Source: Dehalococcoidia bacterium
Lineage (GTDB): Bacteria > Chloroflexota > Dehalococcoidia > Plut-88900
Assembly (NCBI GenBank): GCA_965197585.1
Contig: OZ240215.1
Coordinates: forward strand, 2,528,001-2,592,000
DNA length: 64,000 nucleotides
Reading direction: 5' to 3'
Shown: one piece after another, positions 1 through 64,000 of the stretch
Numbering within the stretch: position 1 is the first letter of the stretch
Layout: each line of letters begins with the position of its first letter
The notes under the pieces: generated by a model
Databases searched by the model: none
Seen by the model: the letters and a program-made list of their open reading frames with translations, nothing else
Told to the model about the DNA's origin: nothing
Translations under genes and position numbers: made by a program

Positions 1-2
1 AT

Positions 3-740
3 TTCTGTGCGCCCTACCCCGACCGGCTGATCCCCATAGCCCACGTCACGGTGCGAGACGTGAACGAGGGCATCAAGGAATTGGAGAGGGCCGCAAGGGA
101 TGGCATGAAGGGCGCATTCATCTGTCCGGCGCCCATGAACGGCATCCGCTACAGCCACGAATACTATGACCGTTTCTGGGCCACCGCCCAGGACCTGGAC
201 ATGCCCATAACCTTCCACGTAGTCCTCAACCCCGACTACCCCGGCCGCAACTCTTATCCTGAAGACGAGACCGGCCTCGGCCCCGTGTTCTTCAACAACG
301 TGATGACCTTCGCCGACCCCCTGATCAGCTTTACCTGCATGATGGGCGACGGCACCTTCGAAAAGTTCCCCGGCCTGAAACTGTCCATGGTCGAAGTCGG
401 CTGTACCTGGCTCCTCCACTGGCTCGACATGATGGATTTCAAAACCGGTCGGTTCAGCTTCGACATGTCCCTTACCATGACCCCCAGTGAGTACTTCCGT
501 CGCCAGGTCTGGGTCAGCGCTGAACCTATCGAAAAGGGCCTCGGCGCAGTGGCCCAGATGGTCGGGACCGACCGCTTCATGTGGGGTTCCGACTGGCCCC
601 ACCCCGAGGGCCACACCGACCCCCTCAACAAGGTCAAGCACAACATCGCAAGCCTTTCGGAAGCCGACCAGAACAAGATCCTGGGCGAAAACGCCCTCGC
701 CATGTACGGCCTGTCCGTGCCCGCCCCTGCCGTGGGCTAG
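3..740 (+). CDS. Amidohydrolase_2 family metal-dependent hydrolase (5' truncated by window edge)
   Basis: Open frame from base 3 (FCAPYPDRLIPIAHV...); ITFH and WGSDWPHPEG motifs; close paralog of the next gene. Confidence 0.85.
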   Translation, partial: FCAPYPDRLIPIAHVTVRDVNEGIKELERAARDGMKGAFICPAPMNGIRYSHEYYDRFWATAQDLDMPITFHVVLNPDYPGRNSYPEDETGLGPVFFNNVMTFADPLISFTCMMGDGTFEKFPGLKLSMVEVGCTWLLHWLDMMDFKTGRFSFDMSLTMTPSEYFRRQVWVSAEPIEKGLGAVAQMVGTDRFMWGSDWPHPEGHTDPLNKVKHNIASLSEADQNKILGENALAMYGLSVPAPAVG

Positions 741-759
741 ACGAAAAGGAGTATCTGCT

Positions 760-1920
760 ATGGCACCTGGAATAGTTGTCGACTCGGACAGCCACATCCT
801 GGAACCCGCCACTATGTGGAGGGACTACATTGATCCTGACTACCGCTCGCGCGCCATGGGCATTGAGTTCGACGAACTGGGTCTCGAATACCTGGACATC
901 GACGGCAAGATGAGCAGCGGCTACAACGGCGGCGCTCTTGGCCGCATCGCCGGCGTCGAGAAGGACCGCGAGTGGATTATGGGTCACGCTACCCTCCCCT
1001 ACGCCGAGGCCGCCACCCTCGCCCCCGGCGCTGCCTACCCCGCCGAGAGAATCAAGCACCTCGCCAGGGAGGGCGTCGATAAGACCTTCCTCTTCCCCAG
1101 CCTCGGCCTCGGTTGGGAAGCCGAGTGTGAAGACGCCGAAATCTCCGACGCCTATTGCCGGGCCTACAACCGCTGGCTCGTCGATTTCTGCAAGGATCAC
1201 CCGGACCAGCTCTTCCCCGTGGCCCACGTCTCCGTCAGAGAGGTCGAGTTCGGTGTCGCCGAGCTCCAGCGCGCCGCCAAGGACGGTATGAAGGGCGCTT
1301 TCATCTGCCCTGCCCCCGTCAACGGCATCCGCTACGGAGACTCCTATTACGACCCCTTCTGGGCTGCCGCCCAGGACCTCGACATGCCTATCACCCTGCA
1401 CGTCATCTTCAACCCCAACTACGTCGGCAAGCACCTCTACCCCGACCACCCCGGCCTCGGGCCCGAGTTCTTCGTCGAGTCCATGGTCTTCGGCGATCCC
1501 TTCCTCTCCTTCACCAACATGATGACCGAAGGCGTATTCGAAAAGTTCCCCAACCTCCGCATCTCCATGGTCGAGATTGGCTCCACCTGGGTCGCCCACT
1601 GGCTCGACTTCCTGGACTTCAAGTTCTCTCGCTTCGGCTTCGACACCATCCTCACCATGAAGCCCAGCGAGTACTTCAAACGCCAGTGCTGGATCAGCGC
1701 CGAACCTATAGAGAAAGGCCTGGGCGCCGTGGCCCAGATCGTCGGCACGGACCGCTTTCTCTGGGGCTCCGACTGGCCCCACCCCGAGGGCCACACCGAC
1801 CCCCTGAGCAAGGTCAAGGCCAACATCGCCGATCTCCCGGAAGCAGACCAGCGCAAGATTCTCGGCGAAAACGCCCTAGCCCTCTACCGCCTGGCCTCCC
1901 CGGCTCCGGCTGTAGGGTAG
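760..1920 (+). CDS. Amidohydrolase_2 family metal-dependent hydrolase
   Basis: AAGGAG RBS then ATG 760; DSDSH metal motif, YNRWL, ITLH, WGSDWPH. Confidence 0.88.
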   Translation: MAPGIVVDSDSHILEPATMWRDYIDPDYRSRAMGIEFDELGLEYLDIDGKMSSGYNGGALGRIAGVEKDREWIMGHATLPYAEAATLAPGAAYPAERIKHLAREGVDKTFLFPSLGLGWEAECEDAEISDAYCRAYNRWLVDFCKDHPDQLFPVAHVSVREVEFGVAELQRAAKDGMKGAFICPAPVNGIRYGDSYYDPFWAAAQDLDMPITLHVIFNPNYVGKHLYPDHPGLGPEFFVESMVFGDPFLSFTNMMTEGVFEKFPNLRISMVEIGSTWVAHWLDFLDFKFSRFGFDTILTMKPSEYFKRQCWISAEPIEKGLGAVAQIVGTDRFLWGSDWPHPEGHTDPLSKVKANIADLPEADQRKILGENALALYRLASPAPAVG

Positions 1921-1937
1921 GTCTCAATCCACCAACG

Positions 1938-1980
1938 AAAGAAAGACGCCGGACTGTTGAACAGTCCGGCGTTCTTTTCT
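1938..1980. terminator. Bidirectional intrinsic terminator
   Basis: Inverted repeat ACGCCGGACTGT/ACAGTCCGGCGT flanked by A-rich and T-rich tracts between convergent genes. Confidence 0.75.
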
Positions 1981-2018
1981 CAGTCCCATAAGGCCAGGTC
2001 CTACCTGAGGTGTTCCCA

Positions 2019-3017
2019 TTATGCGAATTGCGGCATAACCTCCCGAGCAAACGTCCTCATCATCGCCACGAACCTCGGCAGGTTCTCCGCCCAGCACCTC
2101 ATACCCAGCCCATGGACACCCGCCTCCTGATAGGCCTCGATCACCTTCGAAATCCTCCCCACAGACCCCACCAAAGACCCCGCCAACCCCTCTTCAAAGG
2201 TGTGTATCTCAGTCACCAGTGTCTTCCTCGTCATCGCCTGTGCCGCAGCGTCCTCGTCTATGTATAGGGGTATGTACCCCGTCACCTGAAAGTCCACGTC
2301 CCCCCTCCCCGACTCCGCCGCCAGCTCCCGGATACGCTTGATTCCGTCGGCCATCACGTGGGGAGGCCCTTCAGGTATCCACCCGTCGCACCGCTCGGCG
2401 ATACGGCGCATCGCCGGCTCGTACAGCTTCGGTGCCCGAGTCTTGCGCGGGTACACCACCCCTCCCCCATACAGCACCGGCACCTTAGGCGTCGTCTTCG
2501 GGAAATACGACGCGTTTTCAAACGAGATGTTCGGCCCCTGAAAGTCCACGTGCCCGCCCTGGAAGGCGGCATTCAGCACGTTGATGTATTCGTCCGTGAT
2601 ACGGTTCTTTTCGTCGTAGGGGATCTGCATCACCCGGAAGTCGCTGGGGTAGTCCCCGATCCCGACACCCAGCATCAACCTACCCCCAGAAAGAGCCTGC
2701 AAAGTCATCGCCTGCCTAGCCAAAACCCTCGGATCCCGGAGGGGCAACACCAGAATCGCCGTACCCAGCTTCACGTTTTGCGTCATCCCCGCCACCCACG
2801 TCAGCGTGCTTATAGACTCGTAGAAGTGAGGTTCTATTCCCTCACACTGCTCAATCAGCCCCGACCCCCTGTGAAGGAACCAGTCCGTATCGTAGGTCAC
2901 GTGGTCGTGGCACCACACCGAGTCGAAACCCAGGTCATCAGCCTCTAGCGCCACCCGCCTGATAGCCTCCACCCCCGCCAGCGCCCCCGAATGCGGCAGC
3001 ATAATCCCAAACTTCAT
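2019..3017 (-). CDS. LLM-class (luciferase-like) flavin/F420-dependent oxidoreductase
   Basis: MKFGIMLP start, GFDSVWCHDH, KLGTAILVLPLRDP, LSGGRLMLGVGIG; GGAGG RBS. Confidence 0.88.
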   Translation of the reverse strand: MKFGIMLPHSGALAGVEAIRRVALEADDLGFDSVWCHDHVTYDTDWFLHRGSGLIEQCEGIEPHFYESISTLTWVAGMTQNVKLGTAILVLPLRDPRVLARQAMTLQALSGGRLMLGVGIGDYPSDFRVMQIPYDEKNRITDEYINVLNAAFQGGHVDFQGPNISFENASYFPKTTPKVPVLYGGGVVYPRKTRAPKLYEPAMRRIAERCDGWIPEGPPHVMADGIKRIRELAAESGRGDVDFQVTGYIPLYIDEDAAAQAMTRKTLVTEIHTFEEGLAGSLVGSVGRISKVIEAYQEAGVHGLGMRCWAENLPRFVAMMRTFAREVMPQFA

Positions 3018-3069
3018 GATGTCACCTCCATATCAAGGCTAGGGGCAAAGATAACACACCCCATTTCAA

Positions 3070-4245
3070 CTACTTCACGTACAGCTTGTGCTCCAACCCA
3101 TCCGTCAGAGTCTTGCACCCGTCCTCCGTGACGAGAATCGTGTCGCTGTTCACCGCCCTCTTCACCCTGCCGAGACCCTGCAGGGCCACATGCCCCGCCA
3201 GCAGGTGGAAGGTCATTCCCGCCTGAAGTGGCCGGGTCTCCCCCTCCGTCATACTGATGATGTGCCCTTCGCCCCAGTCCGGCGCAAAAGCGATTCCTAT
3301 CGAATATGCCGCCCGGCTGTTTCGCTTGCTCCCCGAGCCCATTGCCTCCTCCAGGCTCTCCTGCACCAGCCGGTGTATCTCCCCCGCCGGGACCCCCGGC
3401 CTGATCGCCGACTTCGCCATAGCCATCACTTCCACACCCACCTCCCGGGCCCTGAGCAGCAGTTCAGGTGGGTCCCCGAGAAATATCTGCTGATAGGTCG
3501 CCGCGTGATAGCGGTTAATACACCCCGGCATCTCTATTGTCACGCTATCCCCGGGCTGTATCACGTTCCGATACCACGTCGAATGGGTCATCGAGTCCCG
3601 CTCCCCCGTCCTTATGAATATCGGCAGTCCCGTATACTCGCTCCCCGCCTTTATCTGCGCCCGATGAATCTCCGCCGCCACGTCGTTCTCCGTCACCCCC
3701 ACCTGGCAGGCCTCGATCCCCGCCCTCAACCCCGCCTCCGCCGTCTTCGCCGCCTGCCTTATGTACTCGATCTCCTGCGCTGATTTCACCATCCTCCCCT
3801 CCTCCACCAGCCCCGACCCATCCACAAAAGTCGCTGACGATAAGGCAGCCGCAAGCCCCTTCTCATCACGAGATGTCAGGAAGAACGAGTCATATTGCAC
3901 CCCGATACGCGCATCTGCCTTACCCAGGTCCGTTAGCACGTCCCGCGTGTGGGCTATCCAGTCCTCATGGTCTTCGTAGGGCCGGCTGTCCTCGACCCAG
4001 GATTGAGGCGCAATGTTGGACTCCTCATTGAGCCGGGTGATGAACACCGGCTCCCGGTCCATCGTCACTATCAGCATCTGGTACCAGTAGTAGCCGGGAG
4101 TCTGGTAACCGGAAACGTAATACAAGTTCTCCGGCGAGTTGACCAGCAGAACATCAATCCCCCGTTCTTCCATCCGGTGTCGCAGCGCATCAAGCCGCCC
4201 TTGATATTCCTCCAGCGTGAAGAACTGGTACTTGGGGCTCCTCAT
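3070..4245 (-). CDS. M24 (Xaa-Pro peptidase fold) protein, ectoine hydrolase DoeA/EutD-like, copy 1
   Basis: FTLEEYQGRL N-terminus, KSAQEIEYIR, RYHA, YSIGIAFAPDWGE, GMTFH, C-terminal LYVK as in DoeA. Confidence 0.82.
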   Translation of the reverse strand: MRSPKYQFFTLEEYQGRLDALRHRMEERGIDVLLVNSPENLYYVSGYQTPGYYWYQMLIVTMDREPVFITRLNEESNIAPQSWVEDSRPYEDHEDWIAHTRDVLTDLGKADARIGVQYDSFFLTSRDEKGLAAALSSATFVDGSGLVEEGRMVKSAQEIEYIRQAAKTAEAGLRAGIEACQVGVTENDVAAEIHRAQIKAGSEYTGLPIFIRTGERDSMTHSTWYRNVIQPGDSVTIEMPGCINRYHAATYQQIFLGDPPELLLRAREVGVEVMAMAKSAIRPGVPAGEIHRLVQESLEEAMGSGSKRNSRAAYSIGIAFAPDWGEGHIISMTEGETRPLQAGMTFHLLAGHVALQGLGRVKRAVNSDTILVTEDGCKTLTDGLEHKLYVK

Positions 4246-4267
4246 ATCTGCTCCTTCGGTCTAGTCG

Positions 4268-5428
4268 TTACTTGACGAACAACTTCTGTTCCACACCACC
4301 CGTCAGCGTCTCACAACCGTCCTCCGTGACCAGGACAGTGTCGCTGCAGAGAATGCCCCCGAACCCCGGGACCCGAACCCCGGGAATCAGGTGGAATGCC
4401 ATCCCGGCCTGCAGAGGTCGCTCCTCACCTCTAGTGATGCTGATGATGTGCCCTTCTCCCCAGTCGGGAGCGAAGGCTATGCCTATCGAGTACGCCGCCC
4501 GACGCTCCAGTTTCGCCCCCAGGTCCGCCGAGTCCAGCATCTCCTTGATCTCTTCGAACAGGTCCCCCGCCACGACCCCCGGCCTGATCTTCTCCTTGGC
4601 CTTCTTCAGGGTGTCGGTAACCACATCCATCCCCCTCACCATCATCTCCGACGGCTCCCCGATATACACTTCCCTCATCATGGCGACGTGATAACGGTTC
4701 ACGCACCCCGGCACCTCGAAGAAGACTACCTCGTTTTCCTGCAAAGGCCTCCTGTACCAGGTGGCGTGCGTCATTGTAGACCGCACACCCGAGGCCACAA
4801 AAATCGGCAAGCCCGTGTATTCGCTTCCTGCCTTGATCTGTGCCCTGTGCATCTCCGCCGCCACGTCGTTCTCTGTCGCGCCGAGCCCCACCGCCTCTAT
4901 CCCCGCCAGGGTAGCCGCCTCTGCAGCCTTAGCTGCCTGCCGCATGTACTCGATCTCCTGTGGAGACTTGATCATCCGCCCCTCTTCGATCAGTCCCGTG
5001 CTGTCCACGAACTTGGCCCCCGGCATCAGGCCCTTCAGCTTCAGATAGTCCCTTGCCGGAAGAAAGAAACTCCCAAGCTCCATCCCGATCGTCTTCCCCC
5101 CGAGCCCCAGGTCCACCAGCACGTCCCGAGTCTTCTCCACCCAGTCCTCATAGTCCTCATACGGCCGCCGGTCCTCGACCCACCCCAGCTCCCGCATGTT
5201 TGAGTCCTCAACCCGCCGCGTGATCGACACAGGCTCCCGGTCCATTGGCACAACCAGCGTCTGCCACCAGTAATACCCTGGCGTCTGGTAGCCTGAGAGG
5301 TAGTACAGGTTCTCCGGCGTGTTCACCAGCACCGCATCCACCCCCAACCCCTCCATCCGCCCCCGAAGCGCATCGAGCCTTTGCTGGTACTCCTCCAGCT
5401 CAAAATACTGCCAGTTCGGTTTCTTCAC
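4268..5428 (-). CDS. M24 protein, DoeA/EutD-like, copy 2
   Basis: Same motifs (KSPQEIEYMR, THATW, FFEVPGC, APDWGE); GTG start after GGAG RBS. Confidence 0.82.
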   Translation of the reverse strand: MKKPNWQYFELEEYQQRLDALRGRMEGLGVDAVLVNTPENLYYLSGYQTPGYYWWQTLVVPMDREPVSITRRVEDSNMRELGWVEDRRPYEDYEDWVEKTRDVLVDLGLGGKTIGMELGSFFLPARDYLKLKGLMPGAKFVDSTGLIEEGRMIKSPQEIEYMRQAAKAAEAATLAGIEAVGLGATENDVAAEMHRAQIKAGSEYTGLPIFVASGVRSTMTHATWYRRPLQENEVVFFEVPGCVNRYHVAMMREVYIGEPSEMMVRGMDVVTDTLKKAKEKIRPGVVAGDLFEEIKEMLDSADLGAKLERRAAYSIGIAFAPDWGEGHIISITRGEERPLQAGMAFHLIPGVRVPGFGGILCSDTVLVTEDGCETLTGGVEQKLFVK

Positions 5429-5492
5429 CTATTCCTCCGTTGCCCTCTCTCTTTGTTGATCCATTGCCTTACCCCGCCATCTTAGGCGGGGT

Positions 5493-5581
5493 ATTCCGCT
5501 CGCCCTGAGCTGAGTCGAAGGGTCTCAAGAGCGGAATCGGTGGGGTGTCCCGGCCCCCGCCCGGAGTTACGCAAAGGTCTC
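5493..5581. repeat. REP-like palindrome (CCGCTCGCCCTGAG...GTCGAAGGG...GAGCGG) followed by GTTACGCAAAGGTCTC terminal-repeat motif
   Basis: Same palindrome recurs at about 10336, 11176, 15396, 18273, 22993, 37682 and 51407 (reverse). Confidence 0.7.
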
Positions 5582-5636
5582 TCGATGGGAGAGGGCCAGG
5601 GTGATCCCCGTTCTTGTGACTGGAAGGTCTATCCCC

Positions 5637-6797
5637 CTACTTCGAAAACAGCTTCCTCTCCACATTCCCAGTTATCGGCTCACAACCGGTCTCCGTCACC
5701 AACACCGTCTCGCTCACCCCCACCGACGACAGCCCCGGTATAAAAATAGCCGGTATCAGGTGGAAGGTCATCCCGGCCTTCAACTCCCGGTATTCACCCT
5801 CGTTCATGCTGATAATGTGCCCTTCGCCCCAGTCCGGCGCAAACGCTATTCCTATGGAATATGCTGCCCGGTGAGTCAGCTCCACCCCCAGCCCCGCCCC
5901 CCCGATGACGTTCTTGCACACCATGTGGGCGTCGTGAGCCGTGACCCCGGGTTTAATAAATTTGATCATTTCCTCCAGGGCCTCAGCCATGACGGCCGTC
6001 GCCTTTATGGACCCCTCCGGCGGATCACCCAGGTACACGTTCCGCATCTGCGAGGCGTGGTACCGGTTGATGCAACCCGATAGCTCCAGGAACACCGTGT
6101 CCCCTGGCTGTATCGTTTCCCGATACCACGTTACGTGCCCCAGGAACGACCTCTTACCGGCGGTGACGAACAGGGGAAGCCCCGTGTATTCGCTCCCCGC
6201 CTTTATCTGCGCCGCATAGACCGCCGCCGCGACTTCATTCTCCGTCACCCCGACCTCCGACGCCTCTATCCCCGCCAGTACCCCCGCCTCCGTGGCCCGG
6301 GCTGCCTGCGTAATGTACTCGATCTCCTTCGGCGACTTGATCATCCTCCCCTCTTCCACCATCATCGAGCAGTCCACCCACTTCGCGTCCGGCAGCATCC
6401 CCTTCAACCTGTCGTAGTCCTGGATGGTTATGAACCAGGAGCTCATCTCCACACCTATCCTCTTCGACCCCATCCCCAGGTCCTCCAGCGTGTCCCGCGT
6501 CCGAGCCACCCAGTCGTCCGAGTCCCCGTAGGGCCGGCTGTCCTCCACCCAGGTCAGGTGCTCCACGTTGGAGTTTTCCAGGAGGCGGGTTATGAACACC
6601 GGCTCCCGGTCCATCGTAACTATGAGGGTCTGGTACCAGTAGTAGCCGGGGGTCTGGTACCCGGTTAGGTAATACAGGTTCTCCGGCGTGTGCACCATCA
6701 TGCAGTCCACACCCTTCGCCTCCATCCGCGCCCTTAGAGCGTCCAGCCTGCCCTGGTATTCCTCCAGGGTGAAGTACTGCCAAGTTGCCGTCTTCAT
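5637..6797 (-). CDS. M24 protein, DoeA/EutD-like, copy 3
   Basis: Same motifs (GHVTW, FLELSGC, RYHA, APDWGE, GMTFH). Confidence 0.82.
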   Translation of the reverse strand: MKTATWQYFTLEEYQGRLDALRARMEAKGVDCMMVHTPENLYYLTGYQTPGYYWYQTLIVTMDREPVFITRLLENSNVEHLTWVEDSRPYGDSDDWVARTRDTLEDLGMGSKRIGVEMSSWFITIQDYDRLKGMLPDAKWVDCSMMVEEGRMIKSPKEIEYITQAARATEAGVLAGIEASEVGVTENEVAAAVYAAQIKAGSEYTGLPLFVTAGKRSFLGHVTWYRETIQPGDTVFLELSGCINRYHASQMRNVYLGDPPEGSIKATAVMAEALEEMIKFIKPGVTAHDAHMVCKNVIGGAGLGVELTHRAAYSIGIAFAPDWGEGHIISMNEGEYRELKAGMTFHLIPAIFIPGLSSVGVSETVLVTETGCEPITGNVERKLFSK

Positions 6798-6835
6798 TTA
6801 TATCTCCCTTCTCTTCGAATCATATCCCCTTGCCC

Positions 6836-8377
6836 TTACCCACCCCTTTTCCGCTTTACCGACCGGCCCAAGGCCACAAGGAACATCACGCTCATCCCCT
6901 CGGCCGCCGGCCCAAAGAACTTAATAACCTCGTCGTCGTAGAAGGTCAGCCCGCTCGCCCCGAACCCCATCCCGTAGGCCATCAGGTACAACCGACCCCC
7001 TATTATCCCCGACTCCAGCTGTGCCATCCGATACCCTCGGTTCCCGAAAGCATCCAACACCTGTTTCAAGTCCGACAGCATGTACACGTCGACACTGGCG
7101 TCGGCGGGGATCTGCTGATCAAGGCCCAGGTGCCCCGCCTCCCCCCTGAAATCACCCTCCTTTAGCAGTTCCAGCCCGTGCTCCCCACGATCATAGCGGT
7201 ACGCCCCCGAGGCCAAACCCTCGACCGCGTTGACTATCAGGAACAGCTCGTTCATAGACGCCCCGTACGGCGACAGGAAATCGGCGTCGATCCCCCTCGT
7301 TGAGAAGTGCAGAGCCGCCGACAGCTCCTCTATCGAGATCGGGTCTTGAGCAAACGTCCTCGTAGAACCCCGGCGCAAGATGGTCTCCTCCAGACCCCGC
7401 ACCCTTACGTCTCCTTCTCGCGGCAGCTGCACCATGTTGCCCGCAGTTTCGTATGATCGCGATGCCGGTGTCCTGCCCCTCAAGTCTGCCAATTCCTTCG
7501 GCGACTCCAGTGACGAGCTTCTATTCATTCCATAGATCGCCGGGTATTCCACCATCTTCGGCGAAAGAGGCTCGATAGGCATTTCCAGCGCATCCATCGG
7601 GAGGGAAGCCGCGGGTGTAGCCTCCGAGGTCCTCCCCAACGGCACCAGCGCTACGACCGATTCCTTCTCAGCCTCCAGCCCCAACAGTCGATGCACTTCC
7701 TCGTCCACAAACGAGGTAACTACCTTCGAAGGCACCGCGGCCCCCGACGTCGCAGCCAGAGTGTTGGCCAGCAAAGTCCCCGCATCCCAGAAAGCATGCC
7801 TGTACGCCCGCGCCCCGTACTTCCAGGCGTTCCGCCAGTGCGTGTCCGCAAGCACAAGCGTAACCGGAGCTTCTACTACCGACGCCTCGTGCCCCGACGC
7901 CCTTGCCAGCACACCCCGGTAGTCGCCCTCCCTTAGTCGCACCAGCCCGAAGTCGTTAGGCCCGAAGTGGTACACCCCTGCATCCAGGCCTGGCAGGTTC
8001 CCACACACCACGTACAAGTCGATGTGATAAAGGGCCCCGGTGCAGGCCGCAGCCCGGAAATACAATTCCCCGCCGGGGTAGGGCTTTCTCTTCGTGATCC
8101 CCCCCGAGAGATACAGGACCCGGGCCAGCGTGCCCAGGTCCGGCATCGACGCCGTGTCGTGAGCCAGGGGCTCCGCGCCAACCGTCTCAGTTACGTTCGC
8201 CGTTATGGGACTGCCGTCCGTGGGCAACCGGACGCTATCGACGTCCTTGTAGATCTTGAAAGGAAGTGGTTGGTTCGGCCAGTCCAGTCCATGACCGCTC
8301 CGTACACTCCAGTAAGAGTGCTTGGTAGCGTTATGGTATTCCAGGGCTGCAGAACCGTCGCGATTGCCCATACTCAC
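6836..8377 (-). CDS. SagB/ThcOx family dehydrogenase (two nitroreductase domains)
   Basis: YHNATKH, RAAACTGALY, WKYGARAYR, RRGSTR and second-domain RGYRMAQLESG motifs. Confidence 0.85.
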   Translation of the reverse strand: MSMGNRDGSAALEYHNATKHSYWSVRSGHGLDWPNQPLPFKIYKDVDSVRLPTDGSPITANVTETVGAEPLAHDTASMPDLGTLARVLYLSGGITKRKPYPGGELYFRAAACTGALYHIDLYVVCGNLPGLDAGVYHFGPNDFGLVRLREGDYRGVLARASGHEASVVEAPVTLVLADTHWRNAWKYGARAYRHAFWDAGTLLANTLAATSGAAVPSKVVTSFVDEEVHRLLGLEAEKESVVALVPLGRTSEATPAASLPMDALEMPIEPLSPKMVEYPAIYGMNRSSSLESPKELADLRGRTPASRSYETAGNMVQLPREGDVRVRGLEETILRRGSTRTFAQDPISIEELSAALHFSTRGIDADFLSPYGASMNELFLIVNAVEGLASGAYRYDRGEHGLELLKEGDFRGEAGHLGLDQQIPADASVDVYMLSDLKQVLDAFGNRGYRMAQLESGIIGGRLYLMAYGMGFGASGLTFYDDEVIKFFGPAAEGMSVMFLVALGRSVKRKRGG

Positions 8378-8466
8378 CTTGGTAAAGGGGATATCGGAAA
8401 AGCCGCTGCGAGTATATCAAACTACCGTTGGCGGCAATTGCAAAATGCTGCAGCCTCGGTTGGGCC

Positions 8467-9936
8467 TCACACCGGCGCCCGCAGGTGCCTCCACCCCATG
8501 GATTGCTCGTACGCATAGGCCGCACGGAATATCGTCGGCTCCCCGAATGGCTTCGCCATGATCTGCATCCCGACCGGCAGCCCGAAGGAAAACCCCGCCG
8601 GCACCGAGATTGACGGTATACCCGCTATGTTAGCCGGGATCGTGCAGATATCACTCAGGTACATCTGCACCGGGTCGTCCGTCTTATCTCCGAGGGCGAA
8701 GGCCGGTGTTGGGCAGGTTGGCGCAATTAGCGCGTCGTACCGCTCAAACGCTTCGTCGAACTCCCGCCTGATCAGCGTCCTCACCTTCTGCGCCTTCAGG
8801 TAATAGGCATCGTAATACCCCGACGACAGCGCGTAAGTCCCGAGCATGATCCGCCGCTTCACCTCCGGCCCAAACCCCTGTTGCCGCGTCTTCTCCATCG
8901 CGTCCCACATGTTCTCCGCATCCTGCGCCGAGTAGCCGTACTTCACCCCGTCATACCTCGCCAGGTTCGCCGAAGCCTCAGACGGTGCGATTATGTAGTA
9001 CACCGCCAAAGCATATTTCGTGTGTGGCAGTGATACCTCCCGGTCGACCTCGGCCCCCAGCTCCTCCAGCTTCGCCAGTGCCCTTTCCATCACGTCCACC
9101 ACATCCCTCCCTATCCCCTCGACGAAGTATTCCTTCGGCACCCCGATTCGCATCCCCTTGATGTCTGGGAGCAGGGCCTCGGTGTAGTCGGGAGGCTGAA
9201 ATGGCACGGACGTCGAGTCCCGGGCATCGTGCCCTGCGATGGCGTTCATCACCAGGGCGCTGTCCGTCACGTCCTTGGTCACCGGCCCTATCTGGTCCAG
9301 TGAGCTCCCGAAAGCGACCAAACCGTACCTGCTCACTGCGCCGTAGGTCGGCTTCAGCCCTACCACCCCGCAGAACGACGCCGGTTGCCGGATGCTTCCT
9401 CCAGTGTCGGACCCCAGTGAGTACATCGCCTCCCCTGCCGCCACCGCTGCCGTCGCTCCCCCGCTGCTCCCCCCCGGCACCCGACCCAGGTCCCAGGGAT
9501 TGTGCGTAGTGTAAAAAGCCGAGTTTTCCGTCGACGACCCCATAGCGAATTCGTCCAGGTTCCCCTTGCCCACCAACACCGCCCCCGATTCCCGCAGCTG
9601 CTCTGCCACGTGGGCGTTGTAGGGTGGAACGAATTTCTCCAGCATCTTGGACGAGCACGTAGTTCGGATGCCGGTGGTGCAGATGTTGTCCTTGAGCATC
9701 ATCGGCACGCCATCCAGCGGCCCCTGCCTTCCCGACGCAGCCCTGTCGTCTGCGGCCTTGGCGTCGGCCAAAGCCCTTTCGCCCGTGACGGTAACGAAGG
9801 CCCGCACCCTCTCGTCCACGTTCTCGATGCGACCCAAGACCGCCTCGGTTAGCTCCGTAGACGTGATCTCCCGCGCCGCGAGAAGGTCCGCCGCGTCGTG
9901 AAGGGTGAGGTCGTGAAGGGGTTGCTGTCTGCTCAT
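8467..9936 (-). CDS. gatA: Asp-tRNA(Asn)/Glu-tRNA(Gln) amidotransferase subunit A
   Basis: KDN, GGSSGG, GSDTGGSIRQPA amidase signature, SNLARYDG-like, EVKRRIMLGTY. Confidence 0.97.
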   Translation of the reverse strand: MSRQQPLHDLTLHDAADLLAAREITSTELTEAVLGRIENVDERVRAFVTVTGERALADAKAADDRAASGRQGPLDGVPMMLKDNICTTGIRTTCSSKMLEKFVPPYNAHVAEQLRESGAVLVGKGNLDEFAMGSSTENSAFYTTHNPWDLGRVPGGSSGGATAAVAAGEAMYSLGSDTGGSIRQPASFCGVVGLKPTYGAVSRYGLVAFGSSLDQIGPVTKDVTDSALVMNAIAGHDARDSTSVPFQPPDYTEALLPDIKGMRIGVPKEYFVEGIGRDVVDVMERALAKLEELGAEVDREVSLPHTKYALAVYYIIAPSEASANLARYDGVKYGYSAQDAENMWDAMEKTRQQGFGPEVKRRIMLGTYALSSGYYDAYYLKAQKVRTLIRREFDEAFERYDALIAPTCPTPAFALGDKTDDPVQMYLSDICTIPANIAGIPSISVPAGFSFGLPVGMQIMAKPFGEPTIFRAAYAYEQSMGWRHLRAPV

Positions 9937-9944
9937 GGGTCAGG

Positions 9945-10232
9945 TCAACCGAGGACCGGCTTGACCCTGAAATAGTCGTCGTCTCTGCGTGGGGCGTTGG
10001 CCAAAACATCCTGCGAGGGCAGAGACGGGCGGTCTTCGTCGTCCCTGAAGACGCTGGATACGTCTACGGTGTGAGAAGTTGGGGGAACGCCCTCCGTATC
10101 CACCTCTTTGAGCACCCTGAACTGCTCCAATATATGGGACAGCTGCCCCCCGAAGGTCTCCAGGTCTTCCTCGGTCATCCCGACCCGGGCCAACAGGGCT
10201 ATGTGCTCTACTTCCTCTCGACTTAATAGCAT
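9945..10232 (-). CDS. gatC: Asp-tRNA(Asn)/Glu-tRNA(Gln) amidotransferase subunit C
   Basis: SREEVEHIALLAR, NAPRRDDDYFRV; immediately upstream of gatA; GGGAG RBS. Confidence 0.93.
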   Translation of the reverse strand: MLLSREEVEHIALLARVGMTEEDLETFGGQLSHILEQFRVLKEVDTEGVPPTSHTVDVSSVFRDDEDRPSLPSQDVLANAPRRDDDYFRVKPVLG

Positions 10233-10269
10233 GGCTCCCCCAAGTACGCCATTATATACCACCTACTCC

Positions 10270-10560
10270 CTCCATAATTCCGCCCCCCGAGCCAGTCGCA
10301 GTTGCGCCGAGACATGAATCTATCTCCTGGCGGGGCCGCTCATCCTGAGCACCGTCGAAGGGTCGAGCGGGGGGAGTGACCCCGTAGTGACAACGCCTCG
10401 TGGTTACCCGACACCACCCCACCCCATTCTCCCCCGCCATCCCGCCCCTTACAGCGTCATCCCACCCATTACACTGTCGTTCCGAGGCCCCGCGAGGAAT
10501 CTGGGGCGGGGAGTCCGGTCCCCTCTCCATTCGAGGGGAGAGGGCTAGGGTGAGGGTGAT
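10270..10560. repeat. Cluster of intergenic palindromic repeats (three families)
   Basis: Contains the CCGCTCATCCTGAG..GTCGAAGGG unit (10336-10370), GTCGTTCCGAGGCCCCGCGAGGAATCT (about 10475) and CCCTCTCC..GGAGAGGG (about 10520). Confidence 0.6.
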
Positions 10561-10687
10561 TCCCTCCCCCGATCTCGCACCCCACGCAGAGCCTCCGAAA
10601 GAATGGAGGTAAACACCAGCCACAAACTCAGCTAAAATACATCGTCCGCAGACAAGATCTAACCCCACAACCTAAAGGCAGGAAATC

Positions 10688-11098
10688 ATGTCCCTAAACG
10701 TATACCTCCACTTCAACGGCAACTGCCGTGAGGCTTTTGAGTTCTACCGTTCAATCTTCGGCGGCGAGTTCGATCTCATCACCACCTTCGGCGACGGCCC
10801 CCCGGAAATGCAGATTCCGGAGGAAGAGCGAGATGGCATCATGCACGTCTCCTATACCATCGGCGACAACGTGCTCATGGGCAGCGACATGCCATCTAAT
10901 TTTGGCATGACCGTTAATCAGGGTAACAACTTCTCCCTCTCCTACGCCCCCGCCAGCAGGGAGGAGACCGACCAACTCTTCGCCAAGCTGTCGGAGGGCG
11001 GCAGCGTAAGCATGCCTCTGGGCGACATGTTCTGGGGCTCCTACTTCGGTGCCTGCACCGATAAGTTCGGCATCAACTGGATGCTCGACTTCGGTTAG
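10688..11098 (+). CDS. VOC family protein (PhnB/glyoxalase-like)
   Basis: YLHFNGNCREAFEFY, IMH, MGSD, FWGSYFG..TDKFGINW. Confidence 0.9.
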   Translation: MSLNVYLHFNGNCREAFEFYRSIFGGEFDLITTFGDGPPEMQIPEEERDGIMHVSYTIGDNVLMGSDMPSNFGMTVNQGNNFSLSYAPASREETDQLFAKLSEGGSVSMPLGDMFWGSYFGACTDKFGINWMLDFG

Positions 11099-11175
11099 AG
11101 TTGACCGCCCGCACCGCTGGGAAGCTGCCTCGTAATTCCGGCCCCTCATACCCTTAACCGTCCTTAGGGCGGGGA

Positions 11176-11308
11176 ATTCCGCTCGCCCTGTCGAAGATGC
11201 TGCAAGGGGAACGTCAGCCTCGGGAGGATGCGCCTTTGGCGTGCGCCGTGGCGTAAGCTTAGTCGAAGCCTGTCCTGAGTCTCTCGAAGAGGGTCTCTAG
11301 GGCGGAAT
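11176..11308. repeat. Nested REP-like palindrome
   Basis: ATTCCGCTC...GGCGGAAT outer arms with internal GATGCGCCTTTGGCGT and GTCGAAG modules. Confidence 0.6.
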
Positions 11309-11370
11309 GGGGTGGCGCAGTCCCTGTTACTCACCGTGAGTCCGTTCACATAGAGAGTGACATCACCCTC

Positions 11371-11399
11371 TTGACTTTATAAGACGTATGTTCTATATT
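11371..11399 (+). promoter_or_regulatory. Sigma70-type promoter
   Basis: TTGACT-17 nt-TATATT, followed by AAGGAGGT at about 11434 with no canonical start codon after it. Confidence 0.5.
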
Positions 11400-12186
11400 G
11401 GAAATAGTCTAGACCACCTAACCCAACCACCTTAAGGAGGTACCGCACAACCTAGGGAAGCCCACTCGACCCACCGAGGACTCAACACCCAAGCCCATCC
11501 CAAAGGCCCTCGCGCAGGCCCGCGGCACAAGCAACCGGTGCCATCTCCTCATCCCCATCGGGTCCCGTGCCCTCTTCCCTGACACCCAGGCGATGGAAGA
11601 CATCCTGGACTCACCCCGGCACAGGCCCTCCTGAGTGAAGGGCCGTCGCAGCCGATGTAGCCCACTCTTTATCCGGCGCCGGCCTTCCTCTAATGGAAGG
11701 CCGTATAGATGGGCCATAACAGCCGAAAGATGCAGCGCCTTCCTTGCAGGGCGCACTACGTGGCCGGCATTGACCTTGCCGGCGAATCGAAAGAGCCCCC
11801 CAACGTGGGGCTACAAGGGCCATCGAGCCCTTCTGGTGGACGGGGAACCCCCACACCGGGAGATTCTCTCCACCCCGACCGCCTTCACAAACACAAGTGG
11901 GGTGAGCAGGTCGGCCTCCCGCCCCCTGCGCCCGAGTCCCGGACCTTCCATTGCCTGCCCCCTCCCAACAGACAGAACGGAAACCGAAACCCCACAATCG
12001 AAGATGGAACATCCGCCTCTGGAGGACTGAATAAAAGGCCGGTGTGTCGCTAACCTACTGGACGAGTACTCACCACCGCCGCCCCCCACCCCAATGTTGT
12101 ATTATTGCCCGCAGGCCCCGAGGCCACGTAGTCGGCAGGCGCAGGGCGGTCTCGTAAATTAATACTATCGGTAGGAATACAAGCAA

Positions 12187-13536
12187 ATGCCAGAAGACGA
12201 CAACAATGTCCTTGATGCCGTAATTGTGGGAGCGGGGATAGCGGGATTGACTGCTGCCTACCGGCTTAAAGACAAGAACATCCTTGTCCTCGAAAAAGAG
12301 GATGTGTGCGGCGGCCGCACCGTCTCCCGCAAGATGGGCGAATACGTTTACAACACCGGTGCCCAGGTCGTCCTAGGCGACGAAAGCGAAACGGCAAAGC
12401 TCGCCCGGGAAATCGGAGTCGAAAAGACCCTCATCGGCAAGACCCGCATGCCCATGCACATGAAGGGCAAGCTCATCACAGCCCCCCTCAAACCCAAGAC
12501 CCTGGGTGAACCGCTCTTCCTCTGGCGATTGCCAATACCTTTCTTCGAAAAAGTGAAGATAGGCCTCAAGGTCCTCCGAATCCGCCGCCGATACAGCGAG
12601 CTCGTAGACCAGGAGCCCGACCCCTATAACAAGAAGACCCAGGAGCTCTCCTCCGAGACCCTCGAAAGCTTTATGGGCGCCTATCACCCCGATATCCGCG
12701 CCATCTGGGACACCCTCTCCAAGGGCGCCAACACCGTCACCGCAGACCAGGTTGCCGCCTTCCAGCCCATCAACACCTTCCTCCATTTCGCAGAGGACGA
12801 GTATTACGTTAACGGCGGCACCTGGGAGCTGACCAAGGCCCTCTGGGACAAAGTCAAAGACAAGACCGAGACTTCCGCAAGCGTCGACGAGATAGTCCAC
12901 GAAAACGGTACCGTACGCGTCACCTATGACCACGCCGGCCAACGTACGTCCGTCACCGCCCGACGTTGCGTAATCGCAATCCCTGGCCCCCTCGTGTCGC
13001 CTATTGTCAAGGATATGCCTCAATGGAAGCGCGATGTCCTTGCCAAGGTCGACTTCGGCGCCATGACCTCCGCCGGTTTCCTCCTTAGCGAAAATTCGGA
13101 GCGATTCCTCGGCGAAGGCGTCTGGCGCGTACCAATTGTCGGCAAGAAGATCGTCTCCGTGACCAATCCCACCTTCACCTTCCCCAAGGAGGTCAAACAG
13201 CGCACGGGCCAGGGCCTCCTGCGGGTCTATACGGGTGACAAGGCTTCCAAGGAGCTCCAGCAGATGTCTGACGGCGAAGCCCTTGAAGTCCTCACTGAGG
13301 AGCTTGTCTCCGCCTTCCCTGACATAGCGGGCAAGATCGTGGAAACCTCCATAAAGCACTGGCCTAATGCCATCAGCCCCTGGCGCGTGGGCCGACTCGA
13401 AATCGCCGAGCAGATCAAGCAGCCCACGGGTCGCATTCATTACTGCGGCGATTACACCGTCAGCGGTGGCCTGGAGGCCGCCGTCCTTTCCGCATACCGC
13501 ATCCTGCGTGAAATGGAAACTGAACCCGCCGCCTAA
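12187..13536 (+). CDS. FAD-dependent oxidoreductase (flavin amine oxidase / protoporphyrinogen oxidase-like), copy 1
   Basis: VGAGIAGL dinucleotide motif, LE..GGR, C-terminal CGDY..GGLEAA. Confidence 0.85.
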   Translation: MPEDDNNVLDAVIVGAGIAGLTAAYRLKDKNILVLEKEDVCGGRTVSRKMGEYVYNTGAQVVLGDESETAKLAREIGVEKTLIGKTRMPMHMKGKLITAPLKPKTLGEPLFLWRLPIPFFEKVKIGLKVLRIRRRYSELVDQEPDPYNKKTQELSSETLESFMGAYHPDIRAIWDTLSKGANTVTADQVAAFQPINTFLHFAEDEYYVNGGTWELTKALWDKVKDKTETSASVDEIVHENGTVRVTYDHAGQRTSVTARRCVIAIPGPLVSPIVKDMPQWKRDVLAKVDFGAMTSAGFLLSENSERFLGEGVWRVPIVGKKIVSVTNPTFTFPKEVKQRTGQGLLRVYTGDKASKELQQMSDGEALEVLTEELVSAFPDIAGKIVETSIKHWPNAISPWRVGRLEIAEQIKQPTGRIHYCGDYTVSGGLEAAVLSAYRILREMETEPAA

Positions 13537-13553
13537 CCCGCTGCATATATACC

Positions 13554-14888
13554 ATGCCTGATGCCTCAAACTCCCCCGACTCCCTCCTGGACCTGGTCAT
13601 TGTAGGCGGCGGCCTCGCCGGGCTTACCACTGCCTACCGACTGCGTGAGCGGAATATCCTCCTCCTGGAAAAGGAGGATATTCCCGGCGGCCGGACCGAG
13701 TCCCGAGCCCTTGGCCCTTACGTCTACAACGCCGGGGCCCAGGTCGTCCTCGGGGACACGGGCCCCTTGGCCACGCTCGTCGATGAGATAGGAGTCAAGC
13801 GCACCCTGATCGCCAAGTCCAAGCTTCCCCTCTATATGAACGGCAAACTAGTCGCATCCTCCAACGAGTACGGGCTCCTTCTCAAGATGCCCATACCCTT
13901 CCTGGACAAGATCAAGTTCGCCTGGCACATCTGGAAAACCCGGCGAAAATACAGGTCCCTCTTAAACGCCGACTTCGATCCCACCGACCCCAAGGTCATC
14001 GAGCTAAACTCCACCACCGTCGACGAATTCTTAGGCAACGCCCCGAAGTCCGTGCGCGAGTTGTGGGACGTCTTCGCCGTAACCGCCAGCACCATGGGCG
14101 CCGACACCGTCACCCCATTCCACCCCCTCATGGTTATCCTCTTCTTCATGGCCGACGAATATTTCGTCGAGGGCGGCACCAACCAGGTCACCATCGCCCT
14201 CCACCGCCTGCTCGGTGACAAAGCGGTTCTCGGCGCCGAAGTGCTCGAAGTGAAAGAGCTGGAGGATCGAGTCCAGGTCACTTACGACCGCGGAGGCAAG
14301 AAACAGACCGTGCAGGCCCGACGCTGCATCATGGCTACCCCGGCTCCCATAACCCTAAACTGCGCCCAGGACCTCCCCGACTGGAAACGGGAAGCTCTCG
14401 CCAAAATTGAGTACGGCTCCATGACCACCGCGGCATTCCTGGTCGATGAGCTTTCCGAAAATCTCATCGGTAAGGGCGTATGGCGGGTTCCCGTCTCCGG
14501 CCAGAAGGTCTGCGCTATAACTGACCCCTCTTTCACCTATCCCGATGACTACAAGAGCAAGACTGGCATGGGGATCCTGCGCGTATACACCGGCAACGCA
14601 GTTGCCAAGGACCTTATGTCTCGCTCGGACGGCGAAGTGTCGGAAGTCCTGCTCGACGACCTTGTGGAGATGGTCCCTGCCGTCCGTGGCAAGATCGTAG
14701 AGTCGGATGTCGCCCACTGGAACCACGCCATACCTCTCTGGAAACCCGGCCACACCGAGATTTATCCCCTGCTGCAGAAACCCGTCGGCCGGCTCCATTT
14801 CTGCGGCGACTACACCAGCGCCGGGTTTACCAACGGCGCCGTCCAGTCCGGAGACCGAGTCGTCCAAGAGATTAAGGACCAGGACTGA
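13554..14888 (+). CDS. FAD-dependent oxidoreductase (flavin amine oxidase-like), copy 2
   Basis: VGGGLAGL, GGRT, CGDY..NGAVQSG; paralog of the preceding gene. Confidence 0.85.
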   Translation: MPDASNSPDSLLDLVIVGGGLAGLTTAYRLRERNILLLEKEDIPGGRTESRALGPYVYNAGAQVVLGDTGPLATLVDEIGVKRTLIAKSKLPLYMNGKLVASSNEYGLLLKMPIPFLDKIKFAWHIWKTRRKYRSLLNADFDPTDPKVIELNSTTVDEFLGNAPKSVRELWDVFAVTASTMGADTVTPFHPLMVILFFMADEYFVEGGTNQVTIALHRLLGDKAVLGAEVLEVKELEDRVQVTYDRGGKKQTVQARRCIMATPAPITLNCAQDLPDWKREALAKIEYGSMTTAAFLVDELSENLIGKGVWRVPVSGQKVCAITDPSFTYPDDYKSKTGMGILRVYTGNAVAKDLMSRSDGEVSEVLLDDLVEMVPAVRGKIVESDVAHWNHAIPLWKPGHTEIYPLLQKPVGRLHFCGDYTSAGFTNGAVQSGDRVVQEIKDQD

Positions 14889-14902
14889 GACACCCCTACC
14901 CG

Positions 14903-15373
14903 ATGAACGCCGCCAGACCCGCATCCCAGGATAGCCTTCAGTTCAACCGAGAGGTATTAGGCAGAGACTACTTCAAGGCCACCCACGCCGTCACCCGAGA
15001 GATGGTGCTCGGTTTCTCCCGCGCAATCGGAGAGACCAACCCTCTTTTTGTCGACAAAGAAGCCGCCGCCTCGGGTCCCCACGGCGATATCATCGCACCT
15101 CCCTCCTTTGTCGCCTCCTTCGTCCGCCTCGACGAACCCGCAGACCTCAACCTCCGGTTCGATGGCACCATCTACATGGCCGGCCAGTGGGTCGAACCCC
15201 TCCTGCCCGTCCGTCCCGGCGACGTCCTGACCTGCACAGCCCGCGTCACTGATGTCTACCGAAAAACGGGCCGCTCAGGTGACATGGCCTTCATAGTCGT
15301 CGAGCACAACTTCCGCAACCAGAACGGCGAGTTGGTCGCCCGCGCCGGCCGCTCCCACGTCCGCCGCCGCTAA
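14903..15373 (+). CDS. MaoC-like hotdog-fold dehydratase subunit
   Basis: FSRAIGETNP, IIAPPSF, PVRPGDVL, NQNGELV. Confidence 0.82.
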   Translation: MNAARPASQDSLQFNREVLGRDYFKATHAVTREMVLGFSRAIGETNPLFVDKEAAASGPHGDIIAPPSFVASFVRLDEPADLNLRFDGTIYMAGQWVEPLLPVRPGDVLTCTARVTDVYRKTGRSGDMAFIVVEHNFRNQNGELVARAGRSHVRRR

Positions 15374-15395
15374 CCCCCTTCCCTCGGATTGGGGT

Positions 15396-15632
15396 ATTCC
15401 GCTAGCCCTGTCGAAGATGCGCCGTGGCGTGAGCGGAGTCGAAGGGTCTCAAGAGCGGAATGCGGTGGGGCACTACCGCCCCTCATGCCCTTCTCGCCTG
15501 TCATCCCGAGGCCCCGCGAGGGATCTAAAGCGTCGGCCCACAACCCACCTACCTCACCCCATCCTACCTTCCCATCCCACTCCGTCATTCTCGCCCCCGA
15601 GCCGGTCGCAGATGCGCCGAGCCGGAATCCAT
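15396..15632. repeat. Cluster of REP-like palindromes between convergent genes
   Basis: CCGCT..GTCGAAGGG..GAGCGG unit, TGTCATCCCGAGGCCCCGCGAGGGATCT (15499) and GTCATTCTCGCCCCCGAGCC..GAATCCA (15584). Confidence 0.6.
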
Positions 15633-15667
15633 CCTCCCCTCATACCATCTCTGACAGTTACAGCCCC

Positions 15668-16909
15668 CTAACCCACCACCCCCCGCCCCACTAACTCCTC
15701 TACCTCCTCCCGAGAAAGCCCCATCAACTCCTCTAGAACATAGCCGTTGTGCTCGCCCATCTTCGGCCCCGGCCGACTCATCGCCAACGGCGTCCCCGAC
15801 ATCTTCCAAGGCTGCGTCGGCATCTTCGCCCGACCCTGCACCGGGTGCTCGTCCCACGTGAAGAACCCCCGAGCCGCCAGATGCTCGTCGTGATATAGGT
15901 CCGCGTTCGTAAATGTCGCCACGGCCCCCAACCCCACCCCCTGCAGAGCATTCATTGCCTCTAACTTGGAGCGCTGCTGAGTCCACCCTTCGACTATCTC
16001 GGCCAGAGCATCTTCGTGCCCCTTTCGCGCCGACGCAGTGCCGAACCTCTCGTCCCGTGCCAGCTCATCCCTCCCGATCGCCGAGCATAGCCTCACCCAT
16101 TCTTCGTCGCTCGCTATTACAATGCTGATCCACGAGTCCTCTCCGGCGCAGCGATATATCCCGTGGGGCGCCATGCCGGGGGCCCGATTGCCCATCCGCT
16201 CCGCCTCTGCCCCGTTCATCTCGTAGTCCATCAACTTCTCAGGCTGGAATCCGATCACCGTCTCTTCCTCCGAAAGGTCGATGTGCTGACCCCTGCCTGT
16301 CCTCGACTGGTAATGCAAAGCAGCCAATATCGCCGAGGCCCCCGCCACTCCCCCCGACGGATCGGGCATCTCGACCCAGTCGGACACGGCTTCCGCACCC
16401 GGATATCCCACTGAGGTCATAAGCCCCGAGATGTTGGACACGTGCATCCCGTAAGTCACCCATCGGGACCTAGCCCCATATCCCCCAAACCCCGAAAGCG
16501 CCGCCATGATCACTTGCGGATTTACTTTGATTAGATCCTTGTATCCCAACCCCAGCCTATCCGCCACTCCAGCCCGGAAGTTCTCTGCCATCACGTCGCT
16601 GATTGATACCAGCTTTTTGGCCAATTCCATGCCCTCGGGCTTGCGGAGGTTCAGGGTCACACTCAGGCTGTTCCGGTGCATCTGTGCGAACCACATCGCC
16701 GTGTCGGGGCCGGGGATGTTGTCCTTGAATGGAGGGTAGTATCGGGCCAGGTCCAGCTTGACATTGCTCTCGATCTTGATTACCTCCGCCCCCATGAACG
16801 CGAGCAACGACACACAATGAGGCCCGGCCCACGACGCGGTGAAGTCAGCTACCCGGATCCCGTCCAGCGCCCCCTTGAGTCCCGCGTGCCCTCTGCCTGC
16901 CGACGCCAA
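15668..16909 (-). CDS. Family III (CaiB/BaiF) CoA-transferase, catalytic-type subunit
   Basis: LDGIRVADF..WAGP, GAEVIKIE, ENFRAG, SGFG; Asp retained in MPDPSGG; GRGQHIDLS. Confidence 0.88.
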   Translation of the reverse strand: MASAGRGHAGLKGALDGIRVADFTASWAGPHCVSLLAFMGAEVIKIESNVKLDLARYYPPFKDNIPGPDTAMWFAQMHRNSLSVTLNLRKPEGMELAKKLVSISDVMAENFRAGVADRLGLGYKDLIKVNPQVIMAALSGFGGYGARSRWVTYGMHVSNISGLMTSVGYPGAEAVSDWVEMPDPSGGVAGASAILAALHYQSRTGRGQHIDLSEEETVIGFQPEKLMDYEMNGAEAERMGNRAPGMAPHGIYRCAGEDSWISIVIASDEEWVRLCSAIGRDELARDERFGTASARKGHEDALAEIVEGWTQQRSKLEAMNALQGVGLGAVATFTNADLYHDEHLAARGFFTWDEHPVQGRAKMPTQPWKMSGTPLAMSRPGPKMGEHNGYVLEELMGLSREEVEELVGRGVVG

Positions 16910-16912
16910 ACC

Positions 16913-18130
16913 TTAGATAGTCCCTTCCCGCCTGAGCCGCGCCAACTCCTCCCCCGAGAACCCAAGCCCCTCACCATAAACCTCATCATTGTGCTGCCCG
17001 AGCAGAGGCGCGGACACCCGAGTCGAGCTCTCCGTCTCCGAAAACCTGAACGGCACGGAGGGATACCGCAGCTTGCCCGCATCCTGGTGGTCCATCTCCA
17101 CGAAAAACCCACGCTCCTTCAGGTGTTCATCCCGAGCCAACCGTTCCGCGGTCACGCCCACGGGGCTCGCCGGGACCCGGTTCTCGATGGCGCGCTCAAC
17201 CACCCAATCCTTATCCTTGTCCTCCAGCCACTCAATCAGGAAGGCGTTTATGATGTCGTAGTTCAGCCGACGTCCCTCCGCACTCTGCGTCCACTCCTCT
17301 CGGCTCCAATCCGGCTCTCCCAGCATTTTGACTAGCCCCACCCACTGGTGAGGCTCGATGGCGCTCAGGAGCACGTAGCCGTCCCGGCACGGAAGAATCC
17401 CCGAGGGCACCGACGCTGGAATCGCAGCGTCCTTGCCCTGTATCCGGTTCTCGCCGTTGTAGATGGGAAAGCCGGCAGCTAGTATGAAGGCCATCGCCTC
17501 CTGCTCCGACACGTCGATGTGCTGCCCCTCCCCACCCCGGTCTCTGAAATAAAGCGCCCCCAGCGCAGCCGTCAGCGCGTTATATGCGGCCTGGAACGCA
17601 GGAAGAAATCCCGGCGCCCGCACCGGACGCCCCGGAATACCGTAGGCATCCCGCTCCCTCCAGAGATACCCCCAGCCCCCCGCATGCCACCGGTTCAGGT
17701 CGTGTGCCACGTAGTCCTTGTATGGCCCCTCCTGCCCGAAAGGGGTTATCGACACCATAATCAGACCCGGGTTCTCTTTCCTCAGCGACTCGTACCCCAA
17801 TCCCAGCTCCGATAGCCTACCCGGAGGCCCATTTTCTACCAGTATGTCCGACCCCGACACCAACCGCCTGAACATCCGATCGCCCTCCGCCGAGGTCACG
17901 TCCAGCGTGATCCCCTTCTTGTCCAGGTTCATTGCGAGGAATAGGCCGCTCTTCTCTGGGTGAGCCTCACCGCCTGGGAATGGCCCGTGGCCCCGCGCCC
18001 CGTCCCCCTCCGGTGGCTCCACCTTGATCACTTCCGCCCCGAGAGAGGCCATCAGCCGAGCACAATACGGCGCCGACACCATCTCCCCCAACTCAACCAC
18101 CCGGATGCCATCAAGCGTTCTTTCTTCCAT
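16913..18130 (-). CDS. Family III CoA-transferase, BbsE-like subunit
   Basis: LDGIRVVEL, GAEVIKVEPP, SITPFGQEGPY, GEGQHIDVS; no Asp at the catalytic position. Confidence 0.85.
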   Translation of the reverse strand: MEERTLDGIRVVELGEMVSAPYCARLMASLGAEVIKVEPPEGDGARGHGPFPGGEAHPEKSGLFLAMNLDKKGITLDVTSAEGDRMFRRLVSGSDILVENGPPGRLSELGLGYESLRKENPGLIMVSITPFGQEGPYKDYVAHDLNRWHAGGWGYLWRERDAYGIPGRPVRAPGFLPAFQAAYNALTAALGALYFRDRGGEGQHIDVSEQEAMAFILAAGFPIYNGENRIQGKDAAIPASVPSGILPCRDGYVLLSAIEPHQWVGLVKMLGEPDWSREEWTQSAEGRRLNYDIINAFLIEWLEDKDKDWVVERAIENRVPASPVGVTAERLARDEHLKERGFFVEMDHQDAGKLRYPSVPFRFSETESSTRVSAPLLGQHNDEVYGEGLGFSGEELARLRREGTI

Positions 18131-18236
18131 CAGCGCGTTAAGCCCCTAATCGCTGAAATAGGTGTCCTTCGCATAACAACAGCGGATCGGTGTCCAATCC
18201 CCCCTCCCCTCGACGAGTCGCAGATGCGCCTTTGGC

Positions 18237-18368
18237 GTGACCCTTGCATAACCTCTCTCGGTGGGGCCGGGGCCGCTCGTGCTGAGGCTCTCGAAGTATG
18301 AGCGGGGGGTGGAAATCACGTGATCTGGACAGTACAGCGAAGGCAATTTGTAGTTACGCAAAGGTCTC
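18237..18368. mobile_element. MITE-like element with 16-bp terminal inverted repeats
   Basis: Left GTGACCCTTGCATAAC versus reverse complement of right end GAGACCTTTGCGTAAC (13/16); encloses a REP-like hairpin. Confidence 0.5.
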
Positions 18369-18482
18369 ATCGAGCGAATGGGCTAGGGCCATAGGCTAGC
18401 CCGGGAGAGTGAGGGTGATCCAAGGTCATCAAAAGCGGATGCTCAAAGATCTCTCGCCATAGTGAAGGAGCAAGGAATCCGG

Positions 18483-19766
18483 CTACGGGTAGATGCCCCG
18501 CGTGTTGTGCGCCGCCACCACCCGGCTCACCCCCTGGATATACGCCCCCATCCTCATGCTAACCCCGTTCTCCTTCGACGTGGCCAACACCGACTCGAAA
18601 CTGTGCTTCATTATCGAATCAAGCCGCTTCTCCACTTCCTGCTCTTCCCAGAAGTAGAACTGCAAGTCCTGCACCCACTCGAAGTAGGAGACGATAACAC
18701 CCCCCGCATTGGCGAGAATGTCCGGCACCACGAACACCCCCATGTCCTCCAATATCCTATCTGCCTCCGTAGACGTGGGGCCGTTCGCCCCTTCCACTAT
18801 TATCTTTGCCTTCACTTTCGCTGCGTTGGCGCCACTTATCTGCCCCTCCATCGCCGCCAGCATCAGGATATCGCAAGGCAGCTCCAGCAGCTCCGCATTG
18901 GTTATCCGGTCCCCGTGCTTTGAGTCCCGCAGATTAGGGATCTCCTCCTTTTGGGCGAGCATCTCCCGAACCTCCAATCCCGATCCGTTGTGGACCCCGC
19001 CCGAGGCGTCGCTTATCGCAATTACTTTGCATCCCTGGTCCTGCAGCATCTTCGCCGCCACCGACCCCACGTTCCCGAACCCCTGCACCGCAACCCTGGC
19101 CCCTTCCATCGGCATGGATAGATGCGCCGCCGTCTCCCGGGCCATGTTCATGCATCCCCGCCCCGTCGCATCCACCCTTCCCCGCGTCCCTCCTACGCTG
19201 AACGGCTTGCCTGTAACCACCCCCGGCACCGAGTAGCCTTTGTGCATACTGTAGGTGTCCATGATCCAGGCCATGATCTGGGCGTTGGTGTTCATGTCGG
19301 GCGCCGGGATGTCGCCTTCGGGACTTATGATTATCGATATCTCGGAGGCATACCGCCTGGTTAACGCCTCGAGCTCCCTCATCGAAAGCAGCTTGGGGTC
19401 GCAGGCCACGGCGCCCTTGGCTCCGCCGAAGGGGATGTCCACCACTGCGCACTTCCAGGTCATCCACATAGCGAGAGCACGCACTTCATCCAGGGTAACG
19501 TCCGGATGGTACCGGATCCCGCCCTTGGCCGGACCCCGAGACATGCTGTGCTGGACTCGATACCCTGTGAATATTTGTACATGCCCATCGTCCATGCTGA
19601 CGGGGAAGTGAACGATCAGCTCCCTTTTCGGGTGTCGAAGTATCTGCCGGGTGTTCTCGTCGAGACCCAGGTAGTCGGAAGCGGTCTCCAGCTGTTGTAG
19701 AGCCGTATCGAGGGCTCCGTCCCCATCCTGTTTTGCCGGCTGGTCTACCGTTACCTCACTAGTCAC
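18483..19766 (-). CDS. gdhA: Glu/Leu/Phe/Val dehydrogenase (glutamate dehydrogenase)
   Basis: KGGIRYHP, MTWKCA, GGAKG, IPAPD, VTGKP, GFGNVG, EGANGP, NAGGV. Confidence 0.93.
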   Translation of the reverse strand: MTSEVTVDQPAKQDGDGALDTALQQLETASDYLGLDENTRQILRHPKRELIVHFPVSMDDGHVQIFTGYRVQHSMSRGPAKGGIRYHPDVTLDEVRALAMWMTWKCAVVDIPFGGAKGAVACDPKLLSMRELEALTRRYASEISIIISPEGDIPAPDMNTNAQIMAWIMDTYSMHKGYSVPGVVTGKPFSVGGTRGRVDATGRGCMNMARETAAHLSMPMEGARVAVQGFGNVGSVAAKMLQDQGCKVIAISDASGGVHNGSGLEVREMLAQKEEIPNLRDSKHGDRITNAELLELPCDILMLAAMEGQISGANAAKVKAKIIVEGANGPTSTEADRILEDMGVFVVPDILANAGGVIVSYFEWVQDLQFYFWEEQEVEKRLDSIMKHSFESVLATSKENGVSMRMGAYIQGVSRVVAAHNTRGIYP

Positions 19767-19847
19767 CCCGAGCTCCTTTCAGGTGGGCTTAATCCTGTGC
19801 CAAAACCGGCGCAAGTATACAGCAAAACCCTTTGCCCCCTGATAGAA

Positions 19848-19888
19848 GAAAGGCCGATACAAGCTCATCGAGCTTGTATCGGCCTTTC
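19848..19888. terminator. Perfect 19-bp hairpin, probable terminator after hicA
   Basis: GAAAGGCCGATACAAGCTC-ATC-GAGCTTGTATCGGCCTTTC, with a T-rich tail on the minus strand. Confidence 0.65.
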
Positions 19889-19905
19889 AATTGATTCTCG
19901 AAAGA

Positions 19906-20126
19906 TTACCGGAGAAGGGCTAGGAACTCATCCCGTGTGAGTCCAGCGTCTCGGATCAGGGCTCTCAACAGGCCTCGTCCTAGTGAGCTATGCCTGGGGA
20001 CATAGAATCTGCGGCCACCTTGGCCTGTAGTTTTATGTGAGTGCCCTCTGTGCGAGCCCAGACAAATCCCGCCTTGGCAATCGCCCCAACGAACTCGTCG
20101 CCCAAAATAACGGACAAGCGGGGCAC
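19906..20126 (-). pseudogene. hicA: HicA toxin, frameshifted
   Basis: GTG overlapping the hicB stop gives MPRLSVILGDEF..TEGTH; the shifted frame continues GRRFYVPRHSSLGRGLLRALIRDAGLTRDEF*; 221 nt, one base short near 20030-20038. Confidence 0.78.
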
Positions 20127-20395
20127 TAAGCTGTCACTTCTACAACTTCATATTCAGAGGAGGAGGGCAGTGGCACGCCATCTTCTCGCATAGTTGTAAG
20201 GTAACCTCTGCTGGCTTCCTTCACGTTTTCCAGGGCCTCACGCCTGGTCCGGCCCTGGCTATGACATCCGGGAAGAGTGGGGCAGCTGGCAACCTCCCAA
20301 CCATCCTCATCCCTCTCAAATACCACCAACAACCTGAGAGCTCGGCCATCTCCCTCCCGTTCTGAGGGATTGCCTTCCGTCGCCTTACTAATCAC
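20126..20395 (-). CDS. hicB: HicB family antitoxin with GDH-derived N-terminal extension
   Basis: VVFERDEDGWEVASCPTLPGCHSQGRTRREALENVKEA is the HicB partial RNase H fold. Confidence 0.88.
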   Translation of the reverse strand: MISKATEGNPSEREGDGRALRLLVVFERDEDGWEVASCPTLPGCHSQGRTRREALENVKEASRGYLTTMREDGVPLPSSSEYEVVEVTA

Positions 20396-20529
20396 CCCGA
20401 GCTCCTTTCATACTGCCCCATTCCCCTATCTGAAACACCGCAAGCATACTGCAAAACCCCTTATCCCCTCTTACCTCACAGTTGTCCGAGGGCTCTGACC
20501 TGACATACAAAATGGCGTATAATCAGGCT

Positions 20530-21432
20530 ATGTTCGCCACAATAGGCCGAAGCTGGCAACTCTACAAAGTCTGCTGGAAAGTCCTCCTCCACGACAAAGA
20601 GCTGCTCGTCTTCCCCCTCATCTCGACCATCGCCCTTATCCTCACCATCGCCGTGATCTTCGGTTCCGGTATGGTCTTCCGTGCCGCCGACTCCGTGAAC
20701 GGCGGAGGAGGGGAAGCCGGTTCTGACCTGGGTTTCGTCGACTTCGTCCTCATGGGCGTTTTCTACTTCGTCAACTACTTCATCATCATCTATTTCAATG
20801 CCGCCCTCATCGGCGCGGCCCGCATCCGCCTCCGCGGCGGTGACCCTACCATCCGAGACGGCTTCCGGGCCGCCAATTCCAACCTGATGGGAATCATCGG
20901 CTGGGCCTTCATTTCCGCCATCGTATCACTCATCTTCTACGCACTGGAAAAGGCCGCTTCTAACCGCGGCGGCTTCGGCGGCATCGCACTGATGATCACT
21001 ACATGGCTGCTGCGCGGCGCATGGTCCGTCTTCACCTACCTCGTGATACCCGTGCTGGTAATCGAAGGCGTCGGCCCCATCGAGGCAATAAAGAGGTCGG
21101 CGGCCCTCCTCCGTAAGACATGGGGTGAGCAGCTTGTCAGCAGGTTCGGTTTCGACTTGATGGTCATGATCGTCGGCATACCTATCGTTTTGGTGGCCGT
21201 CGCAATCGGGATTGTGATTCCCCAGCCCGCAGGCCTCATCATCGCCGTAGCCTTTGGGGTTGTGGCCCTCGGGGCCCTCATACTCGTAACCGCCGCCCTC
21301 AAGGCCATCTACGTGGCCGCCCTCTACGAGTACGCCACCGACGGCGTCCTCCCCGACTTCTTCCCCCGTGAAGTCGTCTCCGACAGTTGGACCCCTAAGG
21401 GCGGCCCTCAGTTCAGCCAGTACCGGCCTTAG
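20530..21432 (+). CDS. Multi-pass membrane protein (DUF6159-like)
   Basis: RSWQL..DKELLVFP, several TM segments, AIKRSAALLRKTWGE; TATAAT 6 nt before the ATG (possibly leaderless). Confidence 0.7.
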   Translation: MFATIGRSWQLYKVCWKVLLHDKELLVFPLISTIALILTIAVIFGSGMVFRAADSVNGGGGEAGSDLGFVDFVLMGVFYFVNYFIIIYFNAALIGAARIRLRGGDPTIRDGFRAANSNLMGIIGWAFISAIVSLIFYALEKAASNRGGFGGIALMITTWLLRGAWSVFTYLVIPVLVIEGVGPIEAIKRSAALLRKTWGEQLVSRFGFDLMVMIVGIPIVLVAVAIGIVIPQPAGLIIAVAFGVVALGALILVTAALKAIYVAALYEYATDGVLPDFFPREVVSDSWTPKGGPQFSQYRP

Positions 21433-22871
21433 ACCTCCGCCACCCCCGAGGCCACCGGACCTCCCAAGGGCGCTTTCGGACCTCCGCAAGCCACGAATTC
21501 TCCGTAGCCCGGCTTCTGCAGGATTTCACCTTCCTTCATGACCACCTGTCCCCTCACCATCGTCATCCAGGGCCGACCCTTCTGGCCCCACCCCTCGTAA
21601 AGAGTCAGTCCTGCATTGGTCTTCAGGTCCGACGCCGTGATAGTCCTCTCGTAGTCCGGGTCGATGAGCAAAAGGTCGGCGTCCGACCCTATGCTGATCG
21701 TGCCCTTCCGGGGATACAGCCCGAACACCCGAGCCGGGTTCTCCGCCAACGCCCTGGCTATCCAGGTTATCGACATCCCCCGCTTCACCACACCCTCGCT
21801 GTACATCAGCGGCAGCATCGTCTCCACCGACGCGCTCCCGAAGGGCACCGTGTTCCCCTGCGCATCCTGGAACACATTGTCCCACCCCGACTCCTTCTTC
21901 TCCTTATGCGTCGCCGAGTGGTCGCTCGCCACTATCGAGATGTGTCCGCCCTGCAGACCTCCCCAAAGGGCATCCTGGTCTGGCCCTTCTTCCGGCCTCA
22001 AAGGAGGCCCGATCTTCGCATGGGGCCCCCACTTCTCCATCTCCGCATCGGAGAGCAGTAGGTACTGGGGACACGTCTCGGTCCACACCCGCTGCCCGTT
22101 CCGCTGGGCATCCTTAATCTTCTCCAGGCCTCCCTGGGTGCTTAAGTGCACCACATAGGTCGGGCAATTTGTCATCGCTCCCATCTGGATCGCCCGGTTG
22201 ACGGCCTCCGCCTCGGCCCACGGCGGGCAGGCCTGGGGGAAGAAGCGCGGATGCGTGCATCCTTCGGACATGAGTTTGTTCTGCAGGTAGTCCAGCACGT
22301 CGCCGTTTTCGCAATGAAGCTGCGTCAGCCCCCCGTGACTCCCGATAACGTCCATTGCCTGGCAGATGAAGTCGTCAGAGCACATTCGGTACTTGCGGGT
22401 CTTGTAGGTCATGAACATCTTGTAAGACGTGACACCCATGTCGAAGGCTTCTGGGAGACCCTCCAGAATGTAGGGCTGCTTGTGCAGGATGAAGTGAAAA
22501 GCGTAGTCCAGCACCGACGCCGCTTTCGCCTCCTCCTTGATACGCCTGATGGCCGTGGGAATCGTCTCGCCGTTCAGATCGTCGTATATGCAGAACACTA
22601 TCAGGCTCGTGATGCCGGAATGGGCTGCGGCCAGCGGAGCGTCGACCCAGTCGTCGCACTTCAACGAGTCTATGTGCATGTGCGCGTCTATCGCTCCCGG
22701 CAGCACATACTTCCCCGAGGCATCGATGTACCGCTCAGCCTCTGGCAGCAACTCCCTCGGCCCCAGCGCCACGATCCTCCCGTCCTTCACCGCCACGCTC
22801 GTCCGTACCACGTCCGAAGACGTCACCACTTCACCGTCATGCACTATCGTGTCTACGTGCCTGCTATTCAT
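21429..22871 (-). CDS. Cyclic amidohydrolase (dihydropyrimidinase/hydantoinase-like)
   Basis: PGAIDAHMH, SYKMFM (carboxylated Lys), LHCEN, VVHLS, ETCPQY, SDH, NPAR..GLYPRKG. Confidence 0.88.
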   Translation of the reverse strand: MNSRHVDTIVHDGEVVTSSDVVRTSVAVKDGRIVALGPRELLPEAERYIDASGKYVLPGAIDAHMHIDSLKCDDWVDAPLAAAHSGITSLIVFCIYDDLNGETIPTAIRRIKEEAKAASVLDYAFHFILHKQPYILEGLPEAFDMGVTSYKMFMTYKTRKYRMCSDDFICQAMDVIGSHGGLTQLHCENGDVLDYLQNKLMSEGCTHPRFFPQACPPWAEAEAVNRAIQMGAMTNCPTYVVHLSTQGGLEKIKDAQRNGQRVWTETCPQYLLLSDAEMEKWGPHAKIGPPLRPEEGPDQDALWGGLQGGHISIVASDHSATHKEKKESGWDNVFQDAQGNTVPFGSASVETMLPLMYSEGVVKRGMSITWIARALAENPARVFGLYPRKGTISIGSDADLLLIDPDYERTITASDLKTNAGLTLYEGWGQKGRPWMTMVRGQVVMKEGEILQKPGYGEFVACGGPKAPLGGPVASGVAEV

Positions 22872-22992
22872 AGTGTATTCCTCCTGGGGTTGGGGGGATT
22901 GCGCCCGTGCCACTGCCCGTAATTCTAGTCCACCCTTCCTAGTATTTCACCCCCGCCCCCGACTCCGATCAGGAATCCCTTCCTGGGAGGGG

Positions 22993-23027
22993 CCGCTCAC
23001 CCTGAGCTTAGTCGAAGGGTCGAGCGG
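22993..23027. repeat. REP-like palindrome
   Basis: CCGCTCACCCTGAGCTTAGTCGAAGGGTCGAGCGG. Confidence 0.6.
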
Positions 23028-23162
23028 GGGTGGCGCCCGCAATGCCAACCCGTCGTGGTAGCCCTAACACCACTCCACCCCCCTCCCCACCTAAGATATA
23101 CTACCCCTTACCCAGTCCCGCATATTCAAAAGCCCTTGCCACGTTCCCGAAAGGGGGTTCCC

Positions 23163-23774
23163 ATGGTGCAGCTAGGAAAATTAGTCGAGTCCGTCACCAT
23201 CCCCGCCCGACACGGGCGCGCCGTCGTAGTCCGCGGTGGTCAGAAAGTTAAGGTGACCGATGTCGACGGCAAGCAGGTCTGCGACTTCTTCGCCCTCCGC
23301 GCCTCCGACCCTTCCGTCTACCTCTCCGGCGTCTACACCCGCAGCACCATCGCAAGGGTGCGCCCCCGCGTCGGTGACACCCTTTTCGACAACCATCGAA
23401 TCGCCATCATGTCCTTCCTGGAAGACACTACTATCGGCATCCACGACATGCTCTACGCCCCCTGCGACCCCCAGAGATACCTCATCGACTACGAGGTAAC
23501 CGAGCATCGGAGCTGCAAGGAAAACGTTCTTGAAGCCCTGGCAACGCTCGACGTCCACCCTCCCGTAACCCCCGAGGTCTTCAACATCTTCCAGAACAGC
23601 AGCCCCGACGACGATGGCAACCTTTCAGTTAAGGAGCCCGTCTCCCGGGCCGGTGACTACGTTGTCCTCCTGGCCCTCGACGACCTGATCGTAGCCGGTT
23701 CGGCCTGCCCCCAGGACCTCAACCCCTGCAACGGGTTCAACCCCACCGACCTCACCCTGGAGGTGTACGACTAG
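23163..23774 (+). CDS. DUF1989 / urea carboxylase-associated family protein
   Basis: DVDGKQVCDF, HDMLYAPC, HRSC, NIFQN, SACPQDLNPCN. Confidence 0.85.
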   Translation: MVQLGKLVESVTIPARHGRAVVVRGGQKVKVTDVDGKQVCDFFALRASDPSVYLSGVYTRSTIARVRPRVGDTLFDNHRIAIMSFLEDTTIGIHDMLYAPCDPQRYLIDYEVTEHRSCKENVLEALATLDVHPPVTPEVFNIFQNSSPDDDGNLSVKEPVSRAGDYVVLLALDDLIVAGSACPQDLNPCNGFNPTDLTLEVYD

Positions 23775-23790
23775 GGGACTGGCATCGCCA

Positions 23791-24792
23791 ATGAAAGCCA
23801 TGTCCTTCAGCGCTCCCGCCCCCGTGGAGCGCCGACCCCTCCAATTGTCGGAGTCCCCTGTACCCGAGCCGGGCCCCGGTCAGGTACTCGTCCGGGTCAC
23901 GGCCTGTGGCGTCTGCCGCACCGACCTCCACATTATCGAAGGTGATCTCCCGCCCAGAAAATCTCCCCTGGTCCCCGGCCACCAGGTAGTCGGGACCGTG
24001 GAGAAGCTGGGCCCCGAGGTTGAAGGTTTCGAAATCGGGGCCCGAGTCGGCGTTCCGTGGGTACATCGGACCTGCGGCCGCTGCGCCTTCTGCCAACGAG
24101 GCCGCGAGAACCTCTGCGAGTCCGCTCTCTTCAACGGCTACAACGTGAACGGCGGCTACGCCGACTACGTCCTGTCTGATGAGAGTTTCACTTTCCCCAT
24201 CCCCGACACCTTCCCCGACCTCCAGGCCACCCCCCTCCTCTGCGCCGGGGTCATCGGCTACCGCGCCCTCCGCCTCGCCGATGTCCCAACCAACGGCAGG
24301 CTCGGCCTTTACGGCTTCGGCGGTTCCGCCCACGTAGTAATACAGATCGCCGTCCACATGGGCCTTGAAGTCTACGTTTTCTCCCGCAGCGAGAAGCACG
24401 GTGCCTTGGCCCGAGACCTCGGCGCGGTGTGGGTCGGAAGCGCGAAGGAAGGCCCACCACATAAGCTCGACGCCTCAATCATCTTCGCCCCCGCCGGCGA
24501 ACTCATCCCCCTCTCCCTGGAACATCTGACGAAGGGTGGAGTGCTCTCCCTCGCAGGCATCTACATGACCCAAGTCCCGGGCCTCGACTACAACCGACAC
24601 CTCTACGACGAGAAGGTCATCCGCAGCGTCGCCAACAGCACCCGCCAGGACGTGAAAGAACTGCTAACCCTCGCCGCCGAGGTCCCCGTCCGCACCCGAG
24701 TCCAACCCTTCCCCCTGGAAGCCGCCAACGACGCCCTCATAGACCTCAAACAAGGCCGCATCAACGGCGCCGCCGCCCTAACCCTCACCTAG
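23791..24792 (+). CDS. Zinc-dependent alcohol dehydrogenase family protein
   Basis: CGVCRTD, PGHQ, CGRCAFC..ENLC structural Zn site, LLCAG, GFGGSA. Confidence 0.9.
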   Translation: MKAMSFSAPAPVERRPLQLSESPVPEPGPGQVLVRVTACGVCRTDLHIIEGDLPPRKSPLVPGHQVVGTVEKLGPEVEGFEIGARVGVPWVHRTCGRCAFCQRGRENLCESALFNGYNVNGGYADYVLSDESFTFPIPDTFPDLQATPLLCAGVIGYRALRLADVPTNGRLGLYGFGGSAHVVIQIAVHMGLEVYVFSRSEKHGALARDLGAVWVGSAKEGPPHKLDASIIFAPAGELIPLSLEHLTKGGVLSLAGIYMTQVPGLDYNRHLYDEKVIRSVANSTRQDVKELLTLAAEVPVRTRVQPFPLEAANDALIDLKQGRINGAAALTLT

Positions 24793-25029
24793 CCCCTCCC
24801 CCAGCCATCCTTCTCTCCTTGTGTCATCCCATCCTCATACTGTCATCCCGAGGCTCTGCGAGGGGCATAGGGCTTGCCCTCTCACTTACCTGCTTCATTC
24901 CACTTCCCTTCCCCCGTTAAACAAAGCAATATGGTCGATGCTGATTAGCAGCATCAGCTATATCGCATCAAACAGGGCGGGTGGTTGGGAACCTATTTCC
25001 CCGCCGTAGGCGTAAACCCTTCTTGCCCC

Positions 25030-25551
25030 CTAGAAATACCACCCCAACCCCTTGTGCAACCCTCGCAAATAGGCTATCTGCCCTCCATGCACAATCGCCT
25101 CGTTCACAATGACCTGGACGATGTTTCCCAACGGCACCGTGCCTTCGCCGACCAACGCCGGCACCTGCTTGTCCAGGTCCTCGGGACTTAGCGACGCCAG
25201 GTAGTCCGCCACCTTTTTCTCCGTTTGCCCGAAGTACTCTTTCAGGGCGTCCACCGACCCCACGCTAAACGAGTCCAGATCATCCACCTTGTGCCCGAAT
25301 CCCATCCCTTTGGTTTCTGCAGATAGACCGCACTTCTTTGCCCAATCGTCGTTCCACAGCTGATCCGACCCGTCCAGAGACGAGACCAAGCCGTCCTCCG
25401 CCCGAGCCAAGTGCCACAGCAGCCAAGCCATCGAGTTGCACTCCGAGTTCGGACGGGTCGCAACCTCCTCGTCCGAAAGGCCGTCCAGGGCCTTCCTCAC
25501 CATGCTCCGGTTCCCCTTCAGCAGCATTGTAACCAGCTCATTAGCTTCCAT
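25030..25551 (-). CDS. DinB/DUF664 family protein
   Basis: NSMAWLLWHLARAED, HGGQIAYLR; AGGAG RBS. Confidence 0.82.
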   Translation of the reverse strand: MEANELVTMLLKGNRSMVRKALDGLSDEEVATRPNSECNSMAWLLWHLARAEDGLVSSLDGSDQLWNDDWAKKCGLSAETKGMGFGHKVDDLDSFSVGSVDALKEYFGQTEKKVADYLASLSPEDLDKQVPALVGEGTVPLGNIVQVIVNEAIVHGGQIAYLRGLHKGLGWYF

Positions 25552-25647
25552 TTCTCTCCTCTTGGTGTCGGGTGTCAAATGGGTCGGGTGAGGGTGGAGT
25601 TTAGCATAGGGGGGCGAATTAGTGAGATGGGCAATGTGACAGGTTGG

Positions 25648-28011
25648 TCACTGAAAGTCATAAGTGTCGGGGGGAATCACATCATGGAAGATGGAGTATT
25701 GAGAAATGACCACATCCTCACCACCAATTTTACCCCATACAGTGAGGGAATAGACGCCGCTGCCGTGTTTGGCCAACAAGTCCCTCAAATCAGCCCTAAT
25801 TGAAAATCTGCTGCCATTTATATTCCATGTATCAGCCGTAATCCATGGTACTGTGATGGACTGGGTCGGGATTGAAAAGCTGTCAAGCCTAACTCGACGA
25901 AAAATAGAGTCAGCATTAAGAACAGAGCTAGGCACAGCGACGTCGGGAGAAACGTCATAGGGATTAGGGCAGGGTTTATGGGTTGAGTTGTAAGTGTGAG
26001 TTGGATAATAACTGTTTCCACCTGGCGGAGGACGCAGCCCCGCCACCTGAAGCCCCTGGTCATAGCAGTAGGTTCGCGCTAGTTGCCCTCTGGTAAGGGG
26101 GTGGGGCGGTGCATCATAAAATATCTGTACGCTCAAGTCCCAAATGCTCGACAAGGTCGCACCGTTCTTAGTTTTACCGTTTATGGAAAGATACCCCAAA
26201 TTTATGGACGGCAATTGATCATAGGTGACGTAATCGCCCTCGAAATGCTGGAAGAACACGGTGTTGTAGCGGTCCCATGCTAGCCCTATGTTTACCTTCC
26301 TGTGCCATGGGTCCAATAAGTTACGGAGATGCCCGGGGCTATTCATCCATCCTTCAATGGCTTCTTCAATTTCTTTTTTCACGCCTGCAATAGATCTGTA
26401 GCCGTCTCGAGAAGTGATGCAATAGCTACGCCCACCTCCATTTTCTGCATTGGACTGATAACCTCCACCAAGACTGTACCTCATGTATGGCTTTAGTCCA
26501 TCGCTGCCCCAATGACCAGAAGAACAGTTCTCCAGAGCGGTTTCGGCATGAATCTGAGCGGCAGGGTTGTCGCCCAGGACTACAGCGCCAACACCCGCTC
26601 GCTCACGTTCCGCATTGATCAACTCCAACATATACAACTTCTCTTCCGCGTGTCGCAGGCTAGGATCCAGAATGGGTGACGGCGTCGCAGTTGGTCTTGG
26701 CGTCGCCGTCGGCACGGGTCTTGGGGTAGGAGTTGGGGGTGGTATAGGCGTCGACGTAGGCATAGGAGTAGGGGTGAGCACGGGGGTAGCTGTAGGTACT
26801 GGTGTTGCTGTAGGTATCGGAGTTGACGTAGGAACCGGCGTCGGAGAGGGTACCGGCGTAGGCACTACGCTGCACGTCGGCAGTCCGAGGGTGTTCAGAT
26901 CGTCGTCGTAGATAGCAGCCTGCAGTTCCTCCGATATGCACCCTGACAACGGGTTCCCCTCCACCAGCAGGCTGGTCAACCTACCCATGTTGAACAGGTT
27001 GATTGGCACTACACCATTCAAGTTGTTGTCGATCAGATACAGGAGGGTGACCCTGCCATCCGAGTCCGTATCCACCCCATACCACTCCCTAAGGGGCGCG
27101 TCGCTGAGCCAGTTGCGATTGTCCGTCCAGTTCGAACCATCCGTGGCCTCATACAGCCGGACGAGTGCCTCCCTGTCGGTGGCCGGGGATTGCACGTCGG
27201 GCGGGAGGGGGAAAGGCACCGGAGTTGGGGTGAGAACCGGGGTAGCAGTAGGGCCAGGGGTTGGCGTCGGGGGCAGGGCTGTTGGAGGAGCCAGCGTAGA
27301 CGTTGGAGACGGGACCGCTTCTTCTCCCTCATCAACAAAGTACGGCAAGGCCAAGTAGACCCCGACAACCCCTCCGGCAATCAACAAGACCAGACAAGCA
27401 AGAATTAGGCATCGCCGTATTTGCTTACATCCCCGATGTTGACCTCTTCCAGCATCTGTCTGACGTCCTTGAGTTTCTTCGGCAGGACGTCTATCTCCAC
27501 CCTTCAAGGCTGATTCCCTTGCCCTCCGTTCTCTCTCAGCCTTTCGAGCCGCTTCCCTAGCCCTCCGTTCCGCCCCGGCCTTTCGTGCGACTTCCCTTGC
27601 AACCCGAGCCTTCTCTACTGCGTCTTCCGCTTCACGTACAGTTTCTTTATCTCTCTGCTTACTCTGTACTTCACTAGTAGCTTCCCTTGCTCTGCAGGCG
27701 GTTTCACTCTTTTCGCCTATCTTATCCTCACCACCATGCCGCCTCACCGGTCCCGACAGGAACCCTATCCCGAAACACCTGGGACAGCGTACCCACCGTC
27801 CACCGGGATCACGGCTCGCGTACTGCCCATGCACTCTGCCATGCCCGCCGCAGAGGTCGCACTCGTGTAGAAAGATATCGTGGCCCTTGTCGCGGTGCGT
27901 CCCCACGTGCGACCTGCAGAGCAGTGTGGAGTCTGTTTGACAGTAGCAGTACGCCGGACGCCCACAGCGAGGAACGCTGCAATATTTGCCTCTGGATCTG
28001 CCGGACCTCAT
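25648..28011 (-). CDS. Membrane-anchored mosaic protein: B-box-like Zn finger, Zn ribbon, coiled coil, TM, Pro/Thr linkers, LRR-like module, CAP (SCP) domain
   Basis: CxxxxC/CxC/CxxH and CxxC pairs; [24 protein letters not shown]; [21 protein letters not shown]; CAP motifs [21 protein letters not shown]. Confidence 0.72.
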
Positions 28012-28104
28012 ATAGTGAGAGGCCTCGATCCTTCTTTAGTCATTCCACACCAGAGCCGCCATTCCACAGCCGTGACCTATTGCCAGAGCACTAACCCCCA
28101 CCCC

Positions 28105-29235
28105 CTACGCCCCGTTTATCGGCGGCCCACCCTCCCCTTCAGACCCCGTCACCTCGCTCGGATACACCAGCTTCCTCACCGGGTAGTTGATCTCGATCCC
28201 TTCCTCCCTGAACCGCCGGTGCACTCCCCGGATGATCTGGTCCCTGAGTAAGTACTGGTCCACGAACCCCTTCACCTTATAGATGATCGAGAAATCGATG
28301 TTCGAATCTCCAAAGTTGCTGAACCTCACCGCCGGTGTATAGCTCATGTCCGCCCTGTCCGTCTGGCTCAACACGTCGTTGACAACCTCCAGGGCCACGT
28401 CGTTTACGTGTTGCAGGTCGCTCTCGTAGCTTACCCCTCCCTTCACTATCGCATAGACTGAGGGATCGGGCCCCTGGTAGTTCGTCACCGTCGACTCCGA
28501 GAGCTTCCCGTTCGGGATGATCATCAGGTTGTTCCAGAACGTCCTAATCTTCGTCGTCCGCCACCCCACGTGCACCACCCACCCCGATGCCCCGCCATCT
28601 ATCTCGATGTAGTCTCCCACTCCTATACCGCTCTCCGTAACCGTGTACGTCCCCGCTACAAAATTAGCCAGCGTCGGCTGAATCGCCAGGGCAACGGCCA
28701 ACCCGCCGATGCCAAGTCCGGCAATCAGGGGGCTAACGTTCAGTCCCTGCGACTGCAGGACTAGCATCACCACGAGGCCATAGATGACCACGCTGGACAC
28801 CCGTTGGACTAAGGGAAGCACCCTATCATCCCACGTCGCAGCCGTTTTCACGGCAATCTCCTGGCCGTACCAGGTGATCACGGCATCCACCAACCGCTTA
28901 ATCAGGTAACCCACTACAAATATCAGTGCCGAAAGCAGGCCTCTGTCTACCAGTTCCTGGTGCTCGTCCAGAAAAGTGGTGGCTGTCAAACCTATGTACG
29001 GGCCGAAAACCAGCACGAACAGGAAGACCGGCCGGCCTATCGCGCTGACCAGGAGGTCGTCCAGAGACGTGCTCGTTCTGCCCGTCGCCCTCCTCACGAC
29101 TTTGTTTACTATGAAATACGCCAGGAAGGCCGCCACTATAGCCACCCCGAAGTAGGCTGCTCCGAATGCGGCCTCCAGTCCCGCCGACCCTACCGCAAAT
29201 TCCGGAAGCAGGTATATTGCCTCATTTTCGTTCAT
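28105..29235 (-). CDS. MscS family mechanosensitive channel
   Basis: LIAGLGIGGLAVALA, NFVAG, VGDYIE, GWRTT, IIPN, FGDS. Confidence 0.9.
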   Translation of the reverse strand: MNENEAIYLLPEFAVGSAGLEAAFGAAYFGVAIVAAFLAYFIVNKVVRRATGRTSTSLDDLLVSAIGRPVFLFVLVFGPYIGLTATTFLDEHQELVDRGLLSALIFVVGYLIKRLVDAVITWYGQEIAVKTAATWDDRVLPLVQRVSSVVIYGLVVMLVLQSQGLNVSPLIAGLGIGGLAVALAIQPTLANFVAGTYTVTESGIGVGDYIEIDGGASGWVVHVGWRTTKIRTFWNNLMIIPNGKLSESTVTNYQGPDPSVYAIVKGGVSYESDLQHVNDVALEVVNDVLSQTDRADMSYTPAVRFSNFGDSNIDFSIIYKVKGFVDQYLLRDQIIRGVHRRFREEGIEINYPVRKLVYPSEVTGSEGEGGPPINGA

Positions 29236-29339
29236 AGCTTTTTATCCCGTTCATTGAGAGTCCTTGGCCACTTCAGGCCATTATACTTAGCCGCCCGGCT
29301 AAGGCGAAGGCCAAACCCTCGCCTAGTCATCCTCCTCTT

Positions 29340-29364
29340 GTAGGGACGACCGGCCGGTCGTCCT
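29340..29364. repeat. GTAG-type REP palindrome
   Basis: GTAGGGACGACCGGCCGGTCGTCCT. Confidence 0.5.
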
Positions 29365-29454
29365 GGGGTGGGGTCCCTGTTTCGTTCTCAATACCGGAAC
29401 GTTAGAATAGGTGCCGCGCCTTTAGAGCGCCGCCACAAGTAACCGGAGGTCTCC

Positions 29455-29973
29455 ATGCCCGAACCCACCCAAGATATGGGGCTCGTAACCACCTTCATCG
29501 CCGAGTCCATCGGCCAGCCCGGCAAACGTACTTTCCGGCTCCTCCTGGGTTCGGATGCGGGCACCGCCGTCATCTGGCTTGAAAAAGAGCAGCTCCTGGA
29601 GCTGAGCCTCCATCTCAAACGGACGGTCGGCATGCTCGACGAGACCGAGCAGCCCCCCACCCCCAGCCAGGAATACCCGGGCCCCGAGACCCCTGTCATC
29701 GAGTTCAAGCTCGGTAAGCAGGCCATTGAGTTCGACGAAGAGCACAGCGTGTTCCGTTTCTGGAACTACGACGTAGAAGATGAGTCCGACGTTGCCTCGT
29801 TGGTCTTCGAAGCAACCATAGCGCAGGTCGAGCACTTCTCCGAAGAAAGCCTCAAAGTCTGCTCCTCCGGTCGACCCATCTGCCAGCTCTGCCACCAACC
29901 CATCGATCCCGACGGTCACTTCTGCGCCCGCTCCAATGGCCACCCCATCAACGCGGTCGAAAGGCTCCAGTAG
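29455..29973 (+). CDS. DUF3090 family protein
   Basis: IGQPGKRTFRL, LEKEQL, GRPICQLCHQPIDPDGHFCARSNGH; GGAGG RBS. Confidence 0.85.
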   Translation: MPEPTQDMGLVTTFIAESIGQPGKRTFRLLLGSDAGTAVIWLEKEQLLELSLHLKRTVGMLDETEQPPTPSQEYPGPETPVIEFKLGKQAIEFDEEHSVFRFWNYDVEDESDVASLVFEATIAQVEHFSEESLKVCSSGRPICQLCHQPIDPDGHFCARSNGHPINAVERLQ

Positions 29974-29974
29974 C

Positions 29975-30745
29975 ATGGGGCGGGAGGATGAGGGGGCCGA
30001 GAGCCCGGCCCCGCCTAGCATCGACCCTAACCTCCACCCCGATATCTGCCGCGACCTCATCCGTTCCTCCGCAGTCAAATGCGATCAGATCCTCCGCGGC
30101 TCTAACTACACTTTCCTGGTCGAACTCACCCTTGACGGAAAGCCCTTCGAATACGGCGTCTACAAGCCTCAACGCGGAGAAAACCCCCTCTGGGACTTCC
30201 CCATCGGCACCCTCTACAAGCGGGAGGTCGCCGCCTACCTCCTAAGCGAAGCCCTCGGCTGGCACTTCGTCCCTCCCACCGTCATATGGGATGGTCCTTA
30301 TGGTGAAGGCTCCCTGCAGCTCTTCATCCGTGACGCCCACGCAACCCACTATTTCGAGCTTCGCGACACCCATCCTGAACAGGTAAAGCCCATCGCGGTC
30401 TTCGATCTCATGGTCAACAATACCGATAGGAAAGGCGGTCACTGCATCAAGGACCCGGGCGGCAAAGTCTGGGGCATCGACCACGGCCTGACTTTCAGCA
30501 TCGAGTCAAAGCTCCGCACCGTGATTTGGGATTTCGGCGGCGAGAAGATCTCCCAAGAGACCCTCGCCCCGATAGCCCGGGAACTGGCCCGCTTCTACAC
30601 CCCCGAGGGCCTCGCCACCATTCTCCACCCCCTCCTGGACTCCGACGAGATCGACAGCCTGGCCAGGAGAATGCAATCCGTCCTTCAAGACCCCGTCTTT
30701 CCCATCCTCAGAAGCCGCTATGAAGTCCCCTGGCCCCTGGTCTAA
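29975..30745 (+). CDS. SCO1664 family protein (PI3/4-kinase-like)
   Basis: SNYTF, VYKP..GENPLWDFP, REVAAY, NNTDRKGGH, IDHG; usual partner of DUF3090. Confidence 0.88.
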   Translation: MGREDEGAESPAPPSIDPNLHPDICRDLIRSSAVKCDQILRGSNYTFLVELTLDGKPFEYGVYKPQRGENPLWDFPIGTLYKREVAAYLLSEALGWHFVPPTVIWDGPYGEGSLQLFIRDAHATHYFELRDTHPEQVKPIAVFDLMVNNTDRKGGHCIKDPGGKVWGIDHGLTFSIESKLRTVIWDFGGEKISQETLAPIARELARFYTPEGLATILHPLLDSDEIDSLARRMQSVLQDPVFPILRSRYEVPWPLV

Positions 30746-30906
30746 ACTCCCCTCCCCCCGAGCCCACCAAAGACCCCACTCCACTCTATGTCATCCCGAG
30801 GCTCCGCGCTGAAAGTCCACCGAGGCGGGAGAATCTAGGACTTGCCTACTCAACCACCTCCCACTCCCCCCTCCCAAGCTACCTGCCGTAATCCCCCCAA
30901 CCTACC

Positions 30907-31815
30907 CTACGAACTTCCCCCAAACACCCCCTTCACCTTATCCACAAGCGTCTCGTGCCTGGCGTACCGTGCCAGGTATCGCACCATCTCCTCACTGCCC
31001 ATCATTATCGGCGAGTGCCAGTCCCTTAGGCGCGGGCCACCGCCCTTCCCCTCCCCCGACGCATTGCCAAACCTGCAAAACTCATGCCACTGCTTCTTTG
31101 ACCTATCGTACGTCAGCACCGAGCCTGCTGCCTCCTTCACCAACGCTATCCCCGCCGCCACGTCCCAGATCCGAGGCGCGGTGAACACCGAATACTGGAA
31201 AACTCCGCTCGATGTCAGGGCCATTTCGTAGGCCAGGCTCCCAGGCCCCCGCGCCTCGCCAATGGGCGCACTGGCGCCTGCATTCTTGCCGTACAGCAGC
31301 CTGAAGTCTCGGTGAAAGATGGCCAGTTGACCGGGCTGCGGTACCGAGTTCGATCGCACGGTAATCGGAGTCTCGTCCATAAATGCCCCACCACCCTTGC
31401 AGGCGTGGAACAGGGCCCCTTCGGCCTTCGCCGGCCAGGGCGTCCATATGCACCCTACCTCGGGCACACCTCTGTTGAGCACCCCTATCGAGACCGCGTA
31501 AATAGGAAGTCCGTTAACGTAGTTGAGGGTACCGTCCAACGGGTCCAGCAACCAAAGGAAGTCCGAGTCCTCGGGCTTCTCATCCGTCCCCTCTTCACCC
31601 ACTATCCCGTGGCCCGGGTATCGACGCCTGATCTCCCCCTTTAGGTAAGCTTCGCTCTCCTTGTCCGCCTCCGAGACCAGGTCTGACTTGCTGCCTCCCT
31701 TCCCATGCACACCTCCCACGTGGCCAAAGTGCGACTCCAGTATCCGGGCCGCCCCTTTCGCCATCTCGATGGCCGAGTCTTTGATATCTGCCAGCGAGAT
31801 AGCTTCTTGTCCCAT
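30907..31815 (-). CDS. Inositol monophosphatase family protein
   Basis: GEE, LDPLDGTLNY, WDVAAG. Confidence 0.9.
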   Translation of the reverse strand: MGQEAISLADIKDSAIEMAKGAARILESHFGHVGGVHGKGGSKSDLVSEADKESEAYLKGEIRRRYPGHGIVGEEGTDEKPEDSDFLWLLDPLDGTLNYVNGLPIYAVSIGVLNRGVPEVGCIWTPWPAKAEGALFHACKGGGAFMDETPITVRSNSVPQPGQLAIFHRDFRLLYGKNAGASAPIGEARGPGSLAYEMALTSSGVFQYSVFTAPRIWDVAAGIALVKEAAGSVLTYDRSKKQWHEFCRFGNASGEGKGGGPRLRDWHSPIMMGSEEMVRYLARYARHETLVDKVKGVFGGSS

Positions 31816-31831
31816 TCCTTTTTCTACGCTC

Positions 31832-32314
31832 CTACAGCCCGGTACCCGAGTCCAGCAAAACGTCCCGAAGCAGTTCTACTGCAGCCGCCGACGCCAATTC
31901 TCGGTTTTCAGCCCGATCGCCGGAAAACCGCCTCTCGACACACACGTCGATCTCATCCCCCACAACCGCTACGAAGAATAGCCCGACCGGCTTGGCCCTT
32001 GTCCCTCCCGTCGGGCCCATCACCCCTGTCGCCGAGACCGCCAGGTCCGACCCGATTAGCCGCCGAGCCCCTTTGGCCATCTCCCGCGCAGTCACCTCCG
32101 ACACCGACCCCTCACGAATCATCACTTCTTTGGGAATGCCCAGTACGTTCTCTTTGATATCGTTGGCATACGCCAAAACGCCCCCAACAAAGAACCTCGA
32201 ACTCCCCGGCACGCTGGTCAGCCTGGCCGCTATCAACCCCGAGGTACATGCCTCCGCCACGGACACCGTAAGTCCCCGCTCCTTCAGAATTCCCGCAACT
32301 TCCTCTTCGATCAA
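31832..32314 (-). CDS. CinA C-terminal / NMN deamidase (PncC)-like protein
   Basis: VAEACTSG, VPGSS, YAN..K, GSVSE, TGVMGPTGG..KPVG. Confidence 0.85.
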   Translation of the reverse strand: MIEEEVAGILKERGLTVSVAEACTSGLIAARLTSVPGSSRFFVGGVLAYANDIKENVLGIPKEVMIREGSVSEVTAREMAKGARRLIGSDLAVSATGVMGPTGGTRAKPVGLFFVAVVGDEIDVCVERRFSGDRAENRELASAAAVELLRDVLLDSGTGL

Positions 32315-32418
32315 ATCTCCCCCTTCAATGCCTGTTTCCTATTACCCCCAATTATAGCCCCCAAACCTCCCCCTTCCCCTTTCCGGCACCCCGTCCCGGA
32401 GCCGTAATCGACCCCCAC

Positions 32419-33030
32419 CTAAGACCCCACCCCCACGCTGATATCTGTAGGCGTACCGCTATTCGTCGCATTCTGGTCCTGCGGACACGCCGACACACAC
32501 ACCCAGCAGTCCATCTCTACCCTGAGCAGCACGTAGTCCCCCGCCTTAGTCTCCGGCGCCGCGATGTCCATCCTGCCGTCTATAAACACGCGGAAGTTGG
32601 TGAACAGGTTAACGGGCTGCGGTATCTCCACTCCTGGCACCCCGATGGCCTCCATACTCTTCTGAAGGTTCTCCTCACAGCTGGCATGCCACCCCTCCAC
32701 CCCCAACTCCCGGTACCTGCTGGGATTGCACGACGCGTATAGCAAGTCGTGAATTCCGGGGCTATGGTCCTCGACAAGCGTGAGGATAGGTCGGCGCTCC
32801 TGGGTATAGAACGCATCACCTTCCTTCGGAAACAGCCTGGAAATGGAAGGCCTCGTATGCTCGGCGCTCAGGTACTCCTTTACGTTCTCCACGTTGAAGG
32901 CAAACAGGTCCACGGCCTGCCCGCCATGCAGATCTATCACCTTAACCAGCTCCCCCTTACTTACCCGAAACGCCTTCCCTTCCCGAGCCGGTACATGGTA
33001 GTCCAACCGCTTCTGCGTTAGCTCCGTCAT
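32419..33030 (-). CDS. DUF1989 / urea carboxylase-associated family protein, second copy
   Basis: DLHGGQAVD, HDLLYASC, HASC, SACPQD; GGAGG RBS before ATG 33030. Confidence 0.85.
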   Translation of the reverse strand: MTELTQKRLDYHVPAREGKAFRVSKGELVKVIDLHGGQAVDLFAFNVENVKEYLSAEHTRPSISRLFPKEGDAFYTQERRPILTLVEDHSPGIHDLLYASCNPSRYRELGVEGWHASCEENLQKSMEAIGVPGVEIPQPVNLFTNFRVFIDGRMDIAAPETKAGDYVLLRVEMDCWVCVSACPQDQNATNSGTPTDISVGVGS

Positions 33031-33046
33031 ATGCAAACCTCCGTTT

Positions 33047-33142
33047 TTGACACAATTGTCCAACGCGCTTTATATTTCCCTTACCACCCCAGCGGTAGCA
33101 CCTCTGGGCCGACGTCCCCCCATGTGGGGGGCGTTTCTTTTT
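33047..33142 (+). ncRNA. Putative small RNA gene, copy A (promoter, two hairpins, U-tract)
   Basis: TTGACA-18 nt-TATATT, then CCCAG..TAGCAC..CTGGG hairpin and a GC hairpin followed by TTTCTTTTT; homologous to copy B exactly 850 nt downstream. Confidence 0.6.
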
Positions 33143-33225
33143 ACCCTTCCAAGACCTCACACTGATACCGGACCCGAATGCTTGTTGCTCAGTGCGGCAG
33201 GCGGTTACTGGTTTCTCCAAACTCT

Positions 33226-33849
33226 TTAGGCCCACTCCATCGGCCTCTCTAACACATATCCGTCGGCCTTGATGACCTTGCTAGGTAGCTGGTTGCCCCT
33301 TAGCACATTTCGGCCTATTGGCAAGTGTGCGGTTGCAGCCTTTCGGAGATTAGCCGAATGTCGGCCTGGCGGGAAAGCAACGACGACGCGTTTCTCGGGA
33401 TAGCGTGCCCGAACTTTACGCACCAGACCAGACATATCACCATCTGCGGATACGATAAGAGCCGTGTCAAACCTATTTGTTTGAGCATCGTCGAGCAGTT
33501 CGACAGCAATATTGACATCAGTCATTTTCTCTTCATAGGTTTGCCGATTCACTCCACAACTCGTGCAGTACTGGTCTTTGACCATGTAATACCCATAGTG
33601 GATTTGTAGGTCCGGAAGAGTCGCCAAGGCCTCCCAATAGGTAGTCTGTCGCTTCGGTTTACTCGGGTTGCCCGGCTCGGCAAAAACTCTTGCGGTGAAG
33701 TATCGTACTATCACTAGATGTTGTCCGGGCTTCATGAGGTTCTCGGACATTCGCCTGAGATCAAGCCAGTAATACCGCTTCCATCTCTTGGCTCTGAGAC
33801 CATAGTACAGGTTGAATCCATCTACATAGACAGCTACCCTTTCTGCCAA
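33226..33849 (-). CDS. NYN domain (LabA/DUF88, PIN-like) predicted ribonuclease
   Basis: VYVDGFNLY, RYFTA, EKMTDVNIA, VSADGD acidic catalytic set; likely TTG start 33849 after AAGGT; lower GC than flanks. Confidence 0.88.
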   Translation of the reverse strand: MAERVAVYVDGFNLYYGLRAKRWKRYYWLDLRRMSENLMKPGQHLVIVRYFTARVFAEPGNPSKPKRQTTYWEALATLPDLQIHYGYYMVKDQYCTSCGVNRQTYEEKMTDVNIAVELLDDAQTNRFDTALIVSADGDMSGLVRKVRARYPEKRVVVAFPPGRHSANLRKAATAHLPIGRNVLRGNQLPSKVIKADGYVLERPMEWA

Positions 33850-33896
33850 AATTCTACCTTTAACATGATGTAAAGTTGCTTGTTCCACCCGTGCTC

Positions 33897-33992
33897 TTGA
33901 CACAATTATCACATGTGCAGTACATTTGCCTTACCACCCCAGCACTAGCACTGCTGGGCCGACGTCCCCAAATATGGGGACGTCTCTTTTTT
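33897..33992 (+). ncRNA. Putative small RNA gene, copy B (promoter, two hairpins, U-tract), divergent from the NYN gene
   Basis: TTGACA-18 nt-TACATT, CCCAGCA-CTAGCAC-TGCTGGG, perfect GACGTCCCCA-AATA-TGGGGACGTC stem then TCTTTTTT. Confidence 0.62.
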
Positions 33993-34718
33993 GCCCCCAA
34001 GCTCTCCCATCGGCATCTACTCTATCACTACGGTCTAGTCTATCCGAATCCCCGTTCTCACCCCTCACCCCCTCACCCATCCCGATAACCTCACCAACAC
34101 TTTTCAGACATCCTTTCCTACCTACCTAGCATCCCACTCTTAACTGTGTCATCCCGAGGCCCCGCGAGGGATCTAGGACTTGCCCAACCACCCCCCGTAC
34201 GACCACTCCCTCGTGGTTAACCTCCCCACTCCCCACGCATCAAAGAAACACCAAATGTGACACCATCCCCTTGACTCCATCAGACCATACGTACTAACTT
34301 ACTCTCGATTCCCGTCTGCACAGCCGACTCCCCACCGCCGTCATCATTACCTCTTCTTTTCGAACGGTTTTCCCTCCGACCCAACAACCCCATACATCTA
34401 ATCCTGAAGGACCTTGCCCAATTCATAAGCTCCAGCCGCCATTTCGCCCCCCTCTCCCCTGGGAATTTCTCCATTTACGACAAATGAATCAAAGTCTCTC
34501 CGACAAGCAGACAATCAGAATTCGTGCCTGCTGCCCGCAAACAATCAAACACAAAGCTGATTCCTTTGATTGCCCCCGCAAGCTTTGATAGTAGTATGTC
34601 AACTTGCCCCTCACCCCCCATCCGCGTAAACTACCTCCGGATCGCTTATATAACATTACTTGATACGTGCAATAACAGATTGCATGAGTCCACGGCTCGG
34701 CCTGGACCCCTCAGGAGA

Positions 34719-34952
34719 ATGGACACAGGAGAAGACATCGCCATAGCCGACCATTGGGACGCCGGTCACATGGGCTGCGGTGAGGTAATCATCATGCTCA
34801 GGATGCGGTTTCAACCCCTCGCTCCTGGCCAGGTCTTCAAACTCACCACCCAGGACCTGGGCGCCCACGAAGACATCCCCGCCTGGTGCCGGCTCACGAG
34901 TCGGCGCCTCCTCAAAGCCGACCACCCCCACTACTGGATCGAGCAGAAATAG
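34719..34952 (+). CDS. TusA/SirA family sulfur carrier
   Basis: AGGAG RBS; DAGHMGCG, DIPAWCRLT. Confidence 0.8.
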   Translation: MDTGEDIAIADHWDAGHMGCGEVIIMLRMRFQPLAPGQVFKLTTQDLGAHEDIPAWCRLTSRRLLKADHPHYWIEQK

Positions 34953-34970
34953 ACCCTGGAAGGAGTCAAC

Positions 34971-35333
34971 ATGTCCGGAAAGTTCTGCGTCAGCCTCACC
35001 CATGCCAAGGACAACACCGACAAAGCTACCGTGGCCTTCGTCATAGCCAACGCTGCCCTCGGTTCGGAGAAGGAGACCATGGTCTTCCTCAGCACCGAGG
35101 GAGTTCGTGTTGCCGAGAAGGGTTATGCCGACGACATCAACGAGGAAGGGTTCATGCCTCTCAAGGATCTGATGGACAGCTTCGCCGCATTCGGTGGTGA
35201 TATCTACGTCTGTGCACCGTGTTTCAAGAAGCGTGGCCTCGACGAGAACAACCTCGTTGACGGGGCCACGATAGTCGGTGGCGCAAAGCTCGTAGAGTTC
35301 CTCTCCGACAACAGCCCTGCCGTCTCCTACTGA
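34971..35333 (+). CDS. DsrE/DsrF-like protein
   Basis: VFLSTEGV, YVCAPC, VGGAKLVEF; AAGGAG RBS. Confidence 0.85.
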   Translation: MSGKFCVSLTHAKDNTDKATVAFVIANAALGSEKETMVFLSTEGVRVAEKGYADDINEEGFMPLKDLMDSFAAFGGDIYVCAPCFKKRGLDENNLVDGATIVGGAKLVEFLSDNSPAVSY

Positions 35334-35354
35334 CCTCCCGCACCCGAGCCACTA

Positions 35355-36875
35355 ATGGACCCCATCGAACGTCACGTATACCAGCCCGACGCCAGCTTCG
35401 ACGGCGGTGACCTCGATTGCGGCGGCGGCCTCCTTCTGCTCATCCGCCGTCACATCGACCCTATGGAGCGCGGCGGCCTCCTCGAAATCCTCTCCACCGA
35501 CTCCACAGTCGAAGTCGAGCTTCCCGCCTGGTGCCGCATGACCAGCAACGAGATGGTCTCCTGGACCAAGGGGAACGGGCAACGCAGCTTCCTGGTCTGC
35601 AAGGGTCCTTTGGAAGAGCACCCAGCCACGGTCACCCTCCCACCTCCCGCCTCCATAGGCGAACAGCTGCGCGTGAAGATCACAATCCCCGACTCCCTCC
35701 CCCCGCCCTCCCCCGCCCCCAGTATCGCACCGCTGTCCGTCATGGGCATCGGGAGCTGGCCCCGGCCCCGCTGGATGCTCCAGGCAGTCCACGACAGGCT
35801 CGAAGGCCGCCTCAATGACGACGACTTCCAGGCCACCGCTGACGACGCCGCCCGACTCTCCATCGACGCCCAACTTCGCGCCGGTGTCGACGTGGTCACC
35901 GACGGCGAGCAGCGCCGCGACAACTATGCCAGCTTCGTAGGCGGCCTCCTCGACAACTGCCAGCTCATCCCTCTCACCGACCTCACCGCCATGGTCGACG
36001 ACCCCGAGAAGTTCGAGAAGGACCTGCGCGCCCTTGACGTGCCCGCCGGCGAGGTGCGACACCCTGTCGTCTACGGCAAGCTCGGCAGAAGCAGTCCCCT
36101 CGCCGTCCACGAGCTTGAATTCGCCGCCAAATGCACCGACAGGCCCATCAAGGTCGCCCTCCCCGGCCCCTACCTACTCATCCGTACCATGTGGCTTGAC
36201 TGTCTTACCGACCTCCCCTACGAGACCCGTGAAGACCTAGCCCGAGACGTCGTACGAGTCCTCCGCGAAGAGCTCCACTTCCTCCTCGCCTCCGGCGCAG
36301 CCCTAGTCCAGTTCGACGAACCCGTCCTCACCGAGGTCGTATTCGGCGCCCCAAGCGGCAACCGCACTTTCATGTGCGGGGCCCTCAGCGAAAAGCTGGC
36401 CCCTGCCGCAGAGCTTGATTTCGCCGCAGGCCTCCTTAACGACGTCGTCACCGGCCTCCCACCCGACCGCCTCGGCCTCCATATCTGCCGCGGCAACTGG
36501 ACCCGAGACGAGTCCGCCGCACTCTCCGGCGACTACCGCCCCCTCCTCGACCTCCTCAACAGGGTCAAGGTTGGGACCCTACTCCTGGAGCTCTCAACCC
36601 CCCGTGCCGGTGAAGCTGCAGTCTTGCGTTCTCTCCCCGAGGACAAGCGCATAGCCATCGGTGTCGTCAATCAGAAGCTCGACGCCGTAGAACGTCCCGA
36701 GGACATCCGCCGGAGCATAGACCTCGGCATCGACCTCTTCGGAAGGGAGCGCCTTATCCTCACCCCCGACTGCGGCTTCGCCACATTCGCCGACAACCCC
36801 GTCGCCTCCGCCACCACCGCCGAGGCCAAGCTCCGGGCCATAGCCCAGGCCCGGGAACTGGTTCCGGCGTCATGA
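35355..36875 (+). CDS. TusA-domain fused cobalamin-independent methionine synthase II (MetE-like, single barrel)
   Basis: N-terminal DGGDLDCGGG..ELPAWC; IGSWPRP, TDGEQRR, QFDEP, Zn ligands HIC and PDCGF. Confidence 0.83.
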   Translation: MDPIERHVYQPDASFDGGDLDCGGGLLLLIRRHIDPMERGGLLEILSTDSTVEVELPAWCRMTSNEMVSWTKGNGQRSFLVCKGPLEEHPATVTLPPPASIGEQLRVKITIPDSLPPPSPAPSIAPLSVMGIGSWPRPRWMLQAVHDRLEGRLNDDDFQATADDAARLSIDAQLRAGVDVVTDGEQRRDNYASFVGGLLDNCQLIPLTDLTAMVDDPEKFEKDLRALDVPAGEVRHPVVYGKLGRSSPLAVHELEFAAKCTDRPIKVALPGPYLLIRTMWLDCLTDLPYETREDLARDVVRVLREELHFLLASGAALVQFDEPVLTEVVFGAPSGNRTFMCGALSEKLAPAAELDFAAGLLNDVVTGLPPDRLGLHICRGNWTRDESAALSGDYRPLLDLLNRVKVGTLLLELSTPRAGEAAVLRSLPEDKRIAIGVVNQKLDAVERPEDIRRSIDLGIDLFGRERLILTPDCGFATFADNPVASATTAEAKLRAIAQARELVPAS

Positions 36876-37582
36876 CCGGCCCGGCTGGCCCTCCACCCAC
36901 CGACGACGAGGCCATCCAGGTCCAGGGCTATCAGCGGTTCCGTGCCCCGGAAGGCCACACCGGCCAGGGAATCCTGATAAACACCTCCCGCGGCAGCATA
37001 TTCAGCCTTTTTCACCCCACCGAGACCATGGACGCCGCCGTACTCTGGGTCTGGGGCGCCCGAGGAGGCGTCACCGGCCCCGCCGACAGCATCTACGTCC
37101 GCCTCGCCGAGCGCCTCGCCAGTCAAGGCATAGCCTCCCTCAGGCTCGACTACCGTTTACCCAATGACCTCTACGAATGCGTCCTGGACACCCTCGCCGG
37201 GACAACCCTGCTGCTGGGTGTTGGCTTTAAGCGATTGGCCCTGGTTGGCCATTCCTTCGGAGGGGCCGTGGTAATAGCCGCCGCACCTTACAATGACAAG
37301 ATAGTAGCCGTCGTAGGTTTATCCAGCCAAAGCGCAGGTGCGCAGCGTGTTTCGGAAGTCGCCCCCAGGCCTCTTCTCCTCGTCCACGGCGCAGACGACG
37401 CCATAATCCCAGTCCGTGCCTCCCAGTTCATCTACGACCTGGCCGATCAACCCAAGGAACTGCGCTACTTTCAGGGCGCGGGCCACGGCCTGAACGAGTG
37501 CCGTGAAGAGCTGGAGGAACTGCTCCACGGCTGGCTCCGGGAGAAGCTGGCCCCGCCAACCGTCGACTCCGCACCTGCCTGA
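36872..37582 (+). CDS. Alpha/beta hydrolase
   Basis: GHSFG nucleophile elbow, VHGADD, GAGH; ATGA overlap with the upstream gene. Confidence 0.85.
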   Translation: MTGPAGPPPTDDEAIQVQGYQRFRAPEGHTGQGILINTSRGSIFSLFHPTETMDAAVLWVWGARGGVTGPADSIYVRLAERLASQGIASLRLDYRLPNDLYECVLDTLAGTTLLLGVGFKRLALVGHSFGGAVVIAAAPYNDKIVAVVGLSSQSAGAQRVSEVAPRPLLLVHGADDAIIPVRASQFIYDLADQPKELRYFQGAGHGLNECREELEELLHGWLREKLAPPTVDSAPA

Positions 37583-37681
37583 CTAACAACCTGGCATTAC
37601 AAGAAATGCGATGCATCTCTTGATCCAGTAAGTATCTCTTCGGGTATAGGCAACGGGATCCCCGCACCCTATGGGTGGTGT

Positions 37682-37720
37682 CCGTTCGCCCTGAGAGTAG
37701 TCGAAGGGTCTAAAGAACGG
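37682..37720. repeat. REP-like palindrome
   Basis: CCGTTCGCCCTGAGAGTAGTCGAAGGGTCTAAAGAACGG. Confidence 0.55.
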
Positions 37721-37740
37721 ACGGGGCCGGATCCCCCTCC

Positions 37741-38988
37741 CTACCCCTCCTGATTGCACACGTCCAGTGCCGTTGCCGCCATCGCCTTGGCGCAGGTAAC
37801 CATGTCGCTGATGCGGACGTAGTGGTCTGGTTCGTCTTCCCGTGCATCCCAATCGCCCCCTGGCCCGTACAGCACGCACGGGATGCCCGCCTTCCACAAG
37901 TGGGTAGTGTCATTCCCCGAGTAAGAGTTGGGAGTCTTGCTCCCGACGTAAGCCAACTCGCCCCCCGTGACCGCCCTGAACCCCCGAGCCACCGCTTTCA
38001 CAATCTCCTCGTCCGTGGGCATGTTCATCGGCTCCATCACCGTGCGAAGCACCCGATAATCCGCTGGTGGCGGCATCTCGATCTCATAGTCGAACTCGGG
38101 GTCCGAGGCCTTGACCGCATCCAGGGCCCGACGCACCTCCTCTAGGACTCCCGACGATGTTTGACCCGGGACCATGCGCCCGTCCACCAGCGCCGTGCAG
38201 AAGTCAGGCACGAAGTTCGGGCCGTTTATCACATGGTTCCTCCCCTGTCCCCCGATCACCGCTCCAACGTGTAGCCGAGGTAAGGATGGCAGGGCCGCGA
38301 ACGGTGTATGCGACAGCTCCAGCCCGTTTATCGCCTCAATGGCCTTGGACATCTTCTGAATTGCGTTGATGCCGCTCTCTTTCTGGCTTATGTGCCGAGA
38401 CTCGCCCAGCACGTGCACCGCCATCTCCAGCCATCCTGCGTGCACAGTGAGAACGGTGTCCGCGTCGTTCGGTTCCGCCACTATCGCCATGTCGGGGCGG
38501 TAGCCGTGCTCCAGGGCATACTCCGTCCCCACCCCACCCTGCAGCTCCCCGACAACACACGCCACCTGCAGGTCTCCCTTGAGCGACGCCTTCGCCCGGC
38601 GAATCGCCTCGGCCGCCGCCACTATCGACGCAACACCGCCCTTCATGTTGTATATCCCCGCCCCGTACAGCCGGTCACCTTCCACCGAGGACTTCCACGG
38701 GTCACGCTTCCAACCCATTGAAAGCGGGTCCTGGTCTATGTGCCCGTTCAACATCAGGGTTTTCCCGCCCCCCGTGCCCCGCAGCGTCGCGATTACCTGG
38801 TACCGGCCCGGGTCCACCTCTTGAAGGTCGACCTCATATCCCCATCGCCGGAAGTTCGACGCCAGGAACAGCGCTATCTGAGATTCCTCGGTCTTGAAGC
38901 TCGGTATGTCGATTAGCTTCTTCGCAAGCCCGACAACCCAATCTTCCTTCACCCGATTCGTTACTCTGTCTAAAGTTGTTGCAGCCAT
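37741..38988 (-). CDS. M20/ArgE-DapE family deacylase, copy 1
   Basis: NGHIDQDP, GAGIYNMKGG, VAEP, dimerisation domain GPNFVPD. Confidence 0.85.
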   Translation of the reverse strand: MAATTLDRVTNRVKEDWVVGLAKKLIDIPSFKTEESQIALFLASNFRRWGYEVDLQEVDPGRYQVIATLRGTGGGKTLMLNGHIDQDPLSMGWKRDPWKSSVEGDRLYGAGIYNMKGGVASIVAAAEAIRRAKASLKGDLQVACVVGELQGGVGTEYALEHGYRPDMAIVAEPNDADTVLTVHAGWLEMAVHVLGESRHISQKESGINAIQKMSKAIEAINGLELSHTPFAALPSLPRLHVGAVIGGQGRNHVINGPNFVPDFCTALVDGRMVPGQTSSGVLEEVRRALDAVKASDPEFDYEIEMPPPADYRVLRTVMEPMNMPTDEEIVKAVARGFRAVTGGELAYVGSKTPNSYSGNDTTHLWKAGIPCVLYGPGGDWDAREDEPDHYVRISDMVTCAKAMAATALDVCNQEG

Positions 38989-39003
38989 TCTCGATCTCCC
39001 CGG

Positions 39004-40248
39004 CTAGGCCGGCAGGTTACAGACTTCAAGCGCCGTTAGGGCGTGGGTCTTTGCGCACTCGACCATTTCGCTCACGTTGACAAACGTGTCGGCCTCTCCA
39101 CCGAGCGACCTGTCGCCCCCCGGCCCGTTCAGGACACACGGGATGCCCGCCTTCCACAAGTGGCACGTATCGTTGCCCGCATAAGAGCGAGGCAGTATCG
39201 CCCCGACGTTCTCGGGTGGCGCCCCCATGTGCCCTTCAATCGCCCGAGCCACCGCCCCGACTATGTACTCATCCTTCGGGATGTCCACCGGGTCCATGGT
39301 CACGGCTACCCCCTTATATCTCGCAGGCGGCGGTATGACCAGCTCCCATTTCAGTTCCGGGTCCTCGGCGCTCAGGCCGTCCATGACCTTCCTCACGTCC
39401 TCCTCCACGCTCTCGGCGGTCTGGCCGGGGACTATGCGCACGTCCCAGATGGAGGTGCAGAAGTCGCTCACGTAGTTGGGACCCTTCAGGTCATGGTCTC
39501 GGCCCCGACCCCCGATAATTGCCCCACAGTTTATCCTCGGCAGCCCCGGCAGTTCGGGGTGCGGCGTATGCCTCAGTTCGACTTTGTCCACCGCATCGAT
39601 CACCTTCATCATCTTCCCAATCGCGTCGACCGCCTCTTCCCTCACCGTGATGTGCTTGGAGTACCCCAGGACGTTGATCGCCATCCCGATAACTCCGGCA
39701 TGGATAGTCATGATAGTCTTCGACCCGAAGGGCTCGGCTACAATGGCCATGTCCGCCGTCACCCCGCTTTCGAGAGCGTGGACCGTCCCCACCCCTCCCT
39801 GCAGCTCTCCCACCACGCACGCCACTACTATGTCTCCCTTAAGCTCCACCTTAGACTTACGAATAGCCTCCGTCGCCGATATCATCGAAGCGACTCCACC
39901 CTTCATGTTGAAGGCTCCACCCCCGTACAGCCGGTCCCCTTCCCAGCTGGGCGTCCACGGGTTCCGTTTCCAGCCCATCGCCAGCGGGTCGATGTCTATG
40001 TGCCCGTTCAACATCAGGCTCTTCCCCCCACCCGACCCCTTAAGCGTAGCTATGGTCTGATACCGCCCCGGCTCCACTTCCTGTAGATCGACCTCATATC
40101 CCCTCCGCCGGAAGTACGTGGCGAGATACTTGGCTACCTTCTGCTCTTCCGTCTTGAAGCTCGGTATGCGGAGGATCCTGCTGCACAGGTCCACCACCTC
40201 CCGATCCTTGATCTTTCCCAGAACCCTATCCTTCACTGCTGCATCCAT
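39004..40248 (-). CDS. M20/ArgE-DapE family deacylase, copy 2
   Basis: NGHIDIDP, NMKGG, VGELQGG, VAEP. Confidence 0.85.
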   Translation of the reverse strand: MDAAVKDRVLGKIKDREVVDLCSRILRIPSFKTEEQKVAKYLATYFRRRGYEVDLQEVEPGRYQTIATLKGSGGGKSLMLNGHIDIDPLAMGWKRNPWTPSWEGDRLYGGGAFNMKGGVASMISATEAIRKSKVELKGDIVVACVVGELQGGVGTVHALESGVTADMAIVAEPFGSKTIMTIHAGVIGMAINVLGYSKHITVREEAVDAIGKMMKVIDAVDKVELRHTPHPELPGLPRINCGAIIGGRGRDHDLKGPNYVSDFCTSIWDVRIVPGQTAESVEEDVRKVMDGLSAEDPELKWELVIPPPARYKGVAVTMDPVDIPKDEYIVGAVARAIEGHMGAPPENVGAILPRSYAGNDTCHLWKAGIPCVLNGPGGDRSLGGEADTFVNVSEMVECAKTHALTALEVCNLPA

Positions 40249-40291
40249 CGGTTTCTCCGTAAGCTATTGGGCTGGCAGCCTCACTCACCCG

Positions 40292-40978
40292 TTATTCTTC
40301 TACCTTTGTGACCGGTTTTGACAACTTTTCCTTCAACGGATTTGTTGGCCTGACGGGATACAAAGAGTCTAGGCTTTCCAATTCCGAGAGCACCTTCACC
40401 AAAGCACGACGCGTGGTAGGCCTGCAACCCTGTATCGCCTTAATCAGTTCCCGAACGGTTTTGTCGCTAGTCTCCTTCTTATTTTGTGCGAAGTCGTTTT
40501 GCGCATAGTTGATGGAAAACTTATCCATGCTGGTCAGCGACCCGAATTTGGGACGCCACCAAGTGGGACACAAATTCAGAAGGTCGACTTCTTCCCTAAC
40601 CGTAATCACCACCACGTCAACGCCTCGCTTGCGTAGAGTATCCAATTTCCGGCATTTCTCTTCGCTGGGCGGACTGCTGACAACCACTTCGATGATTCTG
40701 AGCGGCTTGACTTCGTCGTCGCCGTAGAGGATGAGATCAGGCACGATGCCTCCCACACTGTCCCACTCCGGGTCTGGAACCTTGACACTCCCAACTCCGG
40801 CCCGCAGGTCGTGCGACAGCTCCCCGTCCGGTTCAAGTCTCGCCCGAATCTCCTCTCCCCTATCTAAGTCAGGGCGCGTCAACTCGTCGTAGAGCAGAGC
40901 TACAGCCCGTTCGTGCAGAGCACTGACAGGCCAAGCCTGCGTTCCGACATTCCTGGCCATGTCCCCGTTCTCGCTCAT
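40292..40978 (-). CDS. Hypothetical protein with PD-(D/E)xK-like motif
   Basis: IVPDLIL...IIEVVVSSP pattern; GGAGG RBS; lower GC; lies between M20 paralogs. Confidence 0.55.
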   Translation of the reverse strand: MSENGDMARNVGTQAWPVSALHERAVALLYDELTRPDLDRGEEIRARLEPDGELSHDLRAGVGSVKVPDPEWDSVGGIVPDLILYGDDEVKPLRIIEVVVSSPPSEEKCRKLDTLRKRGVDVVVITVREEVDLLNLCPTWWRPKFGSLTSMDKFSINYAQNDFAQNKKETSDKTVRELIKAIQGCRPTTRRALVKVLSELESLDSLYPVRPTNPLKEKLSKPVTKVEE

Positions 40979-40995
40979 TGGGATACCCCCCTCCC

Positions 40996-42246
40996 CTACT
41001 TCTCCTGATTGCACCAGTCCATCGCCGCCAGGGCATACGTCTTCGCCAGCTGCACCATGCTCGGCACTATGACGTAGGAGTCGGGCTCACCCTTCTGGTC
41101 CCGGCCGTTCTCGGCGCCCATCAGGCACACTGGAATACCCGCCTCCCAAATGTGGCAGCTGTCGTTGCCCGCATAGGATTGGGTCAGTATCGCCCCTATC
41201 TTGTCCGGCGCCCGACCCGAAACCTTGCGGTAGGCCTTCTCCAGGTTCTGCACTATCACGTTGTCTTTGGGCACGTCCATCGGGTTCATGAACACCGTCA
41301 TCACCTTGTACTCCGGCGGCACCGGCGTCACTATCTCGTACTCGAAGGTCGGGTCCTCTTCCTTGATCTTGCTCAGTGCCCGGTCAAGGTCTGCCTTGAC
41401 CGTCACGTGCGACTGCCCAGGCACGATCCTCGCATCGACTATCACCGTGCAGTAGTCACAGGTGAAGTTCGGCCCTTTCAGGTCGTGGTTCCTCCCCCTC
41501 CCCCCGATTATCGTCCCAGCGATAATCCGTGGCAGATCGGGCAGGTCGGGCCTGTGTTCATAGGTGAATTCTACGTTCTTTATTGCCGGTATGGCCTTTG
41601 TCATCATCTCCAGGGCGTCGATGGCCAAATGAGAGCGGCTCACGTGCTGCGACTGCCCGACGGTACTGATAGCCAACTCCACAACCCCTGCGTGAGTCGT
41701 CATTATGTTGTCCCCGTCGCCCGTGGGCTCCGCGACATAGGCTCCGTCAGTTCTCAATCCTTGGTTTAAGGCGTAGACCGTCCCAACCCCTCCCTGCAGC
41801 TCCCCCACAACACACGCCACGACAAGGTCGCCCTTCATCGGGGCCTTGGCCTTCCGAATAGCCTCGGCAGCAGTGATGATCGCCGTTACCCCGCCCTTCA
41901 TGTTGTTGATCCCCGCACCGTACAGCCGGTCCCCTTCCCAGCTGGGAGTGAACGGCTCCCGGACCCAGCCCATCGCCAGCGGGTCGATGTCTATGTGCCC
42001 GTTAAGCATCAGGCTCTTGCCCCCACCCGACCCCTTGAGCGTCGCTATCGTCTGATACCGACCCGGCTCCACTTCCTGCAAATCTACCTCATACCCTCTG
42101 CGACGGAAGAACCCGGCCAGGAACCTGGCAACTTTCTGCTCTTCCGTCTTGAAGCTGGGCATGGAAATCAGGTCGCTGGCCAGCTTGACTGTCTGCTCGG
42201 TCTTGATTTGACGCAGTACGCGTTCCTCGACCGCTTGGTCAACCAT
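40996..42246 (-). CDS. M20/ArgE-DapE family deacylase, copy 3
   Basis: NGHIDIDP, GINNMKGG, VGELQGG, VAEP; GGAGG RBS. Confidence 0.85.
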   Translation of the reverse strand: MVDQAVEERVLRQIKTEQTVKLASDLISMPSFKTEEQKVARFLAGFFRRRGYEVDLQEVEPGRYQTIATLKGSGGGKSLMLNGHIDIDPLAMGWVREPFTPSWEGDRLYGAGINNMKGGVTAIITAAEAIRKAKAPMKGDLVVACVVGELQGGVGTVYALNQGLRTDGAYVAEPTGDGDNIMTTHAGVVELAISTVGQSQHVSRSHLAIDALEMMTKAIPAIKNVEFTYEHRPDLPDLPRIIAGTIIGGRGRNHDLKGPNFTCDYCTVIVDARIVPGQSHVTVKADLDRALSKIKEEDPTFEYEIVTPVPPEYKVMTVFMNPMDVPKDNVIVQNLEKAYRKVSGRAPDKIGAILTQSYAGNDSCHIWEAGIPVCLMGAENGRDQKGEPDSYVIVPSMVQLAKTYALAAMDWCNQEK

Positions 42247-42348
42247 TCTTACCTCCCGAGATATTGATTGTGCAAGTTCAGAAAGCGCTTAGTTAAAGTA
42301 AGTTACGGAGATGAAAAAACTAGTGGAGAGAAATATAAGTGCTGTCCG

Positions 42349-43470
42349 CTACATACCCTCAAAGCGCAGAGTGCCTTCCAAGCGGTGCTTCCCATCCGCG
42401 AATTGGAAAGCCAAGGGTATTTCTTCACCTTCGGCAGGGGGTATGAATCCATTGTTTCTAAGGGTCCTGAGTGCTAGCAATATCTGTCGCTCGGAGAACT
42501 GTCGTTTCCTGTCACTCCAGCTGTGAGTTTGGGCAACAATGTCGGACTCGGTGGCATTCGGATATTCCTTGGTGACCCAGTGGACAGTTGCTAGCAACTC
42601 AAGGCCAAAAGGTGTTTCGAATCCTTCAATCAGCTCTGTGACTCTGTCCAGTCTTCGCTTCGATTCAGGATGGCTTACCAAATAATTATCCGAATCAGTA
42701 AGTGCACTTGGGGCTAATGTGAGTTGCTTGTGAGGTTCGTCACCCCCATCGTTATATCCGTAGATCATGTGTCCCTCAACCGTCCGTAGCAGATGTCGAA
42801 GATTCTGAGCGTATGGCCCATAGGTCTCTTTCACGAAAGCCAGCCTCAGCGGCTCACCCGCTTCCTGCATGAAATACATAAGCTTATGCACTTCTAGCAG
42901 CGTTACAAAAGGATCGAGCAAACCTTTGAGGTAGCGGTAAATCAAGCGTATCAAGACTGCTCTTGCTACAGTCATCTTGGATGCACTGACAGATTTAGGT
43001 AGTTGACTGATGGAAGCACTACCAGGTTTGAATACGATCGCATCTAAGCAATCGATTGCCTTTACAGTTGCTTCTATAAGGGGACGCACGTCCGCCCAAT
43101 TAAGCTTGCCCAAGTCGGTTCCTAGAGGGGGAATCGCTATAGAACGGATGTTGCGCGCCTTAATCTCTTCTGCTAGTGCGTCAAGGCCTGCTTCAATGTA
43201 TTCGAGGCGGCTTTTGCCACGCCAGTGAATCTTGGTTGGGAAGTTGATGACAAAGCGAGGGTTGGTGGAACATCCAGTTTCGAATACAAACATCCGACCC
43301 GGTTTTACCTCTTCCCGCTCGCAGGCGGCCTGATAGGCCTTGAAGTTGGCCGGATATTTCCTTTTGAACTGGAGGGCTATCCCGCGTCCCATCACACCAA
43401 CGCAGTTGACACTGTTAACTAACGCTTCGGCATCCTCCTCGAATATATCGCCCCTCTTATATTCGATCAT
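42349..43470 (-). CDS. darG: DarG antitoxin (macrodomain DNA ADP-ribosylhydrolase)
   Basis: GDIF, VNSVNCVGVMGRGIA, INFPTK, PPLG; C-terminal KLMYF..YGPYA..GFETPFGLELLATVHW. Confidence 0.9.
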   Translation of the reverse strand: MIEYKRGDIFEEDAEALVNSVNCVGVMGRGIALQFKRKYPANFKAYQAACEREEVKPGRMFVFETGCSTNPRFVINFPTKIHWRGKSRLEYIEAGLDALAEEIKARNIRSIAIPPLGTDLGKLNWADVRPLIEATVKAIDCLDAIVFKPGSASISQLPKSVSASKMTVARAVLIRLIYRYLKGLLDPFVTLLEVHKLMYFMQEAGEPLRLAFVKETYGPYAQNLRHLLRTVEGHMIYGYNDGGDEPHKQLTLAPSALTDSDNYLVSHPESKRRLDRVTELIEGFETPFGLELLATVHWVTKEYPNATESDIVAQTHSWSDRKRQFSERQILLALRTLRNNGFIPPAEGEEIPLAFQFADGKHRLEGTLRFEGM

Positions 43471-43484
43471 GTGCCCGGCCCTCC

Positions 43485-44150
43485 TCACGAATAATACCAA
43501 TCCCTCTTAATCTCGACTAGCGGGTTTATTTTAGCAAACCGTAGCGCGGACAAAACACGATTCCTGATTTGAGGCGAGTATACGCCAATGCGCTTTATCA
43601 GTGTCCAGGGAAATGAAAGCTGTACCAATAACTCTGCTTGCTTAAGTTCCTTGCGGTTCGGAAACTGTGAAGTATTGGTCCAGGTTTTGGATTGTACAGC
43701 GTCCCAATCTATCTTCTCCAATTGGGTAACGTCGGAGAAGTCCTCGAAATGGTTTGACCCTGCATTAGATGTGGTAAAGGCCCATAGCCGCTTGCGCTTT
43801 TCAGCCCACTGGATCACACAATGTAGATCGGCCTCAAGGTGAATAATGGGCACTTGCCCATCGTGATATGTCAGTTCGGGAAGGCTGCTTTTGTGGAGCA
43901 CATAAAGCATGACGGAACGTGGACAGAAGTAGAAAGGGACGCAATCGCCAACGTGTAAATCGGAATGGCAACTCAAGGCCTTGCTTCGCCGTCGTTGTTT
44001 GATGTTTTCAATACCGATAGTAGTGCCGGTATTCTTCCGGCCTGCCATGACCGCATCACACCATAGACCACTATCCTTGATAATGGATGGCAGTCGATCC
44101 ACATGCACAATGTGGTAAATCTTGGGCCGTTCCGGCACGAGCGCAGTCAT
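43485..44150 (-). CDS. darT: DarT toxin (DUF4433 DNA ADP-ribosyltransferase)
   Basis: YHIVH, VPFYFCPRSVML, SNA, KQAE catalytic Glu, WYY end; TATAAT 5 nt before the ATG. Confidence 0.9.
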   Translation of the reverse strand: MTALVPERPKIYHIVHVDRLPSIIKDSGLWCDAVMAGRKNTGTTIGIENIKQRRRSKALSCHSDLHVGDCVPFYFCPRSVMLYVLHKSSLPELTYHDGQVPIIHLEADLHCVIQWAEKRKRLWAFTTSNAGSNHFEDFSDVTQLEKIDWDAVQSKTWTNTSQFPNRKELKQAELLVQLSFPWTLIKRIGVYSPQIRNRVLSALRFAKINPLVEIKRDWYYS

Positions 44151-44202
44151 ACCTAATTATAGTACATTTGACCTGTATTCAATTCGTTACTACCTGTACC
44201 CC

Positions 44203-44574
44203 CTAGCGGTTGCTCGTACCCTCAGCTCCGTCCAACTCCACGGCCTGCCGGATTATCCGCCCAAGGGCCGGTGCCTCCAGGTCCTCCAAACTCCTGATCT
44301 TCACGTGCCTCATCCGCTTACCTGTACCCTCGATCAGCCCCTCCGGATTCGGGATCAGGGCCCCTTGACACAGCCCCAAGGTTACGTGCTTGTCCGCCTG
44401 AGAAGCTATGTAGAATGTCCTAACCTTCTTTTCAAAGCAAGGATTGCCCCACTTTATCGACTCCCGCAAGTCGGGCGCAGCCTCCAGGAACATCCGACGT
44501 AGCTCTACTGCCAGAGGCCTCAGCCGCGCATCCACCTCGACCACCCAGTCGTCAAAACTCTTCTTTGACGGCAT
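44203..44574 (-). CDS. DUF1801 (YdhG-like) protein
   Basis: ESIKWGNPCF, HVTLG, EGTGKRMRHVK. Confidence 0.8.
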   Translation of the reverse strand: MPSKKSFDDWVVEVDARLRPLAVELRRMFLEAAPDLRESIKWGNPCFEKKVRTFYIASQADKHVTLGLCQGALIPNPEGLIEGTGKRMRHVKIRSLEDLEAPALGRIIRQAVELDGAEGTSNR

Positions 44575-44591
44575 AGTCGTAGCCCTGTGTC

Positions 44592-45551
44592 CTATTTCGT
44601 GTCGGGAACCAGCGTGAGCAGGAACTGCAGCACGAGATTGGCGGCCAGAAGCGAGGTTATTTCAGAAATATCGTAGGCGGGAGCCACCTCCACAATATCA
44701 AACCCGACCGCCCCGACTCCCCTCATCCCCTTCACCAATGCCATCGCCTCACGGCTGGTGAGCCCCGCCACCTCCGGCGTCCCGGTGCCCGGGGCGAAAC
44801 CCGGGTCCACGCTGTCGATATCATAGGAGATGTGCACCGGACGACCCTTGGTGGCCGACCTTATCTTCTCGATAGTCGCATCGACCCCCGTGTGCCAGAA
44901 CTCCTCGCCCGTGATCACGGTAATGCCCGCGGCCTTCACCTCCTCGACTATCCCCATCGAGGGCCGTCCCCGTATCCCAACCTGCACCGACGTCGCCGGG
45001 TCCATGATCCCCTCATCCGAGGCGATGCGGAACATGGAGCCGTGGTGTATGGGCATATCCTTGGGCGGCTCCCAGAAGTCGGGGTGTGCATCGAAATGGA
45101 CGAGGGATATCTTCCCGTGCTTCTTATACAGCGCCCTAAGGATTGGAAGGGAAACCGTGTGGTCTCCCCCCAGGCACACCGGGAAAACGTCCTGGGAGAT
45201 GATGTCCGTGACGGCGACCTCTATACGCCTGACCGCCTCTTCAATGTACCCATAGGTGAGTTCGATATCTCCATAATCCACAATGCGGAGGCTCTTGAAG
45301 GGCTCGGTCAGCTCCGCTGCCTCCAGCCCGTGTTGCCCGACGTGCATGGAAGCAGTACGTATCCCCCGAGGCCCGAACCTAGCCCCCGAGCGAATGATGG
45401 TCCCCAGGTCCAGCGGAAGCCCGACTATGGCCACGTCGGCCTTGGACAGGTCACGGCTCCCCGGAATCTGCATGAATGTGCTCGGGCTCCCGTATCGGGG
45501 CCCGTCTTGCCACGCTTCAGGCATCAATCGATTTTCTTCAGTGTTTCCCAT
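44592..45551 (-). CDS. Ureohydrolase (agmatinase / guanidino-acid amidinohydrolase family)
   Basis: GARFGP, GGDH, DAHPD, DIDSVDP..PGTGTPE, VEVAP. Confidence 0.9.
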   Translation of the reverse strand: MGNTEENRLMPEAWQDGPRYGSPSTFMQIPGSRDLSKADVAIVGLPLDLGTIIRSGARFGPRGIRTASMHVGQHGLEAAELTEPFKSLRIVDYGDIELTYGYIEEAVRRIEVAVTDIISQDVFPVCLGGDHTVSLPILRALYKKHGKISLVHFDAHPDFWEPPKDMPIHHGSMFRIASDEGIMDPATSVQVGIRGRPSMGIVEEVKAAGITVITGEEFWHTGVDATIEKIRSATKGRPVHISYDIDSVDPGFAPGTGTPEVAGLTSREAMALVKGMRGVGAVGFDIVEVAPAYDISEITSLLAANLVLQFLLTLVPDTK

Positions 45552-45669
45552 AAACCATTACTCCGGTTCTTGCCTGGTCACTTCCGGCATCGTTGCCGGA
45601 GATGTTAGCATATCGACAGAACATCCCGGTGCCGAACGACTAGATGTGGACAAACTCAGGAGGTGACCC

Positions 45670-46800
45670 ATGGCAACTTCTCTTACCGGAAGCTACGTTT
45701 CCGCTGATGGACACGTCGTAGAGCCCAAGGACTTGTTTTCTTCCCGAATGGACCGGAAACTCGCTGAAAAGGCCCCACACATCGAGTCCCGGGACTCCGG
45801 TGACTTCTACGTCATGGAAGGCTTCGGCGAGTTCGCCATCGGACTCTCCGGCGAGGGCAGCGCAGCCACCGACAAAGCCGAGGGCAAGGAAATCCACATG
45901 GCCGGCCTCCGCTATGATGACACCCGACCCGGCGCCTGGGATCCCGCCGCACGGCTCAAAGATCAGGACCTTGACGGCATCCGCGCGGAGGTTATGTACC
46001 CTGGTGTCTTTGGCCTTTGGTGCTACAACGCCTCCGACGCCGACCTCCACGTCGAAATCGTCCGCGTTTATAACGACTGGATCGCCGAGTTCAGCGCCTC
46101 CTCTCCCGACCGGCTCTTCGGCGTCGGCATCCTGCCCATGAGAGGCTCGACCGAAAGCAAAATCGCCGAGGTGGAGAGGGTCGCCAAGCTTGGCCTCAGG
46201 TCGGTGATGCTTCCCCTGGAAGTAGAGGGCGGTTACGTCAACATGGAGGGCGGCGACCAACTCTGGGCTGCCCTTCAGGACGTCGGGCTGCCCCTCGGGT
46301 TTCACGTGGGCTCCAGTACCAAGTCGGTCAGCGCAGACAAGTACCGGAGCCTGGGAGTCGGCGTCGCCGTAATAGAGCAGAAGATCTGCGCCGTGGCCCG
46401 CGGCCTCACCGATCTCATCCTCTCCGGCGTTCCACAGTCGTTCCCCGGCCTCCGGTTCGTCATGGCCGAGGGCGGTATCGGCTGGATACCTTCAGTCCTG
46501 CGTCTCAACGACCACTGGTGGGAAGACCACCGGCACTGGATGGAGCCCAAGCTGGAAGAGGCGCCGAGCAGCTACTTCTTCCGCCAGTTCTGGGCCACTT
46601 TCGAAGACGACCGTGCTGGCCTCCTCACCCGGGAACTCCTCAACGTCGACAAGCTGATGTGGGGCTCCGACTACCCCCACCCCGAGGGCGTATTCCCCTT
46701 CTCCCGGCAGCAGATCGCCAAGGACTTCCACGACATCCCGGAGCACGAGACCGTAAAGATCGTTGGCGACAACGCGGCGGCGCTGTACGGCCTGAATTAG
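45670..46800 (+). CDS. Amidohydrolase_2 family protein
   Basis: SADGH, YNDWI, GFH, AEGGIGW, WGSDYPH; GGAGG RBS. Confidence 0.88.
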   Translation: MATSLTGSYVSADGHVVEPKDLFSSRMDRKLAEKAPHIESRDSGDFYVMEGFGEFAIGLSGEGSAATDKAEGKEIHMAGLRYDDTRPGAWDPAARLKDQDLDGIRAEVMYPGVFGLWCYNASDADLHVEIVRVYNDWIAEFSASSPDRLFGVGILPMRGSTESKIAEVERVAKLGLRSVMLPLEVEGGYVNMEGGDQLWAALQDVGLPLGFHVGSSTKSVSADKYRSLGVGVAVIEQKICAVARGLTDLILSGVPQSFPGLRFVMAEGGIGWIPSVLRLNDHWWEDHRHWMEPKLEEAPSSYFFRQFWATFEDDRAGLLTRELLNVDKLMWGSDYPHPEGVFPFSRQQIAKDFHDIPEHETVKIVGDNAAALYGLN

Positions 46801-47630
46801 GGCCGATAGGCCTCCGGTATCGGGCCGGTGGGTGGATAGCCGCCCTGGTCGTCGTGGGTCTCATCCCCGTATATTGGCGGGTTGAAGATGCTCATCACCC
46901 ACAAATCGGTGAACCACGTTACCTGGTGCCGGTCCCTGGGGCCGACGACATACACGGTTCCCGGCGCCAGATCCCACTTTTCGCCGGTGGTCACGTCCTC
47001 GACGGAGCCCTCACCCTCGAGAACGTAGTTCGCCTCGACGTGGTTCTGGTACCACATGACGATGCCCTTGCCCTCAGGGGCGCGGGGGGTGGAGATGGTG
47101 AACCCACACCCATCGTCGTGGGTGAGGTATCGATAGGCATTCGCGCGGCTGTGGCCTATTTCGACCACGGGAACATCCTCGAGTCTTTTCACATACATCG
47201 TCCGGCCCGCGTCACCCTGCCAGGCGGGGGGAATATCGCCTGTCGGGGGGAAGGCGCCGTCCGCGTCGTGCCTCTCATTGCCCATCACTGCGGGGCTGAA
47301 AATACTGACCAGGTGGACATCAGTCTTGGCCGTGAGACGATGCCTATCCTTAGGCCCGACCACGTACATACCTCCGTCCTCGACATCCCAGCTATTACCG
47401 TTGGTCAGGTCGGTAACCTCCAGGATGCCCTTTATGATCAGGTTCCCCTCCACGTGGTTCTTGTAGTGAAGGTCGAATGAGAATCCTGCCGAGAACCGCC
47501 CGTCGGAAAGGGAGAAGCCGCAGCCGTCGGCTTTAGTTAAGAGGCGCCTGGCATGCAAGATCTTGTCGCCGTCCCGGCGCACCATCTCTTTGTCGGTCCC
47601 GGCCAGGTCCTCCAGCTTTCTTGCGAACAT
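46797..47630 (-). CDS. Tandem two-domain ectoine synthase (EctC)-like cupin, copy 1
   Basis: Two EctC repeats, each with (H/W)Y(K/Q)NHVE, YVVGP.D.H and F.P..G.E.HD..G.(Y/F)PP. Confidence 0.85.
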   Translation of the reverse strand: MFARKLEDLAGTDKEMVRRDGDKILHARRLLTKADGCGFSLSDGRFSAGFSFDLHYKNHVEGNLIIKGILEVTDLTNGNSWDVEDGGMYVVGPKDRHRLTAKTDVHLVSIFSPAVMGNERHDADGAFPPTGDIPPAWQGDAGRTMYVKRLEDVPVVEIGHSRANAYRYLTHDDGCGFTISTPRAPEGKGIVMWYQNHVEANYVLEGEGSVEDVTTGEKWDLAPGTVYVVGPRDRHQVTWFTDLWVMSIFNPPIYGDETHDDQGGYPPTGPIPEAYRP

Positions 47631-47631
47631 G

Positions 47632-47720
47632 ATTGCACCACCAAATGATGTGGCCGCTCATATGTCGACCCCCAGCGGAGGATCTTGGGCAGTATGAGCG
47701 GCCACTTGCTCCGCGGAATT
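47632..47720 (-). promoter_or_regulatory. Structured leader/intergenic hairpin, copy 1
   Basis: 13-bp stem GTGGCCGCTCATA/TATGAGCGGCCAC; near-identical copy at 48570-48660. Confidence 0.45.
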
Positions 47721-47734
47721 TTCTGCCTAATTAG

Positions 47735-48568
47735 CTAAGGCCGCCAAGCCTCCGGAATCGGCCCCCTGGGCGGGTATCCACCCTGGTCGTCGTGGGTCTC
47801 ATCTCCAACCAGCGGAGGATTGAACACGCTCATCAGGTAGAAATCGGTGTTCGCCTGTATCTGGTGCCGGTCCTTGGGACCGACCACATACACCGTCCCC
47901 GGGGCCAGGTCCCACTCCTCCCCCGTCGTCTGGTCCTTCACTGAGCCCTCGCCCTCCAGGATGTAGTTAGCCTCGACGTGGTTCTGGTACCAGAGGACAG
48001 TGCTCTTGCCCGCAGGGGCGCGGGGCGTAGATATTGTGAAGCCGCACCCATCTTCCTGGGTGAGGTATCGATAGGCGTTCGCGCGGCCGTGGCCTATTAC
48101 GATTACCGGGATGTCCTCCAGTCTTTTCACGTACATCGTTCGGCCGGCGTCACCCTGCCATGCGGAGGGAATGTCGCCCGTCGGGGGGAAGGCGCCGTCC
48201 GCGTCGTGCCTCTCATTACCCATCACGGCGGGGCTGAAAATACTGACCAGGTGGACATCAGTCTTGGCCGTGAGACGGTGCCGGTCCTTAGGCCCGACCA
48301 CGTACAGACCTCCGTCCTCCAAATCCCAGCTATTACCGTTGCTCAGGTCTGTCACCTCGATGACGCCCTTGATGATCAGGTTCCCTTCAACGTGGTTCTT
48401 GTAGTGCAGGTCGATGGAGAATCCCGCCGAGAAGCGCACGTCGGATAGGGAGAAACCGCACCCGTCTGCCTTCGTCAGCAGCCGCCCCGACTGCAAAATC
48501 TTATCCCCTTCCCTTTTCACCATCTCTTTGTCGGTCCCGGCCAGGTCCTCCAGCCTTCTTGCGAACAT
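47735..48568 (-). CDS. Tandem two-domain EctC-like cupin, copy 2
   Basis: Same double EctC motifs, 277 aa. Confidence 0.85.
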   Translation of the reverse strand: MFARRLEDLAGTDKEMVKREGDKILQSGRLLTKADGCGFSLSDVRFSAGFSIDLHYKNHVEGNLIIKGVIEVTDLSNGNSWDLEDGGLYVVGPKDRHRLTAKTDVHLVSIFSPAVMGNERHDADGAFPPTGDIPSAWQGDAGRTMYVKRLEDIPVIVIGHGRANAYRYLTQEDGCGFTISTPRAPAGKSTVLWYQNHVEANYILEGEGSVKDQTTGEEWDLAPGTVYVVGPKDRHQIQANTDFYLMSVFNPPLVGDETHDDQGGYPPRGPIPEAWRP

Positions 48569-48569
48569 G

Positions 48570-48660
48570 ATTGCACCTCCAAATGATGTGGCCGCTCATA
48601 TGTCAACCCCCCAGCGGAGGATCTTGGGCAGTATGAGCGACCACTTGGTCCGCGGAATAT
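48570..48660 (-). promoter_or_regulatory. Structured leader/intergenic hairpin, copy 2
   Basis: Stem 48588-48600 / 48632-48644, duplicate of the 47650-47705 stem. Confidence 0.45.
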
Positions 48661-48673
48661 TCGTCCTATCGCA

Positions 48674-49507
48674 CTACGGTCTCCAGGCCTCGGGGATGGG
48701 CCCGGTGGGTGGGTAGCCGCCCTGGTCGTCGTGGGACTCGCCGCCGTATATTGGCGGGTTGAAGACGCTCACCAAGTAAAACCCGGTGCTGGACTTCAAC
48801 TGGTGCCGGTCCTTGGGCCCGACCACGTACAGCGTGCCGGGGTACAAGTCCCACTTCTCGCCGGTTGTTTGGTCCTCGACGGTACCTTCACCCTCGAAGA
48901 TGTAGTTGGCCTCGACGTGGTTCTGGTACCAGAGGACGATGCCATCGCCCGCAGGGGCGCGAGGGGTCGAGATGGTAAACCCGCACTCGTCGTCATGGGT
49001 GAGGTATCGGTATGCCTTCGTACGCCCGTGACTTATGCCGACCACGCGGGTCTCCGAGAGCCTTCTTACGAACATGGTGCGGCCGGATTCTCCCTGCCAG
49101 GCGGAGGGAATCTCGCCGGTAGGCGGGTAGGAGCCATCGGCGTCATGGCGCTCGGTGCCCAGGGTTGGTGGGCAGAACACGCTGATGATGTGCGTATCGG
49201 TCTTGGCGAGGGTGCGGTGCCGGTCCTTCGGCCCGACCACGTACAGGTCCCCGGCGCCCAGGGTCCAGCTGTTGCCGCTGGACACCTCGGTCACGTCCAT
49301 CTCTCCCGATACGACCAGGTTGCCCTCAACGTGGTTCTTGTACCATAGGTCCATGGTCAGGCCTGCGGAGACTCGGACGTCGGAAAAGGAGAAACCGCAG
49401 CCGTCGGCCTTGGTCAGCAGGCGAGTGGCCTGCAATCTTTTCCCGTCGATTTCTCGCACCATCTGCTGGTCGGCGCCGGCGAAGTCTTCAAGCCTTCTAA
49501 CGTACAT
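48674..49507 (-). CDS. Tandem two-domain EctC-like cupin, copy 3
   Basis: Same double EctC motifs, 277 aa; GGAGG RBS. Confidence 0.85.
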   Translation of the reverse strand: MYVRRLEDFAGADQQMVREIDGKRLQATRLLTKADGCGFSFSDVRVSAGLTMDLWYKNHVEGNLVVSGEMDVTEVSSGNSWTLGAGDLYVVGPKDRHRTLAKTDTHIISVFCPPTLGTERHDADGSYPPTGEIPSAWQGESGRTMFVRRLSETRVVGISHGRTKAYRYLTHDDECGFTISTPRAPAGDGIVLWYQNHVEANYIFEGEGTVEDQTTGEKWDLYPGTLYVVGPKDRHQLKSSTGFYLVSVFNPPIYGGESHDDQGGYPPTGPIPEAWRP

Positions 49508-49528
49508 GGTTACACCTCCGGGTTTGCC

Positions 49529-50362
49529 TTATGGCCTCCACGCTTCTGGGATGGGGCCGTTGGGCGTGTAGGTGCCCTCTTCGTCGTGGGTCTCGTGGCC
49601 GATGAGGGGCGGGTTGAAGACGCTGAGCAGGTAGGTGTCGGAGAACTTTACTGTCTGGTGTCGGTCCTTGGGCCCGACGAAGTACATGGTGCCGGGGGCC
49701 AGGTCCCACTTCTCGCCGGTGGTCAGGTCTTCCACCGTGCCTTCGCCTTCCAGGATGTAATTGGCCTCCACGTGGTTCTTGTACCAGAGGACGATTCCCT
49801 TGCCCGCGGGTGAGCGGGGGGTGGACATAGTGAAACCGCACCCTTCCGGCTGGTTGAGATACCGGTAGGCGGTGGAGCGGCCGTGGCTTATCCCGACTAC
49901 CTTGGTGTCCTCCAGGCGCTTGACGAACATGGTCCGCCCGTTCTCTCCCTGCCATTCGGGGGGAAGGTCGCCGGTGGGCGGGTAGGCGCCGTCGGCGTCG
50001 TGGCGCTCGGTGCCCAGGGTGGCGGGGTTGAAGACGCTTACAACGTGAACATCGCTGTTGGCCGTCAGCCGGTGACGGTCCTTCGGCCCGACCACGTAGA
50101 GGTCTCCGGCGCCCAGGTCCCAACTTTCGCCATTGGTCAAGTTCTCCACGTGCAGATCACCGCCTACCACCAGGTTCCCCTCCACATGGTTCTTGTACCA
50201 CAGGTCGATGACCCAGCCTTCGGAAATCCTGACGTCCGAAAGGGAAAACCCGGCGCCGTCCGCCTTAGTTACCAAGCGCCTTGATTGCAGTCTCTTATTC
50301 CCGTCGGTCTTGACCATCTCCATGTCGGTCCCGGCCAAGTCCTCCAGCGTTCTTACGAACAT
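49529..50362 (-). CDS. Tandem two-domain EctC-like cupin, copy 4
   Basis: Same motifs; WYKNHVE twice and HETHDEEGTY, closest to canonical EctC. Confidence 0.85.
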   Translation of the reverse strand: MFVRTLEDLAGTDMEMVKTDGNKRLQSRRLVTKADGAGFSLSDVRISEGWVIDLWYKNHVEGNLVVGGDLHVENLTNGESWDLGAGDLYVVGPKDRHRLTANSDVHVVSVFNPATLGTERHDADGAYPPTGDLPPEWQGENGRTMFVKRLEDTKVVGISHGRSTAYRYLNQPEGCGFTMSTPRSPAGKGIVLWYKNHVEANYILEGEGTVEDLTTGEKWDLAPGTMYFVGPKDRHQTVKFSDTYLLSVFNPPLIGHETHDEEGTYTPNGPIPEAWRP

Positions 50363-50453
50363 AACTTCACCTCCAGATCCTTTCCATATATACGGGTCTC
50401 GGGGGACAGTCTAACTTAAACCGAGAAAGCGGACACTCACCATCGCCGGCTCC

Positions 50454-51287
50454 CTACGGCCTCCAGGCCTCAGGGATGGGGCCGGTGGGCGGATAGCCGC
50501 CCTGATCATCATGAGTCTCGCTGCCGACGAGGGGCGGGTTGAAGACGCTCACCAGCGCGAAGGCCGTGTTGAAGGACATCAAGTGCCTGTCCTTCGGGCC
50601 AACGAAGTACATCGATCCTGGGGCCAGGGCCCACTTTTCGCCCGTGTTCAGGTCCTCGACGGAACCCTCGCCCTCCAGGACGTAGTTGGCCTCAACGTGG
50701 TTCTGGTACCACAACTCTTTCCCGTGGCCCACCGAGGAGCGGGGGTTAGAGACGGTGAAGCCGCAGCCGTCGGCCTGGGTGATGTAGCGGAAGGCCTGGG
50801 CACCCGTGCCCCGGACGCCGACGGCCTGGGTATCGGACTGTCTCTTCACAATCATGCTTCGGCCCGACTCACCAGCCCAGGAAGGAGGAACTTCACCGGT
50901 TGGGGGATAAGCGCCGTCTTCGTCAGGGGTCTCGTCGCCTTTGAGCGCTGGGTTGAAAACCGTGACGGCGTGCAATTCGGTCCTGGTCGAGACGTGATGC
51001 TTGTCCTTGGGACCAACCACATACAGGTCCCCCGCCCCGACCTCCCAGCTCTTGCCGGTGGCGTACTCCGTAACCGTGGCAGTACCGGAGACTATGAGAC
51101 TTGCCTCCACATGGTTCTTGTAGTGACAGTCGATCTCCCAGCCAGGAGAGAGGGTGACGTCGGCGAGGGAGAAGCCTGCGCCGTCTACCTTTGTGACGAG
51201 CCGGACGGCCCTGAGCCACAGGTCTCCGTTCTGCCATTTGACTTCCTTGTCGGTGTTTGCGAGCTGGTCAAGGGTTCTTACGAACAT
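50454..51287 (-). CDS. Tandem two-domain EctC-like cupin, copy 5
   Basis: Same double EctC motifs, 277 aa; GGAGG RBS. Confidence 0.85.
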   Translation of the reverse strand: MFVRTLDQLANTDKEVKWQNGDLWLRAVRLVTKVDGAGFSLADVTLSPGWEIDCHYKNHVEASLIVSGTATVTEYATGKSWEVGAGDLYVVGPKDKHHVSTRTELHAVTVFNPALKGDETPDEDGAYPPTGEVPPSWAGESGRSMIVKRQSDTQAVGVRGTGAQAFRYITQADGCGFTVSNPRSSVGHGKELWYQNHVEANYVLEGEGSVEDLNTGEKWALAPGSMYFVGPKDRHLMSFNTAFALVSVFNPPLVGSETHDDQGGYPPTGPIPEAWRP

Positions 51288-51362
51288 GTCGGGTGTCCTC
51301 CGGGTTCGGGAGTATCTGTGTAAATGACCTTGTTCTTAGCCGGGACCACCCTAACCCATCAG

Positions 51363-51513
51363 GAAGCCTTTGTGTAACTCTGGCCTGGCGTCGGGACACC
51401 CCGCCCATTCCGCTCTTGAGACCCTTCGACTCCGCTCAGGGCGAGCGGAATGCCCCACCCCCAGGGGATGGATTACGGCTCGGGGGCCAGAGTGACAGTT
51501 ATGCAAAAGTCTC
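51363..51513. mobile_element. MITE-like element inserted in the EctC-like array
   Basis: Ends GAAGCCTTTGTGTAAC / GTTATGCAAAAGTCTC, same terminal-repeat family as 18237-18368; encloses a reverse REP-like palindrome at 51407-51451. Confidence 0.5.
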
Positions 51514-51537
51514 ATCAAGGGAAAGGGGATAAGAAGC

Positions 51538-52371
51538 TTAGGGCCTCCAGGCCTCGGGGATGGGGCCGGTGGGCGGGTAGCCGCCCTGGTCATCGTGGGT
51601 CTCATTGCCGACGAGAGGCGGGTTGAATACGCTTAACAGGTAGAAGCCGGTGGTGGTGTTGACCTGGTGCCTGTCTTTGGGGCCCACAAAGTACATGGAC
51701 CCGGGGAACAGGTCCCATTCCTCGCCAGTGGTCAGGTCTTCGGCAGTCCCCTCGCCCTCAATTACATAGTTAGCTTCCACGTGGTTCTTGTAATGGAGCA
51801 CGATGCCGTCTCCCGCAGGAGAGCGGGGGGTGGAAATGGTGAAGCCGCATTCATCTGCCTGGGTGAGGTAGCGATAGGCCTTGGCAGCGCCATGGCTAAC
51901 GCTGACTTCACGGGTGTCCGCAAGTCTCTTGAGGAACATCGTCCGTCCCGAATCACCGATCCATGCAGGTGGGACCTCGCCTGTCGGTGGGTATGCGCCG
52001 TCCTCATCGGGTTTTTCGTTGCCGATAAGCGCGGGGTTAAAGACGGTGACGGCGCGCATCTCGGTCTTAGTTGACACGTGGTGCTTGTCCTTTGGCCCGA
52101 CCACATACAAGTCCCCCGGGCCCACGTCCCAGCTTTTGCCGGTGGCATATTCCGTTAGTGTAGCGCTGCCGGAGATGATGAAGCTGGCTTCGATGTGGTG
52201 CTTGTAGTGGCAGTCAATCTCCCATCCTGCAGAAAGCCGGACGTCGGCGAGGGAGAAGCCGACAAGGTCGCTCTTGGTCACAAGCCGCGCGGCTCTGAGC
52301 CACAGGTCTCCGTCCTGCCACTTACCTTCTTTGTCACTGCCTGCGAGTTGGTCAACGGTCCTTACGAACAT
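51538..52371 (-). CDS. Tandem two-domain EctC-like cupin, copy 6
   Basis: HYKHHIE and HYKNHVE, YVVGPKDKH and YFVGPKDRH, 277 aa. Confidence 0.85.
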   Translation of the reverse strand: MFVRTVDQLAGSDKEGKWQDGDLWLRAARLVTKSDLVGFSLADVRLSAGWEIDCHYKHHIEASFIISGSATLTEYATGKSWDVGPGDLYVVGPKDKHHVSTKTEMRAVTVFNPALIGNEKPDEDGAYPPTGEVPPAWIGDSGRTMFLKRLADTREVSVSHGAAKAYRYLTQADECGFTISTPRSPAGDGIVLHYKNHVEANYVIEGEGTAEDLTTGEEWDLFPGSMYFVGPKDRHQVNTTTGFYLLSVFNPPLVGNETHDDQGGYPPTGPIPEAWRP

Positions 52372-52421
52372 GTCGGTTGTCCTCCGGTTTCATGGTTATG
52401 GATCTGCGTATCGTCGTCAAC

Positions 52422-53639
52422 TTACCTGACATAGTCAGGACTCCATCGCTCACCCTTACCCTCTTTGTATTTTCCTGATCCAGCTTCTCTAATTAGCACA
52501 CGCTTTTCTGAGCCGTCTGGTGACATAACAAACAGAGCAACCTCCCTGTCCTGTTCCGATGCCGAATCATCCCGCCCAAATCGGGGGAGCACGGCGACCT
52601 TTGACCAGTCCGGGGACCAAGTGGCAACGGCATGCTTAGGATATAGGTGCCTGAATATTCTATAGTTGGACCCGTCCGCCCTTGCAATGATGAAAGGATA
52701 GCTGCCGAACCTGATCTCGGAACCATCGGGGGACCAGTAAAGGAAGGGGAATGCCCGGCCGTTAAATCGTGTCCGAAGGACATCTACAATTTCTCGCTGT
52801 TCTGAGCTATGAACATCTATGTCGTATAACACTACGGTGTCGTTCTCTTCGCTCACATTCAAGAATGCAATACTCTTGCTATCCGGTGACCACGCAGGCA
52901 CGCTTGTAGTTTCAGATAACCTTTGGAGATTAGAGCCATCCGAACCGACAACATAGACAACCATCTGATGTCCATCACCCGTTACCTTCTCTTCAAGATT
53001 GAGGAAAGCGATATACCGCCCGTCGGGTGACCAGATAGGAGCTGCCTCTATCTCAATGACATTTGCACCAAGACTTCGTACGTCAGAACCATCCGGGGCC
53101 ATAGTGAATAGAGTGAAGTCAGTCAAATAGAGGTCATCGCTAAGGTCTTCTAGGGATAGCCGATCGGATAGGAATGCAATGCGACTTCCGTCAGGGGACC
53201 ATGCCGGAACAATGTCATTTGCTGCATCCTCAGTTAGCCGTTGGCCATTTGAGCCATCTAGATTCTTCAACACAAGTTCGTAATTCAACTTTCCACCAAA
53301 CAGGCCCCCTGTCTTGAGTCTTTGGGAATACACGACTTGAGAGCCATCCGGAGAAATGCTCGGTGAATGAGCGTTTCGGTTTCGATTGTCAGCATGATCG
53401 TTCAGTACTATTAGATTGGATCCGTCTGCGTCTATAACGAATATTATTCCCCGGCCCAATTCCACCGCTATTCGAGTACCGTCTGGAGTCCATTGTGGTA
53501 GTCCAGAGCCTCCTTGGAAGGAATATCCGAATTCTATTTCGGCGGATTCTCCGCAATCCGAAGCTATCATGCAAAGACTGATCGCTGCGACAAGAAGTAA
53601 GACTAAGCCCTTTCTCAAGTTACCCTTGAGATTTTTCAT
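52422..53639 (-). CDS. TolB-like (PD40) beta-propeller protein, probably secreted or lipoprotein
   Basis: Signal-peptide-like N-terminus ending ASDC; multiple P.WSPDG repeats; low GC. Confidence 0.8.
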   Translation of the reverse strand: MKNLKGNLRKGLVLLLVAAISLCMIASDCGESAEIEFGYSFQGGSGLPQWTPDGTRIAVELGRGIIFVIDADGSNLIVLNDHADNRNRNAHSPSISPDGSQVVYSQRLKTGGLFGGKLNYELVLKNLDGSNGQRLTEDAANDIVPAWSPDGSRIAFLSDRLSLEDLSDDLYLTDFTLFTMAPDGSDVRSLGANVIEIEAAPIWSPDGRYIAFLNLEEKVTGDGHQMVVYVVGSDGSNLQRLSETTSVPAWSPDSKSIAFLNVSEENDTVVLYDIDVHSSEQREIVDVLRTRFNGRAFPFLYWSPDGSEIRFGSYPFIIARADGSNYRIFRHLYPKHAVATWSPDWSKVAVLPRFGRDDSASEQDREVALFVMSPDGSEKRVLIREAGSGKYKEGKGERWSPDYVR

Positions 53640-53652
53640 AGTTCACTCTACT

Positions 53653-54852
53653 TCAAACACCCTTGCTCAAGATCTCCAACGGCAGCTTGGACAGCAGTTC
53701 AAGCCCTGATTCCGTCATGACAAAAGTGTCAATTAGCCCCGCGGACCGGGCATCCTTGCCCCGAGAGAAGATCTCGTAGTTGGTGACGAAGCCGGGCTGC
53801 ATGGGCTCGTCCACAAAGCCACCGCCCACGACTCGGGTGTGGCCCACCCAGTCGGGAGGAAGCGAGAGGCCGACATCGTAGCCTCCGCGGTCGACCTCAG
53901 CTGTAAGCCCTAAGGAAGCGAGGTATTCGTCGATGGTCTTGCCTATGGCCGTGGGCGGATCGCCGGGTTTGACTCGCTCCTGGACGTATGGGATGCTCTC
54001 CGCAAGGGCCTTCATGCGCTCACTGGCCTTACCGGTGGGCTCACCGAGACAGAAGAAGCGGCAGAGGTCGGCGTGGTAGCGATTGTAGACGCCGCACACG
54101 TCGGCGAAGATTGTCTCACCAGCCTCCAGGCGCATCCGGGTGGTGGGCTTGTGGGGCATACGGAATCCCTCTTTGCTGACGACGCATCGGATGGCGGTTT
54201 CCTCGCCGCCGGCCTTGGCCATGGCGTACTGCATTGCGCCGTTGACCTCAAGCTCTGTAACACCGGGGGCGGCGGCTTCCAGCCCCGCCATGATTCCGAT
54301 GTCGGCTATCTCTGCAGCCTTTCTCACACAGGCGACCTCCAGCGGCGACTTGGTGAGTCCCACGGTATCCACAATCCATGACCCGTCGACAACACGGGCC
54401 CCGGCTCCCGACATGCGCTCCTCCATAGCCTGCATCATCGCAGGCGAGGGTGCGTAGGCCCACTTTTCAATGCCGACGCAGCCCCTGAGCAGGCCTCGGT
54501 CCTTCATGGAGTCGATGACCGTGCCAAGCTGCGGGCCCATCGGGTGGAATGGGAAGGTAGCGTAGAAGACCGCCTCGTCGATGTAGCAGAAGTCGTTGAC
54601 CATGCGCTCGTGGTAGGAGTCGAAGAAGAGCACCTTCTCGGAGTCGGCCCGGATGACGAGCCCGGTGGGCGAGGCATGGTAGAACCAGATGATATCGAAT
54701 CCCGTGAGATATGTGATGTTCCTGGGCGAGCTGACGTAGAGGATGTCTATCCCGCGGTCAACCATTCTCTGTCGGACCTTGGCTCGGCGGGCGTCGTACT
54801 CCTCGTTGGGAAACACGGCCCCAAATGTCCTTTCGTTGGGCAAGTCAGTCAT
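53653..54852 (-). CDS. M24 protein, divergent DoeA/EutD-like, copy 4
   Basis: FPNEEYDARR, NITYLTG, KSPLE, RYHAD, GLSLPPDWVG; AAGGAG RBS. Confidence 0.8.
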   Translation of the reverse strand: MTDLPNERTFGAVFPNEEYDARRAKVRQRMVDRGIDILYVSSPRNITYLTGFDIIWFYHASPTGLVIRADSEKVLFFDSYHERMVNDFCYIDEAVFYATFPFHPMGPQLGTVIDSMKDRGLLRGCVGIEKWAYAPSPAMMQAMEERMSGAGARVVDGSWIVDTVGLTKSPLEVACVRKAAEIADIGIMAGLEAAAPGVTELEVNGAMQYAMAKAGGEETAIRCVVSKEGFRMPHKPTTRMRLEAGETIFADVCGVYNRYHADLCRFFCLGEPTGKASERMKALAESIPYVQERVKPGDPPTAIGKTIDEYLASLGLTAEVDRGGYDVGLSLPPDWVGHTRVVGGGFVDEPMQPGFVTNYEIFSRGKDARSAGLIDTFVMTESGLELLSKLPLEILSKGV

Positions 54853-55011
54853 TGTCGTCTCCTTATTAACGCACTTTGATGGCACTGGGTTATTCGAAGA
54901 ATTCGAGGGAGTTTTCGAGGCTAAACAGGGCTAAGCCTCAGGCGAAAGAGAGCAAGGAATCATGGAACTTACAATACCGTCAGCCGACGACGCGGGGCAA
55001 GGGGGAAGAGT

Positions 55012-56310
55012 CTAAAGCGTCTTCCGCCAGTCCGCCGAATCCCCCTCTTGGAAGCGGGTGAAACGGAAGGGATGAAGATCGACGCTTGGTGTCTCGCCCA
55101 TGACCAGCTGAGACATCACCAGCCCGGCCCCGGGACCCATGGCTATGCCGTGGCCGCTCATTCCCGTGGCGAAGTAGAACCCCTTCACGCCGGGTACTCC
55201 GCCCAGAACAGGCGTGGCATCGGGGCTCGCGTCTATCCTGCCCGCCCACGCCCGCTGTATGCCCAGCTCTCCAACCGAGGGCAGCAGCTTTCTCAAATGG
55301 CTAATCGACTGCTCGACAAACTGGCCATTGGGCTCAGGCTCAACCCCAACAGTGTGTGCGAATGGATGGGCTTTGGCCGGGGAGCCGGGCAGCGCCCTCA
55401 GCACATCATCGAACAGTTCCTTGCCGACGTGCACGGTCATCGTCTTCTTCACCCTCAGGAAGTTGCGTATGAAAAGCCCGAAGTTTTGCAAGGATTGAAG
55501 GTCGACGTAGTAATCTGACCTCGTGCCGTTCGATATGTAGAAAGTCCCGTCCCGCTTCTGCCGAAAAGTCACGTCCGGGGTCATCACCGTGCAGTGGGAG
55601 ATAATCTCGGTGGGTTCGGTGCAGACTACAGTGCCTTTCGCTACCCGCTGGGGCAGGTGCACGCCCACCATCCGCCCGACCTTCGATGCCCAGGCCCCCG
55701 CCGCACACACAACCTTATCCGTTTCAATTCGTCCCTTGTCGGTGACGACGGATTTAACGGCACCACCCTCCACTTCTAACCCTTCCACGGCCCGCCCGGT
55801 GTGCAGAGCCACTCCGCTCTCCCTCGCGGCCCAGGCTATCGCCTCGGTTGCGCGCCTGGGCTCGGTCTGGCCGTCCGAAGGAGTGTGTATCCCACCAACA
55901 AACGCCCCTTCGAGCGCCGGTATCTCGCGCTTAACCTCATCCCTGGTTAGGACCCTGGTGTCAAGACCCAAGACTCGAGCCTCCCGGGCCCACTCTTCAA
56001 AGTGAGAGAGGTCCTCTTCCGTGTAGGCCAGTTTGAGGGACCCTTCCTCAATCCATTCAACGTCGGCGCCTATTTCGTCGGTGAGCCCCGACCAAAGGCC
56101 CTTGGAGAAGGTGACAAGTGGAATCTCCCTCGGGTTCCGGCCCTGCTGCCTGACCCAGCCCCAGGCCCGGCTGGACTGCTCGCCTGCCACCTCACCCTTC
56201 TCCACGATGGCGACTTTCACGCCCTTTTTGGCCAGGTAATACGCCGTGCAGCACCCGACAATCCCCGCCCCAATGATGACCACGTCGGCTTTGGATTCGT
56301 TAGTTGTCAT
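55012..56310 (-). CDS. FAD-dependent oxidoreductase, DAO family (D-/L-amino acid deaminase-like)
   Basis: IIGAGIVG, GEQSSRAWGW, AAGAW, WAG..D.SPD, GMSGHG. Confidence 0.88.
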   Translation of the reverse strand: MTTNESKADVVIIGAGIVGCCTAYYLAKKGVKVAIVEKGEVAGEQSSRAWGWVRQQGRNPREIPLVTFSKGLWSGLTDEIGADVEWIEEGSLKLAYTEEDLSHFEEWAREARVLGLDTRVLTRDEVKREIPALEGAFVGGIHTPSDGQTEPRRATEAIAWAARESGVALHTGRAVEGLEVEGGAVKSVVTDKGRIETDKVVCAAGAWASKVGRMVGVHLPQRVAKGTVVCTEPTEIISHCTVMTPDVTFRQKRDGTFYISNGTRSDYYVDLQSLQNFGLFIRNFLRVKKTMTVHVGKELFDDVLRALPGSPAKAHPFAHTVGVEPEPNGQFVEQSISHLRKLLPSVGELGIQRAWAGRIDASPDATPVLGGVPGVKGFYFATGMSGHGIAMGPGAGLVMSQLVMGETPSVDLHPFRFTRFQEGDSADWRKTL

Positions 56311-56498
56311 AGCCTCCTCGGGCCTGGGCCTGTAGTCCATACATCTGCCGAAGCGATTTGGAGAGAATGGTACACCTAAGCGTACTGTACTGCGAACTTT
56401 TCAGTGGGTAGTGTCAATCTAGGTAGTGCTCTCGTAGATCGCAAACGGTTATTACCGATTCGAATCCAGCCAGGTGGGCGATACGGGACCCCCCACCC

Positions 56499-57722
56499 CT
56501 ACCCGATAACCGTCACGTTCCTGTCCAGCCCCGAGAGCACTTCCAGGCCGCTGTCGGTCATCAGGATCGTCTCGATGAAGCCGCCACCCGTGCCACCCTT
56601 CCAGCCGTGGTCAGAATCGAGAACCGTGAACAGGTTTTCGCAGTTCGTGATCATCCCCGGATCGTAGTTCGCAGTCTCGAACCCCGTCTCCGGGTCGATA
56701 AACGTGTGCCCGACCCAATCTGGAGGTATCGCAATCCCCATGTTGTAGCCACTCACGTAGGCAACGTATGGCCGCAGCCCCATCGAGTCCACGTACTCGT
56801 CCATGGCTTTCTGAGCCACGGCTGTGGCGTCGCCCGGTCGCACCTTCGAAATCACGTGATCGACACTCCCACACGTCTTGTCAATAAGCTCTCGCCACTT
56901 CGGCGAAGGCTCGCCCAGCGAGAAGAGCCGACCCAGGTCGGCGTGATACCGATGATAGGACCCGCAGTGGTTGATCCAGACAAGGTCGCCCTGCTGCAGC
57001 TTCCGATGGCTCGGCGCCGAGTGCCGAGCAGCAAACCGTGGCCCCGACCTCACCGCAGCGCGGATGGCCGGATCTCCCCCACCCTCTTTCATCATTGCGT
57101 GGAGCGCGACCCCGGCCAACTCGGTTTCCATCACGCCGGGGCGAATGTGACCGTGGGCCGTTTCCATCGCCTTGTCTGCTATGGACGCCGCCTTCCTCAT
57201 TACCTCTATCTCTGCCGCCGACTTGATCAACCTGACCCGGTCCACGACCCACGACCCGTCCACGATATTCGCGCCCGCACCCGCCAAGCCCTGCTTTATC
57301 TCGTTGATTACCACCCCGCTCGGCGCCCGGCTCCAATCCTCGACACCCACGTTCCCCTTCAACCACCCCCGAGCTTTCAGCGCGCTGACTATCGACTCTG
57401 CAGGAGTTTGCCCATCCTTGAAATACTCCGCATCGTCGACCACAGCGTGCCACTCGACGGTCGGCTGATGATATGGCACCTCGAAGAAAACGGTCTGCCC
57501 GGACTCGGCGTGGACAGCCACGCTCACGGGACTGGTCAGGTAGTACCAGATCATGTCGTAGCTCGTCAGGTAGGTGATGTTGGGCGGAGACGAGACCAAC
57601 AGAAGGTCGATCCCCCGCCGCCCCATCTCCCGACGCACCTTCTCGACCCGATCCACATACTCCCCGACAGAAAAAGGCGGCCCCCAACCCTCCCCCTCCG
57701 CCAAAGCACGACCATCTATCAT
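56499..57722 (-). CDS. M24 protein, divergent DoeA/EutD-like, copy 5
   Basis: FSVGEYVDR, NITYLT, KSAAE, RYHAD, GIAIPPDWVG; GAGGAG RBS before ATG 57722. Confidence 0.8.
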   Translation of the reverse strand: MIDGRALAEGEGWGPPFSVGEYVDRVEKVRREMGRRGIDLLLVSSPPNITYLTSYDMIWYYLTSPVSVAVHAESGQTVFFEVPYHQPTVEWHAVVDDAEYFKDGQTPAESIVSALKARGWLKGNVGVEDWSRAPSGVVINEIKQGLAGAGANIVDGSWVVDRVRLIKSAAEIEVMRKAASIADKAMETAHGHIRPGVMETELAGVALHAMMKEGGGDPAIRAAVRSGPRFAARHSAPSHRKLQQGDLVWINHCGSYHRYHADLGRLFSLGEPSPKWRELIDKTCGSVDHVISKVRPGDATAVAQKAMDEYVDSMGLRPYVAYVSGYNMGIAIPPDWVGHTFIDPETGFETANYDPGMITNCENLFTVLDSDHGWKGGTGGGFIETILMTDSGLEVLSGLDRNVTVIG

Positions 57723-57846
57723 CACCAAAGTCCTCCTCGCAAGGGATGCTTGGCCCGACTCTAGCCCAGGGTCCAGTTCGTGGCAAGGCTCCCCAAACGA
57801 ACACCCCCGACACCCCTCCCCCCCTGTCACCCCAAGCCCCCATTCC

Positions 57847-57880
57847 TGTCATTCCGAGGCCCCGCGAGGAATCTGGGGAG
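57847..57880. repeat. GTCATTCCGAG-type palindrome
   Basis: TGTCATTCCGAGGCCCCGCGAGGAATCT; relatives at about 10475, 15499, 24841, 30789 and 34147. Confidence 0.6.
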
Positions 57881-57932
57881 GGGCCTGTTCCTTTCCCCCG
57901 TAGGGGATTCCCTCGTGGGCGCCGTTCCCCGC

Positions 57933-58320
57933 CTACCACACCGCCTTGAGCGCCTGCCCGATCCTAAGCCCGACCACCACCGCGGTCAGCCCAATCGCCA
58001 ACTGGAGTAACACGTTAGCTGAACCGGCGACGTAGGCGTGGTCTCTGAACAACCTGATCGTATCGATACCGAACGCCGAGAGCGTCGTAAACCCCCCAAG
58101 CACGCCTATGACCAGGAATGCCTGGACCTCGGGGCTCAGCGGCTAATGCGTCTCCGCAAACCCCACGACCAACCCGATAAGAAAACACCCCACCGCGTTC
58201 ACAGCCAGCGTCCCATACGGAAACCCCGTCCCGCCCAGCCCCCCATTCACCCACACCACCACCAGGTAGCGCGCCATCGCCCCCACCACGCCCCCCCGCC
58301 CCGACCCAAAGAATCACCAA
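57933..58320 (-). pseudogene. crcB: Fluoride channel CrcB/Fluc, disrupted
   Basis: GAMARY, FPYGTLAVN, GVLGGFTTLSAF motifs; frameshift in the G-run near 58292-58298 and in-frame TAG at 58143-58145. Confidence 0.82.
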
Positions 58321-58730
58321 GATGCGCCTATCCCCACTTCGATACCGTTAAGTCCGCCTTCGCCAGACTCCTCCAGCTAATCTCTTGTTAGCGGGGTGAC
58401 ATGTCATTGAGAAGAGCTTTCAAGAGAGCTGGACCCTTCGAGACCTGATCATTACCGCCAAGATTAACGTAATTAGGTTTGATCAGGGGATTATATATTT
58501 ATTTCCGGCGCAACTTGATAGACTAACTGGCCCATGCTAGGGGGGCCCGGTTAGTCGCCGGATAGGGGTCGCTCCATAACGGCTACCACATCGGATGTAC
58601 TTGCAATTAGCTCGTCGGATATAACCGCTACACCTAGCACACGAAACCCCGACGCCAAAACGTTCAAACTGTCTTCAAGGTAGGGACTGGTGGTTTGTAC
58701 GACCTTGTACTCGTATCTCATTGTTTACCC

Positions 58731-58958
58731 CTAGTCCGGTTGGCACTCAGCCACTTCGGAAAAATGCCAAGAGTCGAATGCCCTCCGTCCAAACTCCGCA
58801 ATCGCCTTTCCGTTCTCATCCTTCAGTACGAGCCAGTAGCCTTCCGCAGTCACTTCGTGATCAGCCGCTTGAAATGTATCCGTCCGGAATTCTGTGTCAT
58901 ATGAATTCCGGTCTTCGTTCCAATGATTCACCTCTCGACTAATGTAGTAAGTTCTCAC
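58731..58958 (-). CDS. Small hypothetical protein (75 aa)
   Basis: GGGAGG RBS before GTG; acidic/aromatic composition; no family recognised. Confidence 0.4.
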   Translation of the reverse strand: MRTYYISREVNHWNEDRNSYDTEFRTDTFQAADHEVTAEGYWLVLKDENGKAIAEFGRRAFDSWHFSEVAECQPD

Positions 58959-59158
58959 TTTACCCTCCCTTTATTCATTCTAATAGGCGTCCGAGTTCAA
59001 CCGGGGAGTCGATCCTTGCGAGGTCGGCTCCCCAACCTCTACCTTTAGGAATAGCTTAGCAGATTGGAGACCACGGCATTAGGCCCGAACAGGCTCACGA
59101 GCATAGGAAGTCGGACTTGTCAAATCCGCTGTGGAACTAGGTATATAATCCCCTAAGT

Positions 59159-60235
59159 TTAGGACCCGATAAGGCCTGCAAAGTCTATGTCTGGTTGACC
59201 CTGACGGGCATAGTAAGACGAGAACCGGGCAATAATGTCCTTCACAAAGGGAGGCGAAATCTGCACCTCTGGAGGTACCTCAAAGTTGTCACCGATATAG
59301 TCCACTTCCACCGTGGACACGCTCCTAAAGTTAAGGAAGCCCAACGGGAAGAAGTCAGTCTGAGGCAGACAGTGGTAATGCCTTGGGCCGTTGTTTTCTA
59401 GAGCCCTCCTGACTGTAGCCTTCTTGGCCTGACCCAATAAGCCGAGGGACTGAGTGTCAAACCAACTGTACAGAGCGTCAGGTAGGACTATTTCAACCAA
59501 GAGAAACCTGTCGGTATTTCGCTTCCCGTCGGACCTGACTACAAGATCACAATCCGGGCTCAAGACGGCGAATCGCTGGTTGCTTTTCTTGGCCTTCAAG
59601 ATACTGCCAGTACGAACATCTCCGCTGAAAGGTGGGTGGATATAGAACTCTTCGGGAAAGTAGCGTTCTATATCCTCGTCGATCAGTTGGATCAAATGGT
59701 TCAGGATGTGCCTCAGCAGTGTATTTTCTGTTCTGGCTGAGTCGGCCTCACCGTACGCTTCCCATTTTTCTATCTGAGGTAGAATGTTTTTCCAAAACAC
59801 CTCCGCTAACTTGGATTCGATAGTCCCTTTGCCCCCCAGGATACGGGTAAGTCCTGTCTGTTGAATATTCCAGAATCGGTCAAGAAGGTCTCCGAATCCA
59901 GCTCCGGGATCTCCTTTCTTGAACACTCCTAAGTACGAAAAATCCTGGTCGGCGGCACCGGGGGTTCCGGTAAGGATAGCGACGGGGAAGCGGTATTGTC
60001 TGTCCTTTATTAGTTGAACAACATGGTTACCTTCGTCACCTTCATTTCCTAGTCGTAGATCAATTATTGCCCCGTCAAAGGTATCATCCAACTCATCGAA
60101 TGCTTCATCTACGTCCTTACACTCTACAAGATTCACCTCTCGCTGCTTTTCATGACGGTATCTTTCAACTGTGCTTCTACATGTATCGATGTCCTGAGGG
60201 TCATCTTCTACAACAAGAAGTTTGATACTGGTCAT
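59159..60235 (-). CDS. Response-regulator receiver protein with uncharacterised C-terminal domain (RM-associated type)
   Basis: VVEDD, IIDL phospho-Asp, LTG; C-terminal SPDCDL and YYARQGQPD; ATGA overlap with the kinase stop. Confidence 0.8.
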   Translation of the reverse strand: MTSIKLLVVEDDPQDIDTCRSTVERYRHEKQREVNLVECKDVDEAFDELDDTFDGAIIDLRLGNEGDEGNHVVQLIKDRQYRFPVAILTGTPGAADQDFSYLGVFKKGDPGAGFGDLLDRFWNIQQTGLTRILGGKGTIESKLAEVFWKNILPQIEKWEAYGEADSARTENTLLRHILNHLIQLIDEDIERYFPEEFYIHPPFSGDVRTGSILKAKKSNQRFAVLSPDCDLVVRSDGKRNTDRFLLVEIVLPDALYSWFDTQSLGLLGQAKKATVRRALENNGPRHYHCLPQTDFFPLGFLNFRSVSTVEVDYIGDNFEVPPEVQISPPFVKDIIARFSSYYARQGQPDIDFAGLIGS

Positions 60236-62385
60236 TCGCCGCTTTCTCCTACAGCTTGTAGTCTGAACCACGCACCGGTGTCAGATTCGAAGGCCTTCAG
60301 CTCAAGACCATTGCGTGCTGCGGCCTCGCCGGCGATTGGCAAACCGAGTCCGGTGCCTGATTGCTTGGTGGAGAACTGGGGTTCAAATATAACCTCACTG
60401 GCAATTAGGCCAGGATCTATTCCGGGTCCAGTGTCCCGGTAATCTATGTACAGGAGGGAGTTTCCATCTGTCACAGCAACAACGAAAATCTCCTGTTGGG
60501 GACTGTTTTTCTCACTCATCCAGTAAAGGCTATTGTCGATCAGATTGGTGAAAATGGAATAGATATCCTGAGACCAGGCGGAAATTATGAAGTCGTCGGG
60601 ACAGTCCAAATGACTCTCAACATTCTGCGATTTCATTTCCGATGCAAAAACTGAGAAGGTCCCATTTATTGTCTGCTTCAAGTTCAGGGATGTCCTTTTG
60701 GAACGTTTTACAGCCGCTAATGGGTCGAGCCGTCCGAAGAGATGCACGAACACTTCCGCATTTTCTCCAATGCCATCGCCAATAGATACAACCCTATTGA
60801 GATTATCCATTTCCCCGGTTTTGAGGAAAGACTTGTGCCAATACCTGAGATTCGGTATCTGGTTTCTGAAGAAATTAAGGGGCCGACGACCTTCATGAAG
60901 AATGACGTTGATTATCTTCCCCAAAGTCGCCTGGCCCTGGTATATCGCGACAGCTTGGCGAATGTCATCAGCTACCCTGTTTTTCTCCTCCTCATCCCGG
61001 CTGATAAGATCCATGATCTTTTCAGCTGTCTCTCGCCCGACACCGGATTTCGAAAGACTTGAGTGCACATCTCGCTTAAGGTCCTCCGAAGAAAAAAGGC
61101 TGTCCAGTTCACGTTCAATCCTGGCGGCAGGTCGATTGAGACCCGTCCGTCTTCTGTACAGGAAGCGACGTGACTCAAGCTCCGCTATGGCGCTCTTGGT
61201 GATTTCCTTCAATCGGTCAAATGCTTTATTCTCCCTCAAGCCGTCTCTCGCGCTTTTCTCGATCAGGCCGGATTCCTCTTCTGACTGAATCTGAACAAAC
61301 CCGATCACCTGATTACTGCCAATTCGCTGTGACGGGTTCTGAACTCGCTGCTCGTTCAACTTCAACCAGTCAAAATCCGGATCCCCCAGTGGTCGGATGC
61401 GAAATCCATTCCGATAGACACCGATACCGTTGTACTCGTTGAGCAGCTGCCTTGCTTGAAGGTTGCCGACGTAGTTTCCGGAATCGTCCTTGAGCCCACG
61501 CCCAATCAGAGAGTCGATGGACCCCGTGTCCCTGTCATAGACGCGAATATCCAGTAATAGCTCCCCACAGTCTGTGGGTTTGCCGAGGAGGAAAGGGATA
61601 GTTTCATCAGGTGAATTGCGAATCTTCTGCATCGCATATTCCAGCGTACTCCTGCCTTCCGAGGTGATACGGCCTGAAATTCTGTAATCAAAAAGGTCGA
61701 AAATAGGGTAGGGCTGTATGGTTTCGTTTATGTTTTCTACATCGGAAAAACCTCTTACCTTCAGATTAATGCGGAAATCGTCATTACTCAGGGCGACTCC
61801 AACTGGCGACTTCAAACGTCGCAACTCAAAGCGAAGCTTGTTGAATTGCTTCTGGTTCCAATCACTGATAAGCACATCATCTGCTGTTATGGTCAGCCGA
61901 GTGCCGGCGGTCTCGGACGTTTCCGAGGTTTCAACCAGTATTTCGATATCATCCAGGTACTCTGATTTTTCGAATTGGCTCCAATCGATGTATACCTCAG
62001 TCTTCTCACCCTGTTCGGAAACCGTTTCCAGAAGCAAGTCTTTGCCCAAGACCGACGCGGCGTAACGTCCTACACCTTTGCGTCCCTGCATGACTCTTCC
62101 TGCTGGGCTCTTGCGCCTTTTCAGCTTGTCCGATGTCGATGGGACCATCCACTTGTTGAGGACATCCTCTCGGGTCATCCCATGGCCGTGGTCGGAGATG
62201 GCGATAGAGTAACCTCTTCCCCTACTCTTCCGGCTGAATTCGATCTCAACGTCTCTCGAATCGGCGTCGTAGGCGTTCTTGACCAGTTCCACCACTGCCG
62301 CGTAAGGATCCTGAATCAGATCCCTTCCGATGGTGAGTATCAATCGGGCTGCCGGCCTTATTTTATGCGTGTCTGCCTTGCTCAT
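60232..62385 (-). CDS. MORC-type GHKL ATPase fused to histidine kinase
   Basis: ELVKNAYDA, DHGHGM, GRKGVGR; VYRNGFRI; HK boxes ILHEGRRP, NLIDNS, DTGPG, FSTK..GTGLGL. Confidence 0.85.
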   Translation of the reverse strand: MSKADTHKIRPAARLILTIGRDLIQDPYAAVVELVKNAYDADSRDVEIEFSRKSRGRGYSIAISDHGHGMTREDVLNKWMVPSTSDKLKRRKSPAGRVMQGRKGVGRYAASVLGKDLLLETVSEQGEKTEVYIDWSQFEKSEYLDDIEILVETSETSETAGTRLTITADDVLISDWNQKQFNKLRFELRRLKSPVGVALSNDDFRINLKVRGFSDVENINETIQPYPIFDLFDYRISGRITSEGRSTLEYAMQKIRNSPDETIPFLLGKPTDCGELLLDIRVYDRDTGSIDSLIGRGLKDDSGNYVGNLQARQLLNEYNGIGVYRNGFRIRPLGDPDFDWLKLNEQRVQNPSQRIGSNQVIGFVQIQSEEESGLIEKSARDGLRENKAFDRLKEITKSAIAELESRRFLYRRRTGLNRPAARIERELDSLFSSEDLKRDVHSSLSKSGVGRETAEKIMDLISRDEEEKNRVADDIRQAVAIYQGQATLGKIINVILHEGRRPLNFFRNQIPNLRYWHKSFLKTGEMDNLNRVVSIGDGIGENAEVFVHLFGRLDPLAAVKRSKRTSLNLKQTINGTFSVFASEMKSQNVESHLDCPDDFIISAWSQDIYSIFTNLIDNSLYWMSEKNSPQQEIFVVAVTDGNSLLYIDYRDTGPGIDPGLIASEVIFEPQFSTKQSGTGLGLPIAGEAAARNGLELKAFESDTGAWFRLQAVGESGE

Positions 62386-62540
62386 ACCCAGACTTCCCTT
62401 ATCTGTCCGGATGTCTCCCCCCTCAACTGCGCGGGCACTGCATTGCCCACCTGCAGGAATACTGGGGTCTTCCCCAAGTCACCACTGGCTCTCTTCAAAT
62501 GGTAATCATCCAGAAATACTTGCAGCCGCTCGGCCTCTAG
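62382..62540 (-). pseudogene. C-terminal remnant of a second DNA (cytosine-5) methyltransferase
   Basis: Frame reads EAERLQVFLDDY...QVGNAVP (motifs IX and X); its TGA overlaps the MORC-HK ATG. Confidence 0.6.
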
Positions 62541-62669
62541 CCTTCCGTTACCTAGGAAGGCTAGAGGCTCCCGAATACGGTAGGCAACCTCTTCTGATCA
62601 TTTTCTGCCTGTACAAACGAATCTTCAATCCGGTTCGGGGCTTCCTGGACCAGTTTTACGAGGACCTGG

Positions 62670-64000
62670 TCACATTCGGCCATCGCACCAGTCTCGCCCT
62701 ACGGAAACCAAAACCTCACGCCTCTGCCTCTTGTAGGACACGCAAAACGATTTGATCGGACACTCCTCACATTTAGGGTCTCTTGGTCTGCAATAGCGGT
62801 CACCGATCTCAAGCACGGCAGCGTAAGCCATACTAGTGTCACGCACACCAACTAATCGGGCTATGGCAATCTGAGCAGTCAATTGGGACTCAGGCCTTGC
62901 GTTGCCAAATGCGCGTCCCACGAGGCGGCGAGTTGACGTAGTGGGACGCAAGTTGTGGCTCCTGCCAGCAAGAGTCAATGCTACTTTCCAACGTTCTGCT
63001 GACAGTGTCGGAGGAAGCCCTTGTGCTGGGGGCTCATTCAGGTCACTGTTGGAGAGGGTTTTTGCGATTTCATCGAGCATCTCGCAGTCCTTGCCGCTGT
63101 CGGAAACAAGACTGGACTTCCTGCGTTTATCTGAGAGGTAGGTTGCTGAATCTGGCCATAGGGCCTTGTAGTAGGGCCATAGGGTTGCTATTTCACGAGT
63201 TGACTTGCGCTCGAATAGAACTGTCCCCATCAGAATCTGCCACAGTTCCTGGCTCACGCGCCAGGGGGCTCGTAGCTCGGACTCGGTCTTCTGACGGATC
63301 CATTGCACCAAGGCATCGGAGACTTCCGTTGTCCTAATAGGGTGCGATATGCCCTTGTCATGTCCAAGGGACCGCATCAGTGACTTGCCAATCGCACGCG
63401 CCACTAAAGGGGGTACAGCCTCTCCTATTTGCCTAAATGAATGGGAAGGAGTCCCTGCGAACCTGAAGCGATCGGGGAATGTCTGAATCCGGGCTGCTTC
63501 CCTCATCGTCAGTGTTCTGTGATCAGTGGGGTGGATATACCAGTATCCATCGCGTGCGATATGTGCTGTTATTGTTCGAGATGGCTTCTTGGGGTCAAGC
63601 CGTTTGTATTTGTCATCAAAATGATCCGTCGTGTACCGCCGCAAATGGGCAGGTAAATCCGAATAGCGCGTGTTCGACTTCATCAGGCGAAACGCTTGGA
63701 GGTCGTCCTTTCGAACTGATCTCGCGAAGTGATCGTAGACTCGCCCGCCTCGCCCCTGCGGTTGTCCCTTCCGAAACCAGCGTTGCAGCGCAGTCGTCGC
63801 CTCACCCTTTCGACCATAGGGCAAACCGTCATTGACCTCTCCGGCAGTTATCGCAGGCAGATCGGAAATCGCTTCTTCAACTCCTGGTTTATCCTTCCTA
63901 CTTGGCTTGGGCCAAGAAAAGGGAGTGCCTGCTCGCACACCTACAATAAACACCCTGTGCCTGTGCTGAGGGGCTCCGTATTGCCAGGAAGGCACAATAC
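62670..64000 (-). CDS. DNA (cytosine-5) methyltransferase with C-terminal HhH/EndoIII-like 4Fe-4S tail (5' truncated by window edge)
   Basis: YGAPQHRHR (motif VIII), TITAH, REAARIQTFPD (IX), QIGEAVPP (X); terminal C-x6-C-x2-C-x5-C. Confidence 0.85.
   Translation of the reverse strand, partial: IVPSWQYGAPQHRHRVFIVGVRAGTPFSWPKPSRKDKPGVEEAISDLPAITAGEVNDGLPYGRKGEATTALQRWFRKGQPQGRGGRVYDHFARSVRKDDLQAFRLMKSNTRYSDLPAHLRRYTTDHFDDKYKRLDPKKPSRTITAHIARDGYWYIHPTDHRTLTMREAARIQTFPDRFRFAGTPSHSFRQIGEAVPPLVARAIGKSLMRSLGHDKGISHPIRTTEVSDALVQWIRQKTESELRAPWRVSQELWQILMGTVLFERKSTREIATLWPYYKALWPDSATYLSDKRRKSSLVSDSGKDCEMLDEIAKTLSNSDLNEPPAQGLPPTLSAERWKVALTLAGRSHNLRPTTSTRRLVGRAFGNARPESQLTAQIAIARLVGVRDTSMAYAAVLEIGDRYCRPRDPKCEECPIKSFCVSYKRQRREVLVSVGRDWCDGRM

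Follow-up and report, generated by a model that had tools for sequence, protein, structure and literature searches.

Within the window, the 64,000-nucleotide stretch of DNA analysed here, a gene for a NYN-domain protein (NYN1) lies between two homologous units, each of which comprises a promoter, a 5′ tail, a hairpin, a CGA linker and a terminator. The features of the locus, as predicted from sequence, are as follows:

33047–33142 and 33897–33992, + strand: whole units A and B
33047..33076, + strand: promoter of RNA copy A (TTGACA-18-TATATT; 11 of 12 consensus matches)
33083..33142, + strand: RNA copy A, ~60 nt (covariance models R1, 87.6 bits, and R2, 49.6 bits)
33111–33135, + strand: intrinsic-terminator-like hairpin followed by a T-run (hairpin scan)
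33226..33849, – strand: NYN-domain nuclease gene NYN1, 207 aa from the probable TTG start (PF01936; PADLOC HEC-09)
33897..33926, + strand: promoter of RNA copy B (TTGACA-18-TACATT; 10 of 12 consensus matches)
33933..33992, + strand: RNA copy B, ~60 nt, with the architecture of copy A (R1, 92.3 bits; R2, 57.9 bits)
33961–33984, + strand: intrinsic-terminator-like hairpin followed by a T-run (hairpin scan)

Two RNA units around a NYN gene

As the initial annotation had described, the units flank the NYN gene, and their start positions, 33047 and 33897, differ by 850 nt. When the 131-nt stretches around copies A and B are aligned, they are 82% identical, and CTTACCACCCCAG is unchanged between them. 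RNA copy A is laid out as a 5′ tail (ACCA), hairpin 1 (CCCAG...CUGGG), a linker (CCGA), a GC-rich terminator hairpin and a U-run. A promoter scan recovered the TTGACA-18-TA(T/C)ATT promoters that had been claimed, and these two are the only sigma-70-like sites in 32900–34400 (shuffle mean, 0.9 sites). RNA 5′ ends were placed from the –10 box, with transcription assumed to start 7 nt past it; given that start, the free 5′ tail is probably only ~4 nt long. The ~64-nt RNAs fold in silico into two hairpins, at –29.4 kcal/mol (z –3.0) and –30.9 kcal/mol (z –6.6), and the claim that differences between copies A and B preserve pairing was borne out (e.g. G-C to A-U in hairpin 1). Across the 3.43-Mb genome, there are just two occurrences of the exact motif.

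NYN1 matches PF01936 with an E value of 4.2e-17 (63.4 bits versus a cut-off of 24.2). Its PADLOC matches are the HEC-09 and NYN profiles only, and the HEC-09 match is full-length, covering profile positions 2–202 of 203 (E 1.5e-84, 280.7 bits). The longest open reading frame extends to a GTG at 33912, within the promoter of RNA copy B; the TTG start was chosen by aligning homologues. We modelled the protein with AlphaFold (pLDDT 92.3) and searched the model with Foldseek, which returned 2qip as the best match (E 2.5e-10), then the NYN domain of MARF1 (5yaa, 6fdl; E 1e-5 to 2e-4). By sequence, the only PDB match was a weak one, again to 2qip. The acidic residues that NYN1 was said to retain are D10, E107, D136 and D138, which are invariant in 15 sequences; D111 is at least 90% conserved in the same set. 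They may be equivalent to the catalytic aspartates of MARF1. Fold and acidic residues match those of LabA-like and MARF1 NYN domains, proteins that are not known to have a dedicated small RNA partner. Judged by its sequence and its predicted structure, NYN1 looks like an active nuclease of a candidate defence family.

The RNAs had been described as running antisense to NYN1. They do lie on the opposite strand, but without overlap with its coding sequence: the 3′ end of RNA A is 83 nt beyond the NYN stop codon, and RNA B begins ~84 nt ahead of the TTG at 33849, the probable start codon. Type I-like antisense control would require these opposite-strand RNAs to base-pair with NYN mRNA in its 5′ and 3′ untranslated regions. 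It would be consistent with the window promoter scan, which found no sigma-70-like NYN promoter between unit B and the NYN start codon, and with one locus (L115) at which ~17 nt separate the –35 box of the unit from the NYN start, so that NYN transcripts may begin inside or beyond the unit. However, in most loci the RNA is on the same strand as NYN and hence cannot be antisense there. In the window the RNAs and the NYN coding sequence do not overlap, and the same-strand layout elsewhere speaks against a cis-antisense RNA of the type I toxin–antitoxin kind; we regard antisense control as highly improbable.

Structure and conservation of the RNA family

Both hairpins are supported by covariation, with compensatory changes in 16 of 17 pairs across two separate alignments. 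The proportion of paired cells was 96.9% and 96.0% in these alignments, compared to 36–57% when the partners were slid, and 0 of 500 shuffles attained the observed pairing values in either. The single-stranded 5′ tail is nearly invariant across the alignments. Outside the terminator, conservation of the CCCC stem base and CGA linker goes far past the needs of termination. Loop type follows protein clade: GAUAGCAU-type loops accompany NYN1-clade proteins, among them those of Thermus and of viral contigs L184 and L185, and UUCG-type loops the NYN3/4 clade.

We also compared the locus between two species (G000 and G003). The bodies of RNA copies A and B are 98.3% and 94.8% identical, respectively, versus 78.5% for the NYN coding sequence, 79–83% for the spacers and 80–87% for the promoter regions. 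By this comparison of sequences, the RNA itself is under selection, its bodies being better conserved than the NYN coding sequence, the spacers and the promoters.

Searches of Rfam 15 gave no match for the units of the window stretch at E≤10, and none at E≤1 for units at 20 further loci from five phyla and viral contigs. The models tried, none of which matches the RNA, included DUF3800-I to -XI, drum, skipping-rope and abiF. On the alignments and searches described here, the RNA belongs to a larger, previously undescribed family that is absent from Rfam 15 and is partnered specifically with NYN genes. The idea of a riboswitch was dropped; the RNA matches no known class, and the opposite-strand layout speaks against it.

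Association of the RNA with NYN genes

The window genome has six PF01936 matches, and the covariance models place the RNA at four of these six loci. A whole-genome scan, in which 150 of 1887 candidates were scored, revealed no further copy. Checking the flanks of NYN homologues with covariance models, as had been proposed, we found that the RNA family tracks NYN in many genomes of several phyla and on viral contigs. In a search with the window NYN protein, which yielded 28 loci, the RNA was adjacent at 22 with E<0.01 and at 4 with E 0.01–1; 2 had none, one of them at a contig edge. This co-occurrence upholds the core of the initial annotation, namely that of an undescribed small RNA partnered specifically with NYN, although the layout of the module differs from the one drawn. 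Across the sampled NYN loci the RNA takes three geometries (same-strand upstream, divergent upstream and convergent downstream), and the layout in the window, with two copies on the opposite strand, is a minority architecture.

Geometry varies with protein clade. At 13 of the 16 NYN1-clade loci, the RNA is encoded on the strand opposite to NYN and retains a promoter and a terminator of its own, which means that the RNA is not a leader of the nuclease mRNA there. Ten of these 13 have a divergent unit and four a convergent one, one locus having both; the commonest placement, divergent from the NYN start, is that of RNA copy B. Among NYN3/4-like loci of the same 28-locus set, 9 of 12 carry a same-strand leader at E<0.01. 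NYN3 homologues form a larger sister clade; at 80 of 80 of their loci the RNA immediately precedes NYN on the same strand, and at each of these the unit sits between the sole visible promoter and the start codon, which follows the U-run by ~12–25 nt. Extra copies, as full units 84–240 nt apart, are present at 13 of these 80 loci.

These layouts raise the question of whether the RNA is a cis-acting attenuator or autoregulatory leader that throttles a dangerous nuclease gene, possibly bound or cut by NYN as feedback, in which case opposite-strand and orphan copies would be functionless relics or decoys. The 80 of 80 NYN3-type loci, with a terminator 12–25 nt before the start codon and a single visible promoter ahead of it, are what such a leader predicts, as are the 9 of 12 NYN3/4-like loci and the 20 of 26 unit-bearing viral-contig loci at which the unit is upstream on the same strand. 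However, units on the opposite strand with their own promoter, as in 13 of 16 NYN1-clade loci and in Thermus, do not attenuate NYN transcription there. The copies in the window, conserved at 95–98% compared to 79–83% for their flanks, are not decaying relics. Moreover, conservation of the CCCC stem base and CGA linker exceeds what termination needs, and an informal look at the alignments brought no conserved antiterminator pairing to notice. Taken as an account of the whole family, a cis-acting leader is in our view unlikely, though with a real chance of being correct. For the leader architecture considered by itself, a purely cis role (attenuation or autoregulation) accounts for the data equally well.

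Beyond Chloroflexota, units beside NYN genes are also found on plasmids. In Thermus oshimai JL-2, a divergent unit on plasmid pTHEOS01 (20.6 bits) has its own TTGACA-17-TTTAAT promoter, and the NYN homologue directly follows a helicase-related gene. A Paenarthrobacter plasmid carries a convergent unit (33.3 bits) and a Leptospira plasmid a same-strand leader (18.6 bits). On viral contigs, a unit is adjacent at 26 of 47 loci. Between paralogous copies, homology starts at the RNA promoter and stops at the NYN stop codon; there are 2–3 copies of this cassette per genome, and relatives of it occur on small plasmids and viral contigs. With its sharp edges, multiple copies and presence on plasmids and viral contigs, the RNA–NYN cassette behaves as a selfish element.

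Several matches were set aside. R2 matches downstream of NYN on enterobacterial small plasmids (L172, 1107–1156) cover the terminator-hairpin part only, and Rfam assigns the sequence to RNAI; downstream R2 matches at L175, L177 and L179, also restricted to the terminator hairpin, were read as false positives of the same kind. An upstream match on the E. coli plasmid at L172 (337–402) is weak (16 bits) and was left out of the counts. A pattern match in G015 was treated as chance, the model giving no support at that place.

We then consider RNA copies away from NYN genes. A class-wide search centred on the RNA found a NYN match within 1.5 kb at 19 of 30 loci (three of these matches being short pieces) and none within that distance at the other 11, so about a third of the sampled RNA copies are orphans. 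At one orphan locus, an array of three units immediately precedes a RelA/SpoT homologue; at another, a tandem pair of units stands directly before a DUF3800 gene. In both G001 and G011 there is one unit, unaccompanied by NYN. The unit of G001 is a hybrid, A-like ahead of the –35 box and B-like from the spacer onwards. The neighbours of orphan units are mostly without a Pfam or PADLOC match.

Orphan copies and arrays away from NYN genes, the sharp cassette edges and the hybrid A/B unit of G001 would all be in keeping with an independent trans-acting small RNA that has other targets, or with hairpin recombination sites bounding a mobile cassette, G001 then being an empty site. Mere hitch-hiking, however, does not predict an association with NYN that spans phyla and three geometries, and both the promoters and the U-runs of the units are strand-specific. 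In G001 the apparent crossover falls in the –35 region rather than in a hairpin, as expected of ordinary homologous recombination between repeats, and a recombinase gene is not a regular neighbour (one IS481-like ORF was seen, at one locus). We consider both versions of this explanation to be very doubtful.

It had also been suggested that the motif could be a leader of the DUF1989 gene near copy A. The motif does not track DUF1989, which is adjacent at 4 of 142 RNA/NYN loci, and three of these four represent one syntenic locus within the same genus. A riboswitch or attenuator leader of DUF1989 was rejected on that count and because copy A is on the strand opposite to DUF1989.

A candidate RNA partner proposed to restrain the nuclease

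By analogy with type III toxin–antitoxin systems, we propose, with about even confidence, that the RNA is a trans-acting partner restraining the nuclease. The ~60-nt structured RNA would be dedicated to HEC-09-type NYN (PIN-like) ribonucleases and, once transcribed in excess over the protein, would bind the nuclease and hold it inactive, as the RNA antitoxins of type III and abortive-infection systems do. In the leader architecture, the RNA terminator would pass only read-through transcripts into the nuclease gene; the same purpose would be served in the window by two strong, free-standing promoter–terminator units. Were transcription to stop or the RNA to be degraded, upon phage attack or cassette loss, the RNA pool would drop, and the freed nuclease would cut RNA. 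We infer all of these steps, from transcription, binding and inhibition to toxicity and its trigger.

In known type III systems, the antitoxin consists of tandem repeats that the toxin processes, and the toxin has a ToxN-type fold, which is unlike the NYN/PIN-like one. Systems such as ToxIN, CptIN and TenpIN share with the locus described here a small structured RNA and a Rho-independent terminator followed by a ribonuclease gene, as well as mobile, multi-copy cassettes and a proposed excess of RNA over protein. The same-strand upstream RNA that characterizes them is found at 80 of 80 sister-clade loci; the window clade differs, with an RNA encoded opposite to NYN from a promoter of its own. 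In place of tandem repeats, a single two-hairpin unit is the rule here, with extras at 13 of 80 loci, and the protein has the NYN/PIN-like fold rather than being of the ToxN, CptN or TenpN type. Orphan copies, single-unit RNAs and a toxin fold unlike that of ToxN are observations that weigh against the antitoxin reading, as does the absence of protection by HEC-09 against the phages tested in the paper that named it. Among the papers searched, none combines NYN and type III toxin–antitoxin.

A further parallel is AbiF (Abi_2) and RCd22 of Clostridioides difficile, likewise an RNA motif from comparative genomics beside an RNase-like toxic protein. The abiF-motif RNA is reported to act as a type III-like antitoxin, neutralising the Abi_2 toxin in cis and in trans (bioRxiv 10.1101/2025.04.15.648962). 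That system differs in that Abi_2 is HEPN-like rather than NYN and its RNA is unrelated, and in that the present RNA is known from sequence alone.

HEC-09 is an Hma-embedded candidate defence gene, described in the main text of its source as a single protein that gave no protection against the phages tested and with 0 occurrences there of 'ncRNA' or 'non-coding RNA' (Payne et al., bioRxiv 10.1101/2024.01.29.577857). Our data add a candidate RNA partner. That HEC-09 alone was without defence in E. coli would also be expected if the RNA were an obligatory cofactor, i.e. a structural or targeting subunit of a NYN ribonucleoprotein, required for activity rather than inhibition. Such a cofactor would likewise explain why loop type tracks NYN clade and why the RNA–NYN pairing is tight and ancient, although the pairing is equally expected of an antitoxin. 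Against it, a 5′ tail of ~4 nt that is nearly invariant leaves no variable guide segment, the terminator layout, with RNA exceeding protein, fits an inhibitor better, and orphan RNA copies make better sense as antidotes. We judge an obligatory cofactor to be distinctly unlikely.

Returning to the RNA as an inhibitor, we suggest more tentatively that the cassettes could form a phylum-spanning, type III-like class of abortive-infection systems, in which a PIN-like NYN nuclease is paired with a single 60-nt, two-hairpin RNA that would act as both inhibitor and sensor. This RNA would form a leader in some cassettes and, in others, have a gene of its own to one or the other side of the nuclease gene. 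HEC-09 in its true form would then have two parts, and orphan RNAs may be anti-addiction antidotes.

Protein-associated RNAs that end in terminators have precedents in the DUF3800-I, drum and skipping-rope motifs, to which the relevant section of the original survey assigns no function (Weinberg et al. 2017, PMC5737381). In its covariation and its three geometries, the present RNA resembles the RNAs described in that section, and one of its loci, with two tandem units, also precedes a DUF3800 gene. It differs in that its partner is NYN and in that none of the Rfam models for those motifs matches it. The present RNA adds a second case to that of the DUF3800, drum and skipping-rope RNAs: a terminator-ended RNA tied to one protein family regardless of orientation. 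Such ties have been without explanation since 2017.

The family, with strong covariation support and missing from Rfam 15, is new. If the proposed restraint of the nuclease is correct, NYN/PIN-like proteins would add a fourth, unrelated toxin fold to RNA-antitoxin systems, and HEC-09, published as a single-gene candidate without defence, would become a testable two-component system. The function of HEC-09 may have escaped constructs and assays in which the RNA was disregarded. Culturable carriers are at hand in the Thermus oshimai plasmid and small E. coli plasmids.

Two small-RNA units flanking a NYN gene

The NYN gene of the window (NYN1) lies between two homologous units, designated RNA copies A and B.

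Features of the NYN1 locus
33047-33142, + strand: RNA unit A, homologous to unit B; promoter TTGACA-18-TATATT, 11/12 versus the sigma-70 consensus
33897-33992, + strand: RNA unit B, homologous to unit A; promoter TTGACA-18-TACATT, 10/12 versus the sigma-70 consensus
Between units A and B, - strand: NYN1 open reading frame (PF01936, E 4.2e-17)

The 131-nt regions around the two units align with 82% identity, CTTACCACCCCAG being identical in both, and the 3.43-Mb genome has no further occurrence of the exact unit motif. A promoter scan of 32900-34400 returned only two promoter-like sites, those of units A and B. In each unit a strong hairpin resembling an intrinsic terminator precedes a T-run, and the predicted RNAs fold as two hairpins with energies far below those of shuffled sequences (z -3.0 for A and -6.6 for B). 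The initial annotation had proposed two such promoter-hairpin-terminator units around NYN, and these features bear it out. It had also called the RNAs antisense to NYN. They do occupy the strand opposite NYN, but because the NYN1 start is TTG 33849, as placed by alignment with homologues, they flank the coding sequence at about 83-84 nt on either side with zero overlap.

From copy B to a TusA-like gene runs a 700-nt C-rich non-coding stretch holding two short repeats (34147-34196 and 34508-34604), one of ~45 nt with >30 further genome matches and one of ~100 nt with about 9. TusA-like and DsrE-like genes follow (34719-35333, + strand), the TusA match falling under the Pfam threshold; a weak Rfam match to CRISPR-DR8 inside the TusA-like frame (34808-34844) is probably due to chance.

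The AlphaFold model of NYN1 is confident (pLDDT 92.3), and the best fold matches of this model are the LabA-like protein 2qip and the NYN domain of MARF1. Residues D10, E107, D136 and D138 are invariant across 15 NYN homologues. The PADLOC profile HEC-09 gives a full-length match to NYN1 (E 1.5e-84); two other NYN proteins of the same genome, NYN3 (209 aa, 492.6-kb locus) and NYN4 (2.92-Mb locus), match this profile at E 1.9e-34 and 7.3e-37. The paper naming HEC-09 presents it as a gene with a NYN domain that lies within Hma defence systems; a clone that included the putative native promoter region protected against none of the phages tested, and the main text of the paper makes no mention of a non-coding RNA (bioRxiv 10.1101/2024.01.29.577857).

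Association of the RNA with NYN genes

A first covariance model (R1) combined the two copies of the window with the corresponding units of related genomes. There are six PF01936 matches in the window's genome; a scan of their loci with the speed filters disabled located the RNA at four of the six: the NYN1 locus, 610 kb, 492.6 kb and 2.92 Mb. The 610-kb copy, a third and diverged one detected with R1 (G000:C1:610269-610338), lies 236 nt from another NYN gene and is divergently transcribed. At 492.6 kb the unit is on the same strand, directly upstream of the NYN3 gene; it has a TTGACA-17-TATGTT promoter of its own, and the NYN TTG start follows the U-run by 12 nt. The 2.92-Mb locus has the same leader layout; its unit is weak by R1 (E 0.21) and clear by an improved model, R2 (31.4 bits, E 9.4e-6). 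A whole-genome R2 scan returned NYN-adjacent copies only, with 150 of 1887 candidates scored and further copies therefore possible.

Two details of these leader loci may be recorded. An open reading frame resembling, by eye, an IS481-type transposase (L029 173-1063, ~491.7-492.6 kb) ends 14 nt before the NYN3 leader promoter. NYN4 has no ATG, GTG or TTG between the leader terminator and its conserved N-terminus (L031 2037-2106, ~2.9236 Mb), and its open frame extends back to a GTG within leader hairpin 1; it may start at ATC or ATT, or be translated from within the leader.

The search of NYN flanks suggested by the initial annotation showed that RNA and NYN co-occur across the class. For the best 80 of 234 NYN3 relatives in species-representative genomes, nearly all of them Dehalococcoidia MAGs and some contributing 2-3 copies, the RNA lies directly upstream on the same strand in 80/80 loci, with extra tandem or downstream copies in 13. 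Between paralogous copies, homology starts at the RNA promoter and stops at the NYN stop codon; promoter, RNA and nuclease gene are therefore one compact cassette, some 710-765 bp long, found in differing contexts.

NYN1 itself has a protein match in 79/401 genomes of the class, and 28 of the matched loci were scanned for the RNA. In the NYN1 clade (16 loci; at least 47% identity to NYN1, plus one frameshifted copy), the RNA is on the opposite strand in 13/16, with a divergent unit just upstream of the start in 10 and a convergent unit just downstream in 4; one locus has both, like the window. In the NYN3/4-like clade, same-strand upstream RNA was seen in 9/12 loci at E<0.01 and in three more at weaker scores. 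Of the 28 loci, two gave no RNA match; a contig edge cuts one of these two short or lies beside it.

Searching conversely from the RNA, R2 gave matches in 31/151 genomes of the class. A NYN match lies within 1.5 kb of the RNA in 19/30 RNA-centred loci (three are short pieces, and one match has Pfam confirmation), and no NYN match was found within that distance in 11, one at a contig edge. Units apart from NYN have varied neighbours. Two tandem units (L156 1355-1568) directly precede a DUF3800 protein (1607-2407; PF12686, E 1.2e-15), with no NYN. Three tandem units ~135 nt apart (L181, G143:C1:413000-419000, 2523-2861) immediately precede, in the same orientation, a 778-aa frame that is RelA/SpoT-like by eye, with a fourth unit 0.9 kb before the array and no NYN match across 6 kb. 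In genome G011 (L017 2092-5796), a single unit lacking NYN has on one side a large methyltransferase of defence type (PADLOC mad2 / MTase II / PglX-like) and on the other a convergent pair resembling, by eye, a PIN-type VapC and ribbon-helix-helix antitoxin. At the site corresponding to the NYN1 locus, genome G001 has one hybrid unit and no NYN gene, which fits either deletion or insertion through recombination between repeats. An obligatory RNA cofactor of NYN would suit the 80/80 association more readily than these NYN-less units, and we consider it improbable.

The initial annotation had offered as its alternative a leader of the DUF1989 gene. DUF1989 adjoins only 4/142 loci, three of which are one syntenic locus in the same genus, and this alternative is set aside.

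NYN1 relatives also occur on 113 plasmid records. The closest, on Thermus oshimai pTHEOS01 (52.9% identity), directly follows a helicase-related gene and has a divergent unit (TTGACA-17-TTTAAT promoter, 20.6 bits, E 1.5e-4) with a window-type hairpin-1 loop, CCCGAC linker and terminator. On a Paenarthrobacter plasmid the unit is convergent and lies just past the NYN stop codon (33.3 bits), and on a Leptospira plasmid it is a same-strand leader (18.6 bits). On viral contigs, a unit adjoins NYN in 26/47 full-length loci (28-44% identity, best-matching segment): 20 same-strand upstream, three divergent and three convergent.

R2 matches downstream of NYN on small enterobacterial plasmids involved the terminator part of the model only and were set aside as ColE1 RNAI terminators, Rfam confirming RNAI at that place in L172 only. 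On four small E. coli and Klebsiella plasmids (L175, L176, L177, L179), a gap of 300-370 nt separates NYN from a divergently oriented helix-turn-helix gene, and R2 gave no convincing unit there; a different RNA or protein partner may serve NYN in these lineages.

Structure and maintenance of the RNA

One alignment comprised 66 members from Dehalococcoidia and plasmids, 64 of them distinct; a second comprised 27 from viral contigs, 23 of them distinct. Standard pairs fill 96.9% and 96.0% of cells, compared to 36-57% with partners slid 1-3 columns; compensatory changes occur at 16/17 pairs, and 0/500 shuffles attained the observed pairing values. Both alignments were fitted to the covariance model and are hence biased toward the structure. 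Even so, the controls with slid partners, together with how many distinct pair types occur, are strong evidence for both hairpins.

Single-stranded positions are conserved in a C run at the foot of hairpin 1, in a linker that mostly contains CGA and in the U-run. Loops sort with the protein clade: those of the NYN1 clade, Thermus and two viral contigs included, are GAUAGCAU-like, and those of the other clade UUCG-like. If transcription begins 7 nt downstream of the -10 box, the RNA would have a free 5' tail of only ~4 nt, which would favour binding to a protein over antisense seed pairing. Type I-like antisense control, to which the opposite-strand placement in the window would lend itself, seems very improbable.

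Between the window's genome and genome G003, RNA body A is 98.3% identical and RNA body B 94.8%, compared to 78.5% for the NYN coding sequence, 79-83% for spacers and 80-87% for promoter regions. By this comparison, both copies are maintained as RNAs. Hitch-hiking sRNAs or DNA-level cassette sites would accord with the cassette boundaries and less well with the tie to NYN across phyla and geometries; we think such explanations quite improbable.

Mode of action and relation to known systems

No Rfam 15 family matches the RNA, the outcome of a check proposed with the initial annotation. We found no paper joining 'NYN' and 'type III toxin-antitoxin', and no description of such an RNA among the papers listed on the NYN domain with small RNAs and toxin-antitoxin or on NYN with structured ncRNAs. 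The closest described phenomenon is that of the DUF3800-I, drum and skipping-rope RNAs, reported as terminator-ended and associated with one protein family in either orientation, their function not known; eleven other RNA motifs were already known for the DUF3800 family (PMC5737381).

In the leader form, the nuclease start codon is separated by a terminator from the only visible promoter, an arrangement that a purely cis attenuator or autoregulatory leader would explain. Whether it forms a leader or stands as a gene of its own before or after NYN, the same RNA is kept, and we judge a purely cis role unlikely. The module behaves as a selfish cassette, and its protein is in a candidate defence family. 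Because of this, the leader terminator and the position-independent upkeep of the RNA, we give about even credence to a separate RNA molecule that would act upon the NYN protein and would be produced in excess over it. Type III toxin-antitoxin systems operate in this way. A recent preprint reports the same logic for the abiF RNA motif (bioRxiv 10.1101/2025.04.15.648962).

Of the sRNA-NYN toxin-antitoxin module first proposed, then, the conserved RNA and its tie to NYN genes stand, and the antitoxin action is our inference. The window holds a real, conserved RNA-nuclease module; the association of the RNA with NYN genes is well supported, and its mode of action may be that of a type III-like RNA partner.

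Follow-up and report, generated by a model that had tools for sequence, protein, structure and literature searches.

Six fused EctC-like proteins in a Dehalococcoidia genome, members of a widespread family probably degrading small nitrogen compounds

The window, a stretch of 64,000 nt from the genome of an uncultured Dehalococcoidia bacterium, carries an array of six genes (E1 to E6) that each encode two EctC-type domains in one chain. The array proteins lack ectoine-making residues and the partner genes of ectoine synthesis, and they therefore probably represent an unstudied family, widespread and mislabelled as ectoine synthase, that degrades small nitrogen compounds.

An array of double-domain EctC-like genes

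The array spans positions 46797-52371 on the minus strand, and its six co-oriented ORFs are each exactly 277 aa long (Table 1), E1 being the first and E6 the last in the direction of transcription; the stop of E6 and that of the convergent Amidohydro_2 gene overlap by 4 nt. The first-pass annotation had described these ORFs as double EctC proteins, which the ORF list and Pfam bear out: PF06339 (Ectoine_synth) matches two stretches in each of the six (209-222 bits, cut-off 27; 103-115 bits per half), as does the NCBIfam model NF009806 'ectoine synthase' (217-227 bits, cut-off 128). A six-frame PF06339 search of the whole genome (3.43 Mb, one contig, 91.9% complete by marker count) returned 12 matches, every one within the array. 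The six proteins align without gaps at 58-85% identity (65-84% for the DNA), E5 and E6 being 85% identical.

Table 1. Features of the array and its surroundings (window coordinates)
Feature	Position	Strand	Evidence
E1, fused double EctC-like bicupin (predicted), 277 aa	51538..52371	-	ORF list; PF06339 twice, 215.9 bits
E2, fused double EctC-like bicupin (predicted), 277 aa	50454..51287	-	ORF list; PF06339 twice, 222.2 bits; copy modelled
E3, fused double EctC-like bicupin (predicted), 277 aa	49529..50362	-	ORF list; PF06339 twice, 213.5 bits
E4, fused double EctC-like bicupin (predicted), 277 aa	48674..49507	-	ORF list; PF06339 twice, 209.3 bits
E5, fused double EctC-like bicupin (predicted), 277 aa	47735..48568	-	ORF list; PF06339 twice, 219 bits
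E6, fused double EctC-like bicupin (predicted), 277 aa	46797..47630	-	ORF list; PF06339 twice, 214 bits
Palindromic intergenic repeat, ~65 nt, outside enzyme genes	51394..51461		in 250-nt E1-E2 gap
M24/Creatinase_N hydrolase, upstream of E1	53653..54885	-	Pfam; DoeA model NF038259 149.4 bits vs cut-off 575
FAD oxidoreductase (DAO family, sarcosine-oxidase-beta-like)	55012..56340	-	PF01266 250 bits; TIGR01373 146.5 vs cut-off 529
Second M24/Creatinase_N hydrolase, DoeA-like below cut-off	56499..57830	-	NF038259 149.1 bits vs cut-off 575
Amidohydro_2 (PF04909) protein, convergent with E6	45670..46800	+	Pfam
Agmatinase-family ureohydrolase	44592..45551	-	PF00491 292 bits; TIGR01230 199 vs cut-off 174
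Three paralogous M20 ArgE/DapE-type N-acyl-amino-acid deacylases	37741..42246	-	TIGR01910 193-207 bits vs cut-off 217.6

An assembly artefact, whether a chimera or a repeat that was collapsed or expanded, would fit the short-read contigs of public runs, which fragment inside the array without any of them crossing it completely. Yet DNA divergence between the copies is 16-35%, the array order is repeated in independently assembled congeners, all 8 other genomes of the genus match PF06339 with 7-14 EctC domains each, and contig pieces of run X1, maybe the source sample, cover parts of E6, E4, E3 and E2 with 0 differences. Copy divergence and the congeneric arrays effectively refute an artefact, to which we give next to no probability. 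In congeners, 11 loci carry arrays of 2-6 fused genes, in which E1 to E4 have a separate orthologue clade each (support 99 for E2, 99 for E3 and 97 for E4) and E5 and E6 share one. The dN/dS ratios of orthologues are 0.07-0.21 in 10/10 pairs (0.07-0.14 for E1 against its orthologues), and that between E5 and E6 is 0.14. Because of these clades and ratios, we regard the array as real, old and under purifying selection.

Active sites and predicted fold

Numbered as in Paenibacillus lautus EctC, with residue roles taken from the accessible text of PMC6344544, the columns of the iron ligands E57, Y84 and H92, as well as Y52, H55, R25 and F106, are kept in 12/12 array domains, while W21, N38 and T40 of the N-gamma-ADABA site are retained in 0/12; the intact iron site with its upstream Tyr and the altered substrate contacts had both been noticed in the first-pass annotation. 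The Trp21 column holds Leu in the N-domains and a gap in the C-domains (a Trp lies one residue upstream in the N-domains of E1 and E2 only), the Asn38 column Ala or Ser, and the Thr40 column Val or Gly in the N-domains and Pro in the C-domains. None of the 117 fused proteins examined retains any of these three contacts: Trp is missing from the W21 column of both domains throughout, the N38 column is Ser in both domains in 100 proteins, and the T40 column is Val in 79 N-domains and Pro in 78 C-domains. The metal-site Glu is found in 117/117 C-domains and 109/117 N-domains, and the C-domain Tyr and His are kept in 114 and 116 of the 117, respectively.

Each fused half is homologous to EctC (PF06339; structures 5ONM/5ONN/5ONO from P. 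lautus and 5BXX/5BY5 from Sphingopyxis alaskensis) and shares with it, besides the kept residues above, the C-terminal lid region 'FNPP...HD..G.YP'. EctC is a head-to-tail homodimer of ~130-aa subunits, whereas the fused family has two domains in one chain; it also differs in the three replaced contacts, in Ser or Thr at the Cys104 column, in a Tyr84-His92 stretch that reads 'VGPKDRH', and, for the array, in having six paralogs in a catabolic context and no ectA/ectB. Among the copies, pocket divergence amounts to 8 group-specific columns, a few of them adjoining ligand positions, so that the sequence evidence for pocket diversification is modest.

That the six could be true ectoine synthases, acting on N-gamma-ADABA scavenged or made by non-orthologous enzymes, follows a proposal made for Pseudomonas syringae and its solitary EctC (Kurz et al., via excerpts of PMC5924519). 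The metal triad is intact and both ectoine-synthase models are matched above cut-off; solitary EctC-type genes are known, one of which could complement an ectC mutant of H. elongata, according to a review. We nevertheless hold this to be very improbable, as W21, N38 and T40 are replaced in every domain, and the accessible text of PMC6344544 reports 9.7% activity left in a W21A mutant of EctC, full conservation of W21 in 437 cluster-encoded EctC, and conservation, at times shifted, in 145 orphan EctC. In addition, the whole genome has 0 matches to EctA (TIGR02406) and none over the cut-off to EctB (TIGR02407; best 194 bits vs 552), which extends to the genome the lack of ectA/ectB first noted around the array; EctA over the cut-off is likewise absent from 5/5 proteobacterial genomes with fused genes. 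Nor would a single reaction readily account for six diverged copies under purifying selection, and the context is catabolic. Orphan EctC-type genes, as described in excerpts of Czech et al. 2018 (PMC5924519), resemble the array in having no adjacent ectAB and, in some genomes, several copies, but they are single-domain and conserve Trp21, sometimes with a two-residue shift, where the fused family never has Trp. The accessible part of that literature does not mention the fused form.

The AlphaFold2 model of E2 (pLDDT 93.9, pTM 0.92) is a predicted classical bicupin, with two EctC-type cupins head-to-tail, and agrees with the pseudo-dimer of the first-pass annotation. Over the whole chain it is closest in structure to quercetin dioxygenases (Z 22-22.9; 1y3t_A: Z 22.9, rmsd 2.5, 233 residues aligned), and other matches include (S)-ureidoglycine aminohydrolase 4e2q_A (Z 21.6), oxalate decarboxylase (Z 20.8), BacB, pirins and vicilin-type storage bicupins (Z ~20). 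Monomeric bicupins such as YxaG (1y3t) and the ureidoglycine aminohydrolase type (4e2q, 1sfn, 1rc6; C-N hydrolases of nitrogen catabolism, Z 21.6-22.2, of similar length) likewise have two barrels per chain, but at 11-16% sequence identity and with other metal ligand sets, and Pfam and NCBIfam detected no family-level sequence relation between them and E1-E6. A PDB sequence search (E<=0.001) gave 4 matches, all EctC, with E ~1e-24 to 5ONO and 5BXX. The vicilin matches and the loss of the N-domain Glu in 8/117 family members would suit non-catalytic bicupins with a ligand-binding, regulatory or storage role; we judge this highly unlikely, since at least 114 of 117 proteins have an intact C-domain metal triad, a Pfam search of the ORFs found no DNA-binding or signalling domain fused to E1-E6, and the genes sit within enzyme-rich loci.

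Distribution and gene context

Members of the fused family are found in Chloroflexota, Alpha- and Gammaproteobacteria and further phyla, and one carrier, Dongia deserti, is cultured; the family comprises 371 clusters at E<=1e-10 and, across species-representative genomes from several phyla, 381 confirmed stretches. We found no description of fused EctC in the searchable literature, in line with the probably undescribed family first suggested, but it is not local, and databases carry its proteins under the automatically assigned name 'ectoine synthase'. The genus-specific part is the expansion to 3.5-7 genes; the domain fusion is not restricted to the genus and predates the multiplication of paralogs. 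Of the proposed expansion and diversification, the former thus holds for the genus, the latter modestly, and the earlier interpretation as a whole is partly supported. Single-domain relatives (~137-139 aa, from Alphaproteobacteria MAGs) branch inside the fused-family clade and share its Ser-x-Val, 'VGPKDRH' and PPTGP tail.

Upstream of the array lies a co-directional M24-FAD oxidase-M24 block, and downstream the Amidohydro_2, agmatinase and three M20 genes, among which sits a 240-aa ORF without assignment. Both flanks, FAD-oxidase-M24b and Amidohydro_2-agmatinase-M20, show synteny within the genus: the FAD oxidoreductase in 6/11 congeneric loci, the Amidohydro_2 and agmatinase genes in 8/11 each, with the M20 genes directly adjoining the agmatinase gene in relatives. 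An orthologue of the M24 gene next to E1 lies upstream in the 8 E2-orthologue loci (L007-L014) but not in the loci that hold the remaining half of the split array (L018-L020). The adjacency of array and hydrolases is partly expected by chance because the genome is extremely paralog-rich (106 PF04909 and 29 Creatinase_N matches); 3 of its 11 M20_dimer matches lie beside the array. In sister genera, PF04909 proteins and a GMC oxidoreductase neighbour the fused genes, the PF04909 neighbours of single-copy fused genes in three of them not being orthologous to that of the window.

Of 51 distant loci, 13 encode a GbcA-like Rieske oxygenase, directly adjacent and on the same strand in 8, which are not independent as they represent about 3 architectures. 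AstE/AspA deacylases are encoded in 6 of the 51 (as pairs in 4), TauD in 5 and PhyH in 5, alongside ABC/MFS transporters, and GcvT or DMGDH-like genes lie near distant fused genes, on both flanks in Dongia deserti. Sarcosine-oxidase-like flavoenzymes are also among the neighbours of the family, and the heterogeneous proteobacterial neighbourhoods include extradiol-dioxygenase-type, aldehyde dehydrogenase and FAA-hydrolase-type genes. Collectively, the gene context points to catabolism.

Candidate reaction

Tentatively, we put forward that the six EctC-family bicupins are iron-dependent hydro-lyases that open or close rings of non-ectoine substrates, which would differ by copy, in a catabolic role, a reading that we find plausible though somewhat short of probable. 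We infer metal, reaction type, direction and substrates as follows. Since the Glu/Tyr/His site and Arg25/Tyr52 are kept, use of a Lewis-acid metal is most likely retained, and this metal would activate an amide or amidine carbon. Hydrolysis would then open an ectoine-like cyclic amidine, giving an N-acyl diamino acid, or else the matching cyclodehydration would take place; with Trp21, Asn38 and Thr40 replaced, the substrates would be other than N-gamma-acetyl-diaminobutyrate or ectoine, and the six copies would handle different ones. Such a step in the breakdown of small nitrogen-rich solutes would deliver its product to N-acyl-amino-acid deacylases, of M20 ArgE/DapE type here and of AstE/AspA type (the fold family of DoeB) in Proteobacteria.

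Ring opening followed by deacylation is also the logic of DoeA/EutD and DoeB/EutE, and DoeA-type M24 hydrolases open ectoine. DoeA-like M24 genes flank the array, and the distant AstE/AspA genes are mostly paired. However, the EctC-like fold is unrelated to DoeA, the DoeA models, although the best NCBIfam models for the M24 gene next to E1, score the M24 neighbours at 149 bits (cut-offs 575-613), and DoeB (TIGR02994) has 0 matches over the cut-off in the genome. With DoeA-type M24 hydrolases encoded nearby, there is no evident need for another enzyme that opens the ring. For the reverse of the EctC reaction there is precedent in H. elongata EctC, which hydrolyses homoectoine and DHMICA and cyclises glutamine reversibly; its hydrolysis of ectoine itself is negligible, which counts against the ring-opening proposal (accessible text of PMC5924519).

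It is possible, if rather doubtful, that the same fold and metal site serve another chemistry, the proteins being oxygenases, lyases, isomerases or decarboxylases of osmolyte-like or aromatic compounds. This would be in keeping with the structural matches (quercetin dioxygenases, oxalate decarboxylase, BacB, pirins), the proteobacterial neighbours (Rieske, TauD, PhyH, extradiol-type, aldehyde dehydrogenase, FAA-hydrolase-type), the GMC oxidoreductase and PF04909 proteins of sister genera (PF04909 includes aromatic-acid decarboxylases and lactonases), and the missing canonical contacts. Yet the homology is specific to EctC, as in the PDB sequence matches, the unusual Glu/Tyr/His triad occurs with Tyr52, Arg25 and Phe106 in all array domains, and the common bicupin fold says nothing on function. 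The Rieske, TauD and PhyH contexts and the quercetin dioxygenase matches fit redox chemistry equally well, against the amidine proposal.

An Rfam search of the window gave 0 matches, and hence no riboswitch or RNA element as a clue to a ligand. The E1-E2 gap has 53 blastn-short matches in the genome, up to 36 of which cover the core of the palindromic repeat, where contig depth is ~1290 vs ~50 in the flanks. A 204-nt piece of E3 is present, with 0 differences, in an RNA library.

Tandem array of fused EctC-like genes

Six co-directional genes (E1 to E6), separated by gaps of 250, 91, 21, 105 and 104 nt, each encode two EctC domains. The first-pass annotation had read them as co-oriented head-to-tail fusions, and both the ORF coordinates and the profile searches agree with it: the check that it had proposed, running the Ectoine_synth HMM (PF06339) on each ORF, gave two matching stretches in 6/6 proteins (209-222 bits, cut-off 27), as did the NCBIfam ectoine synthase model NF009806 (217-227 bits, cut-off 128). 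A six-frame search of the 3.43-Mb single-contig genome of the source organism, which belongs to an uncultured Dehalococcoidia lineage, retrieved 12 PF06339 matches, every one within the array. The six proteins share 58-85% identity in a gap-free alignment (65-84% at the DNA level). The array is thus a real feature of this genome.

The sequence of each half opens with an EctC-like "MF(V/A)R" and closes with "FNP..G.E.HD..G.YPPTG", the lid region of EctC; the tail of the first half links the two. The AlphaFold2 model of E2 (26-sequence alignment, pLDDT 93.9, pTM 0.92) predicts two jelly-roll barrels in one polypeptide, that is, a bicupin. Foldseek and VIA-align searches with this predicted model place the whole chain among the classical monomeric bicupins, with Z of 19-22.9 for residues 1 to ~270 against solved bicupins; the best rows were YxaG quercetinase (Z 22.9, rmsd 2.5, 233 residues), DR1152 (Z 22.2) and (S)-ureidoglycine aminohydrolase (Z 21.6). 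Solved sequence relatives at E<=0.001 consisted of only four EctC chains (5ONO, 5BXX, 5ONN and 5ONM, E about 1e-24). In a domain tree, the Dehalococcoidia-type N-domains group together with a support of 99 and the C-domains with 84-86, in two separate clades, which shows that the fusion predates the gene duplications and that whole fused genes were copied.

All eight other genomes of the same genus contain 7-14 EctC domains, three sister genera of the same family have two each, corresponding to one fused gene, and EctC matches over cut-off are absent from 29 genomes of other families in the class. The congeners carry arrays of 2-6 fused genes in 11 loci, and the encoded proteins are 277 aa long with three exceptions, two having 280 aa and one, as called, 314 aa. 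In a tree of 47 congeneric and window proteins, E1, E2, E3 and E4 each fall into an orthologue clade of their own and E5 and E6 into a common one (support 97-99 for E2, E3, E4 and E5/6, and 94 for E1), and there are additional paralog clades in congeners that have no member in the source genome. The dN/dS values are 0.07-0.21 in 10/10 orthologue pairs and 0.12-0.25 in five paralog pairs. Arrays in congeners, orthologue clades and dN/dS together indicate that the array is older than the species of the genus and has been maintained. An assembly artefact would be compatible with the finding that none of the contig sets of four public sequencing runs holds a contig spanning the array, gaps and depth there being uninformative; yet contigs of run X1, which may be the source sample, match parts of E6, E4, E3 and E2 with 0 differences, and we judge such an artefact to be practically negligible. 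Run X15 yielded pieces 90-95% alike, and run X17, labelled as a sponge metagenome, short pieces that differ from E3 and E4 at 0-2 positions. Matches to contigs of RNA libraries are not to be read as proof of transcription.

Active site and ectoine synthesis

According to the accessible parts of Czech et al., 2019 (PMC6344544), the iron of Paenibacillus lautus EctC is bound by Glu57, Tyr84 and His92, its substrate N-gamma-acetyl-diaminobutyrate (N-gamma-ADABA) is contacted by Trp21, Arg25, Asn38, Thr40, Tyr52 and Glu57, and ectoine by Ser23, Asn38, Tyr52, Glu57 and Phe106; a W21A variant has 9.7% activity. Among 437 cluster-encoded EctC proteins Trp21 is fully conserved there, and Trp21, Asn38 and Thr40 are reported as completely conserved. 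All 12 window domains keep the Glu57, Tyr84, His92, Tyr52, His55, Arg25 and Phe106 columns, and 0/12 have W21, N38 or T40 at the aligned columns. Both parts of the earlier description, an iron site kept in every domain together with the upstream Tyr and replaced canonical substrate contacts, therefore stand. The Trp21 column holds Leu in the N-domains and a gap in the C-domains, the Asn38 column Ala or Ser, the Thr40 column Val or Gly in the N-domains and Pro in the C-domains, and the Cys104 column Ser or Thr. The same pattern extends over 117 fused proteins (the six from the window and 111 from databases): Trp stands in the Trp21 column in 0/117 for either domain, and one residue upstream only in the N-domains of E1 and E2, Asn38 is replaced by Ser in both domains of 100 proteins, and the metal-ligand Glu is kept in 117/117 C-domains and 109/117 N-domains. 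From these residues we conclude that the metal centre is conserved, most strictly in the C-domain, and that the ADABA/ectoine pocket has been rebuilt. A non-catalytic role seems very improbable to us. Across the five orthologue groups, eight columns are fixed within groups and show at least three states between them, including the N-domain Ser23 column, residue 51, residue 163 (C-domain Trp21 region) and residue 226 (adjoining the Tyr84 equivalent), which gives modest support to a putative diversification of the pocket among groups.

The absence of ectA and ectB noted earlier holds genome-wide (one contig, 91.9% complete): EctA (TIGR02406) has 0 matches, the best match to EctB (TIGR02407) reaches 194 bits against a cut-off of 552, so that none passes, and DoeB/EutE (TIGR02994), of ectoine degradation, has 0 matches. 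Likewise, EctA exceeds its cut-off in 0/5 proteobacterial genomes carrying fused genes; PF06339 passes its own cut-off 18 times in these genomes, always with two matches side by side, and in one genome a single pair is fragmented into partial pieces. With functional ectoine synthase (EC 4.2.1.108) the array proteins thus share an EctC-type domain above cut-off and the iron ligands Glu57/Tyr84/His92, but they differ in three defining features, the Trp21/Asn38/Thr40 pocket, the ectAB partners, and the ~130-aa single-domain subunit working as a head-to-tail homodimer, in place of which they are 277-aa two-domain chains. That E1 to E6 are true ectoine synthases, as their profile matches would have it, is consequently very unlikely, given the replaced pocket residues and the absent ectA/ectB. 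With the solitary EctC-type proteins of Czech et al. they have in common that the genome lacks ectAB and that their genes are not part of an ect cluster; in those solitary proteins, however, as far as the accessible text of PMC6344544 goes, Trp21 is conserved, sometimes shifted by two residues, whereas 0/117 fused proteins have it at this column. In the accessible parts of Czech et al. (PMC5924519) the "solitary EctC" problem is left open, and this fused, pocket-altered, multi-copy branch extends it.

Gene neighbourhoods and possible function

Upstream of the array, and in its direction, lie three genes encoding an M24/Creatinase_N protein, a sarcosine-oxidase-beta-like FAD enzyme and a second M24/Creatinase_N protein; the best NCBIfam models of both M24 proteins are those of ectoine hydrolase DoeA, at 149 bits versus cut-offs of 575-613. 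On its downstream side the array is followed by an Amidohydro_2 gene in convergent orientation, an agmatinase-family gene and genes for three M20 ArgE/DapE-type deacylases (three of the 11 M20_dimer genes of the genome are at the array). Upstream, the FAD oxidase with the second M24 gene (M24b) is syntenic in congeners, as is the downstream flank of Amidohydro_2, agmatinase and M20. In some congeneric species the array is split into two distant loci (L009, L012 and L013 versus L018-L020), with E1/E2-type genes keeping the FAD-oxidase-M24 flank and E3/E4-type and later genes the Amidohydro_2-agmatinase-M20 flank. Local adjacency is weak evidence here, since the genome is rich in paralogs (106 PF04909 and 29 Creatinase_N matches). 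Amidohydro_2 (PF04909) was considered as a specific partner, as it adjoins the single-copy gene in 3/3 sister-genus loci, and was ruled out on account of the 106 PF04909 matches and because these neighbours are not orthologues of the one in the window, their best matches in the genome lying elsewhere.

In 51 distant loci, genes were predicted with a crude ORF caller that missed the right frame of the fused gene in 14/51 and produced opposite-strand shadow ORFs, which made up one of the neighbour clusters ('cluster 3'), so that the following counts are approximate. A Rieske oxygenase occurs in 13/51 loci, in eight of them directly adjacent on the same strand (about three architectures), with glycine-betaine monooxygenase GbcA as best model (90-165 bits versus 670). 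AstE/AspA-family deacylases, which belong to the fold family of DoeB, are found in 6/51 loci and paired in four of those, and TauD and PhyH in 5/51 each. Other neighbours are GcvT-type genes, amine oxidases, ABC/MFS transporters and dimethylglycine-dehydrogenase-like genes, the latter on both sides in Dongia. No ect biosynthetic genes were present in any fused-gene locus examined. The common theme of these neighbours, counted approximately, is the catabolism of small, nitrogen-rich, often N-methylated solutes. Searches of the window for RNA ligand or regulatory clues gave none (0 Rfam matches at gathering score; 3 promoter-like and 7 terminator-like sites versus shuffled expectations of 4.9 and 10.7).

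Halomonas elongata EctC, according to the accessible text of PMC5924519, performs the reverse reaction on homoectoine and DHMICA but scarcely on ectoine, and interconverts glutamine and ADPC. The retained Glu/Tyr/His-metal centre, Tyr52 and Arg25 suggest EctC-type chemistry, in which the metal, as a Lewis acid, would activate the carbon of an amide or amidine. A cyclic amidine might then be opened hydrolytically to an N-acyl diamino acid, which an N-acyl-amino-acid deacylase would deacylate, each paralog serving a different ring or acyl group. The recurrence of deacylases of two unrelated folds beside fused genes (M20 here, AstE/AspA in Proteobacteria) points to this as the most economical pathway, one that we would put slightly short of evenly balanced. 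The main competing reading, a changed chemistry (oxygenase, lyase, isomerase or decarboxylase), is fitted equally well by oxygenase-rich neighbourhoods and bicupin structural neighbours; we consider it possible, if on the unlikely side. Returning to ring opening, it is conceivable, though rather doubtful, that the fused proteins constitute a new class of enzymes, each chain having two active metal sites, that open or close non-ectoine cyclic amidine- or guanidine-type solutes, and that the array is a substrate-diversified toolkit of a possibly sponge-associated lineage feeding on nitrogen-rich osmolytes or alkaloids. Such a class would perform reactions to which no enzyme is assigned today. 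If the proteins are catabolic amidine/amide hydro-lyases, they would supply a missing step in the turnover of nitrogen-rich solutes and exemplify a biosynthetic cupin that was fused, re-tooled and multiplied.

Distribution, annotation and other features of the window

From 1187 candidates with lengths of 152-485 aa, a protein search yielded 371 clusters at E<=1e-10, from Dehalococcoidia, Chloroflexi and Alphaproteobacteria MAGs; 60 of the best 120 clusters are exactly 277 aa long, and source names, where given, read "ectoine synthase" or "L-ectoine synthase" and in one case "quercetin dioxygenase-like cupin". When species-representative genomes were scanned under guidance of a profile, 381 stretches were confirmed, besides Dehalococcoidia in MAGs of Alpha- and Gammaproteobacteria, Rokubacteria, Binatia, Gemmatimonadales and Desulfobacterales and in the cultured Dongia deserti SYSU D60009. 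Proteobacteria, too, have arrays with several copies (e.g., three in each of the loci L028 and L042). Single-domain relatives of 137-139 aa from Alphaproteobacteria MAGs, ~50% identical to one half, have the Ser-x-Val pattern, the "VGPKDRH" motif and the PPTGP tail in common with the fused family, and branch within its clade, apart from canonical Trp/Asn/Thr EctC. Searches of the openly searchable literature found no description of a fused, tandem, double or bicupin EctC, only unrelated papers on ectoine synthase with SAR202, and, in the accessible parts of the work on EctC-like proteins, nothing on fusions.

EctC serves as a diagnostic marker of ectoine producers in genome and metagenome surveys (PMC5924519, accessible parts). 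At least several hundred fused EctC-EctC proteins pass the Pfam and NCBIfam ectoine-synthase thresholds and are deposited as "ectoine synthase"; as they do so without the substrate residues or ectAB, the family leads such surveys to overcount, above all among marine Chloroflexota and Proteobacteria, and this label on ~277-aa proteins should not be taken as evidence of ectoine production. Dongia deserti, being cultured and having one fused copy and no EctA over cut-off, opens the question of function to experiment.

Features of the window and their positions
Feature	Position	Strand	Remarks
Six-gene array E1-E6	46797-52371	minus	ORFs of exactly 277 aa each
GC-rich element, ~65 nt, internal inverted repeat	51394-51461		E1-E2 gap; further copies about 5488-5577 and 15430-15462
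DarT (PF14487, 205 bits) and Macro-domain gene pair	42349-44150	minus	GC3 0.53-0.54 vs ~0.78 in neighbours
PD40/TolB-like beta-propeller protein, lipoprotein-like N-terminus	52422-53639	minus	GC3 0.47; between M24 gene and E1
Low-GC block	59159-63995	minus	GC 0.48-0.54
M24 tandem triplet	3070-6797
M20 tandem triplet	37741-42246
Amine oxidase pair	12187-14888
CoA-transferase III pair	15668-18130
DUF1989 pair	23055-23774 and 32419-33063
513-aa protein, two nitroreductase-family stretches	6836-8377	minus	adjoins gatA/gatC-like amidase genes (8467-10262)

The unusual length of the E1-E2 gap is due to the GC-rich element, which resembles an intergenic repeat of the REP or MITE type: the gap gave 53 blastn-short hits in the genome, up to 36 of them covering the repeat core, and metagenome contig depth at the repeat is about 1290 versus about 50 in the flanks. 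The DarT/Macro pair resembles a toxin-antitoxin or defence module of the DarTG type and is probably a strain-specific insertion; in congeneric loci neither gene has a match at this place, and the M20 gene follows the agmatinase gene at a distance of 500-700 nt. The PD40/TolB-like gene is absent at its position in relatives, the M24 orthologue of the congeneric locus L007 ending 121 nt before the E1 orthologue. The low-GC block, which may be a defence or restriction-modification island, contains genes for a C-5 cytosine DNA methylase, truncated by the end of the window, and for a 717-aa protein that has two HATPase_c-type domains, as well as a 370-aa ORF that matches nothing in Pfam. Hydrolase families show extreme paralog expansion in both the source genome and the window.
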